The notes under the pieces were generated by a model, which worked only from the letters and a program-made list of their open reading frames with translations, had not been told where the DNA came from and did no database searches. The position numbers were made by a program, and so were the translations under genes. Below are positions 1-64,000 of a stretch of DNA of 64,000 bases, in pieces. Source of the DNA: Bacteroidales bacterium (lineage in GTDB: Bacteria; Bacteroidota; Bacteroidia; Bacteroidales; UBA1715); assembly GCA_017642535.1 (NCBI GenBank), contig JAGCOW010000060.1, positions 475 to 64,474 of the forward strand, written 5' to 3'. The stretch's first letter is position 1, and every line of letters begins with the position of its first letter.

Positions 1-2183
1 TGCTTTCGCAAATTGCAAGCCGCGAACGAGCTCCAATGTACGTAATTGGTGAAGCGACTGGCAATCACCAATTTACGATTGTAAACGACAAGACAGGCGA
101 AAAGCCAATCGACTTGCAAATGGACGATATGATTGGCAATCCGCCAAAAACTATTATGAAAGATTCCACAGTTGAAGAGACTTTCAAGCCATTGAACGTA
201 AATAAAGCATACATTTACGAATATCTTAACCAAGTGCTTCAACTTGAATCAGTTGCGTGCAAGGATTATTTGACAAACAAAGTTGACCGTTCGGTAACTG
301 GTAAAATCGCCACGCAACAATGTACAGGCGAATTGCAGTTGCCATTGAACGATTGCGGTGTTGTTGCAATTGATTACCAAGGTAAAAAAGGTATTGCAAC
401 TTCAATCGGTCACGCACCTGCAGTTGGTTTGATTTCGCCAGAAAATGGTTCAATTATGTCTATCGCAGAAGCATTGACGAACGTTGTCCTTACTCCAATT
501 GAAGGCGGTTTGAAAGGTATTTCATTGAGTGCGAACTGGATGTGGCCTTGTAAAAACGCTGGCGAAGACGCTCGTTTATATCGTGCCGTGCAAGCAGCAA
601 GTGATTTCGCAAAAGCATTGCAAATCAACATTCCTACAGGAAAAGACTCATTGTCGATGACACAAAAGTACAAAGACGGTGATTCGGTGTATTCTCCTGG
701 GACTGTGATTATTTCAACGGTAGGAGAAGTTCAAGATATTCGCAAAACGGTTACTCCATTTGTTAAACCTGACGAAGATGCTGTTTTAGTGTATGTCGAT
801 TTCGGCAAATCAGGACAAAAACTTGGCGGTTCCGCATTGGCACAAGTTGTAAACGGACTTGGTACAGAAACGCCAACGGTAACTGATCCTGCTTACTTTG
901 CAAAGGCATTCAACGCGGTACAAAAACTTGTAGCCGAAGGTAAAGTTCTTGCTGGACACGACGTTTCTGCCGGTGGTTTAATCACTTGTTTGTTGGAGAT
1001 GAATTTTGCCAACGCAAAAGGCGGTATGGCAGTTTGTTTGGATTATTTCAACAACGACAACGATGTTGAAGTGTTCTTCAACGAAAACCCTGCCCTTGTT
1101 CTACAAGTTGCCCCTGAAACTGTTGAAGAACTACAAGCCGAGGGCATTTCATGCTTCGCATTTGGTAGTTATAAAAGTAACAACGAAAATATTCTTGCGG
1201 CTTGGGTAGCAGATTCAATCCAAAACGGCATTTACGAATTCGACATCAACGAATGGCGCAGAACTTGGTACAAGACATCGTACTTGCTTGACTGTGAACA
1301 AAGTGGCGCGGTTAAAGCAAAAGAACGTTTTGAATCATTTGACAAATCGCCTTTGAAATTCGCATTTCCAAAGAATTTCAGCGGACAAACGACTCCGTAT
1401 GGCATTGATTTACACCGTAAAACAAAAACTGGTGTTCGTGCCGCCATCATTCGTGAAAAAGGTGTGAACGGCGACCGCGAAATGGCATGGTGTATGCACG
1501 CAGCGGGTTTCGATGTAAAAGATGTACACATGACAGACCTCATCACTGGTCGCGAAGATTTGACCGATGTGAATTTCATCGTATTTGTCGGCGGATTCTC
1601 GAACTCCGACGTGCTTGGTTCTGCAAAAGGTTGGGCTGGCGCATTCTTGTACAACGAAAAGGCAAAACAATCGCTCGACAATTTCTTTGCCCGCAAAGAC
1701 ACGATGAGTTTGGGCGTTTGCAACGGCTGTCAGTTAATGATAGAATTGGGCTTGATAAATCCGACCGATGCCGAAAAACCACACATGGAACACAACGATT
1801 CACATAAATTTGAATCAGGTTTCTTGGGCGTAACCATCCAACAAAGTCCGAGCATCATGCTTAAATCTTTGGAGAACAGTTCTTTAGGTATTTGGATTGC
1901 TCACGGAGAAGGAAAATTCAAATTCCCGTACGACAAATCAAAATACAACATTGCATTGACGTACAATTACAGCACATACCCGGCAAATCCGAACGGTTCC
2001 GATTGGGACACGGCAGGTATCACGTCGAACGACGGCCGCCATTTAGCAATGATGCCACACTTGGAACGTGCGTTGTATCCTTGGAACTGGGCATATTACC
2101 CACAAGACCGCAAAAACGACGTGGTTACGCCGTGGATTGAAGCATTCGTGAATGTACGGAAGTGGATTGAGAACAACAAATAA
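1..2183 (+). CDS. purL: phosphoribosylformylglycinamidine (FGAM) synthase, large single-chain form; C-terminal ~727 codons, 5' end outside the window
   Basis: The frame is open from nt 3 to the TAA at 2181-2183. The C-terminal glutamine amidotransferase domain is recognisable (SLGVCNGCQLM nucleophile elbow, IAHGEGKF), preceded by PurL-type AIRS-like repeats. Confidence 0.9.
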   Translation, partial: LSQIASRERAPMYVIGEATGNHQFTIVNDKTGEKPIDLQMDDMIGNPPKTIMKDSTVEETFKPLNVNKAYIYEYLNQVLQLESVACKDYLTNKVDRSVTGKIATQQCTGELQLPLNDCGVVAIDYQGKKGIATSIGHAPAVGLISPENGSIMSIAEALTNVVLTPIEGGLKGISLSANWMWPCKNAGEDARLYRAVQAASDFAKALQINIPTGKDSLSMTQKYKDGDSVYSPGTVIISTVGEVQDIRKTVTPFVKPDEDAVLVYVDFGKSGQKLGGSALAQVVNGLGTETPTVTDPAYFAKAFNAVQKLVAEGKVLAGHDVSAGGLITCLLEMNFANAKGGMAVCLDYFNNDNDVEVFFNENPALVLQVAPETVEELQAEGISCFAFGSYKSNNENILAAWVADSIQNGIYEFDINEWRRTWYKTSYLLDCEQSGAVKAKERFESFDKSPLKFAFPKNFSGQTTPYGIDLHRKTKTGVRAAIIREKGVNGDREMAWCMHAAGFDVKDVHMTDLITGREDLTDVNFIVFVGGFSNSDVLGSAKGWAGAFLYNEKAKQSLDNFFARKDTMSLGVCNGCQLMIELGLINPTDAEKPHMEHNDSHKFESGFLGVTIQQSPSIMLKSLENSSLGIWIAHGEGKFKFPYDKSKYNIALTYNYSTYPANPNGSDWDTAGITSNDGRHLAMMPHLERALYPWNWAYYPQDRKNDVVTPWIEAFVNVRKWIENNK

Positions 2184-2197
2184 CAAGTATAAACCAG

Positions 2198-2229
2198 AGT
2201 TAAGGACATTCGTTCTTAACTCTTTTTTA
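2198..2229 (+). terminator. hairpin plus T-run after purL
   Basis: AGTTAAG (2198-2204) pairs with CTTAACT (2215-2221) around a 10-nt loop and is followed by CTTTTTTAT. Confidence 0.55.
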
Positions 2230-2238
2230 TGTATAGCA

Positions 2239-2730
2239 TTGAAAAAATCAATTATTGTAGCAATATCGGACAACAACGTGATTGGGAAAGACAATGCCCT
2301 ATTATGGCATTTGTCGGCTGATATGAAGTTTTTCAAAGGAAAAACGACTGGTCACCACATTATAATGGGACGAAAAACGTTTGAATCATTAGGAAACAGA
2401 TTACTTCCCAACCGCACATCCATTGTCATCTCAAGAAATTCCGACTATCTGCTTCCCGAAGGAGGAATTTTGGCCACATCAATTGAAGATGCAATTGCAA
2501 AAGTGAAAAACGAGACGGAGGCATTTTTCATTGGAGGAGAACAAATTTACAAATCAGCACTGCCATTCGTTGATACACTGTACATTACACGAGTTCATCA
2601 CACGTTTGAGGGTGATGCGTTTTTCCCCGAAATAGACCTAAATGATTGGGGAAAAGTATCAAGCGAGTCGCACCAAGCCGATGAAAAGAACGAATTTGAC
2701 TACACATTTGAAGTTTATACACGAAAATAA
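2239..2730 (+). CDS. folA: dihydrofolate reductase
   Basis: IAISDNNVIGKDNALLWHLSADMKFFKGKTTGHHIIMGRKTFESLG aligns with the DHFR N-terminus. I prefer the in-frame TTG at 2239 (LKKSIIVAIS) because it gives a ~163-aa protein. The track's 2152 start would add 29 non-DHFR residues overlapping purL. Confidence 0.85.
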   Translation: MKKSIIVAISDNNVIGKDNALLWHLSADMKFFKGKTTGHHIIMGRKTFESLGNRLLPNRTSIVISRNSDYLLPEGGILATSIEDAIAKVKNETEAFFIGGEQIYKSALPFVDTLYITRVHHTFEGDAFFPEIDLNDWGKVSSESHQADEKNEFDYTFEVYTRK

Positions 2731-3354
2731 ATGAACATTTTGGTTGTTTTTCCATCGGGTTTAGAAGCGAAAAACTTTGAAACAGATTCAAAGCACATGG
2801 TTGACGTGCTCGTTTCAGGCATAGGCGGATTTACCACAATGTATTCTCTTACAAAATATTGCACGGAACATCGTCCCGACTTCATCATTCACGCAGGCAT
2901 TTGCGGCTCATTTGACGAAACGTTGCAATTAGGCGAGGTTACCAATGTGATGATAGACTATTTCGCCGATTTCGGCATTTTTGAAAATGAGAAATGGAAA
3001 ACCGGTTTTGAAATGGGACTTTTGAGTTCACACAAAACGCCATTCACCGAAGGAAAACTTGTCGCACCAAACAATGATTTCGCCGAGTTTCCTAAAGTTG
3101 TTGCAGTAACCTCGCAGACAATCACAACAACCAAAGCACAAAGAAACATGTTGCTCCACAAGTTCCAACCAAGCATTGAAACAATGGAAGGTGCTTTTGT
3201 TCACTATGTTTGCATAAAAGAAGAAATTCCTTTTGTACATTTGCGAGCAGTTTCAAATTACGTTGGTGAAAGAGATAAGTCTAAATGGGATATGAATCAA
3301 TCAATTCAAAATCTTCATTTTAGCATACAAAAAGTTATACAATCATTTGAATAA
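2731..3354 (+). CDS. nucleoside phosphorylase-fold protein, futalosine hydrolase (MqnB)-like
   Basis: The ~207-aa size and the C-terminal METMEGAFVHYVC...VHLRAVSNYVGERD motif are typical of the MTA/SAH-nucleosidase/MqnB family. The ATG directly abuts the folA stop (TAAATG). Confidence 0.5.
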   Translation: MNILVVFPSGLEAKNFETDSKHMVDVLVSGIGGFTTMYSLTKYCTEHRPDFIIHAGICGSFDETLQLGEVTNVMIDYFADFGIFENEKWKTGFEMGLLSSHKTPFTEGKLVAPNNDFAEFPKVVAVTSQTITTTKAQRNMLLHKFQPSIETMEGAFVHYVCIKEEIPFVHLRAVSNYVGERDKSKWDMNQSIQNLHFSIQKVIQSFE

Positions 3355-3363
3355 CAACATTTT

Positions 3364-5172
3364 ATGATTTTAGATATCTTCAAACGCATACTCAACTTCT
3401 TCTTAAAAATTCTTTTCTTTAAAAGAAGATTACCCATTTTACATTACAATCGTCACAAAGATGAAGCCGACAAATTATCCGTTTGTTTTGCAATCACCGT
3501 TTGCGACGAGTACGAAGAACTCCGAAATCTTTTAAATGCAATTATTCCTTACGTTTGCGAAAACGACGAGATTCTTATTCAGGGAGATGAAGGCAACATT
3601 ACCGATAAGGTAAAAGAAGTGATTGCCGAATACAGCAACTCCATCTCCAAATTTGTTGAGTTTCCGTTGAATCACAATTTTGGTGCCTACAAAAGCCAGT
3701 TGGCAAAGCACACAAAATGCAAATACATTTTCCAGATTGACGCCGACGAAATCCCCCACCCGTATTTGATGCGTCACATTCATCGCATTATTTACAACAA
3801 CAATCTCGATTTGATTCGTATGGCGCGAATCAACATTATGATTGAAAATGACGAAAATTTCATCTTATGGGATAATTTTGAAAAATATAAGAAACATGAT
3901 CGTCTGAATTTCCCTGATTATCAACGCCGTATATATAGAAATACGGAATCGATATCGTGGACTCAGAACATTCACGAAAAAATTATTGGATTCAAGACAA
4001 ACGCTTATTTGCCTACATCCGAAAAATACTGTTTGTTGCATTGCAAACACTGGAAAAAACAGATTGAACGCGATAATCAGATTTTCAACGTATATCGCAA
4101 AAAAAATCCCCAAAACGTATTGATAGACCTCTCGGTGTTGAAAAACATCAACTGTGGTTTAGGACAAGTTGCTTACAACTACGGGAAATATCTCAAAGAT
4201 CATCCGATACAAGATTTTACCGTTAGTCTTCTACTTCCCAAAGAATATTTCGGAGCTTTTGGAAACCATGTCAAATACATAGAAAGCAAAAAAATTTATC
4301 GACGTCATCCACGATTTTTACCACCAATTGACCTTTGGCATTCAATCCATCAATTGAGTAGTTTTCAGCCACCTCATTCGGTGTTCAACCTTCTTACCAT
4401 CCACGACTTGAATTTTGTGTATGAAAAACAAGGTAAAAAAGTCGAGAAATACATGAAAAAGATTTTGAAAGAAATAAAATATGCCAACAAAATCACGGTT
4501 ATTTCTCAATTCACCAAAAACGACATTCATAGAATCATTAGGGACGACCTCGACATAGAAGTAATCTACAATGGTGTGGAACAACTCAACCCCAAAGATG
4601 AGCTACACCCGACATTCGCAATTGACGAAACCAAACCATTCTTGTTCACGATTGGAGAAATCAAGCCAAAGAAAAATTTCCACGTGTTGCTCGATGCGAT
4701 GAAACTTATGCCTGAATATAATCTATACTTGGCAGGAAACGATAACACGCAATATGCTGAAGATATTCGACAACGAATTGCAAACGAAAATATTCAAAAC
4801 GTATTTGTAACAGGTCCTATTTCACAACAAGAGAAAATTTGGTTATATAATCACTGCTATGCATTTGTGTTCCCGTCGCTTTTCGAGGGATTTGGCCTGC
4901 CTATCATTGAAGCATTGATGTTTAAAAAACCTGTTATCTCTTCACAAGAAACTTCATTGAAGGAAATCGGTGGTGATTCGGTGTTCTTCCTTGACAACTT
5001 CACTCCCGAACATATACAACAAGTGGTAAAGGAAAAAAGTGAGTATTTTTACCAACATCCGGAACTTGCCGAACGAAATCTTGCATACGCTCGCTCTTTC
5101 TCTTATGAAAGACATATGGAACGATACATTGAACTTTATAAGGAAATGTTGTGTAATGTGCGACAACGATAG
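3364..5172 (+). CDS. two-domain glycosyltransferase (N-terminal GT2-like, C-terminal GT4/GT1-fold)
   Basis: The N-terminal half has a GT-A-like pattern (SVCFAITVCDEYEEL, IFQIDADEIP DxD-like). The C-terminal half has the retaining GT-B signature (FVFPSLFEGFGLPIIEALMFKKPVISS). Confidence 0.7.
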   Translation: MILDIFKRILNFFLKILFFKRRLPILHYNRHKDEADKLSVCFAITVCDEYEELRNLLNAIIPYVCENDEILIQGDEGNITDKVKEVIAEYSNSISKFVEFPLNHNFGAYKSQLAKHTKCKYIFQIDADEIPHPYLMRHIHRIIYNNNLDLIRMARINIMIENDENFILWDNFEKYKKHDRLNFPDYQRRIYRNTESISWTQNIHEKIIGFKTNAYLPTSEKYCLLHCKHWKKQIERDNQIFNVYRKKNPQNVLIDLSVLKNINCGLGQVAYNYGKYLKDHPIQDFTVSLLLPKEYFGAFGNHVKYIESKKIYRRHPRFLPPIDLWHSIHQLSSFQPPHSVFNLLTIHDLNFVYEKQGKKVEKYMKKILKEIKYANKITVISQFTKNDIHRIIRDDLDIEVIYNGVEQLNPKDELHPTFAIDETKPFLFTIGEIKPKKNFHVLLDAMKLMPEYNLYLAGNDNTQYAEDIRQRIANENIQNVFVTGPISQQEKIWLYNHCYAFVFPSLFEGFGLPIIEALMFKKPVISSQETSLKEIGGDSVFFLDNFTPEHIQQVVKEKSEYFYQHPELAERNLAYARSFSYERHMERYIELYKEMLCNVRQR

Positions 5173-5218
5173 AAAAAAGATTCCGACGAATGGATCAAAC
5201 GCTACACTTGCACAATCA

Positions 5219-5671
5219 CTATATTTTTCGATCTTCGTGCAACATATCGTACAATTTGCCAGCCGTTTCGGCTAAAACCTTTGTACAAATAATCTGATGA
5301 TGTTGTCGTTTCTCAACCGTTTCACGTGTTGCATATTTTTGCAACAATTCGCCGCACGAAGTCGTGCCGAACGCTTCATCCACGTGTTTATTCAACTCCC
5401 GCACCTTACGATACGACAATAATTTGTTGTCCATATCTTTGGCATCTTCGGGAGCATACGCCAAGCCAAAAACCATAAAACTTCCCGTCACAGCCCCGCA
5501 TTTTTCACGTAAACGTCCCATTCCGCCACCAAACGTTGCCGAAATCAACTTTGCCGTTTTTTCATCGGCACCAAATTCGGGTCCGAAAGCAAGTAAAATA
5601 GATTGTGAACACGCATATCCTTCGTTAAACAAGGATAAAACTTTGTCAATTGCCTCTTGTCTTGTCATCAT
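5219..5671 (-). CDS. C_GCAxxG_C_C family protein
   Basis: FNEGYACSQSILLAF, GGGMGRLREKCGAVTG and a C-terminal Cys pair fit the family, as does the 150-aa size. Confidence 0.75.
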   Translation of the reverse strand: MMTRQEAIDKVLSLFNEGYACSQSILLAFGPEFGADEKTAKLISATFGGGMGRLREKCGAVTGSFMVFGLAYAPEDAKDMDNKLLSYRKVRELNKHVDEAFGTTSCGELLQKYATRETVEKRQHHQIICTKVLAETAGKLYDMLHEDRKI

Positions 5672-5831
5672 TTTATACGAAATAAATACGAACTACGGCA
5701 AAGGTAAGAGATTGTTCCGTTTTTTCCTACTCGTAGTACAAAGAATACGATAGCCAAGCACTGTTCATTCATTTAAAGACATTGTTTTTATTGTTTATAA
5801 TCCCCAAAGTTGCTTTTTTTTACAACTTTTG

Positions 5832-5839
5832 TATATTTG
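5832..5839 (+). promoter_or_regulatory. Bacteroidota-type -7 box (TAnnTTTG)
   Basis: TATATTTG lies 30 nt upstream of the ATG at 5870. Confidence 0.5.
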
Positions 5840-5869
5840 CAAAAACATTATAACTAATAGTTAGCAGCA

Positions 5870-6106
5870 ATGATAGACACATTATTTCAGTATTATTTGG
5901 AACGACAAGATGAACTTGTCAAAATGTACAATGGGAAATACATTGTTATTTCCCATGCAAAAGAAGTGAAGGCATACGATGACGAAAACAAGGCATACTT
6001 TGAATCTGTGAGAGATTATGGGGCTGGCAATTTTTTGTTACAATTATGCACTCCAGGTAAACAGGCATATACGCAATATTGTTATAGTCCACGAATAATT
6101 TTTTAA
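5870..6106 (+). CDS. small hypothetical protein (78 aa), possibly DUF5678-like
   Basis: ATG start preceded by a -7 box, and the stop is 1 nt before the next ATG. The pattern YNGKYIVISHAKEVKAYDDENKAYFESVRDYG resembles small proteins that partner archaeal/bacterial retropepsin-like proteases; this is from memory and unverified. Confidence 0.5.
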   Translation: MIDTLFQYYLERQDELVKMYNGKYIVISHAKEVKAYDDENKAYFESVRDYGAGNFLLQLCTPGKQAYTQYCYSPRIIF

Positions 6107-6107
6107 T

Positions 6108-6566
6108 ATGAATCCTGCTTCTTTTTCGCTGACTGACAATAAGTTATTGCCAGTTTTGGAAACAACGTGTGCTGTTAGCCAACCCTATAATAGCGTTTTC
6201 AACACAGAACATCCACCTGTATTTGATGTAAAAGGTATCTGGGACACGGGGGCTTCCTCTTCTGTTATATCAAGGAGAATGATTACTTCGATGGCGTTAA
6301 AACCGTTTTCAAAATGCACGATGTTTTATGCACAAGGAAATCTTTTGGTCAACATTTATAAAATCAACATAATACTACCCAATGGTGTGGAGATATCAAA
6401 TGTGACGGTTTCCGAAGGTAATTTATTGGATACGGATATCTTGATTGGTATGGATATAATAAATTTAGGAGATTTTGCCATAACGCATAGAAACAGTGGA
6501 ACTTTATTCTCATTTCAAATTCCGTCAACTCATCACATTGATTTTGGAAATTTTGATTCCTTTTGA
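6108..6566 (+). CDS. retropepsin-like (clan AA) aspartic protease
   Basis: The catalytic D-T-G-A-S motif (WDTGASSSVIS, nt 6243-6257) and the downstream ILIGMDIINLG motif are typical of single-lobe retroviral-type aspartyl proteases. Confidence 0.7.
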   Translation: MNPASFSLTDNKLLPVLETTCAVSQPYNSVFNTEHPPVFDVKGIWDTGASSSVISRRMITSMALKPFSKCTMFYAQGNLLVNIYKINIILPNGVEISNVTVSEGNLLDTDILIGMDIINLGDFAITHRNSGTLFSFQIPSTHHIDFGNFDSF

Positions 6567-6691
6567 AAAATTCAACCGCATATAAGTTATTTCCGTAAAA
6601 AAAAGACTATTTTTGGAAAGGTAATATACTGTAAAAACACATTTTAAAATGTCACGTAATAATCATTTTTATTCTCAATTTATTAATTACT

Positions 6692-7251
6692 ATGGAAATA
6701 GATAAAGAAAAACTTCAACAAGCTCAGTTAATAATAGACAACCTTGCTAATGGTATCAACCCCATAGATGGAGCGGCATTAAACAATATAGATGTGCTCA
6801 ATAATGTTAATATTATCCGTAGTTTTTTTATGCCTCACAAGTATTACAAGGATTAATTGATGGAGCAATAACAAGTCCAAAGAAAATACCAAATGCAAAA
6901 AAATCAACATTCCATTTGAACGACAACGACATATTGAATTTTGAGTTTTCAAAGACACCCATACCGTTATCTACCATGGTTGAAATAATGAACCAATATG
7001 TTGATGAAAATCAAATGAAAAAAATCTCTTTCTCTAAGTTGGCTGGTTGGTTGATAAGTCTTGATATATTAAAAACAGAAGATGATTCAAAAAAAGTTCC
7101 GACGGAAGCAGGTGAACAAATCGGATTAATCGTAGAAAATAGAGTTGGTAGTTATGGCAAGCCATATAGCGTTGTTTTATATGAAGAAAAAGCACAAAGA
7201 TTTATAATTGACAACATTGAGGGGTTATACGAATTTCTTAATGCAGAATAG
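6692..7251 (+). pseudogene. hypothetical ~186-aa gene interrupted by a frameshift at a T7 run (or expressed by -1 frameshifting)
   Basis: ORF A (ATG 6692 to TAA 6854-6856, 54 aa) and ORF B (open from 6823, track ORF 6916-7251) are in frames offset by -1. They join seamlessly at T7 (6823-6829), giving ...NIIRSFF|YASQVLQGLIDG.... Confidence 0.6.
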
Positions 7252-7269
7252 CACTTTACACCATATAAT

Positions 7270-10200
7270 TTATTTGTAATAACACGATTTGCATTCTGGT
7301 CTTTCAAAACAAATTCTATAGGAGATTGAGCCACATCTGTGGCAATAATTTTCGGAATAATATTCATAGCCACCATAACTATTCCATGTATAATAACAAC
7401 TTTTACAATATGGACTTTGTGGATTAAAAGGAATTTCCTTTCTGCATCGTATGCAATACCCTTCATGCTTAGATCTTGAGACCTTTTGAGTTGTTTCTGT
7501 TTTTTGATTTGTAGAAATATTATTATCTTCAGTATCATCAAAATTGAAAGATCCTTGTGTGTCAACAATATCCTTGGATTCACTTATAATTGTCCTCAAT
7601 TGTTCGTAAGATTTAACAAATGAATTTGGAATCATTAAGCATTTCCAACCTTTTTCTTTGCATATAGATATCTTTCTTGCGTCAGATTGTTCTCGACTTT
7701 TATCGCCGAAATGTTCTCCTCCATTTATTTCTATAACAACTTGTGGATATAAACGACCATTTCTTTTCTCGTATAATACACAATCAAATTCTGATTTTGA
7801 TTTTTTTAACTCCTCATCATCTACAAAAATTTCACTAAAAGCAACATTCCTTTTAACTTCAAACGACGTATGTACGGTACAAAAATGAGAGATTGTTTTA
7901 TAAAACTCGTTTTCATAGTAACTGCCATTTGATTTCCCCAATTCAATTTTTAAGACCTCATTTTCTGGCACATGTATCTCTCCATTGCTTTTTACATAAT
8001 TAATCAAATCCAACAAGTCGTTTGAGCAATTTTTTGATTTGTGTTTTATAGCATCTTCATCATATGCAATAACAAAACGTTTCTTTGCTCGTGTCTCTGC
8101 AACATTTATCAATTCAATATTATTTTTTATCCATTCAAAAGTTCGTTGACTTGTTTTTTTAGATAATGCTGTTGAAAATATAATCGTTTGTTTTTCCCCT
8201 CCTTGCATTGCGTGTATCGTACAACAATCAATATCCGACAGATTTCTTTGTTTCAATAATTGATTAAATAATTCCTTCTGTTTTACAAATGGTGTTATAA
8301 TTGTAGCATCGTGAACATTATTCCGTTCTATGTACTTAATAATTTCAACTGCTTCGTCATAAGCAGAGTTTTTCTCAACAACATTTTCATTCTTCACAGG
8401 AATACTAATTAGCGCTCCATCTTCTTTAATTGCAGATAAATTTAAACAGGAACTGTAGTATTTCTGATTTGCAAAATCGATTATTTTCTTTGCACATCTA
8501 TAATGATATGTCAAAACTACATATTGAGAAATAGAGTCATGATTTCTCATTATATCCAATATTGAGTTATGTTTGTAATCATAACCTTCGGGTATGGAAT
8601 ATTTTTTCCGTAACATTTTATTTATAGAATCTTCCAAGACTACAATAGGTTTTAATTGTTGTGGATCACCAACCAAAAGCAGGGAATCAGCCTTTGTTAT
8701 AGGTATTAGTGAATGAGCCACATTGCATTGACCAGCTTCATCCATCACAACTAAATCAAACATAAAATTTGGGGTTCCAAGACGTTGGGCTGAAATGTTT
8801 GTTGTAAAAATTATCGGAAAAACCTTAACGAATTTCTTCATATTTTCATCGTTTGCCAACCACTTATTGAACTCTTTTACCCTATCATCCTCGTTAGTAA
8901 GCGTGCAAATATTTTTTAGGTCATCATAATTCGAGTGATGTAGTGTTTTTATGCATTTTAATGATAAAAAGTAAAAGAACTGTTGTAATTTATAATCCTC
9001 ACTCAGCGGTGTGAACAACTCTTTAACCTCCTCGTTTTTAACTTCTTGATTTTTATTTAATTCCGAAATCAATTTTCTAATATTTTTTTCAATATTGTTG
9101 GTGAATTGATTGGAGTATTGCTTCACAAAATCATATAATTTTTGTGCATTATTTTTATATTCTGTGTTTCTTATGAAATTTTCTTGTCGTTTTGAGATTT
9201 CCTGTAATTTCTCATTTTTTTCATTTGTTGACAATTTGATTTTATTCATTTTGTCGTCGTCAGGTTCTCTATTTATATAAAAATCAAATAAATCCTTTAT
9301 CTGTGTAATAGCCTTTTTAACTTGTTCTTTGTTACCAAGACGAATGTATGGGAAAGGTATTTTTTCCCCATTATAAGTAACAGATAGTTTCTCAATTATT
9401 CCATCAACTGGTTTATTATTAGCGGAACAAATTAGTAAGGTTTTATCATTATAAAATCCATTAAGAACCACGTTAAGTATAGTTTGTGTTTTCCCTGTTC
9501 CTGGTGGTCCTTGCACAAATGTAACTGGTTGTTTCATTGCATTGTAAAGGACACGAGTCTGATCAACATTGATTTTATCATCACAAATTATAATTTGTGG
9601 CTCTTTCCGTCTTTTATCTCGACCATTTATTCTCCCTAAGAATGATTTTAATGGCACATTAAGATGTCCCTCTACAATTCTTTTGACAATTGCATTATAT
9701 GTTGCTTTCAAATCAACAGGAACTTCTCGCTCCAACAACACAATTTCTGGTCTTGTATTCGATATTTCACCATTTCTTAAATTGTTTTCAATGATAGCAA
9801 TGCTACTTTCTTCATCATTCCTAAAATTCTCAATAAATTCATCAACATCCATTTCCGTATATTGAAACAATGTTGATTTATACGCATCTTCATCTGCTAT
9901 TTTTTCTTCCAGTAAACGTTTATGGATAAACGATTTATTAAAACGTAGTGTTTCGTCTATGCTCAAACATTCATTTATTGGATTAAACATTACGTTGTAG
10001 TAGCAAACAATATAATGTTTATCTTGTTTATCTATTGAAAAGCGAGACAAAGCAAACTCTTCATAATTGCGTTTCTCATTTACAAACTGCCGATTCTTGA
10101 ATATTTTCAACACATAGTCTTTTTGTTCTTTATTCAGTTTGATTGATTTATTCTTCATCAACATAGACAGGTCTATGCCAGGAATTAAAAAACATTCTTT

Positions 10201-10587
10201 TTGATAAGGATCTTTATCATACCGATTACATGCTTCATAGTAGTCCAACAGATACTTCACATCGGGTTCGTAGTTTAACCACGAATAATTTCCCATGTTG
10301 TCATCTATTTTATTCAATAAAGAATCTGAAACTGTATAATGGTAGAATTCGACAATCTCAGCATATTGTATTTTATTAAGAAACAAATTCAGATTGTCTA
10401 AAACTTTATCTGAATCTAGAATAGGATTATAACCATGGCATTTAATTCGTGGATTTTCTTCCTCAAATTCTATATCATCTATTGCTATCCAGTACTTTGT
10501 TTCTTGTTCTTTTTGATTCAAATACACAATATAAACCCACTTCTCTTCTCGAATCGCTTGAAAAAGTTTTTTACAAATGTCTTGCAT
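7270..10587 (-). CDS. multidomain protein: unknown WYL-like N-domain + SF1 Upf1/DNA2-type helicase + Vsr/DUF2726-like endonuclease domain + C-terminal double zinc ribbon
   Basis: Helicase motifs are GPPGTGKT (9487-9510), DEAGQ (~8727-8744), LLVGDPQQLKP, TIHAMQGGEKQTIIFS and NVAETRAKKRFVI. The nuclease-like signature is FDCVLY...VVIEINGGEHF...GWKCLMIP. Four CxxC pairs lie in the last ~65 aa. I prefer the ATG at 10587 over the upstream TTG at 10602. Confidence 0.85.
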   Translation of the reverse strand: MQDICKKLFQAIREEKWVYIVYLNQKEQETKYWIAIDDIEFEEENPRIKCHGYNPILDSDKVLDNLNLFLNKIQYAEIVEFYHYTVSDSLLNKIDDNMGNYSWLNYEPDVKYLLDYYEACNRYDKDPYQKECFLIPGIDLSMLMKNKSIKLNKEQKDYVLKIFKNRQFVNEKRNYEEFALSRFSIDKQDKHYIVCYYNVMFNPINECLSIDETLRFNKSFIHKRLLEEKIADEDAYKSTLFQYTEMDVDEFIENFRNDEESSIAIIENNLRNGEISNTRPEIVLLEREVPVDLKATYNAIVKRIVEGHLNVPLKSFLGRINGRDKRRKEPQIIICDDKINVDQTRVLYNAMKQPVTFVQGPPGTGKTQTILNVVLNGFYNDKTLLICSANNKPVDGIIEKLSVTYNGEKIPFPYIRLGNKEQVKKAITQIKDLFDFYINREPDDDKMNKIKLSTNEKNEKLQEISKRQENFIRNTEYKNNAQKLYDFVKQYSNQFTNNIEKNIRKLISELNKNQEVKNEEVKELFTPLSEDYKLQQFFYFLSLKCIKTLHHSNYDDLKNICTLTNEDDRVKEFNKWLANDENMKKFVKVFPIIFTTNISAQRLGTPNFMFDLVVMDEAGQCNVAHSLIPITKADSLLLVGDPQQLKPIVVLEDSINKMLRKKYSIPEGYDYKHNSILDIMRNHDSISQYVVLTYHYRCAKKIIDFANQKYYSSCLNLSAIKEDGALISIPVKNENVVEKNSAYDEAVEIIKYIERNNVHDATIITPFVKQKELFNQLLKQRNLSDIDCCTIHAMQGGEKQTIIFSTALSKKTSQRTFEWIKNNIELINVAETRAKKRFVIAYDEDAIKHKSKNCSNDLLDLINYVKSNGEIHVPENEVLKIELGKSNGSYYENEFYKTISHFCTVHTSFEVKRNVAFSEIFVDDEELKKSKSEFDCVLYEKRNGRLYPQVVIEINGGEHFGDKSREQSDARKISICKEKGWKCLMIPNSFVKSYEQLRTIISESKDIVDTQGSFNFDDTEDNNISTNQKTETTQKVSRSKHEGYCIRCRKEIPFNPQSPYCKSCYYTWNSYGGYEYYSENYCHRCGSISYRICFERPECKSCYYK

Positions 10588-10610
10588 AATAAAAAGAAAC
10601 AAAATACAAA

Positions 10611-10618
10611 CAAATATA
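10611..10618 (-). promoter_or_regulatory. Bacteroidota-type -7 box (TAnnTTTG on minus strand)
   Basis: Plus-strand CAAATATA is TATATTTG on the minus strand, 24 nt upstream of the ATG at 10587. Confidence 0.45.
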
Positions 10619-10705
10619 ACTAAACATCTAATACAAAGTATTACAATCAGTTATTTGTTTTGTGTAAAATCTTCCGATTTTGTTTGGCGAAAGAATAAAT
10701 ACCCG

Positions 10706-11374
10706 TTATTTCCCTTCAAAATATTTCAAGAAACAATTTGGCACTGGTGATTCAAAAATCAACTGCTCGTGCGTTACGGGATGAACAATCACCAAGCGGT
10801 TGTTGTGGAGCATCAATCGTTTTTCGGGAGAGGTTTTCGCTCCATATTTCTTATCGCCTGCAATTGGCCAGCCGTGTTCCGACAAATGCACGCGAATTTG
10901 ATTTTTTCGTCCCGTAAGTATCTGAACGTCAAGCATTGCCATATTTTTATTTTCGGCAACAACCTTAAATCGCGTAATCGCCAATTTTCCAATTTCCGTA
11001 TTGCGGGTGGAATGGACAAACATTGCAGAATTTTCGGTAAGATACGAACGGATTTCTGCTTTTTTTGGATTGGGAACTGCCTCTGTCACAGCAACATACC
11101 GTCGGTCTAAAATGTAATCGTTCCAATTGTCACGCAACAAATGCTGGATTTCTTCGTCTTTGGCAAACATCAGTATTCCCGATGTGAACTGGTCGAGTCG
11201 GTGGCATACGAACGCATCGCCACGGGGATTTTTCCGTTTTACGTATTCCCGAACCAGATGCCACGCATTTTCGTCCTTTGCCGTGGGATGGTTCACCGAC
11301 AGCAATCCCGACGGCTTTTCAATCACGACAAGCCATTTGTCTTCGTAAATGATATGCAGTTTCTTACTCGCCAC
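10706..11374 (-). CDS. RluA-family pseudouridine synthase
   Basis: HRLDQFTSGILMFAK (catalytic Asp motif) and GRKNQIRVHL are present. Confidence 0.85.
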   Translation of the reverse strand: MASKKLHIIYEDKWLVVIEKPSGLLSVNHPTAKDENAWHLVREYVKRKNPRGDAFVCHRLDQFTSGILMFAKDEEIQHLLRDNWNDYILDRRYVAVTEAVPNPKKAEIRSYLTENSAMFVHSTRNTEIGKLAITRFKVVAENKNMAMLDVQILTGRKNQIRVHLSEHGWPIAGDKKYGAKTSPEKRLMLHNNRLVIVHPVTHEQLIFESPVPNCFLKYFEGK

Positions 11375-11375
11375 G

Positions 11376-12641
11376 TTATTGGTTTGCTATGTTTCGATAA
11401 AACTGCTCTACGTCGTTCCACTTGTAATATGGCGCAATGTCGCTATGAATAGGTAAATCCACCTCTTTTTCGTTCAGCAGGAACTTCACCAAAACCACGT
11501 CGGATTTCTTCGACTTGTAAAACACGACTTGAAGATTTGCCCCCATAGGAATTATCTTGAAATCGCACCACACCGTGCTCAGATATTCAAAATCAGTGGT
11601 TTTGACATTGCAACCCTCCAACTGCATCAGGCAGCAAAGCGGCAACAATCCCGTATCGTGACCGAAACGCAAAGTGGCGCTCACACCATTTCCGTCCAAC
11701 GCCTTGTCAGCTTCGTCAAGGAAATGAGTCAGAAGATTTTTGGCGAACAACATTCCCCTATTCCGTGTCAACGGACAATTGCCGTAGGCACCATACCACC
11801 ACGCATTTTGCACCAACCAGCAACCATATAGTTCGTCGGCAGTAAACACGTCGTCAAAATCAAAATCCAAATCATCGATTCCCTGCATTGTGCCATTCAC
11901 TTCGTGCAATTTCCGCATAAACTCAACAGAATTGATATGTTGTGCAACATACACTGAATCAGTGAATAACGATTTCATCATCCGTTCGGGGTGTACATAT
12001 TTTTCGTGAAAAGCCGAATACGGATTCGACCAAAGCGTATCGTCCATCACACGGCAGATAGTGTCCCACGAATCGTTACAAATAAAGTACATCAGCCGTT
12101 TGCTCGATTCGGCGGTAATGTTCACATCGGGGCGCATTGCCTTCACCTGCGAGCAAAAAGCATCCATACTCATAATGCATCGTTGTGAGGTAGAAATGCT
12201 CACGTCAATTTGGGCTTTCCCCTGAAAGATTTCGGGATATTTTTTCACCATTCGTTCTGCAATAGCAGCGTGCTGTCGCCGTCCCGTCTGCGTTAAATCG
12301 CCTGCGCGGAGATATGCGTCGTCATACAGGCGATATGCCCTGTCGGCAACCGATTTGCCAAAATCCGTCAGCACACCGGCAGAATCCGCCTTTTTGAACA
12401 AATCGTTAAAATATTTGTAATCGTCGGCACTCCAATGATACCGCGAGCCGTGACGGCCATAATGGCTGATATACACTGGCTTATACCCTTTGGGAGCAGG
12501 AGTGTATTTTTCCGTTGGCACCTGATATGCAAAGTGATTGTCGCCCATTTTGTTGTGGTCGGCGTAGAGTTCTTCTTTTACGGATTGAGCCGAAGAAACA
12601 ACAGCAATGAGAAGAGAGAGAAATAAAGTTAGTTTTTTCAT
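11376..12641 (-). CDS. histidine acid phosphatase family protein (secreted)
   Basis: RHGSR motif (YGRHGSRYHW), distal HD motif (RFGHDTGLL) and signal peptide MKKLTLFLSLLIAVVSSAQS. The start at 12641 avoids overlap with xth. Confidence 0.75.
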   Translation of the reverse strand: MKKLTLFLSLLIAVVSSAQSVKEELYADHNKMGDNHFAYQVPTEKYTPAPKGYKPVYISHYGRHGSRYHWSADDYKYFNDLFKKADSAGVLTDFGKSVADRAYRLYDDAYLRAGDLTQTGRRQHAAIAERMVKKYPEIFQGKAQIDVSISTSQRCIMSMDAFCSQVKAMRPDVNITAESSKRLMYFICNDSWDTICRVMDDTLWSNPYSAFHEKYVHPERMMKSLFTDSVYVAQHINSVEFMRKLHEVNGTMQGIDDLDFDFDDVFTADELYGCWLVQNAWWYGAYGNCPLTRNRGMLFAKNLLTHFLDEADKALDGNGVSATLRFGHDTGLLPLCCLMQLEGCNVKTTDFEYLSTVWCDFKIIPMGANLQVVFYKSKKSDVVLVKFLLNEKEVDLPIHSDIAPYYKWNDVEQFYRNIANQ

Positions 12642-12651
12642 ACAAATCAAT

Positions 12652-13410
12652 TTAAAATTCCACAACAACCGGACAATGATCCGAAAAATTCAGTTCTGGT
12701 TTTATCCAGGCATTTTTCATTTTTTTTGCCAAATCGGTGCTGACCATATTGTAGTCAATGCGCCAGCCAAGGTTTTTTGGCTTGCAACCGCCTCGGTAGC
12801 TCCACCACGAATATTGTTCGGGCTGTGTGTTGAACTCTCGGAAGCTGTCAACAAAACCGCTCGCCACAAATCTGTCCATCCACTCACGTTCGTTCGGCAA
12901 GAAACCCGACACATCTTCGTGCTTTTCTGGATGATTTATGTCGATTGGTTTATGACAGATATTGTAATCGCCTGAAACAATGATATTTGGATGCGTTTTA
13001 CGCAACTCGTTCGTATAGTTCAAAACCAACTCCAAATATTCCTCCTTCTTCTCCTGACGCACGTCGCCCGAAGTTCCCGAAGGGAAATAAGAATTTATCA
13101 ACGTAAAATCCTCAAAATCAAGACGAAGAAAACGTCCTTCACTATCAAAGAAATCGTTTCCGATTCCCTTTATGACATTCTTCGGTTTCAGCTTGGTGAA
13201 CGTCGCCACGCCGCTGTAGCCCTTGCGTTCGGCCGCAAACCAATGAATTTCATATCCAAACATACGCAACATATCCACATCGACCTGTTCCTGCATGGCC
13301 TTAGTCTCCTGAATATGAATCACATCGGGCATCTCGGTTTCGAGCCACTCCATAACCCCCTTTGAAATTGCGGCACGAATGCCATTCACGTTATACGAAA
13401 TCAGTTTCAT
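12652..13410 (-). CDS. xth: exodeoxyribonuclease III
   Basis: MKLISYNVNGIRA N-terminus, QETK motif and C-terminal SDHCPV. Confidence 0.9.
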   Translation of the reverse strand: MKLISYNVNGIRAAISKGVMEWLETEMPDVIHIQETKAMQEQVDVDMLRMFGYEIHWFAAERKGYSGVATFTKLKPKNVIKGIGNDFFDSEGRFLRLDFEDFTLINSYFPSGTSGDVRQEKKEEYLELVLNYTNELRKTHPNIIVSGDYNICHKPIDINHPEKHEDVSGFLPNEREWMDRFVASGFVDSFREFNTQPEQYSWWSYRGGCKPKNLGWRIDYNMVSTDLAKKMKNAWIKPELNFSDHCPVVVEF

Positions 13411-13471
13411 TACATTTTCTATTTTTACAAAAATACGTTTTTAAGATTTTTTTCTCCCCTTTTCTTTACAT

Positions 13472-14305
13472 TTATTCAAACGGAATCAAAAAAGAAGGCA
13501 TTCCCATCGCATAGCAACCTATTTCATATACTTGATATGAAGCAACAATACCTTTGTCCGTCACGTATAAATTTGAAGGGAAAGGAATCTTATTATCGTC
13601 CAAAGTAAGCAAATCAAACAATTCTTCGTCGGATGAAACTTCAAAATATTGTTTCAATCCATTTTTTATAAGTTCATCCTGTTTTGATTTACCATACTTC
13701 TCAAGCAAATCGGAATCATAACGGTGCCCGGTTTGCTTATTGAACGTTGCACCCACATACACATAGGAACCATGAGCGCCATACAGATACTCATAATCAC
13801 TGAAACCCATTGTAACCAACGTGTCATTTTCATAAAGCAGAGAAACCTTATATTCTTGAGTCAATGGCTCATCAAGCACAGTGTTGGGATCAGAAAAGAA
13901 CTCGTCTTCTGCCAAATACTCTTTCATATTTTTCATATTTGAATCAGAAAAACGATTTGCAAGCGTGGAAATATCATCTTTCATCACACACGAGGAATCG
14001 CAAAACAGTTGACAAATCCATGAATTAACGCTATCGCATAAAACAGGAAACTGTTCATTCTCAGACTTTGGCATCCACTGACAATACAGTTCAGTTTTAT
14101 AAAGATTTCCCGTATTATTCGCATTGAGAATCGAATCACTAAGTTCCACGTTATGAAAAACGATAGTACATGGCGTTTCTATTTTTTCCTGCGAAACGTT
14201 TTCAACACTGTCGGAAGACGATTCTTGCTTAGGTTTGTCGGACGAAGTACACGCAACGACATTCAACAGCAAAAAAGCAATGATAACACAATATGATTTT
14301 TTCAT
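13472..14305 (-). CDS. lipoprotein, DUF3298/DUF4163-like
   Basis: Lipobox (LLLNVVACTSS) and the YLYGAHGSYVYVGATFNKQTG motif typical of DUF3298. Confidence 0.6.
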   Translation of the reverse strand: MKKSYCVIIAFLLLNVVACTSSDKPKQESSSDSVENVSQEKIETPCTIVFHNVELSDSILNANNTGNLYKTELYCQWMPKSENEQFPVLCDSVNSWICQLFCDSSCVMKDDISTLANRFSDSNMKNMKEYLAEDEFFSDPNTVLDEPLTQEYKVSLLYENDTLVTMGFSDYEYLYGAHGSYVYVGATFNKQTGHRYDSDLLEKYGKSKQDELIKNGLKQYFEVSSDEELFDLLTLDDNKIPFPSNLYVTDKGIVASYQVYEIGCYAMGMPSFLIPFE

Positions 14306-14382
14306 AACTCAGTTTTTACAAAAATAAAAAAGAAATGTTTTACGAACTTTCTCCAACAACAATTTATTTGGAAACTGTTTCT

Positions 14383-14390
14383 TATTTTTG
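14383..14390 (+). promoter_or_regulatory. Bacteroidota-type -7 box (TAnnTTTG)
   Basis: TATTTTTG lies 17 nt upstream of the ATG at 14407. Confidence 0.4.
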
Positions 14391-14406
14391 TAAAAATTTT
14401 CAAGTT

Positions 14407-14826
14407 ATGGCTCAAATTGAATTAACAAATACGCAGTTTCAAAATCTCCTTCAACTTGCCTATTTAGGCGAATGGGTCTTGCAAGCATACGAACCTGCCG
14501 ACAATGCCGGAGAAATCGACTCCTTGGAACAAAATCTCTATGCAAGTGCCTATCGACAAGGCAACGACGACATAGAATATGACAAAAAACTGGGTGGATA
14601 CGTACCTTGTCAAGAATTTGAGGAAGATTGTGACAAAATCATTGAAAAATATGACGAGCACACCTTCTGGGAAGAGCTCATCATTCGTATGGCAAATCGT
14701 GATTTACAAAAATCGGGAGCTGACAAACTACCAGCCAAAGAATTTGAAAAAAAGCAAAACGAACTCATTCAGAAATATGAGAAAGAATTTGCAAAAAACG
14801 GCATTGCAAATTTAAAATTGACATAA
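14407..14826 (+). CDS. hypothetical protein (139 aa, acidic)
   Basis: The ORF has coding-like composition, and the internal ATG at 14407 (MAQIELTN) follows a -7 box. I recognise no family. Confidence 0.5.
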   Translation: MAQIELTNTQFQNLLQLAYLGEWVLQAYEPADNAGEIDSLEQNLYASAYRQGNDDIEYDKKLGGYVPCQEFEEDCDKIIEKYDEHTFWEELIIRMANRDLQKSGADKLPAKEFEKKQNELIQKYEKEFAKNGIANLKLT

Positions 14827-14833
14827 CAAACCT

Positions 14834-15766
14834 ATGAAAGGACTTGTTTTAAAATCGACGGGAAACATTTACAAAGTCAAACAGGAAACGGGCGACGTCA
14901 TAGAGTGCCGAATCAAAGGAAAACTTCGACTTAACGGCATTCGTAGCACAAATCCCATCGCCGTTGGCGATTATGTCATTTATGATTTAGAAAACGAAAA
15001 GTCTGGTCTCATCACCGACATTGCCGACCGCAAGAACTACATCATCCGTAAAGCGTCGAATTTATCCAAAGAATCGCAAATAATCGCCGCAAACATTGAT
15101 ATGGCATACATTGTGGTTACCATTCACTCTCCACAGACGTTGTTGCAGTTTGTCGATAGATTCTTGGTAACCGCCGAGGCATACGACATTCCTTGTACGA
15201 TTCTCATCAACAAATCTGATTTGTTTCAATCGTCTGAAGACCAAGCCGTTATTGATGAATGGAAAGAAATCTATCGTCTGGCTGGATACGAAGTTCTTTG
15301 CATTTCTACAAAAACAGGTCAAAATATGGATGAATTACAAAAGCGTCTGGCTGGCAAAGTATCCGTACTTTCTGGTAATTCTGGCGTGGGAAAAACATCC
15401 ATCATAAAAGCGGTTACAAATCTCACCGAATTAAAGACAAGCGAGATTTCAAAATCGTTCCACAAAGGTCAACATACAACAACCTTTGCCGAAATGTATG
15501 AAACCACCAACGGAGGAGCCATTATCGACACTCCGGGAGTTAAGGCATTTGGTCTGCTCAATATGGAAAGCGAAGAAATCAGTCAATATTTTCCTGAAAT
15601 TTTCAAGTACTCGTCTGATTGTCAATACTATAATTGTACACATTCACACGAACCAAATTGTAATGTGATTAAAGCTGTGGAAGAAGGAAAGATTGCTCTT
15701 TCGCGATATAAAAATTATCTTGCATTTATGGACGACAAAAATGCAAAACACCGTGAAGCACAATAA
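14834..15766 (+). CDS. rsgA: ribosome small-subunit-dependent GTPase A
   Basis: Circularly permuted GTPase motifs (INKSDL, SGNSGVGKTSII) and a C-terminal zinc motif (CQYYNCTHSHEPNC). Confidence 0.9.
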   Translation: MKGLVLKSTGNIYKVKQETGDVIECRIKGKLRLNGIRSTNPIAVGDYVIYDLENEKSGLITDIADRKNYIIRKASNLSKESQIIAANIDMAYIVVTIHSPQTLLQFVDRFLVTAEAYDIPCTILINKSDLFQSSEDQAVIDEWKEIYRLAGYEVLCISTKTGQNMDELQKRLAGKVSVLSGNSGVGKTSIIKAVTNLTELKTSEISKSFHKGQHTTTFAEMYETTNGGAIIDTPGVKAFGLLNMESEEISQYFPEIFKYSSDCQYYNCTHSHEPNCNVIKAVEEGKIALSRYKNYLAFMDDKNAKHREAQ

Positions 15767-15767
15767 G

Positions 15768-16433
15768 TTACCAATCTATTGGCGTCTCCCCTTGTGCTTG
15801 TAAAATTTCGTTTGTCAAGGAAAAATGCTTACAACCGAAAAAACCGTTATAAGCCGACAACGGCGACGGATGAGCCGCTTTTAACACAAAATGTTTTGAG
15901 GCGTCAATCAACGAGGCCTTATCCTGTGCAAATCGTCCCCAAAGCAAGAACACGACGCCAGTCTTCTTGTCAGAAATCGTTTTTATGACGCTATCGGTAA
16001 ATTGTTCCCACCCTTTCTTTTGATGCGAACCAGCTTGATTTGCACGTACCGTCAATGTTGCGTTTAGAAGCATTACACCTTGTCGAGCCCAACGTTCCAA
16101 GTTGCCACTTTCGGGAATTTCTTTTCCTAAATCGGAATGTATCTCTTTAAATATATTCACCAACGATGGCGGTTTTTGTACCCCTTCGGGAACGGAAAAC
16201 GACAATCCATGTGCTTGTCCAGGTCCATGATATGGATCTTGCCCGATAATCACCACTTTCACTTTGTCAAACGGCGTATAGGCAAACGCATTAAATATAT
16301 TGGGACCAGCAGGATACACCACATATTTTTTCTTCTCTTCAACCAAGAAATTTTTTAGATTGACAAAATATGGTTTGTTAAACTCTGGCAACAACACCTG
16401 TTTCCACGATTCTTCTATTTGCGGATCAATCAT
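15768..16433 (-). CDS. ung: uracil-DNA glycosylase (family 1)
   Basis: GQDPYH, LLLNATLTV and HPSPLSA motifs. Confidence 0.92.
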   Translation of the reverse strand: MIDPQIEESWKQVLLPEFNKPYFVNLKNFLVEEKKKYVVYPAGPNIFNAFAYTPFDKVKVVIIGQDPYHGPGQAHGLSFSVPEGVQKPPSLVNIFKEIHSDLGKEIPESGNLERWARQGVMLLNATLTVRANQAGSHQKKGWEQFTDSVIKTISDKKTGVVFLLWGRFAQDKASLIDASKHFVLKAAHPSPLSAYNGFFGCKHFSLTNEILQAQGETPIDW

Positions 16434-17340
16434 TTTCTCGTATTTTTCCTATTAGCAGTCCTTTTGTCACATTCCAACGAAAACGCAATATCATATTGGC
16501 TTTCTTCGGTTTCAGCAAAAGCAAATAAAATAACCACAACACGAAAGAGCCGCCCCATTTAAATATTTCTTTCAAAAGCGACACGAGATATTGTCCCACA
16601 CTATTGCAACGGACTTTTTCGCTCACGCCGGCACCATACGCCATTCGCTTCACATAGTCAACTGTCGTTCTGTTCTGTGGAATAACGTGATTTACAACCA
16701 CATGAGGGAAGTAAAACACGGGCATTTTCAGCTTTTTTATTCGTTCAAAATAATCTTTTTCCTCGCCACCCATCAGATTTTTCTTTGAACGACCAAGTTT
16801 TTCGTTGAACAAGCCGACCTTTTCTATACAAGCACGACGAAATCCCATATTCGCACCAATCGGGTACGAATTTCCCCGAAACAAGCCAGTATATTGATAT
16901 TTGTCAATAGCAGAAACAATCGGCATCAAACGGGGCGACATCCACTCTGGTTCCTTGCCACTTTCGTACAACGGAATTATTTTTCCGCCAAACGCCATCA
17001 TTTCTGGATATTGTGACAAGTTGACCTGCAAGTATTTCAAGTAATCGGACTGAACAAACGCATCATCGTCAAGAAAGACAAGGCAATCACCTTTTGCTTC
17101 GGCTATCCCACGATTTCTCGCCGCCGAAAGTCCTTGTTTTGTTTCTACAACATAAGAATATTGTACGTTGGGAAAATCGGCACGAAAACGTTTGCATTCC
17201 TCTTCCGTATTGTCAGTACAATTGTTGTTTATCAACACAACCTCATAATCGTTGATAGGGAAATCATTGAGAGCGATACATTTAAGCGTTCTATAAATGT
17301 ATGCACCACGATTATACGTACAGACAATTAACGAAATCAT
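16426..17340 (-). CDS. glycosyltransferase family 2
   Basis: ISLIVCTYNR, the NNNCTDNT and LDDDA (DxD) motifs, and a C-terminal membrane segment. Overlaps ung by 8 nt. Confidence 0.8.
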   Translation of the reverse strand: MISLIVCTYNRGAYIYRTLKCIALNDFPINDYEVVLINNNCTDNTEEECKRFRADFPNVQYSYVVETKQGLSAARNRGIAEAKGDCLVFLDDDAFVQSDYLKYLQVNLSQYPEMMAFGGKIIPLYESGKEPEWMSPRLMPIVSAIDKYQYTGLFRGNSYPIGANMGFRRACIEKVGLFNEKLGRSKKNLMGGEEKDYFERIKKLKMPVFYFPHVVVNHVIPQNRTTVDYVKRMAYGAGVSEKVRCNSVGQYLVSLLKEIFKWGGSFVLWLFYLLLLKPKKANMILRFRWNVTKGLLIGKIREND

Positions 17341-17341
17341 A

Positions 17342-18400
17342 TTATTTCAAAATCAACAAAGCGTCACCGTAAGAACCGAACTTATATCCTTCTTTGATAG
17401 CCGTCTCGTATGTTTTCTTAACCAAATCGAAACCGCCGAAAGCACACACCATCATATACATAGTAGATTGTGAAAGATGGAAGTTCGAAATGAGTCGATT
17501 GGCAATTGAAAAATCGTACGGAGGGAAAATGAATTTATTCGTCCATCCATCGAAAGGTTTCAAGAATCCGTTCATCGAAACAGACGATTCCATAGCACGC
17601 AATACAGTGGCTCCACACGCACAAACATTATGGCGATTTTCTTTTGCCTCGTTCACCTTGTCGGCAATTTCCGGAGTGATAATCATTCGTTCGGAATCCA
17701 TTTTGTGTTTGGTCAAATCCTCAACTTCAACAGCGCTGAAATTGCCTAATCCCATGTGTAACGTAAGATATTCAATATTTACACCTTTGATTTCCAAACG
17801 TTTCATCAATTCACGACTGAAGTGTGTTCCCGCAGCCGGCAAAGCCACTGAGCCCTCTTCCGTAGCAAATATGTTTTGGAAACGGTCTTGGTCAGAATCT
17901 TCCACGTTGCGAATTGTCCGAATATGGTCGGGAAGCGGTGTTTCGCCTAACGAGAACAAAATTTTCTTGAATGTGTCATAATCTTCTTCGCACAAGAAAC
18001 GGATCGTTCTTCCGCGTGAAGTTGTATTATCGATTACCTCGGCAACAAGTTCATCATTTTCACCGAAATACAATTTGTTACCAATACGGATTTTACGAGC
18101 AGGGTCAACAAGCACATCCCAAAGATATTGCTCACGATTCAATTCGCGCAACAAAAACACTTCGATCTTTGCTCCCGTACGTTCCTTGTTTCCGTACAAT
18201 CTCGCAGGAAAAACTCTTGTGTTATTCAACACCAAAACATCTTGATCTTCAAAATAATCAATGATATTCTTAAAAATCTTGTGTTCGATTTTTCCCGTTT
18301 TTGCGTCCAAGACAAGCAAACGAGCTTCATCACGATTTTCTGACGGATACAACGCAATTGATTCTGTTGGAATCTTCAATCTAAATTCTGATAACTTCAT
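17342..18400 (-). CDS. queA: S-adenosylmethionine:tRNA ribosyltransferase-isomerase
   Basis: The N-terminus [19 protein letters not shown]...RDEARLLVL and the overall 352-aa length are typical of QueA. Confidence 0.9.
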
Positions 18401-19092
18401 AATACACTATTTTCCTGTTCTATAATTTCTTGAAACTTTTCTATTGTAATACAATCTTCCAAACCAACTTCTCCAACTTTTGTGCGTTGCAACGCCGTCA
18501 AATAAGCTCCGCACTTCAATTCTTCACCAATATCCCTCGCCAGTGAACGAATATAGGTGCCTTTGCTACATGAAACTTTGATTGTTATATGTGGTAAATT
18601 ATACTCTAATAATTCTATTTTGTCAATGCGAACGATGCGTGGTTCTATTTCAACATCCTTGTTTTTTCGAGCCAACTCGTAAGCTCTCGTTCCGTTCACA
18701 CGTATTGCAGAATACAACGGTGGCACTTGCGATATTTCACCGACAAACTTTTTCAACGTTGCCTCCACCAATTCTTTTGTCACAAAATCAATCGGGAACG
18801 TCGCATTTTCCTCGGTTTCTTTGTCAAACGACGGCGTTGTGGCTCCCAATTTGAGCGTTGCAACATATTCCTTATCTTGATGAAGATAGGAATCAATCTT
18901 TTTTGTGGCCTTTCCCGTACACACTATCATCACGCCCGTTGCAAGCGGATCAAGCGTTCCAGCATGACCAACCTTGATTTTTTTCACACCGAGGGAACGA
19001 CGTAACACGTACCTCGTCTTGTTCACCACATCAAACGAAGTCCACTGCAACGGTTTATCGAAATATAAAACTTCTCCCTCTAAAAAATCCAT
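18397..19092 (-). CDS. truB: tRNA pseudouridine(55) synthase
   Basis: [14 protein letters not shown] catalytic motif. There is a 4-nt overlap with queA. Confidence 0.9.
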
Positions 19093-19093
19093 A

Positions 19094-19897
19094 TTAACAA
19101 AGTGTGTATATTAACGTTACGATTGCCACAATCGCACAATATATCGCAAAATAAATCAGTTTGCCTTTCTTAACGATGTTAATCATCCAACGACAAGCAA
19201 AGCAACCAGCAACGAATGCCGTCAAAAATCCAACTATCATTGCCGATGGAGAAATGCCAGAAGCAACTGTCTCGTAACCATTTTTAGCAATTTTCAAAAC
19301 ATCAAGCAACGCCTCTCCAAGAATAGGAGGAATCACCATCAAAAATGAGAATTGAGCAAGATTTTCTTTCTTATTTCCCAACAACAAACCTGTTGCTATG
19401 GTAGAACCCGAGCGTGACAAACCCGGCATAACAGCACACGCTTGTGCAACACCGATAATAAAAGCGTCACGCAACGAAATCGTTTCTTTCTGACGAGGTT
19501 TCGCATAGTACGAGAATGCCAGCAGCGAAGCTGTAACGAGCAACATGATACCAACAACCAACAATCCCGAACCAAAGATTTCTTCAACCGTATCTTTGAA
19601 AAATACGCCGACAATTCCCACTGGAATCATTGAAATAAGGATATTGAAGAAATATCTCATTTCGTCGTTCATTTCAAATTTCAAACAACCTTTGAAAATC
19701 CAGACAATTTCCTTCCATAAAATAACAAACGTACTACATACCGTTGCAACATGCACAACCACATTGAATAACAAATTCTCCTCGCCCGAAAGTCCGAAGA
19801 AATGAGCACCAATCGTTAAGTGACCACTACTGCTGACGGGAAGATACTCCGTTAAACCTTGTATCAGCCCAAGTATAAATGCTTGCAAACAATCCAT
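19094..19897 (-). CDS. uppP: undecaprenyl-diphosphate phosphatase
   Basis: [12 protein letters not shown] and [10 protein letters not shown] motifs in a polytopic membrane protein. Confidence 0.9.
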
Positions 19898-19899
19898 TA

Positions 19900-20187
19900 C
19901 TATTCGTTTGATTTAGATTTTGGTTTCCAAAGGATAGCAAAAATTTCAAAGAAAAATCCGAACAAAATTACTATCGGAGCCAATGTCAACCGACGGAAGT
20001 TAAAAATGTCGGCTTCGCCTTCACCTGCTGTATAAAATACGTCGGGGTCGGTAGATGCACCACCTGACAACAAGACAAAACCTATAAATAAAATAATAAC
20101 ACCAATTAATATCAATATATAATTGGTAGTGCTAAAAGTAAAGTTTTTATCCTCTTTGGTGGATTTGAGTTGTTCTAAGATATTCAT
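19900..20187 (-). CDS. small membrane protein, DUF3098-like
   Basis: 95 aa with two TM segments. It sits between ftsX and uppP, as in many Bacteroidota. Confidence 0.6.
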
Positions 20188-20188
20188 T

Positions 20189-21079
20189 TTAAATAATATA
20201 TAACTCGTCTTTATTTAGTTTCAAGAATTTGTTCAATGCAAAGAATGTCGCAATAAACGTCAGGAACATTCCTATCAAAATGACGGCCAAAAATACAACA
20301 CCTAATAGCTCAAAGTCAAGGAATTTTATAATTTCGTACGATCCTGCCTGTAAAAAATATAAAATACCCACCGTCAATGCCACGGCTATCAAACCGCTCA
20401 AGAAGCCCTGGAATGCTCCACGCAAAAGGAATGGCGAGCGAATGTAATGATTTGTTGCACCCACCAATTGCATTGTTTTTATCAAGAATCGTTTTGAATA
20501 AATCGACAAACGTATCGTGTTATGTATCAGCACGACAGAAACGCCGAACAATAACACACTTAACGCAAACAAAAACCAACTGATTTTTTTTATGTTGGAA
20601 TTGAGCGTTTGTATGTGTGACCTATCATAATGAATGGAATCAACTAATTCGTTATTTTTAAACTGTTGCTCAATCAGAATGAAATTTTCAGGAGTGGCGT
20701 ATTCCGCATAAAAATGTACTTCCAATGACGGTGGAATAGGATTTCCTTCCGCCAAATCAACGTAATTTTGCCCAAGAGTTGCCGCCAAACGTGCACTTGC
20801 CTCCTCGGCAGACACAAATTCCGTCTGTTTTACCATCTCCATCGCATCAACGGATTTACGCAATTCAAACATATCCGCATCCCGCACATCTGGTTTAAGA
20901 AACAATGTAAAACCGATTTTTTCCTTTACGTGATTTGACAAAGCCCTTTCGCTCGTCAGCAACAAACCTATCAAACTTAAAACAAACAAAACCAATGCAA
21001 CGCTTATCAAAGTTGATGTGTATGAAGTAAACATTCTTTGACGAATCACCTTGTTTTGCTTCTTTGTATTACGTCTCAT
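20189..21079 (-). CDS. ftsX: cell division permease FtsX-like
   Basis: One N-terminal TM segment, a periplasmic domain and three C-terminal TM segments, with an FtsX-like LVGAT motif. Confidence 0.8.
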   Translation of the reverse strand: MRRNTKKQNKVIRQRMFTSYTSTLISVALVLFVLSLIGLLLTSERALSNHVKEKIGFTLFLKPDVRDADMFELRKSVDAMEMVKQTEFVSAEEASARLAATLGQNYVDLAEGNPIPPSLEVHFYAEYATPENFILIEQQFKNNELVDSIHYDRSHIQTLNSNIKKISWFLFALSVLLFGVSVVLIHNTIRLSIYSKRFLIKTMQLVGATNHYIRSPFLLRGAFQGFLSGLIAVALTVGILYFLQAGSYEIIKFLDFELLGVVFLAVILIGMFLTFIATFFALNKFLKLNKDELYII

Positions 21080-21193
21080 CGTTACGAATATCCTTTATTA
21101 GAACCCAACAGAACATACCAACCCCACGTTAAAAAACTTTTGGCAAATATATGATTTTTTCAGTTTAATGAAAGAATGAACGACATTTATTCA

Positions 21194-21232
21194 GAAAAAA
21201 AGAAAGGCAATACCTTCTCGATATTGCCTTTC
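21194..21232 (-). terminator. rho-independent terminator of the giant gene
   Basis: An 11-bp perfect stem, GAAAGGCAATA (21202-21212) with TATTGCCTTTC (21222-21232), around a 9-nt loop. It is followed on the minus strand by a T8 run (plus-strand A-run 21194-21201). Confidence 0.8.
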
Positions 21233-21252
21233 CTTATTTATTCAATGTCAAG

Positions 21253-24200
21253 TTATTTCAACAAGACTTGCAACATTGATTGTTTGCCGTTGATTGTAAC
21301 AACCACGTAGTACATTCCTTTTACGTTGCCTGTCAAATCAATTTCCTTGGTAAATGTTCCTGCAGCCGATTCTGTTGATTTATAAACCAAACGACCTGAT
21401 TCAGAATAGATTGCAATCGAACATGTTTCTTCAGTATTCGTTTCAAAAGAAATGGTAAACAATCCTGTTGTCGGATTTGGATATGCTGTCATTGTTTGAA
21501 CGGCAACATCAGAAATTGCCACACCTCCGCCTCCTCCACCTTGTGAATTAACCGTCAATACGAATTGAGCAGATGTTCTGTCTCCCGCATCATCGATTGC
21601 ATACACGGTAATGATTTGCGAACCAGTCCAGTTCGGGTTAACGACTGAAATGGTAGCAAGACCAGAACTATTCGTCATAATAGAGATATTATCTCCACCT
21701 GCATCAATCTGCCAACGTAAATTTGACGTATTATCATCTGAGAAATACGATGCCAAATTAATGTTTGTAAATGTTTCTCCTGTGGTAATTGTTTGATCTG
21801 GAATTTTCTTTTCCAGAACAGGAGGTTCGTTCTGTTCTACGACGCTACATGGAATTGTTACCATTGCACCGCCAGTGGCTGTTACCGTAACAAGTGCCTG
21901 TCCGGTACCGACAGCTACAATTCTGCCATTGATAATAGATATGACATTCGAATTAGAACTTGTCAGCGTATAAGTTGGAGGATCAGCATCGGCTGGTTCG
22001 TATGTAAAGGACAATGTCTTGATTTGTCCCGGAGTCAACGTGAGAGACGTTTCTGAAGGAATAATCTCTGTAATCGATGTCTTTACAACAGTTACAACAC
22101 ACGTTGCCGAAGTGCCAGAATTATCATTTACCGTTGCCGTAATTGTTGCCACACCTTCGGCACGTGCCGTAATGGTACCAGTTGATGAAACGTAAGCAAC
22201 GTCGGTATTGTTAGACTGCCAAGTTACCGTCTTACAAGACGCATTCGATGGTTCTATCGTCGCTCTCAATTGTTTTTGTTCATCGACAAGCATTTCCATC
22301 GTTGAATAATTGAGAGAAAGTCTTGTCGCATAAATTGGATTGACAACAACCGACAAGGTAGTAGTCACACTTGGAGACGATACCGAAGCTACAGACAACA
22401 CAACCGAACCTGCAGCGACACCTGTAAGTATGTCATTTTCCATAGTTGCTACAACAGCATCACCATACGTTGCTGAAGTTCTTGTGATAGTCCACTTCAA
22501 CGACTTGTTGGTTGCATTTGCAGGATAGAAAATTATTTGCGGAGCCAAATCAACTGGCTCGCCAATATTGACATATACGACACTACCATTCGGATAAATC
22601 ATCTGAACAGGAATTGCCGTTGCCTGAACCGTCACGTTTGCCGTCGCTTTCTTTCCATTTGCAGCTGTGGCAGTTACTTTCGTAGTTCCTTCTGCTATAC
22701 CAGTAATCTTACCAGTATTTGTATTTATCGTCGCAACAGATTCATTTACAACCGACCATGTGATTGTTTTGTTTGTCACATTATTTGGCGTAATCAAGGC
22801 AGATAAAGTCTGTGATTCGCCAACGGCAAGCGACACATCGGAAATTGAAACTGATTCAACTTCTATTTCTTTCACTTCTACCATACAAGAGCCATATTTA
22901 CCATTAGCCGAAGTCGCCGTGATTGTTGCCGTACCTATACCATTAGCAGTTACTGTACCATACTGGTCAACAGAAGCAACAGAGATGAGACTCGATGACC
23001 ATACAAGCGATTTATTCGTCGCATTTGATGGAGTAATCGTCGGCTCTAACGATGACATTTCTCCTATGTGCATTGTCAACGATGCAGGTTCAATAGACAC
23101 ATTTGAGACAGTTACAACATTCAACGTAACCTTCACATTACACGTTGCAGCTATACCATTTGATGTAACAGCTGTTATGACAGCATCACCAACCGATTTG
23201 GCAGTAATCTTACCATATACATCTACCGAAACAATTGACGCATCAGAAGAAGACCAAGTAACCGACTTATTCGTTGTTTTTTCTGGCAATACCGTTGCAA
23301 CAAGTTGTTGTTGCTCATTTGTCAGCAACGTTGCATTGGTCGTATTCAACGAAATTGAAGTTGCCAACATCGGATTTACCTTGACTGATACCGTCTTTGT
23401 CAATCCATTACCCGTTTCTACTTCTATCAAAGTTGAACCAGCAGAAATTCCTTTTATAACACCATTATTTACCGTAGCTACACTTTCATCTTTCGATGAC
23501 CAGGTCAATACAGTGTCGGTAACATTTGACGGAGTCAACGTCGTTGTGATTTCCAACGTTTCATCTATTTCCAACGTACAACTTGTAGTCGACAAGGTAA
23601 TGGAAGTTGGTTCAATATCTTGAACAGTCAAGATACATTTCTCAGTTATTGCATTCGCCGATGTAGCAGTTATTTGCGTAGTACCAGCTTTTTTCGCTGT
23701 TACGACACCATTAGCGTCAACCGTGGCAATCGATTCATTAGAGGAAGCCCAAACAATCGTTTTGTCCGTCGCATTATCTGGATAAACTGTAGCATAGAGT
23801 TGTTCCGTACCATACACTCGCATTGAAAGATTTGACTCACTCAGCACAATCGAAGATACATCGACTGGTTTTGCTGTTATGACGCACGATGCAGCAACAC
23901 CATTATGTGCAGTTGCCGTAATCGTTACCGTACCTGCAGCAAGTATAGTGACATATCCATTTTCGACCGTTGCAATGCTTCTATTCGATGTCGTCCATGT
24001 CAGTTCTGTATTTGAAGCATCGTCAGGCAAAACCGTCGCAGCAATCTGGAATTTATCGCCAATATATTTTACAACAGAAGATTGAGTAAATTCAACCGAC
24101 GATACAGGAACTATATCCTTAATAATTTTCAGATTGACAATCTTTTGGAATGTTGAGTATCCATCGGAAACTGTCACGGTAATAGTTGTATTTCCTTCTG

Positions 24201-27200
24201 CTACAGGAGTAATCTTACCTGTTCTAGAAACAGTTGCATATGCTGTATTTGAACTTTCAAACAACGTATATTCTATACAAGCATTCGACGGTGTTGTCGT
24301 AACATTTATCTGTGCCGAACCTGTTTTGGTAATTTCAATAGATTCGTTGTCAACGCTTATCGATGTGATTTTAGTTGAACAGCCAGTCAAAACGACAGGA
24401 ATTGTAGCCGTTTTCTTCGTACCATACATATCGGTAACTTCTGCTGTGACGGTAACTGTTTTAGTTCCATACATCAAATTATTTGTCAACTCACCATCCG
24501 CATCTATTGAAGCATCAGAACCAGAAACACTCCAAACTATTGATTGAGTTGTAACTGCCGTTGGATTCAAAACCAACAATTTAGACAAATCTGCAGATTG
24601 GTTGATTGCCAACGAAACAGACTCTTGCGAGAACGAAGCCGAAGAAATTGACTTGTATGCGACAGTAACATTTACTTCTTTCGTCACATTACCCGAAGAT
24701 GCCGTAATGACAGCATCACCTTGACCAACAGCCGTAACAACACCCGTAGTCGAAACTGTTATTTTCGTCGGATCTGACGAAGCCCATGTGACATTCTTAT
24801 TGGTTGCATTGTCAGGCAAAACCTCGGCCGTCAATATATGCGTCTCACCGATTTCCATTGAAAGCGATGCCGGCGTTACGTTAATAGACTCTACAGCAAC
24901 AACATCCGACTCAACATTGACTGTAATCACCTTAGTGATATGGTTATACGTTTCAACTAGGATTGTCGCTGTTCCCTCGGCAACAGCCATTATCAAACCA
25001 TTCTCCGAAACAGTCACTTTCGATTCGTCCGATGATGACCATGTTAAATCTCTCTTCGTGGCATCTTCAGGTACAAAATCAACCGTAATTTGTTGCTCTC
25101 CACCGACAGTCAATGTAACATCTTCCGTACTTAATATTATATCTGTCAGGTATTTATCAGAAATCTGAATCGTGTAACTTCCTGAAACACTGCTTGCAGC
25201 CGTTGCTGTAATAGTGACATTTCCACTTGCCAATGCCGTAACGACACCCTTATCACTAACGGTTGCTATTGTTTCGTCAGACGAAGACCATGTAATCTTC
25301 TTATTCTCAGCATCTTGAGGAGTTATTTCCGCAGTCATTGTTTGTGTTGTTCCGACATACATCATCTTTGCCTGAGGAGTCACAACAACATCGGTAACGA
25401 CCTTTTCTGCGACAGTCAAAACACATTCAGCATAAGAATTTACATCCTGATTTGCAGTGGCACGAATCACCGTAGTACCATATTTTAATGGGGTAATTTG
25501 ACCATCTTCTACTGTAGCAACCGTTTCATCAGATGACGACCAAAGAATTTCTTCATCACAAGGATTATCCGTTGTGATTGCTGCCGTCAGCGTAAAACTT
25601 GAAGTCTTGTAAATTGTTTTTTCGGTCTCACTTATCACAACATCAACAGCTCCTGAATTACAATCCGAAGAAACATTTACCGTACAAGTCGCCAAAGTGA
25701 CGCCATTACCTGTCGTTGTAGCCGTAATTGTTGCAGAACCAACACCCATTGCATTCACAATACCGTTAGAAACCGTTGCTACCTGTGTATTTGAAGATGT
25801 CCATGTCACAACATTATCTTCGGTACACTCATCGTTTGGTGTGATTGTAGCAATTAACTGCTCGTACTGACCTTTAACCAAAGCCAAAGACGATTTATTC
25901 AAACTCAAAGTTATATCGCCAGAGCAATCTTTTGAAACATTTACTCTACAAACGGCCGTCTTAACCGAGAAGCCGTCATTCACCGAAATGGTTATGTCGC
26001 TATATCCCTTGGTTGTCAAGGCTGTCACCTCACCAACTTCCGAAACCGTTGCGACAGATTTGTCGGAACTTGAATAAGTTACCGACTTCACGCAAGCATT
26101 AGATGGCGTCAATGAATACATCACTTGTACTTTCTCACCATAGAACAAACTCAAATTCGCATTAGTGCTAACCAATGCCACCTCAGTAGGACAACCAGTA
26201 AGAGTTGCCTCGATTGTCTTTGTATATTCATTACCACTCTTATCTGTCACAACAACAGTGATTGTAACGTCCTCGGTTCCGTATGCCAATTTATTTGTCA
26301 AAACTCCGACACCGTTTACCGTAGCCGATTGAACATCGGAAACAGACCAATCGTATGATTCTATCGTAGCATTACTTGGCGAGAGCGACAAGTAACTTGC
26401 CAAGTTTATAGTTGCACCTTCCGAAACATAAACCTTTGATTGTGAGAACGAAACAGCTGTCAAAGGAACTTTCAACTCTTCTACTGCGAACGTAATAGAA
26501 ACAATAGAACTTGCCCCTTCGCTATCGGTAGCACGAACCTTTACTATGTCAGAGCCAATCCATTCGTCATCCTTCACACTTACCGACAAGACGCCCGAAG
26601 TAATTGTCACATTAAGATATTCCGACGGATTTACCAATTCGTATGTCAATGCCGATGATTCTGTAGCATCGTCGGTTGCAAAATTCGTCAAATTAATATT
26701 TGTGAACGAACCGCCTTGTTGAATTGTTTGAGCGGGTATTACAGCCCAGACTGGTGCTGCATTTATTGTAATTTCAACATCTTTACCGAAACGAATCTCG
26801 TCAATCGTAATTGTTCCCGAAGCCGAAGCAGAAGAACCTTTATCGAAATAGAACTTCATACCATATATTTCAGACGAATTTGCCGTGCCAAATTTGCCAG
26901 TAAAATCGAATGTATATGTTGTATATTCGTGACCAGCAGAACATTGTTCAGCAGCAACCGACGTTGCGGTCGTATTACCATTTGCATCGAACAATTCCAC
27001 GTAAAGCGATGTTGCAACGGTTGTTTTCAATGTTACCGAAGCATACGGATTTGAAGACAAATCCAATATCTTATAATCCTCATCTACAAGATTATACGTA
27101 ATTGCATCCGAAGCAGCTGACGTTCTATTATAGAGTACTTGCATATCGCCGCCGTTGTAATTCAACGTATACAAATCCGAAGATTCGCTCCAACCTTTCA

Positions 27201-30200
27201 CAGCAGGACGAATCACGTAATCAGTATAACCATCAACAACCGAAGGCGTTACAACATATTGAATTTCATATTCGTTGACTGTGCTCAAATCCTGAGAAAT
27301 CACCTTCACGTATGCCTTTCCGTCAAGACTCGAAGCCTGTGTAACTTCCAAATATGCTGCATCATCAGCAGCCACAGCCGAAACAGTTGGAATTGTCTCC
27401 ATTCCAGCCGGCAATGTCACAGTATAAGAATGAATGTTTTGATCAAATGACAATGACAATCCGTTATTCAACGATATTGATTGCAATTCCGCATTGTCAG
27501 ACAATGTAACAACGGTTTGAGATCCTGTAGCAACTCTCGGCCCTATTACCAAATTGTCTATGTATGCAGCTTTCTTACGAGGTTTCTTAGTATCGTCTGG
27601 ACCATACAAACCAAATCTAACTGCCACTATTGCTGTTTTTGTTATATAACTTGCAGTTGAAAAATTCAATGTTATGGTTCCCGTTGTAGAAGAACTTATC
27701 GTTTCTGATGGTGTAATATAATTCGACACATTACCATACACATCAACCAAAGCAACATTGAATGGGAAATATTCATTATCTACTGTTACACCATTCAATG
27801 TTTTTCCATTTGCTACGCCTACAATATCTAAAGAAACATTCAATGCAGAAGAACCGTCCAATACATAACCTGTTGGAAGATGATATTCTACATAACCATA
27901 ACTTTGTTCTGTTCCTTTTTGATCCAATGCCACACCTAATTTATATTCTGTTGTAGTTACCATTCCTGGCCCCATTCCAGAAGTTGTCGTTATCGTTTCC
28001 CAACTAACTTTGTGAATTTCATTATTAGTACTTACATTACCAATACCTGTTGTAAAATCGTCAGACCATTCTGTCACAATATTTTGCGACGACGCGGCTG
28101 CATAAGTTATCTCATATTGTTTCGTAGAACCATTTTCTGCTGTAACAGTAATAACAGTAGCTTCAGCAACCGTTTGTGCATAGTCAATGTCAACCATTGC
28201 ATTCGGGTCGGTAGCAATAGCAGTAATATATGGCACGTACGTCGTGTATAATCTTGCGACATAATTATATACTGTTGGTGAGAATGCAGGTGAAAGTTCA
28301 CCGCCGCCTAGTTCAAGTGTAGCAAGCGTTGCATCCGATGAAGCAGCAATCTTGAAACTTACCATATATGTCTCACTATTATAACCATTTGCTGAAATCA
28401 CCTTCACAGTTGCTTGGTCACTCAACGATTGTGCCTGAGTAACCGTTACCGAGGCTCTTTCGTGAACCGTCGTAGCAGAAATAGTAGGTACCTGCGTTGT
28501 CCCTGCTGGCAAAACGCATTCGTACATCAAAACCGACGTAGAAACCGTAGGTGTAATCTCGCCAATTGAAGCCGTCAACGTCTTGAGAGCAACACTCGAA
28601 TTCACCGATTGATTTTTCTGTTTGTATGTAGGAGACATTTCCTCCCAGTTATCAGCCATTTCTGGATAACGTCCATAACTTACATTTTCAGTTTGAACCC
28701 CAAATGAAACATTATCAATTACAACAAGTTCTCCATCAGCAGTAATTTGGCTCAAAACCACGTCTTCGCCTGTTGTTCCATTCAATGAGAAATCAAGGTG
28801 ATTTGCCCCAAGTTCTGGCTTTCCGTCAGCCCAGAACGTAATCCATTTCCCCGCCTGAACAGTTGTCAATGCTGAATTTGTCGTTGGTATTCTATATCGT
28901 AATGAGTAATTCAAAGAGTCGCTGATGAACAAACCGCCAAGATCTATCGCAGAACTCGTTCCATTATAAAACTCAATATAATCGCTATATGCACCCGTTT
29001 CGTCAGCCACAATCGAAGTATTTACAGCAAGGACTTCGTTGATTGTTATACCCGAAACTTCGTGTACTGTCGCCGTATTTGCATTCTTTGCATTTGGTGT
29101 CGGTGTCAGCAGGTAACGGAACGTTGATGATTCATTGGGATAGCGTCCATACGAGATATTTTCACCTTGATTTGAGTACGAAATCTGGTCAATAACATAG
29201 TTTTCAGAACCACGCAACTGCACAATTGCAATGTCACCTTTTTCGGCAGGCAACTTGAAATCAACGTGATTCGGATTGATTGCGGTCTGCTTGTCACACC
29301 AGAAAATATAATATCCACCAGCTTTAATCGTCGTTTTCGTCGGTTCACCTTTCGGAATCATATATTTATTCAGGTTATTCAAGTCGTTTGTCACGAACAA
29401 ACCACCCAAGTCAATATCCTTGTTTGTTGTATTATAAATTTCAAACCAATCGGCATACGAACCTGTTTCCTCTCGTACCGTGGAACTGTTTTTCGACATA
29501 AATTCATTGATTACCAAACCATCAACGTATGTTTCAGACATTATTGTATTTGTAGCCCTTGGTGTTGTCTTTGTAAAAATAATCATGTTGGAACTACCAT
29601 CAGGATAACGTCCGTATGACACATCGGTATTTTGCTGTGAATATCTTATTTTATCCAAAACTGTCATAGAACCCGCACTGTTCTTTTGAGAAAGAATGAT
29701 TACACCCGAAGAACGGTCCAACTTAAATGGAAGATGCAATGCACCGTCCTGTGATTCATTATCAGCCCAGAATAACACATAACCTCCTGCAGGAATCGTA
29801 GTTTCCTCCATCGCTCCATACGGAATCTTATACATCTCAAGATTTGTGCTGTCATCCGACAAATAAAGTCCGGCTAAATCGACAGCTGAATTGCCACCAT
29901 TATATATTTCAATCCAGTCTTCTGTTTTGTTGTTATCACTTAAAATATCAGTGCTGTTCGATGTAAGAAATTCGTTAATGTACAAATTCTTTTCCGTCGA
30001 ACGGTTTGAAAATACCGCAGTTATCGACGTATTATTTGTAATTGTTACAAAATACTCTGGGTCAGTTGACAATGTTGTATTTCCATTTTTCCAAGCCGAA
30101 AATTGATAGCCATTTTTCGGTTCTGCCGTCAGACGTATCGGGCGTTCTTTCTGATGTGCTGCGGAATAGTTGCTAGGAACTGGGATTGAACATACATACA

Positions 30201-32319
30201 CATTTCCCTGTGATTCCGTATAACTTATATTCAATGTTGTTGTTCCTTTAGAACCAAACTTTGTATTGACAAACCCCTTCATATTTCCCACACGACTATC
30301 TGCCCACGATTTCATACCTCCTGCACCATACCCCCAAGAATCACCACCGTTCAGAGTACAAGTCCATTCGTCCATCAAAGCCGAACGTTCCGCCGACAAT
30401 TGATTTTCAATATTATTAACAATAGATTTAAATATTGAAGAATCATACACGGTTGCCATCATCGCATAGAAACGTTGTACGAATTCCGCTTTAAACTCTT
30501 CGTTTTCAAGCATATAATTCAATAATGCAACTGACGTTTTTTTCTTATAGCTTGTTTTGTCAAAATTATCCCAAGGATTTGTGTTGGCATCACCACCCCA
30601 CAGACCATAACCAAAATCCGTATCATACCAAGGGAAACGGAATTTACCATTTTCACTACGAGGTCTCCACAATCTCATATTGTTTGTCGGCCAATCGGTA
30701 TTTTGGCAGAAAAACTGAGCGATGTAGTAATTTATCATATTATCAACATCAATATAATGTGACTTAACATATTGATAATTTGCATCAACGCTCATTGAAT
30801 TATTCTCCAAATATATCATTAATTCGGCAAGTCTCTTAGTATCACCTTTTTGTGCACGGAAGTTGTACAAACTATCATTACAATATTTCAACAAATCTAT
30901 ATCATCCGCATAATCGTAATACCCTGCAAAATAATCTTCACCAAAGCGCTCACGCATATTTATCAATCCCCAATACTCACCATTCAAATACATTACAACT
31001 GGCTGAAAATCTTGGGTTTCCAAATCTATCTTTCCTCTCAACACTTGTTGTATGGCAGCATCTCGATACTTACTTCCTTGTTCCCAGTCATTTCCTGCGT
31101 TACGTAACACAAACGATTTATATGAATCCAAACCGTCATCTCCAAACAATGGATATGCCATCTGACCATCTTCGTATTTTTTCTTCATCACGATATTTAG
31201 AGATTTCATATCGTAATTTCGCGACACAGCACCCATGGTACTTGCACCCGCTGACACTCCAAACTGACGATTCCCTTGTTGGTCAAAATATTCCACAAAA
31301 ACCTTGCGTTCCCAATCTTGACGCCAGTTTGCCGTTACATAACCATCATACAATCCATTAACCCCCTGAATGTAAATTCCAGTGTCTTTATTGAAGAAAT
31401 TATCAAAATCCGTTGATATTGCTACAACAGGCAAAGAACGAGTATTTATATTTATAAAATAGGTATTCGCCTCGGTAAGACTCGGGACATAATCATCATG
31501 AAACACTTTTGCCTTTATGACAAATCCATAATCTCGAGTTCCCGTATATTTTGACGACGGATAATCCAATGTCGAAGGATAAGCATAATGTTGGACACCT
31601 GTTTTATTTTCTCGATTATGACCATATTTCTGTGTTGTCTTGGTTGTCTTTTTAGCAGTTATCGGGCCACTATAAATAGGAGAATTTTCGGTTGGTTCTG
31701 AACCATCGGTCGTGTAACGAATAACACCACCATTCAATGTCGTTGACAATGAGACTGTCTGTTCCTTGTTGAAATAGCCACCCTTTATTGAGAACACTGG
31801 TTTTGGAGCCAAACCTTTCACTGTGGTTGAAACATTCTTCGCTCCTGGAGTCGGTTTCGACAATGGTGCCCACGAGCCCGTTCCGTCTGTCAAACGGCCA
31901 TAGGTGTAATCCGCCTCAATAGGTTTGATATTCACCGAATCCAAAAGCAACATCGAAGATGAATACATATATAATACGTCGTCACCACTGGTTGACAATT
32001 TGAAATTTGTGTGCATGGCAGCACCCGTCACATCCTCGCCATCGCAATACACAACAAGGTATTTACCCGCACCAATAGACTGACCATTCGGCACTTGCCA
32101 TTTACGTGGCTTGTCCTTGTTATCGGTAAGATAATAGCCACTAATATCTACTGCTGATGACGATGTGTTATACAACTCAATCCAGTCTTTGTACTTAAAG
32201 AAATCTGGATCCATTTGTGTTTTTGAATTCGAGGTCTGAACCTCGTTGAACTTTACTTGTCCATAGCCCGAAGTCAAGATTCCACAAAGGAATACGAACT
32301 GGAAAAGAACTCTTCTCAT
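21253..32319 (-). CDS. giant (3,688 aa) secreted cell-surface protein: signal peptide, 4 lamin-tail (LTD) domains, CotH domain, cadherin-like beta-sandwich modules, ~18 Big_2 Ig-like repeats, T9SS C-terminal sorting domain
   Basis: Single uninterrupted ORF. Signal peptide MRRVLFQFVFLCGILTSGYGQ. LTD signatures (WIELYN/WIEIYN/WFEIYN/YIEFYN...DLxGxxLxD). CotH signature (VVMYLNGEYWGLINMRERF, ~30280-31440). Repeated ...VTWSSSD..VATV...G.VTA...G.A.ITAT units. G5 linker (~21525-21540) followed by a Por_Secre_tail-like end (TAYPNPTTGLFTISF...MYYVVVTINGKQSMLQVLLK). Confidence 0.9.
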   Translation of the reverse strand: MRRVLFQFVFLCGILTSGYGQVKFNEVQTSNSKTQMDPDFFKYKDWIELYNTSSSAVDISGYYLTDNKDKPRKWQVPNGQSIGAGKYLVVYCDGEDVTGAAMHTNFKLSTSGDDVLYMYSSSMLLLDSVNIKPIEADYTYGRLTDGTGSWAPLSKPTPGAKNVSTTVKGLAPKPVFSIKGGYFNKEQTVSLSTTLNGGVIRYTTDGSEPTENSPIYSGPITAKKTTKTTQKYGHNRENKTGVQHYAYPSTLDYPSSKYTGTRDYGFVIKAKVFHDDYVPSLTEANTYFININTRSLPVVAISTDFDNFFNKDTGIYIQGVNGLYDGYVTANWRQDWERKVFVEYFDQQGNRQFGVSAGASTMGAVSRNYDMKSLNIVMKKKYEDGQMAYPLFGDDGLDSYKSFVLRNAGNDWEQGSKYRDAAIQQVLRGKIDLETQDFQPVVMYLNGEYWGLINMRERFGEDYFAGYYDYADDIDLLKYCNDSLYNFRAQKGDTKRLAELMIYLENNSMSVDANYQYVKSHYIDVDNMINYYIAQFFCQNTDWPTNNMRLWRPRSENGKFRFPWYDTDFGYGLWGGDANTNPWDNFDKTSYKKKTSVALLNYMLENEEFKAEFVQRFYAMMATVYDSSIFKSIVNNIENQLSAERSALMDEWTCTLNGGDSWGYGAGGMKSWADSRVGNMKGFVNTKFGSKGTTTLNISYTESQGNVYVCSIPVPSNYSAAHQKERPIRLTAEPKNGYQFSAWKNGNTTLSTDPEYFVTITNNTSITAVFSNRSTEKNLYINEFLTSNSTDILSDNNKTEDWIEIYNGGNSAVDLAGLYLSDDSTNLEMYKIPYGAMEETTIPAGGYVLFWADNESQDGALHLPFKLDRSSGVIILSQKNSAGSMTVLDKIRYSQQNTDVSYGRYPDGSSNMIIFTKTTPRATNTIMSETYVDGLVINEFMSKNSSTVREETGSYADWFEIYNTTNKDIDLGGLFVTNDLNNLNKYMIPKGEPTKTTIKAGGYYIFWCDKQTAINPNHVDFKLPAEKGDIAIVQLRGSENYVIDQISYSNQGENISYGRYPNESSTFRYLLTPTPNAKNANTATVHEVSGITINEVLAVNTSIVADETGAYSDYIEFYNGTSSAIDLGGLFISDSLNYSLRYRIPTTNSALTTVQAGKWITFWADGKPELGANHLDFSLNGTTGEDVVLSQITADGELVVIDNVSFGVQTENVSYGRYPEMADNWEEMSPTYKQKNQSVNSSVALKTLTASIGEITPTVSTSVLMYECVLPAGTTQVPTISATTVHERASVTVTQAQSLSDQATVKVISANGYNSETYMVSFKIAASSDATLATLELGGGELSPAFSPTVYNYVARLYTTYVPYITAIATDPNAMVDIDYAQTVAEATVITVTAENGSTKQYEITYAAASSQNIVTEWSDDFTTGIGNVSTNNEIHKVSWETITTTSGMGPGMVTTTEYKLGVALDQKGTEQSYGYVEYHLPTGYVLDGSSALNVSLDIVGVANGKTLNGVTVDNEYFPFNVALVDVYGNVSNYITPSETISSSTTGTITLNFSTASYITKTAIVAVRFGLYGPDDTKKPRKKAAYIDNLVIGPRVATGSQTVVTLSDNAELQSISLNNGLSLSFDQNIHSYTVTLPAGMETIPTVSAVAADDAAYLEVTQASSLDGKAYVKVISQDLSTVNEYEIQYVVTPSVVDGYTDYVIRPAVKGWSESSDLYTLNYNGGDMQVLYNRTSAASDAITYNLVDEDYKILDLSSNPYASVTLKTTVATSLYVELFDANGNTTATSVAAEQCSAGHEYTTYTFDFTGKFGTANSSEIYGMKFYFDKGSSASASGTITIDEIRFGKDVEITINAAPVWAVIPAQTIQQGGSFTNINLTNFATDDATESSALTYELVNPSEYLNVTITSGVLSVSVKDDEWIGSDIVKVRATDSEGASSIVSITFAVEELKVPLTAVSFSQSKVYVSEGATINLASYLSLSPSNATIESYDWSVSDVQSATVNGVGVLTNKLAYGTEDVTITVVVTDKSGNEYTKTIEATLTGCPTEVALVSTNANLSLFYGEKVQVMYSLTPSNACVKSVTYSSSDKSVATVSEVGEVTALTTKGYSDITISVNDGFSVKTAVCRVNVSKDCSGDITLSLNKSSLALVKGQYEQLIATITPNDECTEDNVVTWTSSNTQVATVSNGIVNAMGVGSATITATTTGNGVTLATCTVNVSSDCNSGAVDVVISETEKTIYKTSSFTLTAAITTDNPCDEEILWSSSDETVATVEDGQITPLKYGTTVIRATANQDVNSYAECVLTVAEKVVTDVVVTPQAKMMYVGTTQTMTAEITPQDAENKKITWSSSDETIATVSDKGVVTALASGNVTITATAASSVSGSYTIQISDKYLTDIILSTEDVTLTVGGEQQITVDFVPEDATKRDLTWSSSDESKVTVSENGLIMAVAEGTATILVETYNHITKVITVNVESDVVAVESINVTPASLSMEIGETHILTAEVLPDNATNKNVTWASSDPTKITVSTTGVVTAVGQGDAVITASSGNVTKEVNVTVAYKSISSASFSQESVSLAINQSADLSKLLVLNPTAVTTQSIVWSVSGSDASIDADGELTNNLMYGTKTVTVTAEVTDMYGTKKTATIPVVLTGCSTKITSISVDNESIEITKTGSAQINVTTTPSNACIEYTLFESSNTAYATVSRTGKITPVAEGNTTITVTVSDGYSTFQKIVNLKIIKDIVPVSSVEFTQSSVVKYIGDKFQIAATVLPDDASNTELTWTTSNRSIATVENGYVTILAAGTVTITATAHNGVAASCVITAKPVDVSSIVLSESNLSMRVYGTEQLYATVYPDNATDKTIVWASSNESIATVDANGVVTAKKAGTTQITATSANAITEKCILTVQDIEPTSITLSTTSCTLEIDETLEITTTLTPSNVTDTVLTWSSKDESVATVNNGVIKGISAGSTLIEVETGNGLTKTVSVKVNPMLATSISLNTTNATLLTNEQQQLVATVLPEKTTNKSVTWSSSDASIVSVDVYGKITAKSVGDAVITAVTSNGIAATCNVKVTLNVVTVSNVSIEPASLTMHIGEMSSLEPTITPSNATNKSLVWSSSLISVASVDQYGTVTANGIGTATITATSANGKYGSCMVEVKEIEVESVSISDVSLAVGESQTLSALITPNNVTNKTITWSVVNESVATINTNTGKITGIAEGTTKVTATAANGKKATANVTVQATAIPVQMIYPNGSVVYVNIGEPVDLAPQIIFYPANATNKSLKWTITRTSATYGDAVVATMENDILTGVAAGSVVLSVASVSSPSVTTTLSVVVNPIYATRLSLNYSTMEMLVDEQKQLRATIEPSNASCKTVTWQSNNTDVAYVSSTGTITARAEGVATITATVNDNSGTSATCVVTVVKTSITEIIPSETSLTLTPGQIKTLSFTYEPADADPPTYTLTSSNSNVISIINGRIVAVGTGQALVTVTATGGAMVTIPCSVVEQNEPPVLEKKIPDQTITTGETFTNINLASYFSDDNTSNLRWQIDAGGDNISIMTNSSGLATISVVNPNWTGSQIITVYAIDDAGDRTSAQFVLTVNSQGGGGGGVAISDVAVQTMTAYPNPTTGLFTISFETNTEETCSIAIYSESGRLVYKSTESAAGTFTKEIDLTGNVKGMYYVVVTINGKQSMLQVLLK
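21850..26470 (-). repeat. coding tandem array of about 18 divergent Big_2 (bacterial Ig-like group 2) modules inside the giant gene
   Basis: The periodic protein-level signature is counted by eye. The DNA copies are divergent, with no long identical repeats noticed. Boundaries are approximate. Confidence 0.7.
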
Positions 32320-32422
32320 ATTATTAAAACCTTTCTTTTTAAGACATCTTTACTACTTAAAAACCCTATGTGATTTTTCTTTTTTTATATTACAAGAATG
32401 TGCACTCATAGATTTAAGTTCA

Positions 32423-32430
32423 CAAAAATA
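32423..32430 (-). promoter_or_regulatory. candidate -7 box for the giant gene (TAnnTTTG on minus strand)
   Basis: Plus-strand CAAAAATA is TATTTTTG on the minus strand, ~100 nt upstream of the ATG at 32319. Confidence 0.35.
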
Positions 32431-32524
32431 AAAAAAACATTAATAGTTTTTTCAAAAAAATCGACAAAATCACTCAAATGAAAAAAATAAAATTCTATCT
32501 GTTTTATTGTTCTAAAATTCTTTG

Positions 32525-32532
32525 TATATTTG
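32525..32532 (+). promoter_or_regulatory. Bacteroidota-type -7 box (TAnnTTTG) for the GH5 operon
   Basis: TATATTTG lies 60 nt upstream of the ATG at 32592. Confidence 0.5.
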
Positions 32533-32591
32533 CTCTATGTCTATGACATTTTGAAAAAAAAACTGTAGTAAAAATTTAAAATCATAAAAAT

Positions 32592-35024
32592 ATGCAACTA
32601 AAAAATCTCTTTGTTTCAATCGTCCTAAGTGTATTTATGACACTCTCGGCATTTGCACAAGACATTACCACAAATTTCATAAATCATAAAGGACAGGATT
32701 TATTTCTCAGCGGAATAAACGTTGCTTGGATAAACTACGGAAACGACTTGACTGGTTTTGACAAACAGAAATGGACAACCTTGTGCGAAGAGGTATCTGA
32801 AGCAGGAGGAAACTCCCTTCGCTGGTGGATTCACGTTGATGGGCGAAGCACTCCAACCTACGATCCTACCACACTCCTTGTGACAGGAATGCCTGAATCG
32901 GCTTTGAACAATCTAGAGCTTGCACTCGACATTGCCGCCGAACACGGTTTGGTCGTTAGTCTTTGTCTATGGGCTCACGGAATGCTTGCATATACCGATT
33001 CCGGCGATCAAAGTTCTGCTGTTGGAAACGCCCGTCGTGCAAAAAACAAAAAAATATTGACCGAAGAGGAAGGAACAATGGCATACATTAATAATGCCCT
33101 AATTCCTATGGTAAACAAAGTGAAAAATCATACGGCCATTCTTTGCTGGGAAATCTTTAACGAACCCGAAGGTATGACCAACGTTGCCAATTGGAGCGAA
33201 TACGAACATATTGACATTTCGTACATTCAAAAATTTGTAAATCTCTGCGCCGGAGCCATTCACAGAGCCGATCCAAATGCCAAAGTTTCTAATGGTAGTT
33301 GGGCTGCACCTGCATTAATCGGCAACAAAGATGGCAACAACTATTACACCAATGAAAAATTGATTGCACAAGGTGGCGACGAAGATGGTTATCTTGATTT
33401 TTATATGTTTCACTATTATCCAACAAATCATGGTAAAGCATATTCTCCATTCCATCAAACATTCGAATACTTTGAAGGATATGGCGTAGATAAGAAATTA
33501 ATCATTGGCGAATTTCCTGCTCGCGGTATCTTAAAATCGGCGGGATGGCTTTTGCCTAACACTGCTCAAAAGACTACCGAACAAGCTATGCTTTGGTTAT
33601 ATCAAAACGGATACTCTGGCGGTTGGGGATGGACATACAGCAACCACGACGGAAATGGCGGTTTGGACGATATGAAAGACGCCATGGCAAAATTGAAAAC
33701 TATGTATCCTGAACATATTATTATTCAACACGACAAAAATTTCAACTACATTCCTCACGCAAAAGGTAAAATTCCCGATACGGCTGTTTTCACGAATTCT
33801 GCAAAAATTTCAAAATACGTAAATGTGAACGATTTCTTCGAAGATGACGAAAATGATGTTTTAACCTTCACTTTCACAGCCGATGACCAGATTCTTTCCG
33901 TTGAACTTGACGAAGATGGCTACATCAGCTTCTCACCTGTTGCCACCACGTCGCAATGTGGCACAATAACCATCACGGCAACCGACAAAGGTGGAAAACA
34001 AGCGTCAACAAGTTTCTTCGTACTTGTGAGAAATGACGATTTCAGTTCCGACAACAAATTGCTTAACGCATTTGTTACCTATTCAAGTATGGAGGACGAA
34101 GAATATCTTCCATTCTATGCTAACGACGGTGACGAATCTACTCGTTGGAGTTCTTTGTACAACGATGACGAATTCATTATGTTTGACATGTTCCAAGAAG
34201 AAACGATTCAACGTATCGTACTCAATTGGGAATGGACTGGCGAAAAAGGTGCGTATGCTCAAGCATACAGCATAGCAGTATCAAACGACAAACAAACGTG
34301 GGACACAGTATTTTCTGTAAAAAAAGGACAATCAATCCAAAGTAACATTATTCTTAACAATCCAGTAACGTGTCGTTATTTGAAAATCACCTTTACCGAA
34401 CGTGCGACTATTTGGGGATATTCGCTTACCGAAGTGGAAGCTTACACCGAAATCAATGAAAATCATAACGTTCAAGCTGCTGCAAAAACGCAATTATACC
34501 AAGCATGCTACGCAAACGAGCCGTTCTCATACCAAAAGAATCTTAGAACATTGTTCAAAGATGCCGACAACGACGTATTGACTATCAGCGCAGCTGACAA
34601 TAAGCCAAATTGGTTGCAATTCGACCCTGAATTACTCACACTAACAGGAACACCGCAATTAAGCGACACAGGCGTAGTTATTTTCAATATCATAGCAAAA
34701 GATTATGCTCAAACAAGTGCTTCACGCGAATTCAAAATTAAGGTGCTTCCACCTGACAATGTTTCGATTAGCACAATTGAAAACCCTGTCGTTATCTATC
34801 CGAATCCTTGTGTGATTGATTCCTTCACAATTACAATCTCAAATATAGAAGGAAAAGCATTGGCTTCGTTTACCAACGCAGACGGAAAACTTGCTGCGAT
34901 CAAATACATCACGTTCCAAAACGGTCAGGCAACATGTCTAACCGACGGTCTTACACAAGGCGTGTATGGCATAACTATCCGCGTGAATGGTGAAACGTAT
35001 AAATCTAAAGTCGTAATACAATAA
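32592..35024 (+). CDS. secreted GH5-family glycoside hydrolase (beta-mannanase-like) + Ig/cadherin-like modules + F5/8 type C (discoidin) domain + T9SS C-terminal domain
   Basis: Signal peptide. GH5 landmarks are LSGINVAWINYGNDL, NSLRWWIH, WEIFNEPEG (acid/base Glu), HYYP and IIGEFPA (nucleophile Glu). Discoidin-like YANDGDESTRWSS...YLKITF...EVEAY. CTD VVIYPNPCVIDSFTITIS...YKSKVVIQ. Confidence 0.8.
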   Translation: MQLKNLFVSIVLSVFMTLSAFAQDITTNFINHKGQDLFLSGINVAWINYGNDLTGFDKQKWTTLCEEVSEAGGNSLRWWIHVDGRSTPTYDPTTLLVTGMPESALNNLELALDIAAEHGLVVSLCLWAHGMLAYTDSGDQSSAVGNARRAKNKKILTEEEGTMAYINNALIPMVNKVKNHTAILCWEIFNEPEGMTNVANWSEYEHIDISYIQKFVNLCAGAIHRADPNAKVSNGSWAAPALIGNKDGNNYYTNEKLIAQGGDEDGYLDFYMFHYYPTNHGKAYSPFHQTFEYFEGYGVDKKLIIGEFPARGILKSAGWLLPNTAQKTTEQAMLWLYQNGYSGGWGWTYSNHDGNGGLDDMKDAMAKLKTMYPEHIIIQHDKNFNYIPHAKGKIPDTAVFTNSAKISKYVNVNDFFEDDENDVLTFTFTADDQILSVELDEDGYISFSPVATTSQCGTITITATDKGGKQASTSFFVLVRNDDFSSDNKLLNAFVTYSSMEDEEYLPFYANDGDESTRWSSLYNDDEFIMFDMFQEETIQRIVLNWEWTGEKGAYAQAYSIAVSNDKQTWDTVFSVKKGQSIQSNIILNNPVTCRYLKITFTERATIWGYSLTEVEAYTEINENHNVQAAAKTQLYQACYANEPFSYQKNLRTLFKDADNDVLTISAADNKPNWLQFDPELLTLTGTPQLSDTGVVIFNIIAKDYAQTSASREFKIKVLPPDNVSISTIENPVVIYPNPCVIDSFTITISNIEGKALASFTNADGKLAAIKYITFQNGQATCLTDGLTQGVYGITIRVNGETYKSKVVIQ

Positions 35025-36091
35025 TGAAACGACTTACCATATTAGCACTCTCCGCTATTTTCTGCGGTTCTCTTTTTGCACAGCAAAGAATTTCTATTGT
35101 AGAAAATAAATTTATGTTGCACGACAAGGAATTCTTTCTGATAGGAACCAACACGCCGTGGGACAATTGGAACGATTTCGGAGGAAATTTCAATCCTCAA
35201 TTTTGGGCCGACGAGTTTGCAAAACTTGAAAAAAACGGAATCAATAGTTCCCGTGTGTGGATTAGTTGCGACGCGGCAGGTCAACCGATTGTTGACGGAG
35301 AAGGTGTCACACATCCTGCCACACAACAATTTTGGGATAATCTCGACTACTTGATGGACCTGGCGAAAAAACATAACATTTACGTCATCGCCACCATTTC
35401 GTCATTCGACAATCTTGACGAAACGAAACCTGCCTCAAAAAATTGGATGGCACTGCTGAACTGCACACAAAAACTCCAACAATACTGCGACACGTTCCTC
35501 AAACCTTTGGTGGAACGATACAAGGACAATCCGTACTTTTTTGCAATCGACATCTGCAACGAACCAGAATGGATGCACGAACATAAAAAATACGGCAAAA
35601 TGGAATGGGATTTTATGCAGATGTTTGTAGGAATGTGCGCGGCGGCAATTCACTCCTACAACACGCAAGTGCTTGTAACAGTGGGAAGTGCCTCGGTAAA
35701 ATGGAGTTGTGACAAATTTGAAGGCAACAAGTGGAGCGATGCAATTTTACAGGATATGACGATGAATCCCCTCGCCTATCTCGATTTTTGGCAGATACAT
35801 TATTATGAATGGACAAACCAATTCGGTAATCCGTTCCACGAAACGCCCGAACATTGGGGCTTGGACGACAAGCCGTGCATTATAGGCGAAACGCCAGCAA
35901 ACAATAAAATTTACGGATTTCCAATCACTTACGACGAAATCTATTCGCTCCCCTATTCGCTCGGCTACGACGGCGTGTATCCGTGGACATCGAACGGAGC
36001 AGGAACGGGAGATTTCGGAACACTCAAGAATTTTGGAGATGCCGCAAAAAAAATATCTCAACAAGTAAATAACTCTAAATCAAAGAAATAA
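35024..36091 (+). CDS. GH5-family glycoside hydrolase (beta-mannanase-like), single domain, signal peptide
   Basis: LIGTNTPWDNWNDFG, NSSRVWIS, DICNEPEW, IHYYEW and IIGETPA. The start overlaps the upstream stop (TAATG at 35022-35026). Confidence 0.75.
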   Translation: MKRLTILALSAIFCGSLFAQQRISIVENKFMLHDKEFFLIGTNTPWDNWNDFGGNFNPQFWADEFAKLEKNGINSSRVWISCDAAGQPIVDGEGVTHPATQQFWDNLDYLMDLAKKHNIYVIATISSFDNLDETKPASKNWMALLNCTQKLQQYCDTFLKPLVERYKDNPYFFAIDICNEPEWMHEHKKYGKMEWDFMQMFVGMCAAAIHSYNTQVLVTVGSASVKWSCDKFEGNKWSDAILQDMTMNPLAYLDFWQIHYYEWTNQFGNPFHETPEHWGLDDKPCIIGETPANNKIYGFPITYDEIYSLPYSLGYDGVYPWTSNGAGTGDFGTLKNFGDAAKKISQQVNNSKSKK

Positions 36092-37785
36092 TGGAATTAA
36101 ACGATGGTAAACTTTCTTTCAGAGAAAAATTCTGCTACGGATTCGGTGACTTGGCTTCGTGTCTGTACTGGCAAACATTTATGTTGTACTTCACGTACTT
36201 CTACACCGACATCTTCTTGCTTCCGGCGAGTATTGCAGCCACCATGTTCCTCATCACCCGTATTTTCGATGGTGTGAACGATCCTATTATGGGTATGATT
36301 GCCGACAGAACCGAAACGAAATGGGGAAAATTCCGTCCGTATCTGCTCTGGTTCTGCATTCCGCTTGCCATTGCCGGATTTCTCACATTCACCACGCCAA
36401 ACTTTGGTCTGACGGGGAAAACCATCTGGGCTTACATCACGTTTTTCCTTGTGATGATTATCTACACAATCATCAACATTCCTTATACTTCGTTGCTTGG
36501 CGTGATTTCGCCGAACTCCAACGAACGAACGAGTGTGTCGTCAATCAAGTTCATTTTCGCATTTGCAGCAGGAATCATCATTTCTGCCACATTGTTACCT
36601 GCAACGCAGAAACTTGGCGAAAACAACGAATCAATCATTCGTGCCGAAGTTGTTGACAAAACACTCACCATCCACGAACAAGAATCGCAAGGATTTGCAA
36701 ATATTACACTTGACAATGGTCAAACGACAAAAGTTTTTGACGTAACCATTTTCAATAAAGAAGATAATTACGACAACGACACGCTTTACAGCACGCCTAC
36801 AGGCATGGTTGTAAAACTCAAAGAAGGATTTGGTTCAAAATCTATCGCACTTGATGATATTTTTGCCGAAGAATCACCAATTTCCGTTTCAAAAATATCG
36901 GTTCCTGCCAAAGGTTGGTCGCGGTTTTTTATGATTATTGGCGTGTTTGCCGTGCTATTCTTCTTCATCACATTCAAAGGCACGAAAGAACGTGTTCATC
37001 CGCCAAAGAACGTGGCAAAAAATTCCGTAGGAAAAGATTTGAAAGAACTTTTCACCAACAAACCATGGCTGATTTTGGTATTCGCCACACTTACGTTCAT
37101 TCTCTACACGGCAACGAAAAGTAGCGTGACGGTGCATTATTTCAAGTACATTATTCAAAATCAGACACTTACCGTTCCATTTATGGGCGAACAAACGTAT
37201 GATTACAACACATTGGTATCAATTTACAAAGTAATCGGACAACTTTCATCGCTCATCGGCGTATTGATTGTGAGTTGGTTTGCGACACGATATGGGAAAC
37301 AAAAAGTTTTTGTCATCTCCTTTATCATTTCAATCATTTCGACAGCGGCTGTATTCGTCTTGGACGCAAGCCAATTGTATCTAATCTATTTTTGCCAATT
37401 CTTAGGTTCCGTAACAGGCGGCCCGTTAAGCGTGCTTTTGTGGGCCATGTATGCCGACATTGCCGACTACTCGGAATTGAAGAACGGTCAACGTGCCACA
37501 GGATTGATATTCTCGGCATCAACCATGTCGCAAAAAATCGGTTGGGCAGTGGGAGCATACATTGCACTTACGTTGATGGCATCGGTAGGATTCTCACCAA
37601 ACGAAGTACAGACGGCTGAATCAACACACGGTTTGCTGATGATGTTCACCATCATTCCTGCAATTCTCGGCGTAATTTCCATCATCATTTTCTTCTTCTA
37701 CCCTCTTTCCGACAAGGTAGTTGCCGAAAATGAAAAATTATTGATGGAACGACGGGCTGAGGCGGAAAAAGAAGCTATTGAATAA
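36091..37785 (+). CDS. glycoside-pentoside-hexuronide (GPH)/MFS sugar:cation symporter with an enlarged central loop
   Basis: GPH N-terminal signature (YGFGDLASCLYWQ...ITRIFDGVNDPIMGMIADRT.TKWGKFRPYL) and 12 predicted TM segments. TAATG overlap with the upstream gene (36089-36093). Confidence 0.8.
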   Translation: MELNDGKLSFREKFCYGFGDLASCLYWQTFMLYFTYFYTDIFLLPASIAATMFLITRIFDGVNDPIMGMIADRTETKWGKFRPYLLWFCIPLAIAGFLTFTTPNFGLTGKTIWAYITFFLVMIIYTIINIPYTSLLGVISPNSNERTSVSSIKFIFAFAAGIIISATLLPATQKLGENNESIIRAEVVDKTLTIHEQESQGFANITLDNGQTTKVFDVTIFNKEDNYDNDTLYSTPTGMVVKLKEGFGSKSIALDDIFAEESPISVSKISVPAKGWSRFFMIIGVFAVLFFFITFKGTKERVHPPKNVAKNSVGKDLKELFTNKPWLILVFATLTFILYTATKSSVTVHYFKYIIQNQTLTVPFMGEQTYDYNTLVSIYKVIGQLSSLIGVLIVSWFATRYGKQKVFVISFIISIISTAAVFVLDASQLYLIYFCQFLGSVTGGPLSVLLWAMYADIADYSELKNGQRATGLIFSASTMSQKIGWAVGAYIALTLMASVGFSPNEVQTAESTHGLLMMFTIIPAILGVISIIIFFFYPLSDKVVAENEKLLMERRAEAEKEAIE

Positions 37786-37794
37786 AATTTGTAA

Positions 37795-37813
37795 GGACAC
37801 ATTCAATGTGTCC
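37795..37813 (+). terminator. GC-rich hairpin just after the GPH gene
   Basis: GGACACAT-TCA-ATGTGTCC, an 8-bp stem beginning 10 nt after the stop. There is no strong T-run, so terminator function is uncertain. Confidence 0.4.
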
Positions 37814-37825
37814 CGAATGAATTCG

Positions 37826-37859
37826 TTTGTAGAAACAGGACGCAGTGCGTCCCTACAAT
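37826..37859. repeat. GC-rich palindromic hairpin element
   Basis: TTGTAG...GGACGC-AGT-GCGTCC-CTACAA: an inner 6-bp GC stem (37838-37852) with an outer TTGTAG/CTACAA arm. Confidence 0.5.
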
Positions 37860-37992
37860 TAGAAATTATTTTATGTATCACTCAAAACAATCTCTTATTG
37901 TTGATAACTTTTTAACAACTATAAATCAATGATTTAGCACTAATTTTGGAGTATGTTGCATAAAGTATAAGAATGTGCACAAAGTTTTTTTG

Positions 37993-38000
37993 TATTTTTG
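37993..38000 (+). promoter_or_regulatory. Bacteroidota-type -7 box (TAnnTTTG) for parA
   Basis: TATTTTTG lies 30 nt upstream of the ATG at 38030. Confidence 0.45.
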
Positions 38001-38029
38001 GGGACAAATGAATTTTAGTAAGTAGAAAA

Positions 38030-38821
38030 ATGGGAAAAGTAATTGCAATTGCGAACCAAAAAGGAGGAGTTGGAAAAACCACTACGTGTATAAATCTTGG
38101 TGCAAGTTTGGCAAGTTTTGATTATTCAGTGCTGATTGTCGATTTTGATCCGCAAGGTAATGCGTCAACAGGATTAGGCATCGACATTCGCGATGAAAAT
38201 ATGTTGGGCATATATGAATGTCTTGCCGGGAAATGCAAACCACAAGAAGCAATTCACCAATACGAAGAAATTGATAAATTACATATCATACCTTCTAATA
38301 TCGACTTGGTCGGTTTGGAATTGGAATTGGCTAACGACCTTGATAATCGTAGTTTATACTTGAAAAATATTATCGATAAAGTTCGTGATTCCTACGATTT
38401 TGTTCTTATCGACTGTACTCCGTCGCTTGGCGTACTTACTACCAATGCCCTTACGGCGGCTGATTCGGTTTTGCTTGCTATCCAATGTGAATATTTCGCT
38501 TTGGAAGGTTTGGCACAGCTTTTAAATACCATTCGCGAAGTGCAGGAGAATTTCAATCCGACGCTTTCTATTGAAGGTTTCTTGATTACAATGTATGACG
38601 TTCGCTTACGACTCTCAAATCAAGTTGTTGAGGAAGTGCATAATCACTTTGAAGACATGTTGTTTGAAACTATCATTCAAAGAAATGTGAAATTAGCGGA
38701 AGCTCCAAGTTTTGGAAAGCCAGTCATCACATACGATGCAACGTCTGTTGGAGCAAAGAACTATTTGAACTTGGCACAAGAACTCTTACGTAGAAATAAA
38801 TTACCTGAAACGAAACAATAA
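38030..38821 (+). CDS. parA: chromosome partitioning ATPase ParA/Soj
   Basis: Deviant Walker A NQKGGVGKTTT, and the DCTPSLG and EGFLITMYD motifs. Confidence 0.9.
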   Translation: MGKVIAIANQKGGVGKTTTCINLGASLASFDYSVLIVDFDPQGNASTGLGIDIRDENMLGIYECLAGKCKPQEAIHQYEEIDKLHIIPSNIDLVGLELELANDLDNRSLYLKNIIDKVRDSYDFVLIDCTPSLGVLTTNALTAADSVLLAIQCEYFALEGLAQLLNTIREVQENFNPTLSIEGFLITMYDVRLRLSNQVVEEVHNHFEDMLFETIIQRNVKLAEAPSFGKPVITYDATSVGAKNYLNLAQELLRRNKLPETKQ

Positions 38822-39729
38822 TGGCGACAAATAAAAAAGGTTCTGTTCTTGGAAGCAATGCTCTCAGTGCCGTTGGTGCTGGCAAGGATATATTGTTCAG
38901 TAAGTCGAGCAACAATGTTGCAAATCGTCAAGGTGTGACGGAAATTGCCATAGAAAAAATTGTTCCAAGCAAAAAACAAACAAGAAAAACATTTGACGAG
39001 GAGGCGTTAAACCAACTTGCCGAATCTATAAAATCTCTTGGAGTTATTTCTCCCATAAGCGTCCTTAGAAATGGAATTGATTCATACGAATTGATCTATG
39101 GAGAACGCCGTCTGAGAGCATCGAAAATTGCCGGGCTTGAAAAAATTCCTGCGTATGTAAGAACTGATGTTGATGATGAAAAGCAGTTAATCATCGGTGT
39201 TATTGAAAACTTGCAACGCGAGGACTTGGACCCGATTGAAATCGCTCAATCATACCAACGACTTATTGAAGAGGCGAATCTTACCCAAGACGAGCTTGGT
39301 AAGAAAATAGGGAAAAATCGTACTACCATTGCGAATTCCCTCCGTCTTTTGAAATTACCGCCAGAAATTCAGACGGCCTTGATGAACAAGGATTCCAATC
39401 AGTCGTTTACCGAAGGACACGCAAAAGCACTCCTTTCGCTTGACGATGATAACAAACAACGCGATGTTTTCACCTCAATTCTTGACAAAGGATTGTCGGT
39501 TCGCGAAACCGAAGACCTTGTTCGTTCATTGAAAGAAGGGAAAAAAGCCCCAAAGAAAACATCGAAATCGGAAGAACAAAAGGCACTACAGACGAAGATT
39601 TCAAAGAAATTCAACAATGCAAAAGTTGCATTAAACATAACGTCAAAAGGAAACGGGAAAATTTCCATCTCGTTTGCCAATGCCGATGAAATGAATGCAA
39701 TCGTTGCCTTGATTGATAAAATCCAATAG
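38821..39729 (+). CDS. parB: chromosome partitioning protein ParB/Spo0J
   Basis: LIYGERRLRAS (ParB box), HTH region NLTQDELGKKIGKNRTTIANSLRLL. TAATG overlap with parA. Confidence 0.9.
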   Translation: MATNKKGSVLGSNALSAVGAGKDILFSKSSNNVANRQGVTEIAIEKIVPSKKQTRKTFDEEALNQLAESIKSLGVISPISVLRNGIDSYELIYGERRLRASKIAGLEKIPAYVRTDVDDEKQLIIGVIENLQREDLDPIEIAQSYQRLIEEANLTQDELGKKIGKNRTTIANSLRLLKLPPEIQTALMNKDSNQSFTEGHAKALLSLDDDNKQRDVFTSILDKGLSVRETEDLVRSLKEGKKAPKKTSKSEEQKALQTKISKKFNNAKVALNITSKGNGKISISFANADEMNAIVALIDKIQ

Positions 39730-39730
39730 A

Positions 39731-40348
39731 ATGCGTAAACTGATTCTCCTTGGTTTCATTTGTTTTTTAGGACTACGTACCTTTGCACAAGAAGATACCG
39801 ACACGCTTATTGCATTACAAGAAGTCACCAAAGAAACAGCCGATTCCATCGAGAAAAAGCACTCTCCTAAAACTGCCGCCATTCTATCGACCATTCTTCC
39901 CGGTGCTGGACAAATTTACAACAACTCGTGGTGGAAAGTTCCCATCGTTTATGCTGGATTTGCAGGCATTGGGTATGGTTTGTACTTTTATCAAGATTAC
40001 TACAAATCGTTCAAAACGGCATACAACAACTATCGAAATCCTTACTTGGAACAAGGCCTAAATCCTCCTGCCGATACAATTCTCACTGTTCGGGGCGAAA
40101 CGGGTTATTCTCCTGTAAACGTACAACAAGGACGAGATTTTTATAGAAAATATCGTGATTTATGTATCATTGGCTTGGGTGTATGGTATTTGGCCAACAT
40201 TCTTGATGCTTACACCGAAGCCCATTTGTTTGAATTCGACGTTTCCGACGATTTGTCAGTTCAATGGCAACCAACATTTTATTATCGACAAACGTCGATG
40301 GCTACTGCCGCTTTGCCTTCGGGGATAAAATTTACGGTAGATTTTTAA
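39731..40348 (+). CDS. DUF5683-like membrane protein
   Basis: Signal-like N-terminus MRKLILLGFICFLGLRTFAQ, and SAILSTILPGAGQIYNNSWWKVPIVYAGF. It sits directly after parB, as in many Bacteroidota. I prefer the ATG at 39731 over the TTG at 39713. Confidence 0.65.
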   Translation: MRKLILLGFICFLGLRTFAQEDTDTLIALQEVTKETADSIEKKHSPKTAAILSTILPGAGQIYNNSWWKVPIVYAGFAGIGYGLYFYQDYYKSFKTAYNNYRNPYLEQGLNPPADTILTVRGETGYSPVNVQQGRDFYRKYRDLCIIGLGVWYLANILDAYTEAHLFEFDVSDDLSVQWQPTFYYRQTSMATAALPSGIKFTVDF

Positions 40349-40389
40349 GAATCCACGCATTTTATGAAGAAACAACTCTACAGGGAACC

Positions 40390-40552
40390 TTGCCCCGTTA
40401 GGGGCAAAAGATTGGTAGGAAGAGATTATAGATACGTTAGCGAGCCGTAGATTCGCCACATATTCATTGTTATATTCATTGTTGCGTACCTAAAGGCACG
40501 CTGTATCTTTGTCGAATTCAATTTTCTACCAACCCAATGTGCCTACGGCACA
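40390..40552. repeat. cluster of short GC-rich hairpins plus a 12-nt tandem duplication in a 454-bp intergenic region
   Basis: Hairpins are TTGCCCC-GTTA-GGGGCAA (40390-40407), GCGTACC-TAAA-GGCACGC (40484-40501, one mismatch) and TGTGCC-TAC-GGCACA (40538-40552). The tandem is ATATTCATTGTT x2 (40460-40483). Confidence 0.6.
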
Positions 40553-40802
40553 GAATTATGAAATTGATAGGTGAATTACTCTTTCGTTACCTTGTCTGCC
40601 AAATCTTTCAAAAAGGTATAGCATTCAGCCTTTTGCTTTTAATTCTTTAATTGCACTTTGTTGTTAAAAATTCATTTCTATATCATTCTTAAGTCATTCC
40701 TTTCCTCGAGAATGGAAATGTTATTATCCCAAAATATCTTATACAACCGCGCGAGAGTAGATTCTTTCTCGTCAATCATTTTCGGTATGGAATGAACATT
40801 GT

Positions 40803-41978
40803 TTATTTCACATCTTGTACTAAACGCACAGAGCAACCATAACTGCGACTACGGAGGTACGGTGTGAAGTTGAGAGGGTGAGCCATACAATCGATTGACA
40901 GTTGACGGGCTAAGTACTTGCAGTACATGTCCGCCCAATAGAACCCGCGGTCATCCACCTTATCAACAACCAAGCCATAACGGCAGCCAGCCGCAGGAAG
41001 AAAAACGGCACCATTTAATTCCATTTTACTCCACTCGCTCAAACTATAATCGTTCACTGTTTTATAGTAGTCAGGAGTCCAATATTCTGCTCCTCCACTC
41101 TTGAATTCCAATCCTAATGGTTGTTGCCAGTTATCGGGCAACAATATAAGTCCGTTTACTCCGTTCACACACGCAGCACCAAAAAGATATGCAGCGTTTT
41201 GACGATTACTTATTATATATTTCCATTCATCGCATGTAAGTGTTCTCCACATTCCTGCAGTGTTCCCTCCATTTGATATTGCATTGTACACGCCCCAATC
41301 GTAGTCTGAGTGGTCTGCAGATAGATTATTCCCCTTGCCATATTCGGTAGAATCTGTGTTTGTCATATATGGATACTTTTCATTATATCCACTTGTTCCC
41401 CAACCAAATAAATCTATCCAACCATTGTATGAAGACGAAATATTTTTGTTTGCGGAACCTATTATATCATATTGATGTTCGGCAAAACGCCACGTACTTG
41501 TACTTGCATTATATTGCAAATTTCCCATACTGAAATAAACCTGTGTGCTATCAGAAATTGAGAATGCTGCTTTTATAACACCATTTGTTTGGTTGTTATT
41601 TCCAGAACCTCTTGGTTCGCTATCATCTTGCGATTGTGAAATAACAACAATTTTTGTTTCAAAATCTATTGCAATTGAAAAACACGCTTCACGTACTTGA
41701 CCCGTTGAATTTTGCGAAACAGAAATCGTTATTGCACCATTACCTTTACCTTGCATTGGCGAGATAGTAATCCACTCTGAGTTATTCGTAACATACCATA
41801 CTCCATTTGTGGTAATATTCACCATTTTAGATTCTGAATTCTGCGAGAATCCTATTTCACTTTCTGACAATTCTAATGCTGTTTCTTCTTGTTTTGTAGG
41901 TTCATTTTTTTTACTACACGAAACCAATGTTAATGTACCTATGCACAACAATGTGATAAAACGTGACACTCTTCTCAT
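40803..41978 (-). CDS. lipoprotein with N-terminal BACON-like domain and C-terminal FISUMP/DUF1566-like domain
   Basis: Lipobox LTLVSCSKK. BACON-like NITTNGVWYVTNNSEWITISPMQGKGNGAITISVSQN. The C-terminal pattern WRTLTCDEWKYI...AVFLPAAGCRYG...GFYWA...YGCSVRLVQD resembles the Fibrobacter major paralogous domain. Confidence 0.6.
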   Translation of the reverse strand: MRRVSRFITLLCIGTLTLVSCSKKNEPTKQEETALELSESEIGFSQNSESKMVNITTNGVWYVTNNSEWITISPMQGKGNGAITISVSQNSTGQVREACFSIAIDFETKIVVISQSQDDSEPRGSGNNNQTNGVIKAAFSISDSTQVYFSMGNLQYNASTSTWRFAEHQYDIIGSANKNISSSYNGWIDLFGWGTSGYNEKYPYMTNTDSTEYGKGNNLSADHSDYDWGVYNAISNGGNTAGMWRTLTCDEWKYIISNRQNAAYLFGAACVNGVNGLILLPDNWQQPLGLEFKSGGAEYWTPDYYKTVNDYSLSEWSKMELNGAVFLPAAGCRYGLVVDKVDDRGFYWADMYCKYLARQLSIDCMAHPLNFTPYLRSRSYGCSVRLVQDVK

Positions 41979-42028
41979 AATTTTTATTTTAACAAAAAAC
42001 ATCCAAATATATAAAATATCAACATAAA

Positions 42029-42178
42029 TTAAGTTGTATCAAAAAATTTTGTGAATTTGTCTGGAAAATTATCGGGATTGGATTTGAATTCCATATCAAT
42101 TAACTCACTAATCGTGAATTCACATCCCAATTCATCCTCATTTGGGGCAACATAAAAATAATAATTGTTCATATCCAT
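42029..42178 (-). CDS. possible 49-aa acidic micro-ORF (below the ORF-track cutoff)
   Basis: ATG (42176-42178, minus strand) to TAA (42029-31) encodes MDMNNYYFYVAPNEDELGCEFTISELIDMEFKSNPDNFPDKFTKFFDTT. It lies 50 nt upstream of the lipoprotein gene on the same strand. There is no homology evidence. Confidence 0.25.
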   Translation of the reverse strand: MDMNNYYFYVAPNEDELGCEFTISELIDMEFKSNPDNFPDKFTKFFDTT

Positions 42179-42316
42179 AATCCCTAATATGTGTCGGGCG
42201 CAACTTTTATTTAATAATTACTTCGCAAACATATTTGCAACCTGTGCAAAATCAGAGCAGAGGTTTGGGAAAATTATGAATTTCTTAGAAATTTTTGCCT
42301 CCGTTCAAAAAATTAT

Positions 42317-42324
42317 TATATTTG
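42317..42324 (+). promoter_or_regulatory. Bacteroidota-type -7 box (TAnnTTTG)
   Basis: TATATTTG lies 45 nt upstream of the ATG at 42369. Confidence 0.45.
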
Positions 42325-42368
42325 CCTAATAAAATTATTAGATACATATAATAAAATTTTTCGACACT

Positions 42369-43556
42369 ATGAAAAGAATTGTATATCAAACGATTATAAG
42401 CCGCTTAAAAGAACCGAGAAAGTTTATTCAAGTATTGTTTGGACCTCGTCAGGTGGGAAAAACAACGTTGATGACACAGGTTCTCGAAGAAATTGAAACG
42501 TCATATCTGTTTGTTACCGCCGACGATATTGCAGGCATGGACGATGTGTGGTTGCGTACGGTCTGGAATCGTGCCCGTGTGGAACAAAGCGAGAAAAAAG
42601 ATCAAGATTTTTTATTGATTATTGACGAGGTTCAAAAGATTCAGAATTGGAGCGAGATAGTAAAAAAGGAATGGGATGCCGATACGCAAAACCGCAAGCC
42701 GATAAAAGTTGTTTTACTTGGCTCCTCGTCGTTGTTGATTCAAAAAGGTTTGTCGGAATCGCTGGCTGGAAGGTTTGAGCAGATTTATATCACCCATTGG
42801 TCATATGCCGAAATGAGAGAAGCGTTTGGTTTTTCGATTGACCAGTATATTATGTACGGTGGTTATCCCGGGGCTGCTTCACTTGTCGGCGATGAACAGC
42901 GATGGCGTAGTTACGTGCGTCAGTCGTTGGTGGAAACAACTCTGTCGAAGGATATTCTTATGATGACACAGGTGAACAAGCCCGTTCTGCTTCGACGGCT
43001 GTTTGACATTGGTAGTTCGTATTCCGCACAAATTCTTTCGCTGAACAAAATTCAAGGGGAGCTGAACGAGAAAGGAAATCTTACGACTTTGGGCGGGTAT
43101 CTCAACCTTTTAAACGCCGCAGGTCTATTGTGCGGTCTCGACAAATATGCGGGAAGCATTATCTACCAACGCGCCTCGAAACCTAAACTGCAAGTTCACA
43201 ATAATGCCTTGATGAGCATTCAAAGTATGAAAACTCTTGCGGAAGCAAAAGCCGACACGACATATTGGGGGCGTCTGGTGGAATCTGCAGTTGGCACGTA
43301 TTTGCTAAATTATTCAAAAACAGAAGGTTACGAATTATATTATTGGAACGAAAATTCCAAGGAAGTAGACTTTGTATTGAAATATGGAGAAAAAATTGTG
43401 GCGCTGGAAGTAAAGAGCGGTGTTGATTCCCAAAACGAAGGCATGGCACTGTTTCAAGGGAAATTTCATCCATCGTTGTCGCTTGTGATTGGTACAGATG
43501 GAATACCATTTAAAAAGTTTTTCACAATGAATCCGTTGGAGTTTTTTAAAATTTAG
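42369..43556 (+). CDS. AAA+ ATPase of the AAA_14/DUF4143 family
   Basis: Walker A GPRQVGKTT, Walker B LLIIDEVQ, and a C-terminal DUF4143-like region (YYWNENSKEVDFVLKYGEKIVALEVKSG, a restriction-endonuclease-like D..E.K pattern). Confidence 0.8.
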   Translation: MKRIVYQTIISRLKEPRKFIQVLFGPRQVGKTTLMTQVLEEIETSYLFVTADDIAGMDDVWLRTVWNRARVEQSEKKDQDFLLIIDEVQKIQNWSEIVKKEWDADTQNRKPIKVVLLGSSSLLIQKGLSESLAGRFEQIYITHWSYAEMREAFGFSIDQYIMYGGYPGAASLVGDEQRWRSYVRQSLVETTLSKDILMMTQVNKPVLLRRLFDIGSSYSAQILSLNKIQGELNEKGNLTTLGGYLNLLNAAGLLCGLDKYAGSIIYQRASKPKLQVHNNALMSIQSMKTLAEAKADTTYWGRLVESAVGTYLLNYSKTEGYELYYWNENSKEVDFVLKYGEKIVALEVKSGVDSQNEGMALFQGKFHPSLSLVIGTDGIPFKKFFTMNPLEFFKI

Positions 43557-43604
43557 CCTTGGTACTATTTGAAAGAATCATGAACAAAATATCTTTAATC
43601 TCCA

Positions 43605-46079
43605 CTAATACGGGTCAACATTTATCATAAATGTTGTCGTCTTATATTCTTCCATAGAAGTGATGGCATTCATATACTTACGTACTTCGTTGCGTACTGC
43701 TGCAAATGCCAAATTACGAGGAACTTTCAGTACAATGTCTTGCATATACAAGGTTTGCAGTCGGGGAATTGGCGGATAGGTAGGACCAAGCACCATAATT
43801 CCTTGAATTTTGCGAAAATCGTCGGCAATGATTTTTGCCGCATATTCGGCTTTATCCTTGTCACGATGCTTCACGGTCAATTTGATCATTCTCGTAAACG
43901 GCGGATACCAGAATTTGCTCCGTTCCACCATCTGTGAGTCCAATAATGCCTGATAATCATTATTCTGAACGTATTTCAAAATAGGATGTTCCGGCTGATA
44001 AGTCTGAATATACACGTGTCCTTGCGTTTCGCTCCGCCCTGCTCGTCCTGCCACTTGCACCATCAACTGATAAGCACGCTCAAAAGCTCTGAAGTCGGGA
44101 AAGCTCAACATTCCATCGGCACTTAAAATACCGACCATTCCCACGTTTTCAAAATCTAATCCCTTGGTAATCATTTGTGTACCGACGAGAATGTCAATTT
44201 CTCGCTGTTCAAATTTATCAATCAATTCCGTATAGGCATTCTTTCCTCTCGTAGTATCCAAGTCCATTCGGGCAACCTTGGTATTCGGAAAAATCTGCTT
44301 CAACGTATCTTCTATCTTCTCCGTACCAAAACCGACAAGACGCACGTCTTTTCCATGGCATTCGGGACATTCTGCCGTATAACGCATAGCAAATCCGCAA
44401 TGGTGGCAGACCAGCATATTTGAGAACTTGTGATACGTGAGACTAACGTCACAGTTGACACACTGCGGCACATGCCCGCAATCGGGACATTCCATATAGG
44501 GCGAAAAACCGCGGCGATTCTGAAACAGAATAATCTGTCGCTTTTCGTCAAGATTCTCTTTTATTTTCTCCAGCAACGTCTTACTAAACACGTCATCCTG
44601 CATTCGTAGGTGTTTTCGCTCGGTACGCAAGTCAATCAAGTGAATAATGGGCAACGGAGCCGTCGTATGGCGTTGCGTAAGTTCCACCAAACCGATACGT
44701 TTCGACAACACGTTGAAATACGTTTCCATACTTGGCGTGGCAGTTCCCAAAAGCAACTTGGCATTATGCTTTTGTGCCAGAATATACGCCATATCGCGTG
44801 CATTGTAGCGTGGCGACGGGTCATATTGTTTGAACGAGGTTTCGTGTTCCTCATCTACGATAACCAAACCTAAATCATTGAACGGCAAAAAGATAGACGA
44901 ACGGACACCGAGAATTATCTTGTATGAATTATCGGAATTTGCCAACAAATTGTTCCAAACCTCAATACGTTCATTGTCGGAAAAGCGAGAATGATACACA
45001 CCGACCTGATTTCCGAAAACATTACGCAATCTATTGATTATCTGTGAGGTAAGCGCAATTTCGGGAAGCAAGTACAGCACTTGTTTCTTTGCATCAAGCA
45101 TTTTCTGAATCAGGTGGATATATACCTCGGTTTTTCCACTCGATGTTACTCCGTGAAGCAGACACGTTTGTTTTGTCTCAAAAGTTGACTGAATTTCTCG
45201 TAACGCAGCAGTCTGTTTCTCACTCAATTCTGCCAATCCTTTTATAGGTGAATAGCTTTCAAAGCGAGAAACTACCCTATTTTCGAACTGCACAATCTCT
45301 TTTTTCTGCAATTCCGAAAGCACTTGTGGCGTGGTTTGTTTCAACAATTCTGATTTTTCCACTGCAAAATCATCCTTCGACTTCGCTCTGGCATATAAAT
45401 CAATTAGTTTCAGAAACAACTCCTGTTGTTTTGCTGCCTTTGAAACTTTGGCAAATGCCGTATTTACAAATTCTTTATTGTTTGGCGACTGTGCAAATCT
45501 GACGAACGTCTTTATTTTTGGCTTATACTGACTCGAAATTGATTCCCCCACGCTAATTGCGTCGAGAGCCACAAGTCGTTGCGTAAGCGTTGCTACAGAC
45601 TTTTTTCCGAGCATTTTTGCCAAATCGAGCATAGTCATTCCCTGATTTTTTTCAATCAGAAGGAACGCATCTCGCTCTATTTCAGTCAGAAGCATACAAT
45701 CAAACTCAGAATTTACCGAAAGAATTGCCTCACTTTCCAACTTCAATCCCGACGGCAAGGCGGCTTTCATCACCTCGCCACGGTTACACATATAGTAATC
45801 AGCCATCCAGTCCCATAACTGCAACTGCGTTTGGGTAACAATAGGAATTTCGTCGAGTACCGAATCTATCGCCTTGACGGTGGGCGTATTGGGTTTATTA
45901 TTGTGAATGGCATACACAATGGCAGTGTACATCTTTCTCGTCCCTAACTGTACTACGACACGACAGCCAATTGCAACAGCATTTTGCAAATGATTAGGGA
46001 CAAGATAGGTGTATAGTGGAACTGCCAAAGGCAAAATTACGTCCACATACAAATCCGTTGTCTGCTCACTATTTTCCAA
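43605..46079 (-). CDS. priA: primosomal protein N' (replication restart helicase)
   Basis: Walker A GVTSSGKTEVY, DEEH box, and the Cys-rich zinc region CPDCGHVPQCVNCDVSLTYH...CHHCG...CPEC. Confidence 0.92.
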   Translation of the reverse strand: MENSEQTTDLYVDVILPLAVPLYTYLVPNHLQNAVAIGCRVVVQLGTRKMYTAIVYAIHNNKPNTPTVKAIDSVLDEIPIVTQTQLQLWDWMADYYMCNRGEVMKAALPSGLKLESEAILSVNSEFDCMLLTEIERDAFLLIEKNQGMTMLDLAKMLGKKSVATLTQRLVALDAISVGESISSQYKPKIKTFVRFAQSPNNKEFVNTAFAKVSKAAKQQELFLKLIDLYARAKSKDDFAVEKSELLKQTTPQVLSELQKKEIVQFENRVVSRFESYSPIKGLAELSEKQTAALREIQSTFETKQTCLLHGVTSSGKTEVYIHLIQKMLDAKKQVLYLLPEIALTSQIINRLRNVFGNQVGVYHSRFSDNERIEVWNNLLANSDNSYKIILGVRSSIFLPFNDLGLVIVDEEHETSFKQYDPSPRYNARDMAYILAQKHNAKLLLGTATPSMETYFNVLSKRIGLVELTQRHTTAPLPIIHLIDLRTERKHLRMQDDVFSKTLLEKIKENLDEKRQIILFQNRRGFSPYMECPDCGHVPQCVNCDVSLTYHKFSNMLVCHHCGFAMRYTAECPECHGKDVRLVGFGTEKIEDTLKQIFPNTKVARMDLDTTRGKNAYTELIDKFEQREIDILVGTQMITKGLDFENVGMVGILSADGMLSFPDFRAFERAYQLMVQVAGRAGRSETQGHVYIQTYQPEHPILKYVQNNDYQALLDSQMVERSKFWYPPFTRMIKLTVKHRDKDKAEYAAKIIADDFRKIQGIMVLGPTYPPIPRLQTLYMQDIVLKVPRNLAFAAVRNEVRKYMNAITSMEEYKTTTFMINVDPY

Positions 46080-46482
46080 AAAGACTTCCTAAAAATGATT
46101 TTTTCTTGGGAGTGCCATAATCGGCTTCGTTCATTGTGCCGACATTCAATTTCTTGCATATTTCCGACCAGTCAATTTCTCCTAAAAATTCCACATTTCT
46201 GTCGTCAATATACACATCGGCATCGATTTTACGGCTCATTTGCGTTTCGTCAAATTCTTCTTCAGGATAATTTTTGTTCACAGCATAAAATTCCACACCG
46301 TTTTTCCGACAAAACTCCACAGCTTCGTCAAGCAATCTTCCCGAACGATACGTCCACAGTATCAAGAAATCGCCACGTTTCTGCAACTCACGCAATGTTT
46401 CAAAAGCAAATAATTTCTTCGCTCCTATTTCTGGATATTTATGTTCTACCAATGTACCGTCAAAATCTACCGCTATCTTCAT
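46069..46482 (-). CDS. small HAD-like protein (BT0820-like)
   Basis: N-terminal DxD motif (IAVDFDGTLV) and 137 aa. Its 3' end overlaps the priA start by 11 nt. Confidence 0.6.
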   Translation of the reverse strand: MKIAVDFDGTLVEHKYPEIGAKKLFAFETLRELQKRGDFLILWTYRSGRLLDEAVEFCRKNGVEFYAVNKNYPEEEFDETQMSRKIDADVYIDDRNVEFLGEIDWSEICKKLNVGTMNEADYGTPKKKSFLGSLFGK

Positions 46483-46488
46483 AGTATT

Positions 46489-48699
46489 TTAATTTGCTTT
46501 TTCACTCAAGAATTTTATTCTAACCAAACGAACTTCCTCCTCCGTATAAGTTCCGTCGGAGCACCATTCATCAAAGGCATCCTGGATATTTTCAGATTCT
46601 TCGTGACAGAAATAGTCATACAATTCCTCTATCGCCTCTTCTTCCATCACGTCGTTTATATAATAGTCAAGAATACATTTCTTCGTAATGGTTGACACAA
46701 ACGAGAAACCCGAATTCACTATCTTTTCTATCTCAATCAGCAATTCCGAAAGGGAATAGCCCAACGATTCGGCACAGATGTCCAACGGCAAATGTTTCTG
46801 AATGTTGGCGATAATCTGTTTTTTGATTTCAGATTTAGTGCCGACCGATTTTACGATAATGTCATCTTGAAAACGTTCAATCTCGTGTTCTTCAACATAT
46901 TGTGCAATCAAATCGACGAACGGTTTGCCATATTTCTGTGCTTTTCCTTCTCCTACGCCCGAAATGTTCTGCAATTCTTGCAAAGTGATAGGATACTGTG
47001 TTGCCATTTCGTTGATTGAAACTTCTTGGAAAATGACATACGGCGGCACATCGTGTTTCTTCGCCTCATCTTTTCGCAACTGCATCAACATGGAAGCCAA
47101 GGTAGAATCCAATGCCGCACCTGACTGTGGTGCATCGGAATCAGTTTCCGTTTGCTCGTAATCGTGGTCTTCGGTAATGGTGAACGAATATGGTTTGCTT
47201 AAAAATTCGTTTCCTGCCTCGGTAATTTTCAACAAGCCATAATTTTCAATTTCCTTGTCAAGCAATCTCGTCATCAACATTTGACGGATGATTGCATTCC
47301 AATATTTCGCATCGTGATCGTCGCCCCAACCGAATTCCTCCAGTTCATCGTGTTTGTATGTCTTGATTTCGGTAGATTTCGTACCCATCAAGATTTCCAC
47401 TATATGACCTTGTTTGAAACGTTCACGAACGGCCTTTATCGTCTTCAAAACCTTAACGGCATCGTTCATTACCTCGATTTGTGGCTTTGGATGCAGACAG
47501 TTGTCGCAGTTGCCACAATCTTCGTTCATTTCCTCGCCAAAATATTTCAGAAGCACACGAACGCGACACAAGCTTGATTCCGCATACGACGACGTTTCAA
47601 GCAACAATTGCTTTCCAATCTCTTGTTCCGAAACTGGCTTGCCTTCCATAAATTTTTCAAGACGAAGAATATCCTTATAGCTGTAGAACGCTATACAACG
47701 ACCCTCACCGCCGTCACGACCGGCACGACCAGTTTCCTGATAATACCCTTCAAGCGATTTTGGCATATTATAATGAATGACAAAACGAACGTCGGGTTTG
47801 TCAATTCCCATACCAAACGCAATGGTTGCAACAATAATATCGACATCTTCCTTCAAGAACTTGTCCTGATTTTCGGAGCGAGTGGATGCGTCAAGACCTG
47901 CATGATACGGCAAAGCCTTTATACCGTTCACTATCAGCGTATTGGCAAGTTCCTCGACTTTCTTGCGACTCAGGCAATAAATAATGCCCGACTTGCCAGG
48001 ATTGTCACGGATGATTTTTATTATCTGCTTTGTCGCATCAACCTGCGGACGAATCTCATAATACAAATTTTTTCTACGGAACGACGATTTGAACACTTGA
48101 GCGTCCAACATACCAAGATTCTTCTGTATATCGTGTTGCACCTTGGGAGTAGCCGTTGCCGTAAGTGCAATGATAGGCGCACGACCGATATTTTCTACCG
48201 TAGGTTTGATTTTTCTATATTCCGGACGGAAATCGTGTCCCCATTCCGAAATACAGTGTGCCTCGTCAATTGCATAGAAAGAGATTTTTATGCTTCGCAA
48301 GAAGTCTATATTATCTTCTTTTGTCAGCGATTCGGGGGCAACATATAATAATTTGGTAATACCCGAACGAACGTCTTGTTTCACCTGAGTAATTTCCGAA
48401 CGAGTCAACGACGAGTTCAAAAAATGAGCTATCCTGTCGTCGGTGCTAAAGCCACGCATTGCATCAACCTGATTCTTCATCAAAGCAATCAACGGGGAAA
48501 TCACTATGGCAGTTCCTTCCAACATAATGGCAGGCAATTGGTAACACAACGATTTTCCACCGCCAGTCGGCATCAATACAAACGTATCTTTACCAGCCAT
48601 AAGACTTTGGATTACCTCCTTTTGTTGCCCTTTGAAGGAATCAAAACCAAATTTTTCTTTCAAACACGCTAACAGTTCTTTTTCATCAACAGTAGCCAT
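46489..48699 (-). CDS. recQ: ATP-dependent DNA helicase RecQ
   Basis: MPTGGGKSLCYQLPA, DEAHCISEWGHDFRPEY, a zinc-binding/RQC region (CGNCDNC), HRDC, and a Bacteroidota-type C-terminal extension. I prefer the MATVDE start at 48699 over the 48768 start. Confidence 0.92.
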   Translation of the reverse strand: MATVDEKELLACLKEKFGFDSFKGQQKEVIQSLMAGKDTFVLMPTGGGKSLCYQLPAIMLEGTAIVISPLIALMKNQVDAMRGFSTDDRIAHFLNSSLTRSEITQVKQDVRSGITKLLYVAPESLTKEDNIDFLRSIKISFYAIDEAHCISEWGHDFRPEYRKIKPTVENIGRAPIIALTATATPKVQHDIQKNLGMLDAQVFKSSFRRKNLYYEIRPQVDATKQIIKIIRDNPGKSGIIYCLSRKKVEELANTLIVNGIKALPYHAGLDASTRSENQDKFLKEDVDIIVATIAFGMGIDKPDVRFVIHYNMPKSLEGYYQETGRAGRDGGEGRCIAFYSYKDILRLEKFMEGKPVSEQEIGKQLLLETSSYAESSLCRVRVLLKYFGEEMNEDCGNCDNCLHPKPQIEVMNDAVKVLKTIKAVRERFKQGHIVEILMGTKSTEIKTYKHDELEEFGWGDDHDAKYWNAIIRQMLMTRLLDKEIENYGLLKITEAGNEFLSKPYSFTITEDHDYEQTETDSDAPQSGAALDSTLASMLMQLRKDEAKKHDVPPYVIFQEVSINEMATQYPITLQELQNISGVGEGKAQKYGKPFVDLIAQYVEEHEIERFQDDIIVKSVGTKSEIKKQIIANIQKHLPLDICAESLGYSLSELLIEIEKIVNSGFSFVSTITKKCILDYYINDVMEEEAIEELYDYFCHEESENIQDAFDEWCSDGTYTEEEVRLVRIKFLSEKAN

Positions 48700-48890
48700 A
48701 AATCTTTTATCTTGAAACGTCTTTATCGTATTACACAAGGAGCCATTTTTCTCTCTCTTGTAATGCAAGTTTAATATTTTTTTTTCATCTTACAAAGAAT
48801 TTATTACGTTTAGTTGCATAAAAAAAAACAAAATGCGTCATTTCTATAATGAAATAATTAGTACTTTTAGCAAAATTAAGTATTGAGTAT

Positions 48891-50033
48891 ATGTTACAAG
48901 AAGTTCGAACTGAATTTTTAAAATTATTTTCGTCCTCTCCACGTCTTTTTTGTTCTCCTGGAAGAATAAACATTATTGGCGAACATACCGATTACAACGA
49001 AGGATTTGTGCTTCCTGCCGCAATCGAAAAAAACATATATTTTGCCATTGCACCCAACACGTGTGGAAAATTTCGTTTCTATGCATACAATCTACAAGAG
49101 TTCAAAGAATTCGATTCAATAAAACATCAAAAAAAACAACTTTGGGAAAACTATCTTTTAGGCGTTGTTTCGCAGATGCAAAAGACTGGGAAAATGATTC
49201 CTTCGGTTGACGTAGTGTTCGGAGGGACAATCCCTTGGGGTTCCGGTCTTTCTTCATCGGCAGCTCTCGAATGTGGTTTCGCATACGCGTTAAACGAGAT
49301 TTTTTCTCTTGGTTTTTCAAAACTTGAGTTGGTTAAATTATCACAATTAGTTGAACACGAGTCAATTGGAGTGAACTGCGGCATAATGGACCAATTTGCA
49401 GTGATGTTTGGCAAGAAAAATCACGTAATTCAATTGGACTGCAAATCGTTGGATTACAATCTCTTTCCTTGGAATGTGGAGGGATACACATTGCTCTTAT
49501 GCAATAGTGGAGTAAAACATTCTCTTGCTTCGTCAGAATACAATGTCCGTCGCCGCGAATGTGAAGACGGTGTCACAATCGTTTCTAGACACGCCGAATC
49601 CATTCATTCACTACGCGACATCAGTTCGGAACAACTTGAAAGATATGCTTCTGAAATGCAAGGTAAAACATATCAACGTTGCCGTTACATTCTTGATGAA
49701 AACGAGCGTGTACAACAAATGGGTAAAGCATTGCTGAACGGCGACGCAAAACAAGTTGGGACATTATTGTTTGCCGCACATACAGGAATGAGTTGCGAAT
49801 ACGAGGCCAGTTGCGTGGAAATTGATGAAATGGTCGATATAGCGCGTTCGTGCGACGGGGTTGTGGGTTCCAGAATAACGGGCGGTGGCTTTGGCGGCTG
49901 CACAATTACACTTGTGGAACGCGATGCCGTTGATTCTTTCACAAAACAAATGACTTCCCAATATTACGTAAAACACAATATATCGCCGTCATTTATGGAA
50001 GTAGTGATTGGCGATGGAACACGAGAATTGTAA
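48891..50033 (+). CDS. galK: galactokinase
   Basis: GRINIIGEHTDYNEGFVLPAAI signature and the GHMP motifs GSGLSSSAA and GGGFGGCTI. Confidence 0.92.
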   Translation: MLQEVRTEFLKLFSSSPRLFCSPGRINIIGEHTDYNEGFVLPAAIEKNIYFAIAPNTCGKFRFYAYNLQEFKEFDSIKHQKKQLWENYLLGVVSQMQKTGKMIPSVDVVFGGTIPWGSGLSSSAALECGFAYALNEIFSLGFSKLELVKLSQLVEHESIGVNCGIMDQFAVMFGKKNHVIQLDCKSLDYNLFPWNVEGYTLLLCNSGVKHSLASSEYNVRRRECEDGVTIVSRHAESIHSLRDISSEQLERYASEMQGKTYQRCRYILDENERVQQMGKALLNGDAKQVGTLLFAAHTGMSCEYEASCVEIDEMVDIARSCDGVVGSRITGGGFGGCTITLVERDAVDSFTKQMTSQYYVKHNISPSFMEVVIGDGTREL

Positions 50034-50038
50034 AGATT

Positions 50039-51088
50039 ATGGAACAATTTGACATAGCAAACGATACGCATCGTCGTTACAATCCACTTATTGGAGAATG
50101 GATGCTCGTTTCTCCCCATCGAGGCAAACGACCTTGGCTGGGGCAACAGGAAACACCGGCACGACAACAACTTCCGGAATATGACACAAATTGTTACTTA
50201 TGTCCGGGAAACGAACGTGCCGGAGGGGTGAAAAACCCTCAGTATCGCGGTCCTTTCGTATTTACCAACGATTTCAGTGCCATTACGCCCAATATTTCCG
50301 ATGGAAACGTTGATGACGGATTGTTTCAGGCAAAAAGCGAAAAAGGAATTTGTCGCGTCATCTGTTTTTCGCCTTACCACAACAAAACCATTCCGCAACT
50401 ATCGACCGACGAAGTGTTTCAAGTAGTAAAACTTTGGCAGAAAGAATACGTGGATTTAGGAGCAAAGGAATTTATTAATCACATTCAGATTTTTGAAAAC
50501 AAAGGAGCAGCAATGGGTTGCAGCAATCCTCACCCGCATTGCCAGATTTGGGCACAGCAATCTGTTCCTGAAATAGTTACCAAAGAAGACTATAATCAAA
50601 AAACATACTACGAGACAAAGGGGACGCAGTTGTTGCAGGACTACGTAGATCGGGAGTTGGAGAAAAAAGAACGTATCGTTTTTGAATCGAAATACTTTGT
50701 CGCTCTTGTGCCATTTTGGGCTACATGGCCGTTTGAAATTATGATTTTGCCAAAACATTCGAAACCGTCAATTGCAAGTCTAAACGATGACGAATTGTAT
50801 GATTTTTCTGAAATGTATCGCATTGTCACCTGTAAATACGACAATTTATTTCAAACCTCATTCCCGTATTCCGCAGGCGTTCATCAGGCACCTACCGATG
50901 GTAAAAATCACGATTACTGGACGTTTCACATGCATTTTTACCCACCGTTGTTTCGTTCAGCAACTGTGAAAAAATTCATGGTCGGTTACGAAATGCTTGC
51001 CGAACCGCAGCGTGACATTACTGCCGAGCAAAGTGCCGAACGATTACGGCAGTTGGGGGTAGTCCATTATACAATAGATAAGAAATAG
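50039..51088 (+). CDS. galT: galactose-1-phosphate uridylyltransferase
   Basis: CYLCPGNERAGG zinc site and the HPHCQIWA active-site HxH motif. Confidence 0.92.
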   Translation: MEQFDIANDTHRRYNPLIGEWMLVSPHRGKRPWLGQQETPARQQLPEYDTNCYLCPGNERAGGVKNPQYRGPFVFTNDFSAITPNISDGNVDDGLFQAKSEKGICRVICFSPYHNKTIPQLSTDEVFQVVKLWQKEYVDLGAKEFINHIQIFENKGAAMGCSNPHPHCQIWAQQSVPEIVTKEDYNQKTYYETKGTQLLQDYVDRELEKKERIVFESKYFVALVPFWATWPFEIMILPKHSKPSIASLNDDELYDFSEMYRIVTCKYDNLFQTSFPYSAGVHQAPTDGKNHDYWTFHMHFYPPLFRSATVKKFMVGYEMLAEPQRDITAEQSAERLRQLGVVHYTIDKK

Positions 51089-51109
51089 AATCAAAATAAA
51101 AGAAACAAT

Positions 51110-52732
51110 ATGGAAACTTTTGGAACACTTGATTTTGTAATTGTCGCTCTCTATGCAGTGATGATAATTGGTCTGGGCATTTTCTTCTCACGTTCAAAAG
51201 GGAAAGAGAAAAATGCTGAAGATTATTTCTTGGCAGGGAAATCCTTGCCTTGGTGGGCAATAGGCGCCTCGTTAATAGCGGCAAACATCTCTGCTGAACA
51301 ATACATAGGTATGTCGGGTTCAGGTTTTGCAGGCGGTTTGGCGATAGCTTCCTACGAATTTATGGCAGCACTGACCTTGGTGATTGTCGGGAAATTTTTT
51401 CTTCCCATTTTCATAAAACAAGGAATATACACTATTCCTGAATTTGTAGAGAAACGATTTTCTGCAAATCTGAAAACTATCTTAGCCGTCTTTTGGCTGG
51501 CACTATTTATTTTTGTCAATCTTACATCAATTTTGTTTCTTGGAGGAAAGGCCATCGATACCATTGTCGGTTCCGGTGACGGAAGTCTCATAATGCCCGC
51601 AATCATAATTCTGGCCTTGGTGGCAGTCGCCTACTCGTTATATGGCGGACTTTCGGCAGTGGCGTGGACCGATGTCATTCAGGTGATATTACTGGTTCTT
51701 GGCGGCATTATCACCACCATCTTTGCACTGAAAGCAGTAACGCCCGAATCATCTGTTGTGAGCGGCATAGAACACATTGCCGATGTTGCAAGCGACAAAT
51801 TCGATTTGATTCTTTCACGTGACAATCCAGAATATTCAAACCTTCCGGGCATTTACGTGCTTATTGGCGGCTTATGGGTTGCAAACTTGTATTATTGGGG
51901 ATTCAATCAGTACATTATACAACGTACATTGGCTGCGAAATCAATTTCAGAGGCACAACACGGAATTATTTTCGCTGCATTTCTCAAAATGTTGATACCG
52001 TTCATCATTGTAATTCCAGGCATTATTGCGTGGGTTATGTATAGCGAAGGATTTGCCGGTTCCGCCGACGCATTTGAATTGGCTGACGGTTCGCTGAACA
52101 ACGACAAGGCATTTCCTTGGCTTATAAGCACCCTGCTCCCTTCCGGTCTGAAAGGTCTCGTACTTGCGGCACTTGCCGCGGCAATAGTTTCCTCGCTTGC
52201 GTCAATGTTGAATTCCATTTCAACCATTTTCACAATGGACATTTACAAACCATACGTCAATCCGAATGCCGAATCAAAACGATATGTGAACGTCGGGCGA
52301 ATCACGGCACTTGTGTCGCTTGTGATTGCGATAATTTTGTCGCCTCTTTTGAGTAGTATGAACCAAATGTTCCAATACATTCAGGAATATACGGGATTGG
52401 TTAGTCCTGGCATTTTAGCGGTATTCATTCTTGGCTTATTCTGGAAAAAAGCCACAAATAAAGGAGCTATTTGGGGAATTATACTTTCAATACCTATCGC
52501 ATTGGCATTTAAGATTTTACCATTCGAAATGCCTTTTATGGACCAAATGTTCTACACGTTCATCATCACAATGGTAATCATTATGATGATAAGTCTTACT
52601 TCGTGCAAAACCGAAGACGACGAACATTGCATTCCTTTGACGGCCGACTTGTTCAAAACGGATAAGGTGTTCAACATTTGTGCGTATGCTATTTGTATTC
52701 TTTTAGTTGTTATCTATTCTATTTTCTTTTAA
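51110..52732 (+). CDS. sodium:solute symporter family transporter (SGLT-like, probable galactose/glucose uptake)
   Basis: 540 aa with ~14 TM segments and SSF-type N-terminal motifs (FLAGKSLPWWAIGASLIAANISAEQYIGMSG). It lies inside the Leloir operon. Confidence 0.8.
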   Translation: METFGTLDFVIVALYAVMIIGLGIFFSRSKGKEKNAEDYFLAGKSLPWWAIGASLIAANISAEQYIGMSGSGFAGGLAIASYEFMAALTLVIVGKFFLPIFIKQGIYTIPEFVEKRFSANLKTILAVFWLALFIFVNLTSILFLGGKAIDTIVGSGDGSLIMPAIIILALVAVAYSLYGGLSAVAWTDVIQVILLVLGGIITTIFALKAVTPESSVVSGIEHIADVASDKFDLILSRDNPEYSNLPGIYVLIGGLWVANLYYWGFNQYIIQRTLAAKSISEAQHGIIFAAFLKMLIPFIIVIPGIIAWVMYSEGFAGSADAFELADGSLNNDKAFPWLISTLLPSGLKGLVLAALAAAIVSSLASMLNSISTIFTMDIYKPYVNPNAESKRYVNVGRITALVSLVIAIILSPLLSSMNQMFQYIQEYTGLVSPGILAVFILGLFWKKATNKGAIWGIILSIPIALAFKILPFEMPFMDQMFYTFIITMVIIMMISLTSCKTEDDEHCIPLTADLFKTDKVFNICAYAICILLVVIYSIFF

Positions 52733-52734
52733 AA

Positions 52735-53754
52735 ATGGCTACAAAATCGTTCGGATATTTACCTGATGGCAAGGAAGTATCAATTTTTACCATAACGAAT
52801 AAAAATGGATTGTCTGTATCGGCTATAAATTACGGAGGAATTATCACTTCCATAATGACTCCTGATAAATATGGGACACTCGGAAATATCCTATTCTCAT
52901 ACGACTCCTTGGAACAATATCTTACCGACACAAGCTACGTTGGGGCTATCATAGGACGATGTACAAACAGAATAGCAGGAGCAAGTTTCATTCTTGATGG
53001 AAAACAAATCAACCTGACCAAAAACGAAGGCAATAACTCATTACACGGAGGACGAAAAGGATTTAACACAAAATGGTGGCATATTCAGGAAAAACACGTT
53101 CGCGAAGGCAACGCTCTTCGTCTTACGGCGACAAGTTTCGACGGAGAAGAAGGATATCCGGGAAAACTGAACATAGAATTTATATATATAATAACCGATT
53201 CCGACGAATTAATTATTCGCTCTAACGCCACTTGCAACAAAAAGACCATAATGAATCTCACCAACCACCTGTATTTCAATCTTTCGGCAGGATGCGATGC
53301 CACAGTCGAAAATCACCTATTACAAGTAAAAACAAATTATTTTCTTCATCTCAATGAGCAAAAAATCCCCGATGGCGACTTTGTATCAGTGGAAGGGACT
53401 CCCCTCGATTTTCGGAAACAAAAAACAATACGGGAGGGATTAGACCTATCGTACGAACAAATTGCCGTAACAGAAGGCATTGACCATTGTTTTTTGGTAC
53501 CAACGGCAAAAGATTATGTGGTTCACTACGAAGATGCGACCAGTGGCAGAATTCTTGAAATCACGACTCAAGAGCCAGGTATTCAAATTTATTCGGGAAA
53601 TTTTCTCTCAAGACAAAAATATGGAGGCATAGCATTTGAGCCACAGCATTTTCCAGATGCTGTTCATCACAAAAACTTCCCTACAATTGAGCTGCGACCA
53701 GGGCAATTATTTTCTTCGGAAACAGTATATTCGTTCAAAGTACGAACGAACTAA
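52735..53754 (+). CDS. galM: aldose 1-epimerase (galactose mutarotase)
   Basis: NSLHGG, GYPG and FEPQHFPDA motifs. The ATG at 52735 (MATKSFGYL) is 2 nt after the symporter stop. Confidence 0.88.
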   Translation: MATKSFGYLPDGKEVSIFTITNKNGLSVSAINYGGIITSIMTPDKYGTLGNILFSYDSLEQYLTDTSYVGAIIGRCTNRIAGASFILDGKQINLTKNEGNNSLHGGRKGFNTKWWHIQEKHVREGNALRLTATSFDGEEGYPGKLNIEFIYIITDSDELIIRSNATCNKKTIMNLTNHLYFNLSAGCDATVENHLLQVKTNYFLHLNEQKIPDGDFVSVEGTPLDFRKQKTIREGLDLSYEQIAVTEGIDHCFLVPTAKDYVVHYEDATSGRILEITTQEPGIQIYSGNFLSRQKYGGIAFEPQHFPDAVHHKNFPTIELRPGQLFSSETVYSFKVRTN

Positions 53755-53921
53755 GGAGAAAAAAATACCCTTTGACTACATAAAATTGCAAAATATGTCA
53801 TACATTTGCCCCGTCAAGTGGAAAGATTTGAGTTGATTGCAACCACACAAAAAAATGCTAAAACAGCAAGTGCTGCATTTTACCATTCTTTCTCATTGTT
53901 TTATTATTAAATGTTTAAACT

Positions 53922-55178
53922 ATGGGATATTTATTCACATCAGAATCAGTTTCAGAAGGTCATCCTGACAAAGTGGCTGACCAAATTTCAGACGCAATTC
54001 TTGACGCATACCTAAGTCAAGATCCTAATTCGAAAGTAGCGTGCGAAACCTTGGTAACAACAGGTTTGACGGTATTAGCCGGCGAAATAAAGAGCAAAGG
54101 CGTGGTTAACGTACAAGAAGTTGCTCGCAAAGTCATCAATCAAATTGGGTACAACAAATCGGAATACCAGTTCGACGGTAATTCCTGCGGTATCCTTTCG
54201 GCTCTTCACGAACAATCGACCGACATAAATCAGGGTGTGGAACGTGCCAATCCTGAAGACCAAGGTGCCGGCGACCAAGGAATGATGTTCGGTTACGCAA
54301 TCGACGAAACCGAGAATTATATGCCGTTGACGTTGGACATTGCTCATCGCTTGTTGGAAAAACTCGCCGAAGTTCGCAAGGCAGGTCGTGCGATGAAATA
54401 TCTTCGTCCCGACTCAAAATCACAAGTTACGATTGAATATGATTCAAAGACGAACCAGGCACAACGAATCGACACCATCGTGATTTCTACACAGCACGAC
54501 GATTTTGGCATTTCCGACGAAGAGACGCAGGCAAAAATCGCCGAAGATTTACGCAAATATGTCATCAAACCAGTTCGTTTGAGCTATCCTAAACGTTTGC
54601 ACAAACTGTTTGACCAAGATTTCAAACTAATGGTAAATCCAACGGGAAAATTCGTCATTGGCGGTCCTCACGGTGACACAGGTTTGACAGGACGTAAAAT
54701 CATTGTCGATACCTACGGAGGTCGTGGAGCACACGGTGGTGGTGCATTTTCGGGGAAAGATTCGTCGAAAGTTGACCGCAGTGCCGCATACGCAGCCCGT
54801 CACATTGCCAAAAACTTGGTTGCCGCTGGTGTGGCACGCGAATGTTTGGTACAAGTTTCCTACGCTATTGGCGTGGCAAAACCAGTGAACATTTATGTGA
54901 ACACATACGGCACGTGTCGCGTGAAAAAAGCCGACGGCAAAAAATATACCGATGAGGAAATTGCAAACGTAGTGGCAAAACTCTTCGATTTACGACCAAT
55001 TGCAATCGTAAAACGATTTGGTTTGACGAATCCAATCTTCCAACCGACCGCATCGTATGGCCATTTTGGTAGAAAACCAGAAATGAAAGAAGTAACTATC
55101 AATGGCAAGACGAAAAAGGTTCAATTTTTTGGTTGGGAATTGCTTGATTACGTTGAAAAAATCAAGAAAGAGTTTTAA
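53922..55178 (+). CDS. metK: S-adenosylmethionine synthetase
   Basis: [37 protein letters not shown] and GGGAFSGKD motifs. Confidence 0.95.
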
Positions 55179-55292
55179 AATATCCGTTCGTCTATTTTAA
55201 TAGATAGAGATATCCGTTTGGTCTAAAAAAAGTATATTTTTGCACCCGATTTGTAACATAATCGATGCATAATGTGTCTTTATTACGACTAA

Positions 55293-57692
55293 ATGAATAG
55301 GACTATGAAACGATTTTTCACATATGGTTTTCTTCTTTGCCTGCTCATAAGTATGGGGGGGATAGGTAATATCGCATTTGCCGTGACCGTTAACAATTCA
55401 ACTGGATTAAATAGTGTTTCTCCAACAGATGACGTAACTTTGCAAGGTTCTAATGGTACTATTTTTACATTATCTTCGGATTTAACATGTAAATCCATAA
55501 ATTTAAACACGTACCAAGGGCGTATTGACCTAAACGGACACACACTAACCGTTACTGGGAATCTTACCCTTTCACAAAGCGAAACCTCAATTACGAATGG
55601 TGGTTCTATAGTTGTAGGAGGAAACTTAGAACTGAATGCTTATAAAGCAAAGATTGATATATCCGGTTCATTGACTGTTACTGGAAATGTAACTTTGCCA
55701 CAAAATGGAAATCTAATTAAGGCGTCTTCTGTATCTGCAACAGGAAATGTTACATTGAGCGGGTATGAAAGTCAAATCAAAACAGATAATTTTCATTGTC
55801 AGGGAAATCTTGATATGTCTGAAACGAACACAAAAATTGATGGTCCTGCAAATGTAGAAGGAAACATCTCTATTTCTGGTTATTCTGCCGGAATACAAGG
55901 AAGCGTTGACTGTGGAGGAAATCTGTCAATAACATCTTCGCAAGCTTATATTTCGGGTGATGTTTCCGTCGTGGGAGATTTAAATATGACAGGATACCAA
56001 TCTTCTATTTCTGGTTCTGCATCTGTCGGTGGAAATAGTAACATAAATGAAAATGCAACAATACAGGGTGGTATATCCGAATATCAAGCGCCAGCAGAAC
56101 CAATTAGTGTAACACTTAGTGGAAGCCAATGTGGTGGAACATTAAGTGCCATCACATCAGAGAGCGATGTGACATATCAGTGGTACAACAGGAATGGAAT
56201 AGCATTAACAGGAAGCGGTGTAAACGAATCTACATTTCAACCATTAGATGAAGGTGACTACTATTGTATTGTAACAAAAAACGACAGAACGGGAACGACT
56301 AATGCCTTAACATATTATGGACAACCAAAAATTATAGAAACATCTGCTGCTTCTTTGGAATTCCTAAATGGAGTAAACGGCACACCTTCCACAAAAAGAC
56401 TTACTGTAACAACGGTTTGTGACGAAGACAACACTAATGTTGTACCGTCCATTTCGGGCAACGACGCGTCAAAATTTAGTGTCGAAAAGAACGAGAATGA
56501 ATACATCATCACGTTCAACGAAACTACAGCAGAAAATACGTATAACGCTGTGCTCACACTCACTTGTGGCTCTCAAAATGTTAATGTTTCTTTAATTGGA
56601 ACCACAGCAACTTATCCTGCAACATATATAATAAAGAAAAATGGCGTTGATTATCCATTAACGACAGATAACAATGGCGACATTGTTTTAGAAATGGAAG
56701 CTGACGGGAACAACAAATATGTAATTCCGAACAATGTAAGAATAAACTGTCGAAACTTCACTGTTAAAACAGCAAACAACATTACAGACCATTGTACTTC
56801 TTCTTTTATAAATCAAGGTTCAATTCAAGCCAGTGGAGACATACATCTTACAGCCAGTGGACGGGGTTCCGTTCTATTCGATTGTAATGGTGTTTACGTG
56901 GCAAACAACCTTGGATTCTCAGGATATATTGCGTATGATAACACAAGTGCCTTTAAAGGTTCTTTTAAAATAACAAATAAGTTTTATACCGAAAGTAACG
57001 GGCAAGGTCAAGATTTATACATCAATGAATGTGCTTACATCACAGCATACGAAGGTAATTTCTCCCATAGTGGAGGAAGCATGATTATGTATATTGACGG
57101 AGAATTGGTTGTAGAAAGATTTATACAAAACAACACTGTTCACGTTAGAGATGGGGGAATGTTCATTGTAGGAGAAGTAGAAATTTCAGCAAGTTTATCT
57201 ATCTTAGGATATAAGGGGTCTGTTATAAGTCTATGTTACAACCCAACCCTTAACGGAACTGATGATTTAGGATTTTGTGCAGGAACCGTTTTTTATAATG
57301 ATAATCCGAATGATCACGGTTGGGCACCAAGTAATAATCCACTGGGAGAAGGAGACATTAACGAATCCCTTGTGGCATCAAATAGTCATAGCACTGCATA
57401 TTGGAATGCCGTAAACAATAGTTTAATAGGAACAAACGGTACTCTTACTCCTACTTTGACACCAGCATTTCATTCATATAACGAATGTTTAGATCCTGCA
57501 GAGACAGCCGCTCTTCTTGGTATTAAAGACGATCCATTCCTCCCCAAAAACAAGGAAATTAAAAAATTATATATCGACAATCCTTGTTCCGAGGAATACG
57601 AATCACATAAAATTCAACTTCGTGAACTTGGTGGCAAATGGTTCCGTGTAATCAACGGGGAACTCATTTACTGCGAAAACGATAACAAATAA
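55293..57692 (+). CDS. secreted hypothetical protein with ~9 tandem ~20-aa beta-helix-like repeats, an Ig-like module and an unknown C-terminal half
   Basis: Signal peptide (MKRFFTYGFLLCLLISMGGIGNIAFA). The periodic (V/T)xG(N/D)(L/V/I)x(L/I/M)(S/T)... units span ~55545-56080. The Ig-like motif is YQWYNRNG...DEGDYYCIV. Confidence 0.7.
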   Translation: MNRTMKRFFTYGFLLCLLISMGGIGNIAFAVTVNNSTGLNSVSPTDDVTLQGSNGTIFTLSSDLTCKSINLNTYQGRIDLNGHTLTVTGNLTLSQSETSITNGGSIVVGGNLELNAYKAKIDISGSLTVTGNVTLPQNGNLIKASSVSATGNVTLSGYESQIKTDNFHCQGNLDMSETNTKIDGPANVEGNISISGYSAGIQGSVDCGGNLSITSSQAYISGDVSVVGDLNMTGYQSSISGSASVGGNSNINENATIQGGISEYQAPAEPISVTLSGSQCGGTLSAITSESDVTYQWYNRNGIALTGSGVNESTFQPLDEGDYYCIVTKNDRTGTTNALTYYGQPKIIETSAASLEFLNGVNGTPSTKRLTVTTVCDEDNTNVVPSISGNDASKFSVEKNENEYIITFNETTAENTYNAVLTLTCGSQNVNVSLIGTTATYPATYIIKKNGVDYPLTTDNNGDIVLEMEADGNNKYVIPNNVRINCRNFTVKTANNITDHCTSSFINQGSIQASGDIHLTASGRGSVLFDCNGVYVANNLGFSGYIAYDNTSAFKGSFKITNKFYTESNGQGQDLYINECAYITAYEGNFSHSGGSMIMYIDGELVVERFIQNNTVHVRDGGMFIVGEVEISASLSILGYKGSVISLCYNPTLNGTDDLGFCAGTVFYNDNPNDHGWAPSNNPLGEGDINESLVASNSHSTAYWNAVNNSLIGTNGTLTPTLTPAFHSYNECLDPAETAALLGIKDDPFLPKNKEIKKLYIDNPCSEEYESHKIQLRELGGKWFRVINGELIYCENDNK

Positions 57693-57733
57693 ATGTTTTA
57701 AGAAACGGCTTCGTAATTCAAAAAAGTATCTTT

Positions 57734-59146
57734 ATGGGCAGTAAGACATATCTTTTTAGCATCGTGTTGGTGGCAGTAATCGGAGGATTGCTTTTTGGCT
57801 ACGACACGGCAGTGATTTCGGGTGCAGAGAAAGGTCTGCAAGCGTTTTTCTTGGGTGCGTCGGATTTCTCATACACCGACGGATGGCACGGCATAACGTG
57901 TTCCAGCGCACTCATAGGTTGTATAATCGGTAGTGCTTTGTCGGGATTATTGGCAACACGCTTGGGAAGAAAAAAGTCGTTGTTTGTGGCAGGCGTATTG
58001 TTTTTCTTGTCCGCCCTTGGTTCGTGGTATCCCGAATTTCTATTCTTCGACTACGGTGAACCATCTTTCTCGCTTTTGATAGCATTCAATTGTTATAGAA
58101 TACTTGGCGGTATAGGCGTGGGACTTGCTTCGGCTATCTGTCCGATGTACATTGCCGAAATAGCACCTGCCAATATGCGTGGCACGTTAGTTTCGTGGAA
58201 CCAGTTTGCCATCATCTTCGGTCAGCTGGTGGTGTATTTCGTGAACTTTGTGATAATGAAAAATCACACGATTCTCGACGTGGTCGATGCCGACTGGTAT
58301 ATGGCAACTGGCTGGCGAACAATGTTTGTGAGTGAAGGATTTCCTGCCGGCATTTTCGCATTGCTCATTCTTGCCGTGCCTGAAACGCCTCGCTATCTTG
58401 CCTTGAATGGTAACGACGACAAGGCATTGCACGTGCTTTCACGCATCAATGGCGAAGAAAAAGCCAAAGGTATTCTTGCCGAAATTCACGAAAGCGCGGT
58501 GGAAAAGACCGAAAAACTATTCACATACGGATTCCTTGTCATTTTTGTCGGCATTATGGTGAGCGTGTTCCAACAAACAGTGGGAATCAATGCCGTGCTA
58601 TACTACGGTCCACGTATCTTCGAAGAAATGGGAATGGACAACCCTATGACGGTGCAAGTGATTATGGGAGTTGTAAACATATCATTCACGTTGCTTGCCG
58701 TGTTCACAGTTGAAAAATTAGGACGCAAGCCGTTGCTCATCGTAGGTTCGCTCGGAATGGCCATAGGCGCGTTGGGTGTGATGATATACTTTATGTTGGG
58801 CGGATTTGAGGGCTCTCTGCCGGGAATTTTCGCCGCAACAAGCATTATGGTCTATACCGCAAGTTTCATGTTCAGTTGGGGTCCTATAGCATGGGTATTG
58901 ATTGCCGAAATTTTCCCGAACACGATTCGTGGTGCTGCTGTCGCAATTGCAGTGGCGTTCCAATGGATTTCGAACTTTGCAGTAAGTTCATCGTTCGTCT
59001 CAATGCTGAACTGGTCACCTTCGGGAACATACCTGATTTTCGGCATGGTGTGCGTCATTGCCGCCATCTTTGTATGGAAACTTGTGCCAGAAACCAAGGG
59101 GAAGACATTGGAGGATATGACAAAACTGTGGAGAGATAGAAATTAA
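57734..59146 (+). CDS. MFS sugar porter family transporter (XylE/GalP-like)
   Basis: GGLLFGYDTAVISGA, GRKKSL, PESPRYL-like PETPRYL and PETKGKTLEDM signatures. Confidence 0.88.
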   Translation: MGSKTYLFSIVLVAVIGGLLFGYDTAVISGAEKGLQAFFLGASDFSYTDGWHGITCSSALIGCIIGSALSGLLATRLGRKKSLFVAGVLFFLSALGSWYPEFLFFDYGEPSFSLLIAFNCYRILGGIGVGLASAICPMYIAEIAPANMRGTLVSWNQFAIIFGQLVVYFVNFVIMKNHTILDVVDADWYMATGWRTMFVSEGFPAGIFALLILAVPETPRYLALNGNDDKALHVLSRINGEEKAKGILAEIHESAVEKTEKLFTYGFLVIFVGIMVSVFQQTVGINAVLYYGPRIFEEMGMDNPMTVQVIMGVVNISFTLLAVFTVEKLGRKPLLIVGSLGMAIGALGVMIYFMLGGFEGSLPGIFAATSIMVYTASFMFSWGPIAWVLIAEIFPNTIRGAAVAIAVAFQWISNFAVSSSFVSMLNWSPSGTYLIFGMVCVIAAIFVWKLVPETKGKTLEDMTKLWRDRN

Positions 59147-59170
59147 TCTGACCAATTCAAGCAATTTTTA

Positions 59171-59668
59171 ATGAATACATTCACAAAAGTACTCAAATAC
59201 ACATTGGAAGGTATAGTTTTTGTTGTGGTACTACCCTATTTAATGTGGATTTTATCGAGACGCCCTGCCCTATTGCCAATCGACGCCCTACAATTATTCG
59301 CCGCTCTGCTGCTCATAACCAAGGGACTGGTGTTGAACCTTTGCGCCGTGATGTATAAGCGGCACAAACTCAAGGAATATAAAATTGACGAATACGGTCA
59401 TTCCGAGAAGAGAAGAGTGATTTTAATGACCAAAGGTCCCTACAAAATATGTAGAAATCCCATGTTGACAGGGGCTATCGAATATTTATTAGGATACTGC
59501 ATCGGATTAGGCACATGGCAATCATATGCCGTAATTGTCGCTTTCATCGCTGTAGCACTGATAAAAATAAATTCAGAAGAAAGACGCCTACTCCATGTAT
59601 TTGGAGACGAATACGCATATTATTGCTATCGTACGGGCCGTTTCACCCCATTTTCTTTACAGAAATAA
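59171..59668 (+). CDS. membrane methyltransferase family protein (ICMT/PEMT-like)
   Basis: Four TM segments plus GPYKICRNPMLTG...EERRLLHVFGDEYAYYCYRTGRF. Confidence 0.65.
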   Translation: MNTFTKVLKYTLEGIVFVVVLPYLMWILSRRPALLPIDALQLFAALLLITKGLVLNLCAVMYKRHKLKEYKIDEYGHSEKRRVILMTKGPYKICRNPMLTGAIEYLLGYCIGLGTWQSYAVIVAFIAVALIKINSEERRLLHVFGDEYAYYCYRTGRFTPFSLQK

Positions 59669-59670
59669 AA

Positions 59671-59696
59671 AAGACCTGCAATTGCTTGCAAGTCTT
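59671..59696. terminator. hairpin between the convergent methyltransferase gene and the tRNA
   Basis: AAGACCTGCAA-TTGC-TTGCAAGTCTT, an 11-bp stem with one mismatch. There is a T-run on the minus strand (plus-strand AAAA 59667-59670) downstream of the tRNA. Confidence 0.55.
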
Positions 59697-59699
59697 TCG

Positions 59700-59773
59700 T
59701 AGCGAGAGGCGGGCATGATCCGCCGACCTCATGATTATGAATCATGCGCTCTAACCAGCTGAGCTACCTCGCC
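59700..59773 (-). tRNA. tRNA with anticodon CAT (elongator Met or Ile2/lysidine type); no encoded CCA
   Basis: Manual cloverleaf: acceptor GGCGAGG/TCTCGCT (G1-U72 and G7-U66 wobbles), D arm GCTC-AGCTGGTTA-GAGC, anticodon arm CATGA-TTCATAA-TCATG (anticodon at 59737-59739), variable AGGTC, T arm GGCGG-ATCATGC-CCGCC, discriminator A. Confidence 0.8.
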
Positions 59774-59881
59774 ATGATTTCTAAATCGCTTGCAAAAGTA
59801 GTCTTTTTTTTTATTCAAACAAATTGATGAAAACTTTTTTCTACACTATCTTACAAATTATCTTTTTTTCACGTTTTTGAG

Positions 59882-59889
59882 TATATTTG
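59882..59889 (+). promoter_or_regulatory. Bacteroidota-type -7 box (TAnnTTTG)
   Basis: TATATTTG lies 19 nt upstream of the ATG at 59908. Confidence 0.45.
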
Positions 59890-59907
59890 CAACATAAACA
59901 AAAAGAG

Positions 59908-60201
59908 ATGGGATTCCTTTCTTCTATATATAATCCGCAGAAACCCCGAGGGTTTCATATGCCGACTCGCTATTACGACAAAGAGAAAGAAGAGCGAGAG
60001 CACCGACGTGCGGTCGTTTTGCAACAAGTGAAACTTGAGCAAGGCGAAGAATTGCCCAAAGGTGTGTTCGTTTCGGATTTACACAGAAAGTTCGAGAAAA
60101 ACAAGATTTCCAATCGACGGTCCAAAGACGGAAGTCTGAAAACACTTGTCATACTTGGTTTTCTTATATTTCTTGGCGTGTATTTTATAATGAGAATGTA
60201 A
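59908..60201 (+). CDS. small hypothetical tail-anchored membrane protein (97 aa)
   Basis: ATG after the -7 box, a basic/acidic N-terminal part and a single C-terminal TM segment (TLVILGFLIFLGVYFIM). It ends 1 nt before mutL. Confidence 0.45.
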   Translation: MGFLSSIYNPQKPRGFHMPTRYYDKEKEEREHRRAVVLQQVKLEQGEELPKGVFVSDLHRKFEKNKISNRRSKDGSLKTLVILGFLIFLGVYFIMRM

Positions 60202-60202
60202 C

Positions 60203-62029
60203 ATGTCCGACATCATTCATCTTTTACCCGATTCCGTAGCAAATCAGATTGCCGCCGGCGAAGTGGTACAACGTCCCGCCTCGGTGGTGAAGGAACTTGT
60301 GGAAAATGCAATAGACGCTCACGCAACCGACATCACGATTTCTATTGTGGATGCTGGCAGAACAATCATTCAAATCACTGACAACGGTGTTGGTATGTCG
60401 GAAACCGACGCGAGAATGGCGTTTGAACGACACGCGACGTCGAAAATCAAAGAAGCAGCGGACATCTTTCATATTCGTTCCATGGGTTTTCGTGGCGAAG
60501 CATTGGCGTCAATTGCCGCCGTTTCGCAGACAGAACTCAAAACTCGTCAAAAAGATGCCGAATTAGGAACAAAAATCTGCATTGCAGGCAGCAAGATTGA
60601 ATCGCAGACACCCGACGCTTGCCCGCAAGGAACCACATTCACGGTAAAAAATCTTTTTTTCAACACGCCGGCACGACGAAAATTCTTGAAATCGAATCAA
60701 ACGGAATTCAATTACATTCTTGCCGAAATTTATCAGACGGCAATTGCAAATCCTGAAATTTCGTTCACCATCTATAAAGACGGCGACTTGTTTGCCAAAT
60801 ACGGCAAGGGAAATCTGAAACAACGCATTGTCAACATCTTCGGAAAGCAGATGGAGAAAGGGCTCCTTTCCATTGAAGACGAATCGAGCATAGTGAAGAT
60901 TTACGGTTATGTGGGCGTGCCCGAAATAGCTCGAAAAAACGGTGCGAACCAGTTTTTCTTTGTAAACAACAGATTTTTCCGTCAAAAAAGTTTTCTTGGC
61001 TCAGTAATGAGAGCATACGGAAATCTGTTGCCACAAAAGGAATATCCGCCATTCTTCATCTTTTTCGAGATTGATCCCTCAAATATCGACGTGAACATTC
61101 ACCCTACAAAGACTGAAATCAAGTTTTCCGACGAATTCAACATTTGTCAGTTGCTCGAAGCTACGATAAAATGTACGTTAGGGAAGAACAACATTGTTCC
61201 ATCGCTCGATTTTAGCGATTCGGCGGACTATTCCGACATGTTTTCGCCTAAGAACGAAAAACCTGTCACGCCCCCCACAATCAAGTATAATCCTGAATAT
61301 AATCCATTCAAGAGCCAGAGTACACCGTCGTATCCCAACCAAAAAACGAACGTGAGGAATTGGGAGAAAATGTTTGAAGAATACGAAACAAACAAGAAAG
61401 ACGACTCGCTCCATTTTGACTTTTCGGCGGAAAATACGTGTGCCGACGGGCAATCCAAAGCGTTGAACATTCCGTTCTGTACGCAGATTCAGAAAAAATA
61501 TATTCTTGCTTTTGCAAACGAGAAAATCTATGTAATCGACATTAAGAGAGCGCATTACAGAATGTTGTACGACCAATTCTTCGACTCGTTCACGCACAAG
61601 CAGATGCCATCGCAAAAAACGCTGTTGCCAATTCGTATTGATCTGAGCGCCGACGAGGCAGAAACGCTCAAAACCTTGCTTCCGCAATTGCAAGAATTAG
61701 GATTCGACATTGAGGAATTTGGTCAGAATTCTTTTGTGGCAAACGGTGCGCCTGCCGATGTGCCTATTGGCGAACTATCGCAAGTCATCACCGATTTCAT
61801 CACGAATTACAGCGAGAACAACAAAACTGTGAAGGATTCCGTACAGGAACAGATTGCTCAAAATCTTGCAAAAGCGGCATCGTTATACAGAAATCCGAAC
61901 ATGACCGTTGAGGAAATGCAACATTTCGTCGCACAACTGCTTCAAAATAAATCATTTACGATGACTCCCGAGGGGCAAATCGTAACCATTATTGTAGAAC
62001 CTGAAGATTTAACTAAAAAATTCAATTAG
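60203..62029 (+). CDS. mutL: DNA mismatch repair protein MutL
   Basis: IHLLPDSVANQIAAGEVVQRPASVVKELVENAIDA (GHKL ATPase) and MGFRGEALASI. Confidence 0.93.
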   Translation: MSDIIHLLPDSVANQIAAGEVVQRPASVVKELVENAIDAHATDITISIVDAGRTIIQITDNGVGMSETDARMAFERHATSKIKEAADIFHIRSMGFRGEALASIAAVSQTELKTRQKDAELGTKICIAGSKIESQTPDACPQGTTFTVKNLFFNTPARRKFLKSNQTEFNYILAEIYQTAIANPEISFTIYKDGDLFAKYGKGNLKQRIVNIFGKQMEKGLLSIEDESSIVKIYGYVGVPEIARKNGANQFFFVNNRFFRQKSFLGSVMRAYGNLLPQKEYPPFFIFFEIDPSNIDVNIHPTKTEIKFSDEFNICQLLEATIKCTLGKNNIVPSLDFSDSADYSDMFSPKNEKPVTPPTIKYNPEYNPFKSQSTPSYPNQKTNVRNWEKMFEEYETNKKDDSLHFDFSAENTCADGQSKALNIPFCTQIQKKYILAFANEKIYVIDIKRAHYRMLYDQFFDSFTHKQMPSQKTLLPIRIDLSADEAETLKTLLPQLQELGFDIEEFGQNSFVANGAPADVPIGELSQVITDFITNYSENNKTVKDSVQEQIAQNLAKAASLYRNPNMTVEEMQHFVAQLLQNKSFTMTPEGQIVTIIVEPEDLTKKFN

Positions 62030-62030
62030 T

Positions 62031-62768
62031 ATGAGTTACTTTCGTCCATCAGGTTTTTCAATGTTGACACCAGTTGTCAAGAATCTGCTCATAATCAACG
62101 TGGCTTGTTTCATCATAAGCTGGTTTCTTGAAAATATCGGTTACGACCTTACCAACGATTTAGGGTTGCATTACATATTATCACCGAGTTTTCGTCCAGT
62201 GCAGTTCATCAGTTATATGTTCATGCACGCAAATTTGGAGCATATCTTCTTCAATATGTTGGCGTTATGGATGTTTGGCCATTCGCTCGAACAATTCTGG
62301 GGAAGCAAGAAATTTCTCATTTATTATCTGGCAACGGGCATCGGAGCGGGCATCGTGCAAATCATTGTTGCCTACATTCACTTGCAAACGTTCGTGATAA
62401 CCGACGAGATGTGGGATTTGGTCCTTACCCAGGGCGACGACCTGCTTCGTTCGGGACGCAACTGGGTTGACGGCACGCTTGGAAGCGTGAACGCTATTGT
62501 GAACGGAGCTACTGTGGGCGCTTCGGGAGCTGTTTTCGGACTTTTGATGGCATTTGGAATGTTGTTTCCCAATGCAGAACTTTACATTTATTTTGCAATT
62601 CCAATTAAAGCGAAATGGTTCGTTTTAATATACGGATTGATTGAATTATTTAGCGGTATTAGAAATTCCGTGGGCGACAACACAGCACATTTCGCCCACC
62701 TTGGAGGAATGATATTCGGTTTCATTCTCATAAAATATTGGCAAAAAAACGGAACACGATTTGAATAA
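62031..62768 (+). CDS. rhomboid family intramembrane serine protease (canonical)
   Basis: FMHANLEHIFFNM (H...HxxxN), GASGAVFGLL (GxSG) and AHFAHLGGMIFG (catalytic His) are all present. Confidence 0.85.
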   Translation: MSYFRPSGFSMLTPVVKNLLIINVACFIISWFLENIGYDLTNDLGLHYILSPSFRPVQFISYMFMHANLEHIFFNMLALWMFGHSLEQFWGSKKFLIYYLATGIGAGIVQIIVAYIHLQTFVITDEMWDLVLTQGDDLLRSGRNWVDGTLGSVNAIVNGATVGASGAVFGLLMAFGMLFPNAELYIYFAIPIKAKWFVLIYGLIELFSGIRNSVGDNTAHFAHLGGMIFGFILIKYWQKNGTRFE

Positions 62769-63652
62769 TGGACATACAAAACAACATACTACGAGAATTT
62801 AAATCAGGAGATTCGCTCACCAAGCTTCTTCTCATCAATGGTGCAGCATTTCTGTTGCTTTGGATCATTGAAATCATCGCAAACATCTCATCTACGGGAA
62901 TTTACAATTTCACCCTACACAATATAGCGGCACCATCGGCATTGATGGCCTTGCTCAAAAAACCATGGACAATCGTAACCTATATGTTTTTTGACACATC
63001 ATTCATCAACTTGATGTGCAATATGTTACTCTTGTTTTGGTTTGGCAGAATTTTGGTTGACATAACCAATGAGCGAAAACTGACGGCAATGTACGTTCTT
63101 GGGGGCATTTCAGGAGTGTTACTGCCTGTTCTTGTGGGTTCAACGACCCATGCAAGCGGATTGTTGCTCTCGCCTATCGCATCAATATTGGCCGTAATAG
63201 CGGCTACAGCAACGTATGCGCCGAATTACAGAGTGTTTTTGCTGCTCTTTGGCGAAGTATCGATAAAAATACTCGCAATCATAATTGTGGCAATAGAATT
63301 GCTGCCAATGATACATCTTGCGTCACAATCATCGCCACAACTCCTCGCACTCTCGCTCTGCAAGCTTGGCGGCGTTGCCTTTGGCGTATGCTGGGCATTG
63401 TGCTACAAAAAAGGAACCGACATTGCCCACTGGTTTGAAAAACTCCTAACTCAATTAACAAATAGTAATAAAACTAAAAATACATTCACGTATACAAGAA
63501 AAAATAAAAGAAACGAAGAATACGTAACATATGAAGAAGTAACAAAAACAAACCAAGAAGAAATTGATAGAATACTGAAGAAAATAGCAGAATCCGGCTA
63601 TAATAGCTTAACAAAAGAGGAAAAAGAAACATTATTCAAAAACAACAAATGA
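62768..63652 (+). CDS. rhomboid-like membrane protein lacking the canonical catalytic His
   Basis: GGISGVLL (Ser codon 63110-63112) is retained, but the TM6 motif reads CKLGGVAFG (Lys codon 63362-63364) and the TM2 His residues are absent. TAATG overlap with the upstream rhomboid. Confidence 0.7.
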   Translation: MDIQNNILREFKSGDSLTKLLLINGAAFLLLWIIEIIANISSTGIYNFTLHNIAAPSALMALLKKPWTIVTYMFFDTSFINLMCNMLLLFWFGRILVDITNERKLTAMYVLGGISGVLLPVLVGSTTHASGLLLSPIASILAVIAATATYAPNYRVFLLLFGEVSIKILAIIIVAIELLPMIHLASQSSPQLLALSLCKLGGVAFGVCWALCYKKGTDIAHWFEKLLTQLTNSNKTKNTFTYTRKNKRNEEYVTYEEVTKTNQEEIDRILKKIAESGYNSLTKEEKETLFKNNK

Positions 63653-64000
63653 GATTTTTCGTAAGAATACTATTATTCGTCTTAAATGCACTGATTTCCA
63701 TTGTATTGCTTTGTTGTATTCTTGCCCAATACATAAATCCGAGTTCGTTCCCCTATTGCGAGTTGTTGGCGTTAGGATTCCCCATTATAGTGATTATCAA
63801 CATAATAGCATCTGTCTGTTGGATAGTTGCCCAAGAGCACAAACGCTATTTTCTCATCTCGTTCATTTCGTTGGTGCTCAGCATTCCCACGCTGTTACAC
63901 TACATTGCGTTCGGAAGCGACGAAACGCCGAAAGATACTAAGAATAGCATCAAGATAATGTCGTATAACATTATGGCATTCAATTATTCAGGATGGAAGA
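63649..64000 (+). CDS. membrane-anchored endonuclease/exonuclease/phosphatase (EEP) family protein, 5' part (runs off the window)
   Basis: My own translation from the ATG at 63649 (ATGA overlap with the upstream stop) gives MRFFVRILLFVLNALISIVLL... with 3 TM segments and then IKIMSYNIMAFNY, the typical start of an EEP domain. It is absent from the ORF track because there is no stop inside the window. Confidence 0.6.
   Translation, partial: MRFFVRILLFVLNALISIVLLCCILAQYINPSSFPYCELLALGFPIIVIINIIASVCWIVAQEHKRYFLISFISLVLSIPTLLHYIAFGSDETPKDTKNSIKIMSYNIMAFNYSGWK

What the first reader, a model, noticed from the sequence alone, without database searches (positions are those of the whole stretch)
7270..10587. 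1,105-aa fusion of sensor-like N-domain, SF1 helicase, Vsr/DUF2726-like nuclease and double zinc ribbon: candidate single-gene nucleic-acid defence
The ORF shows four parts. (1) The N-terminal ~330 aa have no helicase motifs and open with a WYL-like stretch (AIREEKWVYIVYLNQKEQETKYWIAIDDI). (2) A full Upf1/DNA2-type SF1 motif set follows: GPPGTGKT 9487-9510, DEAGQ ~8727-8744, LLVGDPQQLKP, TIHAMQGGEKQTIIFS and NVAETRAKKRFVI. It carries a ~150-aa K/E/N-rich coiled-coil-like insertion between motifs Ia and II. (3) Next is an endonuclease-fold signature of the Vsr/DUF559/DUF2726 type (FDCVLY...VVIEINGGEHF...DARKISICKEKGWKCLMIP, ~7690-7800). (4) The tail has four CxxC pairs (CIRC, CKSC, CHRC, CKSC; ~7270-7470), which I read as two C4 ribbons of the topoisomerase zinc-finger kind. 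From memory, helicase plus nuclease in one polypeptide is the design of described anti-phage proteins (Nhi, Hhe, Hna, type II Mokosh). I cannot map this domain order, with its extra N-domain and Zn ribbons, onto any named system. The gene sits in an AT-rich accessory island, which fits a defence or foreign-DNA restriction role.
Basis: partly seen in the sequence, partly recalled or inferred. Interest (0 to 1): 0.8.

Follow-up and report, generated by a model that had tools for sequence, protein, structure and literature searches.

The report
WYL–helicase–Vsr-nuclease accessory gene
A horizontally acquired gene in a gut Bacteroidales genome encodes one large protein that joins a WYL-like sensor barrel, an Upf1-type helicase motor and a Vsr-type DNA-cutting domain; it represents a widespread, uncharacterised family that is probably a nuclease-swapped cousin of known anti-phage helicase-nucleases, but a defence role is not yet shown.

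Summary
- The first ~85 residues fold like a WYL barrel.
- Residues 336-870 are a complete Upf1-like SF1B helicase.
- Residues ~885-1005 are a Vsr/EDxHD/DUF2726-type nuclease that keeps the full catalytic set.
- The tail carries two CxxC...CxxC ribbons. These are not topoisomerase-type and occur only in the five closest relatives.

The N-domain–helicase–nuclease body defines a coherent family: 461 clusters at 50% identity, ~1,000 aa each, spread patchily across five phyla.

The gene is an insertion. A ~92%-identical relative has an empty site, with rluA abutting the C_GCAxxG gene. Alleles are mosaic. In three lineages the gene travels with a 187-aa convergent partner, which is frameshifted here.

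The gene is not novel in kind. Type II Mokosh, Hhe/ProA and CoCoNuT III-B CnuH use the same helicase-plus-nuclease design. It fails the defining features of each, so it is a new variant.

The defence role is plausible but unproven. The immediate neighbours of 33 homologues are mostly housekeeping genes, and the local hotspot is a surface-glycan locus, not a defence island.

The parts
7270..10587 (-). Whole gene: 1,105-aa WYL-like / Upf1-like SF1B helicase / Vsr-EDxHD-type nuclease / double Zn ribbon (stop codon 7270-7272)
10588..10633 (-). Conserved 46-nt upstream region that moves with the gene. It contains GTTATATTTG, which fits the Bacteroidota -7 promoter consensus TAnnTTTG (own knowledge).
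   Evidence: Similarity to L001 and L006 starts at window 10633; sequences. The sigma-70 scan was not above chance and is not the right model for Bacteroidota.
9583..10587 (-). N-terminal domain (residues 1-335), specific to this family. Residues ~15-85 (10333-10545) form a WYL-like SH3 beta-barrel. Residues 100-335 have no recognisable fold match.
   Evidence: Model pLDDT 78.5; WYL hits in PDB and BFVD; no Pfam or PADLOC hit; the profile finds 461 clusters, nearly all with the domain N-terminal in ~1,000-aa proteins; invariant Y22 and W33
7978..9582 (-). Upf1-like SF1B helicase core (residues 336-870) with motifs I, Ia, II, III, V and VI invariant. Includes the helical K/E/N-rich insertion at residues 431-560 (8908-9297).
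   Evidence: AAA_11 and AAA_12; IGHMBP2, Sen1, Upf1 and DNA2; invariant G360-T367, D616, E617, Q620, G640, D641, Q644, R833; composition
7573..7935 (-). Vsr/EDxHD/DUF2726-type PD-(D/E)xK nuclease module (residues ~885-1005). Catalytic set: E892, D935, E953-x-N955, H959, D969 (plus K972).
   Evidence: DUF2726 23.9 bits and DUF559 15.4 bits; topology; REase-fold hits; profile alignment to 3R3P, IEINGG against IEVNGV; catalytic residues of I-Bth0305I and Vsr from PMC3239194; conservation
7273..7467 (-). Tandem pair of C4 zinc ribbons (YCxRC-x12/13-CKSCYY, twice; residues 1041-1105), preceded by a low-complexity linker (1006-1040). Present only in the five closest relatives.
   Evidence: only DZR_2 at 17 bits and no zf-C4_Topoisom; poorly modelled
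6692..7251 (+). Convergent 187-aa companion gene, here a pseudogene. A 1-nt deletion at a T-run (~6823-6829) splits it into 54-aa and 111-aa ORFs. It ends 18 nt from the helicase stop.
   Evidence: tblastn 82-91% to the intact L001 gene in two frames; the same frameshift in three other samples; the shared cassette is window 10633..6682
5672..10715 (.). The whole inserted low-GC segment, absent from the empty-site relative L114. It holds a 78-aa ORF (5870-6106), a retropepsin-like ORF (6108-6566), the companion pseudogene and the helicase-nuclease.

Best explanation
The gene is a horizontally acquired, self-contained helicase-nuclease effector. It most likely acts against foreign nucleic acid (phage, plasmid or ICE DNA). 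It is a nuclease-swapped relative of type II Mokosh and a functional analogue of Hhe and of CoCoNuT III-B CnuH.

Proposed mechanism:
1. The N-terminal WYL-like barrel, with the family-specific residues 100-335, binds single-stranded nucleic acid or a small ligand. This licenses or recruits the enzyme. (Inferred from WYL proteins PIF1, DriD and CapW.)
2. The Upf1-like SF1B motor uses ATP to translocate 5'->3' along ssDNA or RNA. (Domain identity is shown. Polarity and substrate are inferred from the family.)
3. The C-terminal Vsr/EDxHD-type domain, with an intact Mg2+/His catalytic set, nicks or cleaves DNA reached by the motor. (The residues are shown. Activity is inferred.)
4. In the Bacteroidales clade, two added Zn ribbons give an extra nucleic-acid or protein contact. 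(Inferred.)

The gene has its own promoter-like upstream element and needs no fixed partner. The 187-aa convergent gene is an optional accessory and is dead in this genome.
For: Architecture:
- A complete Upf1-like motif set, invariant across the family.
- The catalytic residues E892, D935, E953, H959 and D969 are at least 90% conserved down to 29% identity. N955 is at least 90% conserved in the closer set.
- These residues map one-to-one onto the experimentally defined I-Bth0305I/Vsr residues.
- The N-terminus has a WYL fold.
- The best PADLOC matches are Mokosh MkoC (3.7e-45), MkoA and Hhe, all on the helicase core.

Mobility and accessory status:
- An empty site exists in L114.
- The gene sits at a different locus in every lineage examined.
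- GC is 0.31 against 0.40 for the surroundings.
- The distribution across five phyla is patchy.
- Bacteroidales and Clostridia members are ~50% identical.
- Alleles are mosaic: 99-100% identical ends flank a 60-77% identical body.
- The 90% cluster is small (7 members) compared with flanking core genes (15 and 129 members).

Defence-type neighbours in some loci:
- Fic, RhuM-Fic, AAA_14/DUF4143 and BsuBI R-M.
- Fic.
- Drt2, DrmMII and PDC-S05.
- A distant plasmid relative sits next to SNF2, N6-MTase and TIR genes.

No full-length homologue was found in 50,697 phage records.
Against: - No experiment supports a defence role.
- No PADLOC, NCBIfam or Pfam model of a validated defence protein covers more than the helicase core.
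- Among 33 homologue loci, the +/-2 neighbours span 145 Pfam families and are mostly housekeeping. Clear defence genes appear in only a few. A distal control set from the same loci also holds R-M methylases.
- Many copies are lone genes between core genes.
- The local hotspot carries glycan-biosynthesis genes in relatives.
- The nuclease fold-search E-values are weak, at least 0.012. The DUF2726 score is just under its threshold.
- The WYL assignment rests on a predicted structure only.
Confidence: 0.55

Rival explanations
1. It is an accessory genome-maintenance or RNA/DNA-surveillance enzyme rather than an immune gene. In this reading it is a Dna2/Upf1-like helicase-nuclease that processes ssDNA flaps, R-loops or stalled forks, or damaged DNA sensed through the WYL-like domain. 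It would be useful but dispensable, and so patchy.
For: - The solved relatives are cellular enzymes: IGHMBP2, Sen1, Upf1 and DNA2, which is itself a nuclease-helicase.
- WYL domains occur in DNA-damage regulators (PafBC, DriD) and in bacterial PIF1 helicases.
- Vsr is a repair nuclease.
- Most neighbours are housekeeping genes.
- Within a species the gene sits stably at one locus.
Against: - An empty site exists in a close relative.
- There is no conserved synteny between lineages.
- GC is low.
- The gene has moved between phyla.
- Alleles are mosaic.
- Some loci have Fic, R-M, DRT or TIR neighbours.

These features are unusual for repair genes.
Confidence: 0.2
2. It is a selfish or element-borne gene. 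One option is a toxin-like or addiction module whose 187-aa convergent partner modulates it. Another is a factor used by a mobile element in competition with other elements. EDxHD nucleases are known as homing endonucleases.
For: - A sharply bounded two-gene cassette is shared at 77% DNA identity between unrelated loci.
- The companion recurs with P0002. Contig lengths suggest it also recurs with P0003.
- A companion homologue sits directly upstream of another large SF1 helicase.
- Allele ends are mosaic.
- The nuclease's nearest characterised relative by profile is a homing endonuclease.
- Distant relatives occur on plasmids.
Against: - The companion is absent from most family members.
- The companion is frameshifted here while the helicase stays intact, so it is neither an essential antitoxin nor an essential partner.
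- No integrase, transposase, terminal repeats or target duplication flank the insert.
- There is no intron or intein context.
- Other companion homologues stand alone.
Confidence: 0.15
3. In this particular genome the gene is a decaying relic of an old acquisition with no current function.
For: The adjacent companion is a pseudogene in all samples. One metagenome strain shows the helicase split into 508-aa and 312-aa ORFs.
Against: - The 1,105-codon ORF is intact in AT-rich DNA and keeps every invariant family residue.
- It is 99-100% conserved across independent samples.
- The large 'insertion' in L012 is a scaffold gap of Ns.
Confidence: 0.08

Closest known systems
Type II Mokosh (MkoC), Millman et al. 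2022
   Same: A single polypeptide with a Upf1-like (COG1112, AAA_11/AAA_12) helicase followed by a C-terminal nuclease. MkoC is the best PADLOC hit (3.7e-45, helicase core). The layout is described.
   Different: The Mokosh nuclease is PLD-family. Here it is a Vsr/EDxHD/DUF2726-type PD-(D/E)xK domain with no PLD hit. The MkoC model matches only up to its position ~971 of 1136. The WYL-like N-domain and the Zn ribbons have no PADLOC counterpart.
Hhe / ProA single-gene anti-phage proteins (DUF4011-helicase-Vsr-like nuclease-DUF3320)
   Same: SF1 AAA_11/AAA_12 helicase and a Vsr-like nuclease in one protein. Partial hits to Hhe and ProA models. A plasmid DUF4011 protein aligns through residues 577-1011.
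   Different: Scores are far below the equivalog cutoffs: 50.7 against 2000, and 65.6 against 1500. There is no DUF4011 or DUF3320. The protein is about half the size and has a different N-domain.
CoCoNuT type III-B CnuH (Bell et al., eLife 2024)
   Same: A Upf1-like helicase with a coiled-coil helical insertion, fused directly to a Vsr-like PD-(D/E)xK nuclease.
   Different: CnuH works in an operon with McrB-like (CnuB) and McrC-like (CnuC) proteins. No such genes flank this gene or the homologues examined. The N-terminal domains differ.
WYL-containing bacterial PIF1 helicases and WYL regulators (BrxR, CapW, DriD, PafBC)
   Same: A WYL-type beta-barrel attached to an SF1B helicase (PIF1) or used as an ssDNA/ligand sensor in defence and damage responses.
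   Different: The Pfam WYL model is not matched. Here the barrel is N-terminal to a Upf1-like motor, not a Pif1-like one, and no wHTH domain is evident.
Vsr / I-Bth0305I (EDxHD homing endonuclease, PDB 3R3P)
   Same: The same catalytic constellation and spacing, E...D...E-x-N...H...D.
   Different: Those are small stand-alone or NUMOD-fused nucleases with no motor domain. Sequence similarity is marginal (E = 0.25).

Membership tests
Upf1-like SF1B helicases (AAA_11/AAA_12) | Helicase motifs I, Ia, II, III, V and VI, and Pfam AAA_11 plus AAA_12 above threshold | tested here: met
   AAA_11 130.8 bits and AAA_12 51.3 bits, both against a cutoff of 27; the motifs are invariant; PDB relatives are IGHMBP2, Sen1, Upf1 and DNA2
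Vsr / EDxHD / DUF2726-DUF559 nuclease clade of PD-(D/E)xK | Catalytic residues equivalent to Vsr E25, D51, H64/N, H69 and D97 | tested here: met
   E892, D935, N955 (with E953), H959 and D969 are conserved. They align to I-Bth0305I E170, D196, N208, H213 and D222.
Vsr / EDxHD / DUF2726-DUF559 nuclease clade of PD-(D/E)xK | Restriction-endonuclease-like alpha-beta-beta-beta-alpha-beta fold | tested here: met
   The predicted core has pLDDT 73-94 with that topology. Most top Foldseek hits are REase-fold nucleases, but the E-values are at least 0.012.
Pfam DUF2726 (PF10881) | Score at or above the gathering threshold of 24.7 bits | tested here: inconclusive
   19.0 bits for the whole protein and 23.9 bits for the isolated module. 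Several ~60%-identical homologues carry the PF10881 annotation.
WYL domain (PF13280) | Match to the Pfam WYL profile | tested here: not met
   No Pfam family at E <= 10 for residues 1-335
WYL domain (PF13280) | WYL-type SH3-like beta-barrel fold | tested here: met
   Foldseek hits to CapW, BrxR, PafBC and DriD with probability 1.0 and rmsd 2.7-4.7 A over ~85 residues; phage 'WYL domain containing' proteins. This rests on a predicted model.
Type II Mokosh | Upf1-like COG1112 helicase domain | tested here: met
   MkoC 3.7e-45 and MkoA 9.2e-38
Type II Mokosh | C-terminal PLD-family nuclease | tested here: not met
   No PLD family in Pfam at E <= 1 for the whole protein or at E <= 10 for the C-module. 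The C-module is Vsr-type.
Hhe / ProA | Equivalog-level match, which implies DUF4011 and DUF3320 | tested here: not met
   Hhe_antiphage 50.7 bits against 2000; ProA 65.6 bits against 1500; only residues ~590-715 match
CoCoNuT type III-B | Operon with McrB-like GTPase (CnuB) and McrC-like (CnuC) genes | tested here: not met
   The window neighbours are rluA and the companion. None of the homologue loci or the 124 proximal neighbours shows McrB or McrC among the listed families.
Nhi | Match to an Nhi profile | tested here: inconclusive
   No Nhi model appears among the PADLOC hits at E <= 1. I could not verify that this PADLOC version holds Nhi models.
zf-C4_Topoisom zinc finger | Match to the Pfam profile | tested here: not met
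   The tail gives only DZR_2 at 17.3 bits (cutoff 27) and C1_1 at 13.7 bits
Anti-phage defence genes (operational definition) | Enrichment next to known defence genes | tested here: inconclusive
   33 loci were examined. The +/-2 neighbours are mostly housekeeping. Few strong defence hits appear (Drt2, DrmMII, PDC-S05, RhuM). The distal control also holds R-M methylases. The sample is small and there is no genome-wide background.
Anti-phage defence genes (operational definition) | Protection phenotype | not testable with these tools
   Needs an experiment

The most novel reading that the evidence does not exclude
This is the founding example of an unrecognised, widespread single-gene immune family of gut anaerobes, built as a WYL-like sensor, an Upf1-like motor and a Vsr/EDxHD nuclease. 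It would be a nuclease-swapped sister of type II Mokosh that usually sits alone between housekeeping genes. That placement would make it invisible to defence-island guilt-by-association. Its alleles would diversify by recombination between conserved gene ends.
Probability: 0.4. Interest if true: 0.6.

Novelty: new variant of a known kind. Interest (0 to 1): 0.45.

Why it matters
If it is a defence gene, it adds a common gut-microbiome family (461 clusters at 50% identity, in Bacteroidota, Bacillota, Mycoplasmatota, Actinomycetota and Spirochaetota) to the helicase-nuclease class of immunity.

It would show that the nuclease on a Upf1-like motor can be exchanged between PLD, Vsr and HEPN types. 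It would also give a concrete case of a WYL-type sensor wired directly to an effector rather than to a transcription factor.

It would further illustrate that some defence genes are not island-associated, which matters for discovery pipelines. If it is a repair enzyme instead, it would be a bacterial Dna2-like activity with a Vsr nuclease.

Tried and rejected
- A sequence-profile search of the N-domain against the PDB gave only chance-level hits.
- A homology search with the Zn tail returned no candidates, so the origin of the tail is unresolved.
- An exact-pattern scan of metagenomes for the alternative L015 junction found nothing.
- An exact look-up of the C_GCAxxG protein found nothing. Searches failed on coordinates.
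- The apparent 137-nt insertion that 'pseudogenises' the helicase in L012 contains Ns. I rejected it as a scaffolding artefact.
- No target-site duplication or terminal inverted repeats mark the insert. A 9-mer (GGAAATAAC on the minus strand) recurs at 10705, 6586 and 5945, but I could not tie it to a mechanism.
- The sigma-70 promoter scan was not above chance.
- I rejected the companion as an obligate partner. It is absent from most loci, stands alone elsewhere, and is frameshifted here.
- I rejected membership of Mokosh II, Hhe/ProA and CoCoNuT on their defining features.
- PHROGs gave only a helicase-core match to a family of unknown function.


Full report
OBSERVATION

The window holds an uninterrupted ORF at 7270..10587 on the minus strand (1,105 aa). 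It lies in a GC trough of 0.30-0.32 against ~0.40 elsewhere. An ORF of this length in AT-rich DNA, conserved at 99% in independent metagenomes, is a real gene.

ANATOMY

(i) Residues 336-870 are a complete Upf1-like SF1B helicase. Pfam gives AAA_11 at 1e-37 and AAA_12 at 1.4e-13. The nearest solved proteins are IGHMBP2, Sen1, Upf1/Nam7 and DNA2. All motif residues are invariant in a 33-sequence alignment reaching 29% identity. The K/E/N-rich stretch 431-560 (38% K+E+N) lies where this helicase family carries its helical stalk. The CoCoNuT paper describes the same coiled-coil insertion in CnuH.

(ii) Residues ~885-1005 are a Vsr/EDxHD/DUF2726-type nuclease.
- DUF2726 scores 23.9 bits on the isolated module against a threshold of 24.7, and DUF559 scores 15.4 bits.
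- Several homologues carry PF10881.
- The AlphaFold core is confident, with alpha-beta-beta-beta-alpha-beta topology.
- The Foldseek top list is almost entirely restriction-endonuclease-fold proteins: BstEII, D212, 3IJM, VRR_NUC, TnsA, I-Bth0305I and NGO0050. The E-values are weak.
- A family profile aligns IEINGG to IEVNGV of I-Bth0305I.
- The paper on that enzyme lists the catalytic set E170, D196, an acidic residue at the Vsr F62 position, N208, H213 and D222, equivalent to Vsr E25, D51, H64, H69 and D97.
- The family keeps E892, D935, E953-x-N955, H959 and D969 with matching spacing. The active site looks intact.

(iii) Residues 1-335 have no Pfam, PADLOC or PDB-sequence match. The model (pLDDT 78.5) has an N-terminal beta-barrel. 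Its best structural matches are WYL-domain proteins, both cellular (CapW, BrxR, PafBC, DriD) and viral. Residues 100-335 match nothing. An exhaustive profile search finds this N-domain in 461 clusters at 50% identity. Nearly always it sits at the N-terminus of ~1,000-aa proteins. It is therefore specific to this family.

(iv) The tail (1041-1105) is a tandem pair of CxxC-x12/13-CxxC ribbons. It occurs only in the five closest relatives. It gives only a sub-threshold DZR_2 hit and no topoisomerase zinc-finger hit.

FAMILY AND MOBILITY

More than 1,000 homologues of ~1,000 aa cover residues 1-~1010. Full-length members occur in species representatives of Bacillota, Mycoplasmatota, Actinomycetota (Coriobacteriaceae), Spirochaetota and Bacteroidota. 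The host of the window is an uncultured gut Bacteroidales lineage.

Within that species every long contig has the gene after rluA. In L114, a ~92%-identical relative, rluA is followed within ~16 nt by the C_GCAxxG gene. The window segment ~5672-10715 is therefore an insertion. Other relatives carry sulfatase-family transferases, glycosyltransferases, LicD and a cytidylyltransferase at the same junction. The hotspot is a variable surface-glycan locus, not a defence island.

Homologues sit in unrelated contexts in every lineage. No integrase and no terminal repeats were found. Similarity between the window and the P0002 locus runs from 46 nt upstream of the start codon to just beyond the start of a convergent 187-aa gene. 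That upstream stretch contains a Bacteroidota-type TAnnTTTG element (own knowledge).

This companion is conserved with P0002. It is missing from most members. Distant homologues stand alone or sit next to a UvrD/RQC helicase. In the window species the companion carries a 1-nt deletion at a T-run in every sample.

Alleles are mosaic. The L001 and L006 genes are 99-100% identical upstream and in the last ~300 nt, but only 60-77% identical in the body.

IS IT DEFENCE?

For:
- The architecture is that of validated helicase-nuclease effectors.
- The best PADLOC hits are MkoC, MkoA and Hhe.
- The gene is accessory, mobile, mosaic and low in GC.
- Some loci have Fic, RhuM, DUF4143-ATPase, R-M, DRT2, DrmMII or PDC-S05 neighbours.
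- A distant plasmid relative lies beside SNF2, N6-MTase and TIR genes.
- Phages do not carry the gene.

Against:
- The neighbour test on 33 loci (124 proximal genes) gave 145 Pfam families, mostly housekeeping. A distal control from the same loci also contained R-M methylases.
- Many copies are lone genes between core genes.

I therefore rate the defence reading at ~0.55. The rivals are an accessory genome-maintenance enzyme (~0.2), a selfish or element-linked module (~0.15) and a local relic (~0.08).

COMPARISON WITH KNOWN SYSTEMS

- Type II Mokosh is defined as a Upf1-like helicase followed by a C-terminal PLD nuclease. The helicase criterion is met. The PLD criterion is not.
- The Hhe and ProA equivalog thresholds are missed by more than an order of magnitude.
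- CoCoNuT III-B CnuH has the same helicase plus Vsr fusion, but it depends on McrB/McrC partners that are absent here.
- WYL-PIF1 helicases share the idea of a WYL barrel on an SF1B motor.

The gene works like these systems but is a member of none. I found no paper that combines Upf1-like and DUF2726.

VERDICT

This is a new variant of a known kind: an uncharacterised, widespread WYL-like / Upf1-like helicase / Vsr-type nuclease family. Here it also carries a clade-specific double Zn ribbon and a dead companion gene. Interest is moderate (0.45). The design principle is familiar. The family is large, untested and atypically located, and it offers clear experiments.

Noticed in passing
window 6692-7251 (+), frameshift at ~6823-6829: A 187-aa convergent companion gene of unknown function (small family, 31 clusters, no Pfam) is split by a 1-nt deletion at a T-run (T7 here against TTTTTTCT in L001). 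The deletion is identical in three other samples of the species.
   Followed up: yes
L001 9800-14050 vs L006 7760-11700: Mosaic alleles. The ~150 nt upstream and the last ~300 nt (linker plus Zn tail) are 94-100% identical between two loci whose gene bodies are only 60-77% identical. This suggests recombination at conserved gene ends.
   Followed up: partly
window 5870-6566 (+): A 78-aa ORF sits immediately upstream of a 152-aa retropepsin-like aspartyl protease (gag-asp_proteas, 2e-07; weak PADLOC PDC-M08B hit). Both lie inside the same inserted low-GC segment. Function unknown.
   Followed up: partly
L112 1988-8778; L113 10661-16626; L114 2451-7865: Related strains carry different cargo at the same hotspot: three tandem sulfatase-family (LTA-synthase-like) genes plus GT4, or GT8 plus LicD plus cytidylyltransferase. 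This is a strain-variable surface-glycan locus next to rluA.
   Followed up: partly
L029 6589-10860 (also L030, L031): A 245-aa homologue of the companion (~40% identity) lies directly upstream of a 1,144-aa UvrD/RQC-type helicase in a Clostridia MAG. This is a second association of the small protein family with a large SF1 helicase.
   Followed up: no
window 10705-10713, 6586-6594, 5945-5953: The 9-mer GTTATTTCC (GGAAATAAC on the minus strand) occurs at the rluA stop and island boundary, ~90 nt beyond the cassette end, and inside a hairpin near the 78-aa ORF. It may mark module boundaries or may be chance.
   Followed up: partly
L024 (P. distasonis plasmid NZ_OY725763.1) 1-9232: A distant (27%) helicase-plus-nuclease relative annotated 'AAA domain-containing protein' follows SNF2, N6-methylase and TIR-domain genes, a defence-island-like array. 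E. coli pB39_V has a similar relative next to PAPS-reductase and ParB-N genes.
   Followed up: partly
window 53812-53871 (+): A SAM-II riboswitch scores above the Rfam gathering score (64.3 bits against 44).
   Followed up: no
window 21253-32319 (-): A giant 3,688-aa secreted protein with LTD, CotH and many Big_2 repeats, per the Pfam annotation of the identical gene in L010.
   Followed up: no
window 10706-11374; L018 11468-12538: Pseudouridine-synthase genes (rluA-like and rluD-like) flank the helicase-nuclease in two unrelated lineages. Another lies 7.6 kb away in L017. This is probably coincidence.
   Followed up: no
L015 1256-1417: A ~96%-identical strain diverges from the window exactly at the rluA stop and encodes an unrelated minus-strand gene there. 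The contig is too short to identify it, and an exact-pattern metagenome scan found no longer copy.
   Followed up: partly
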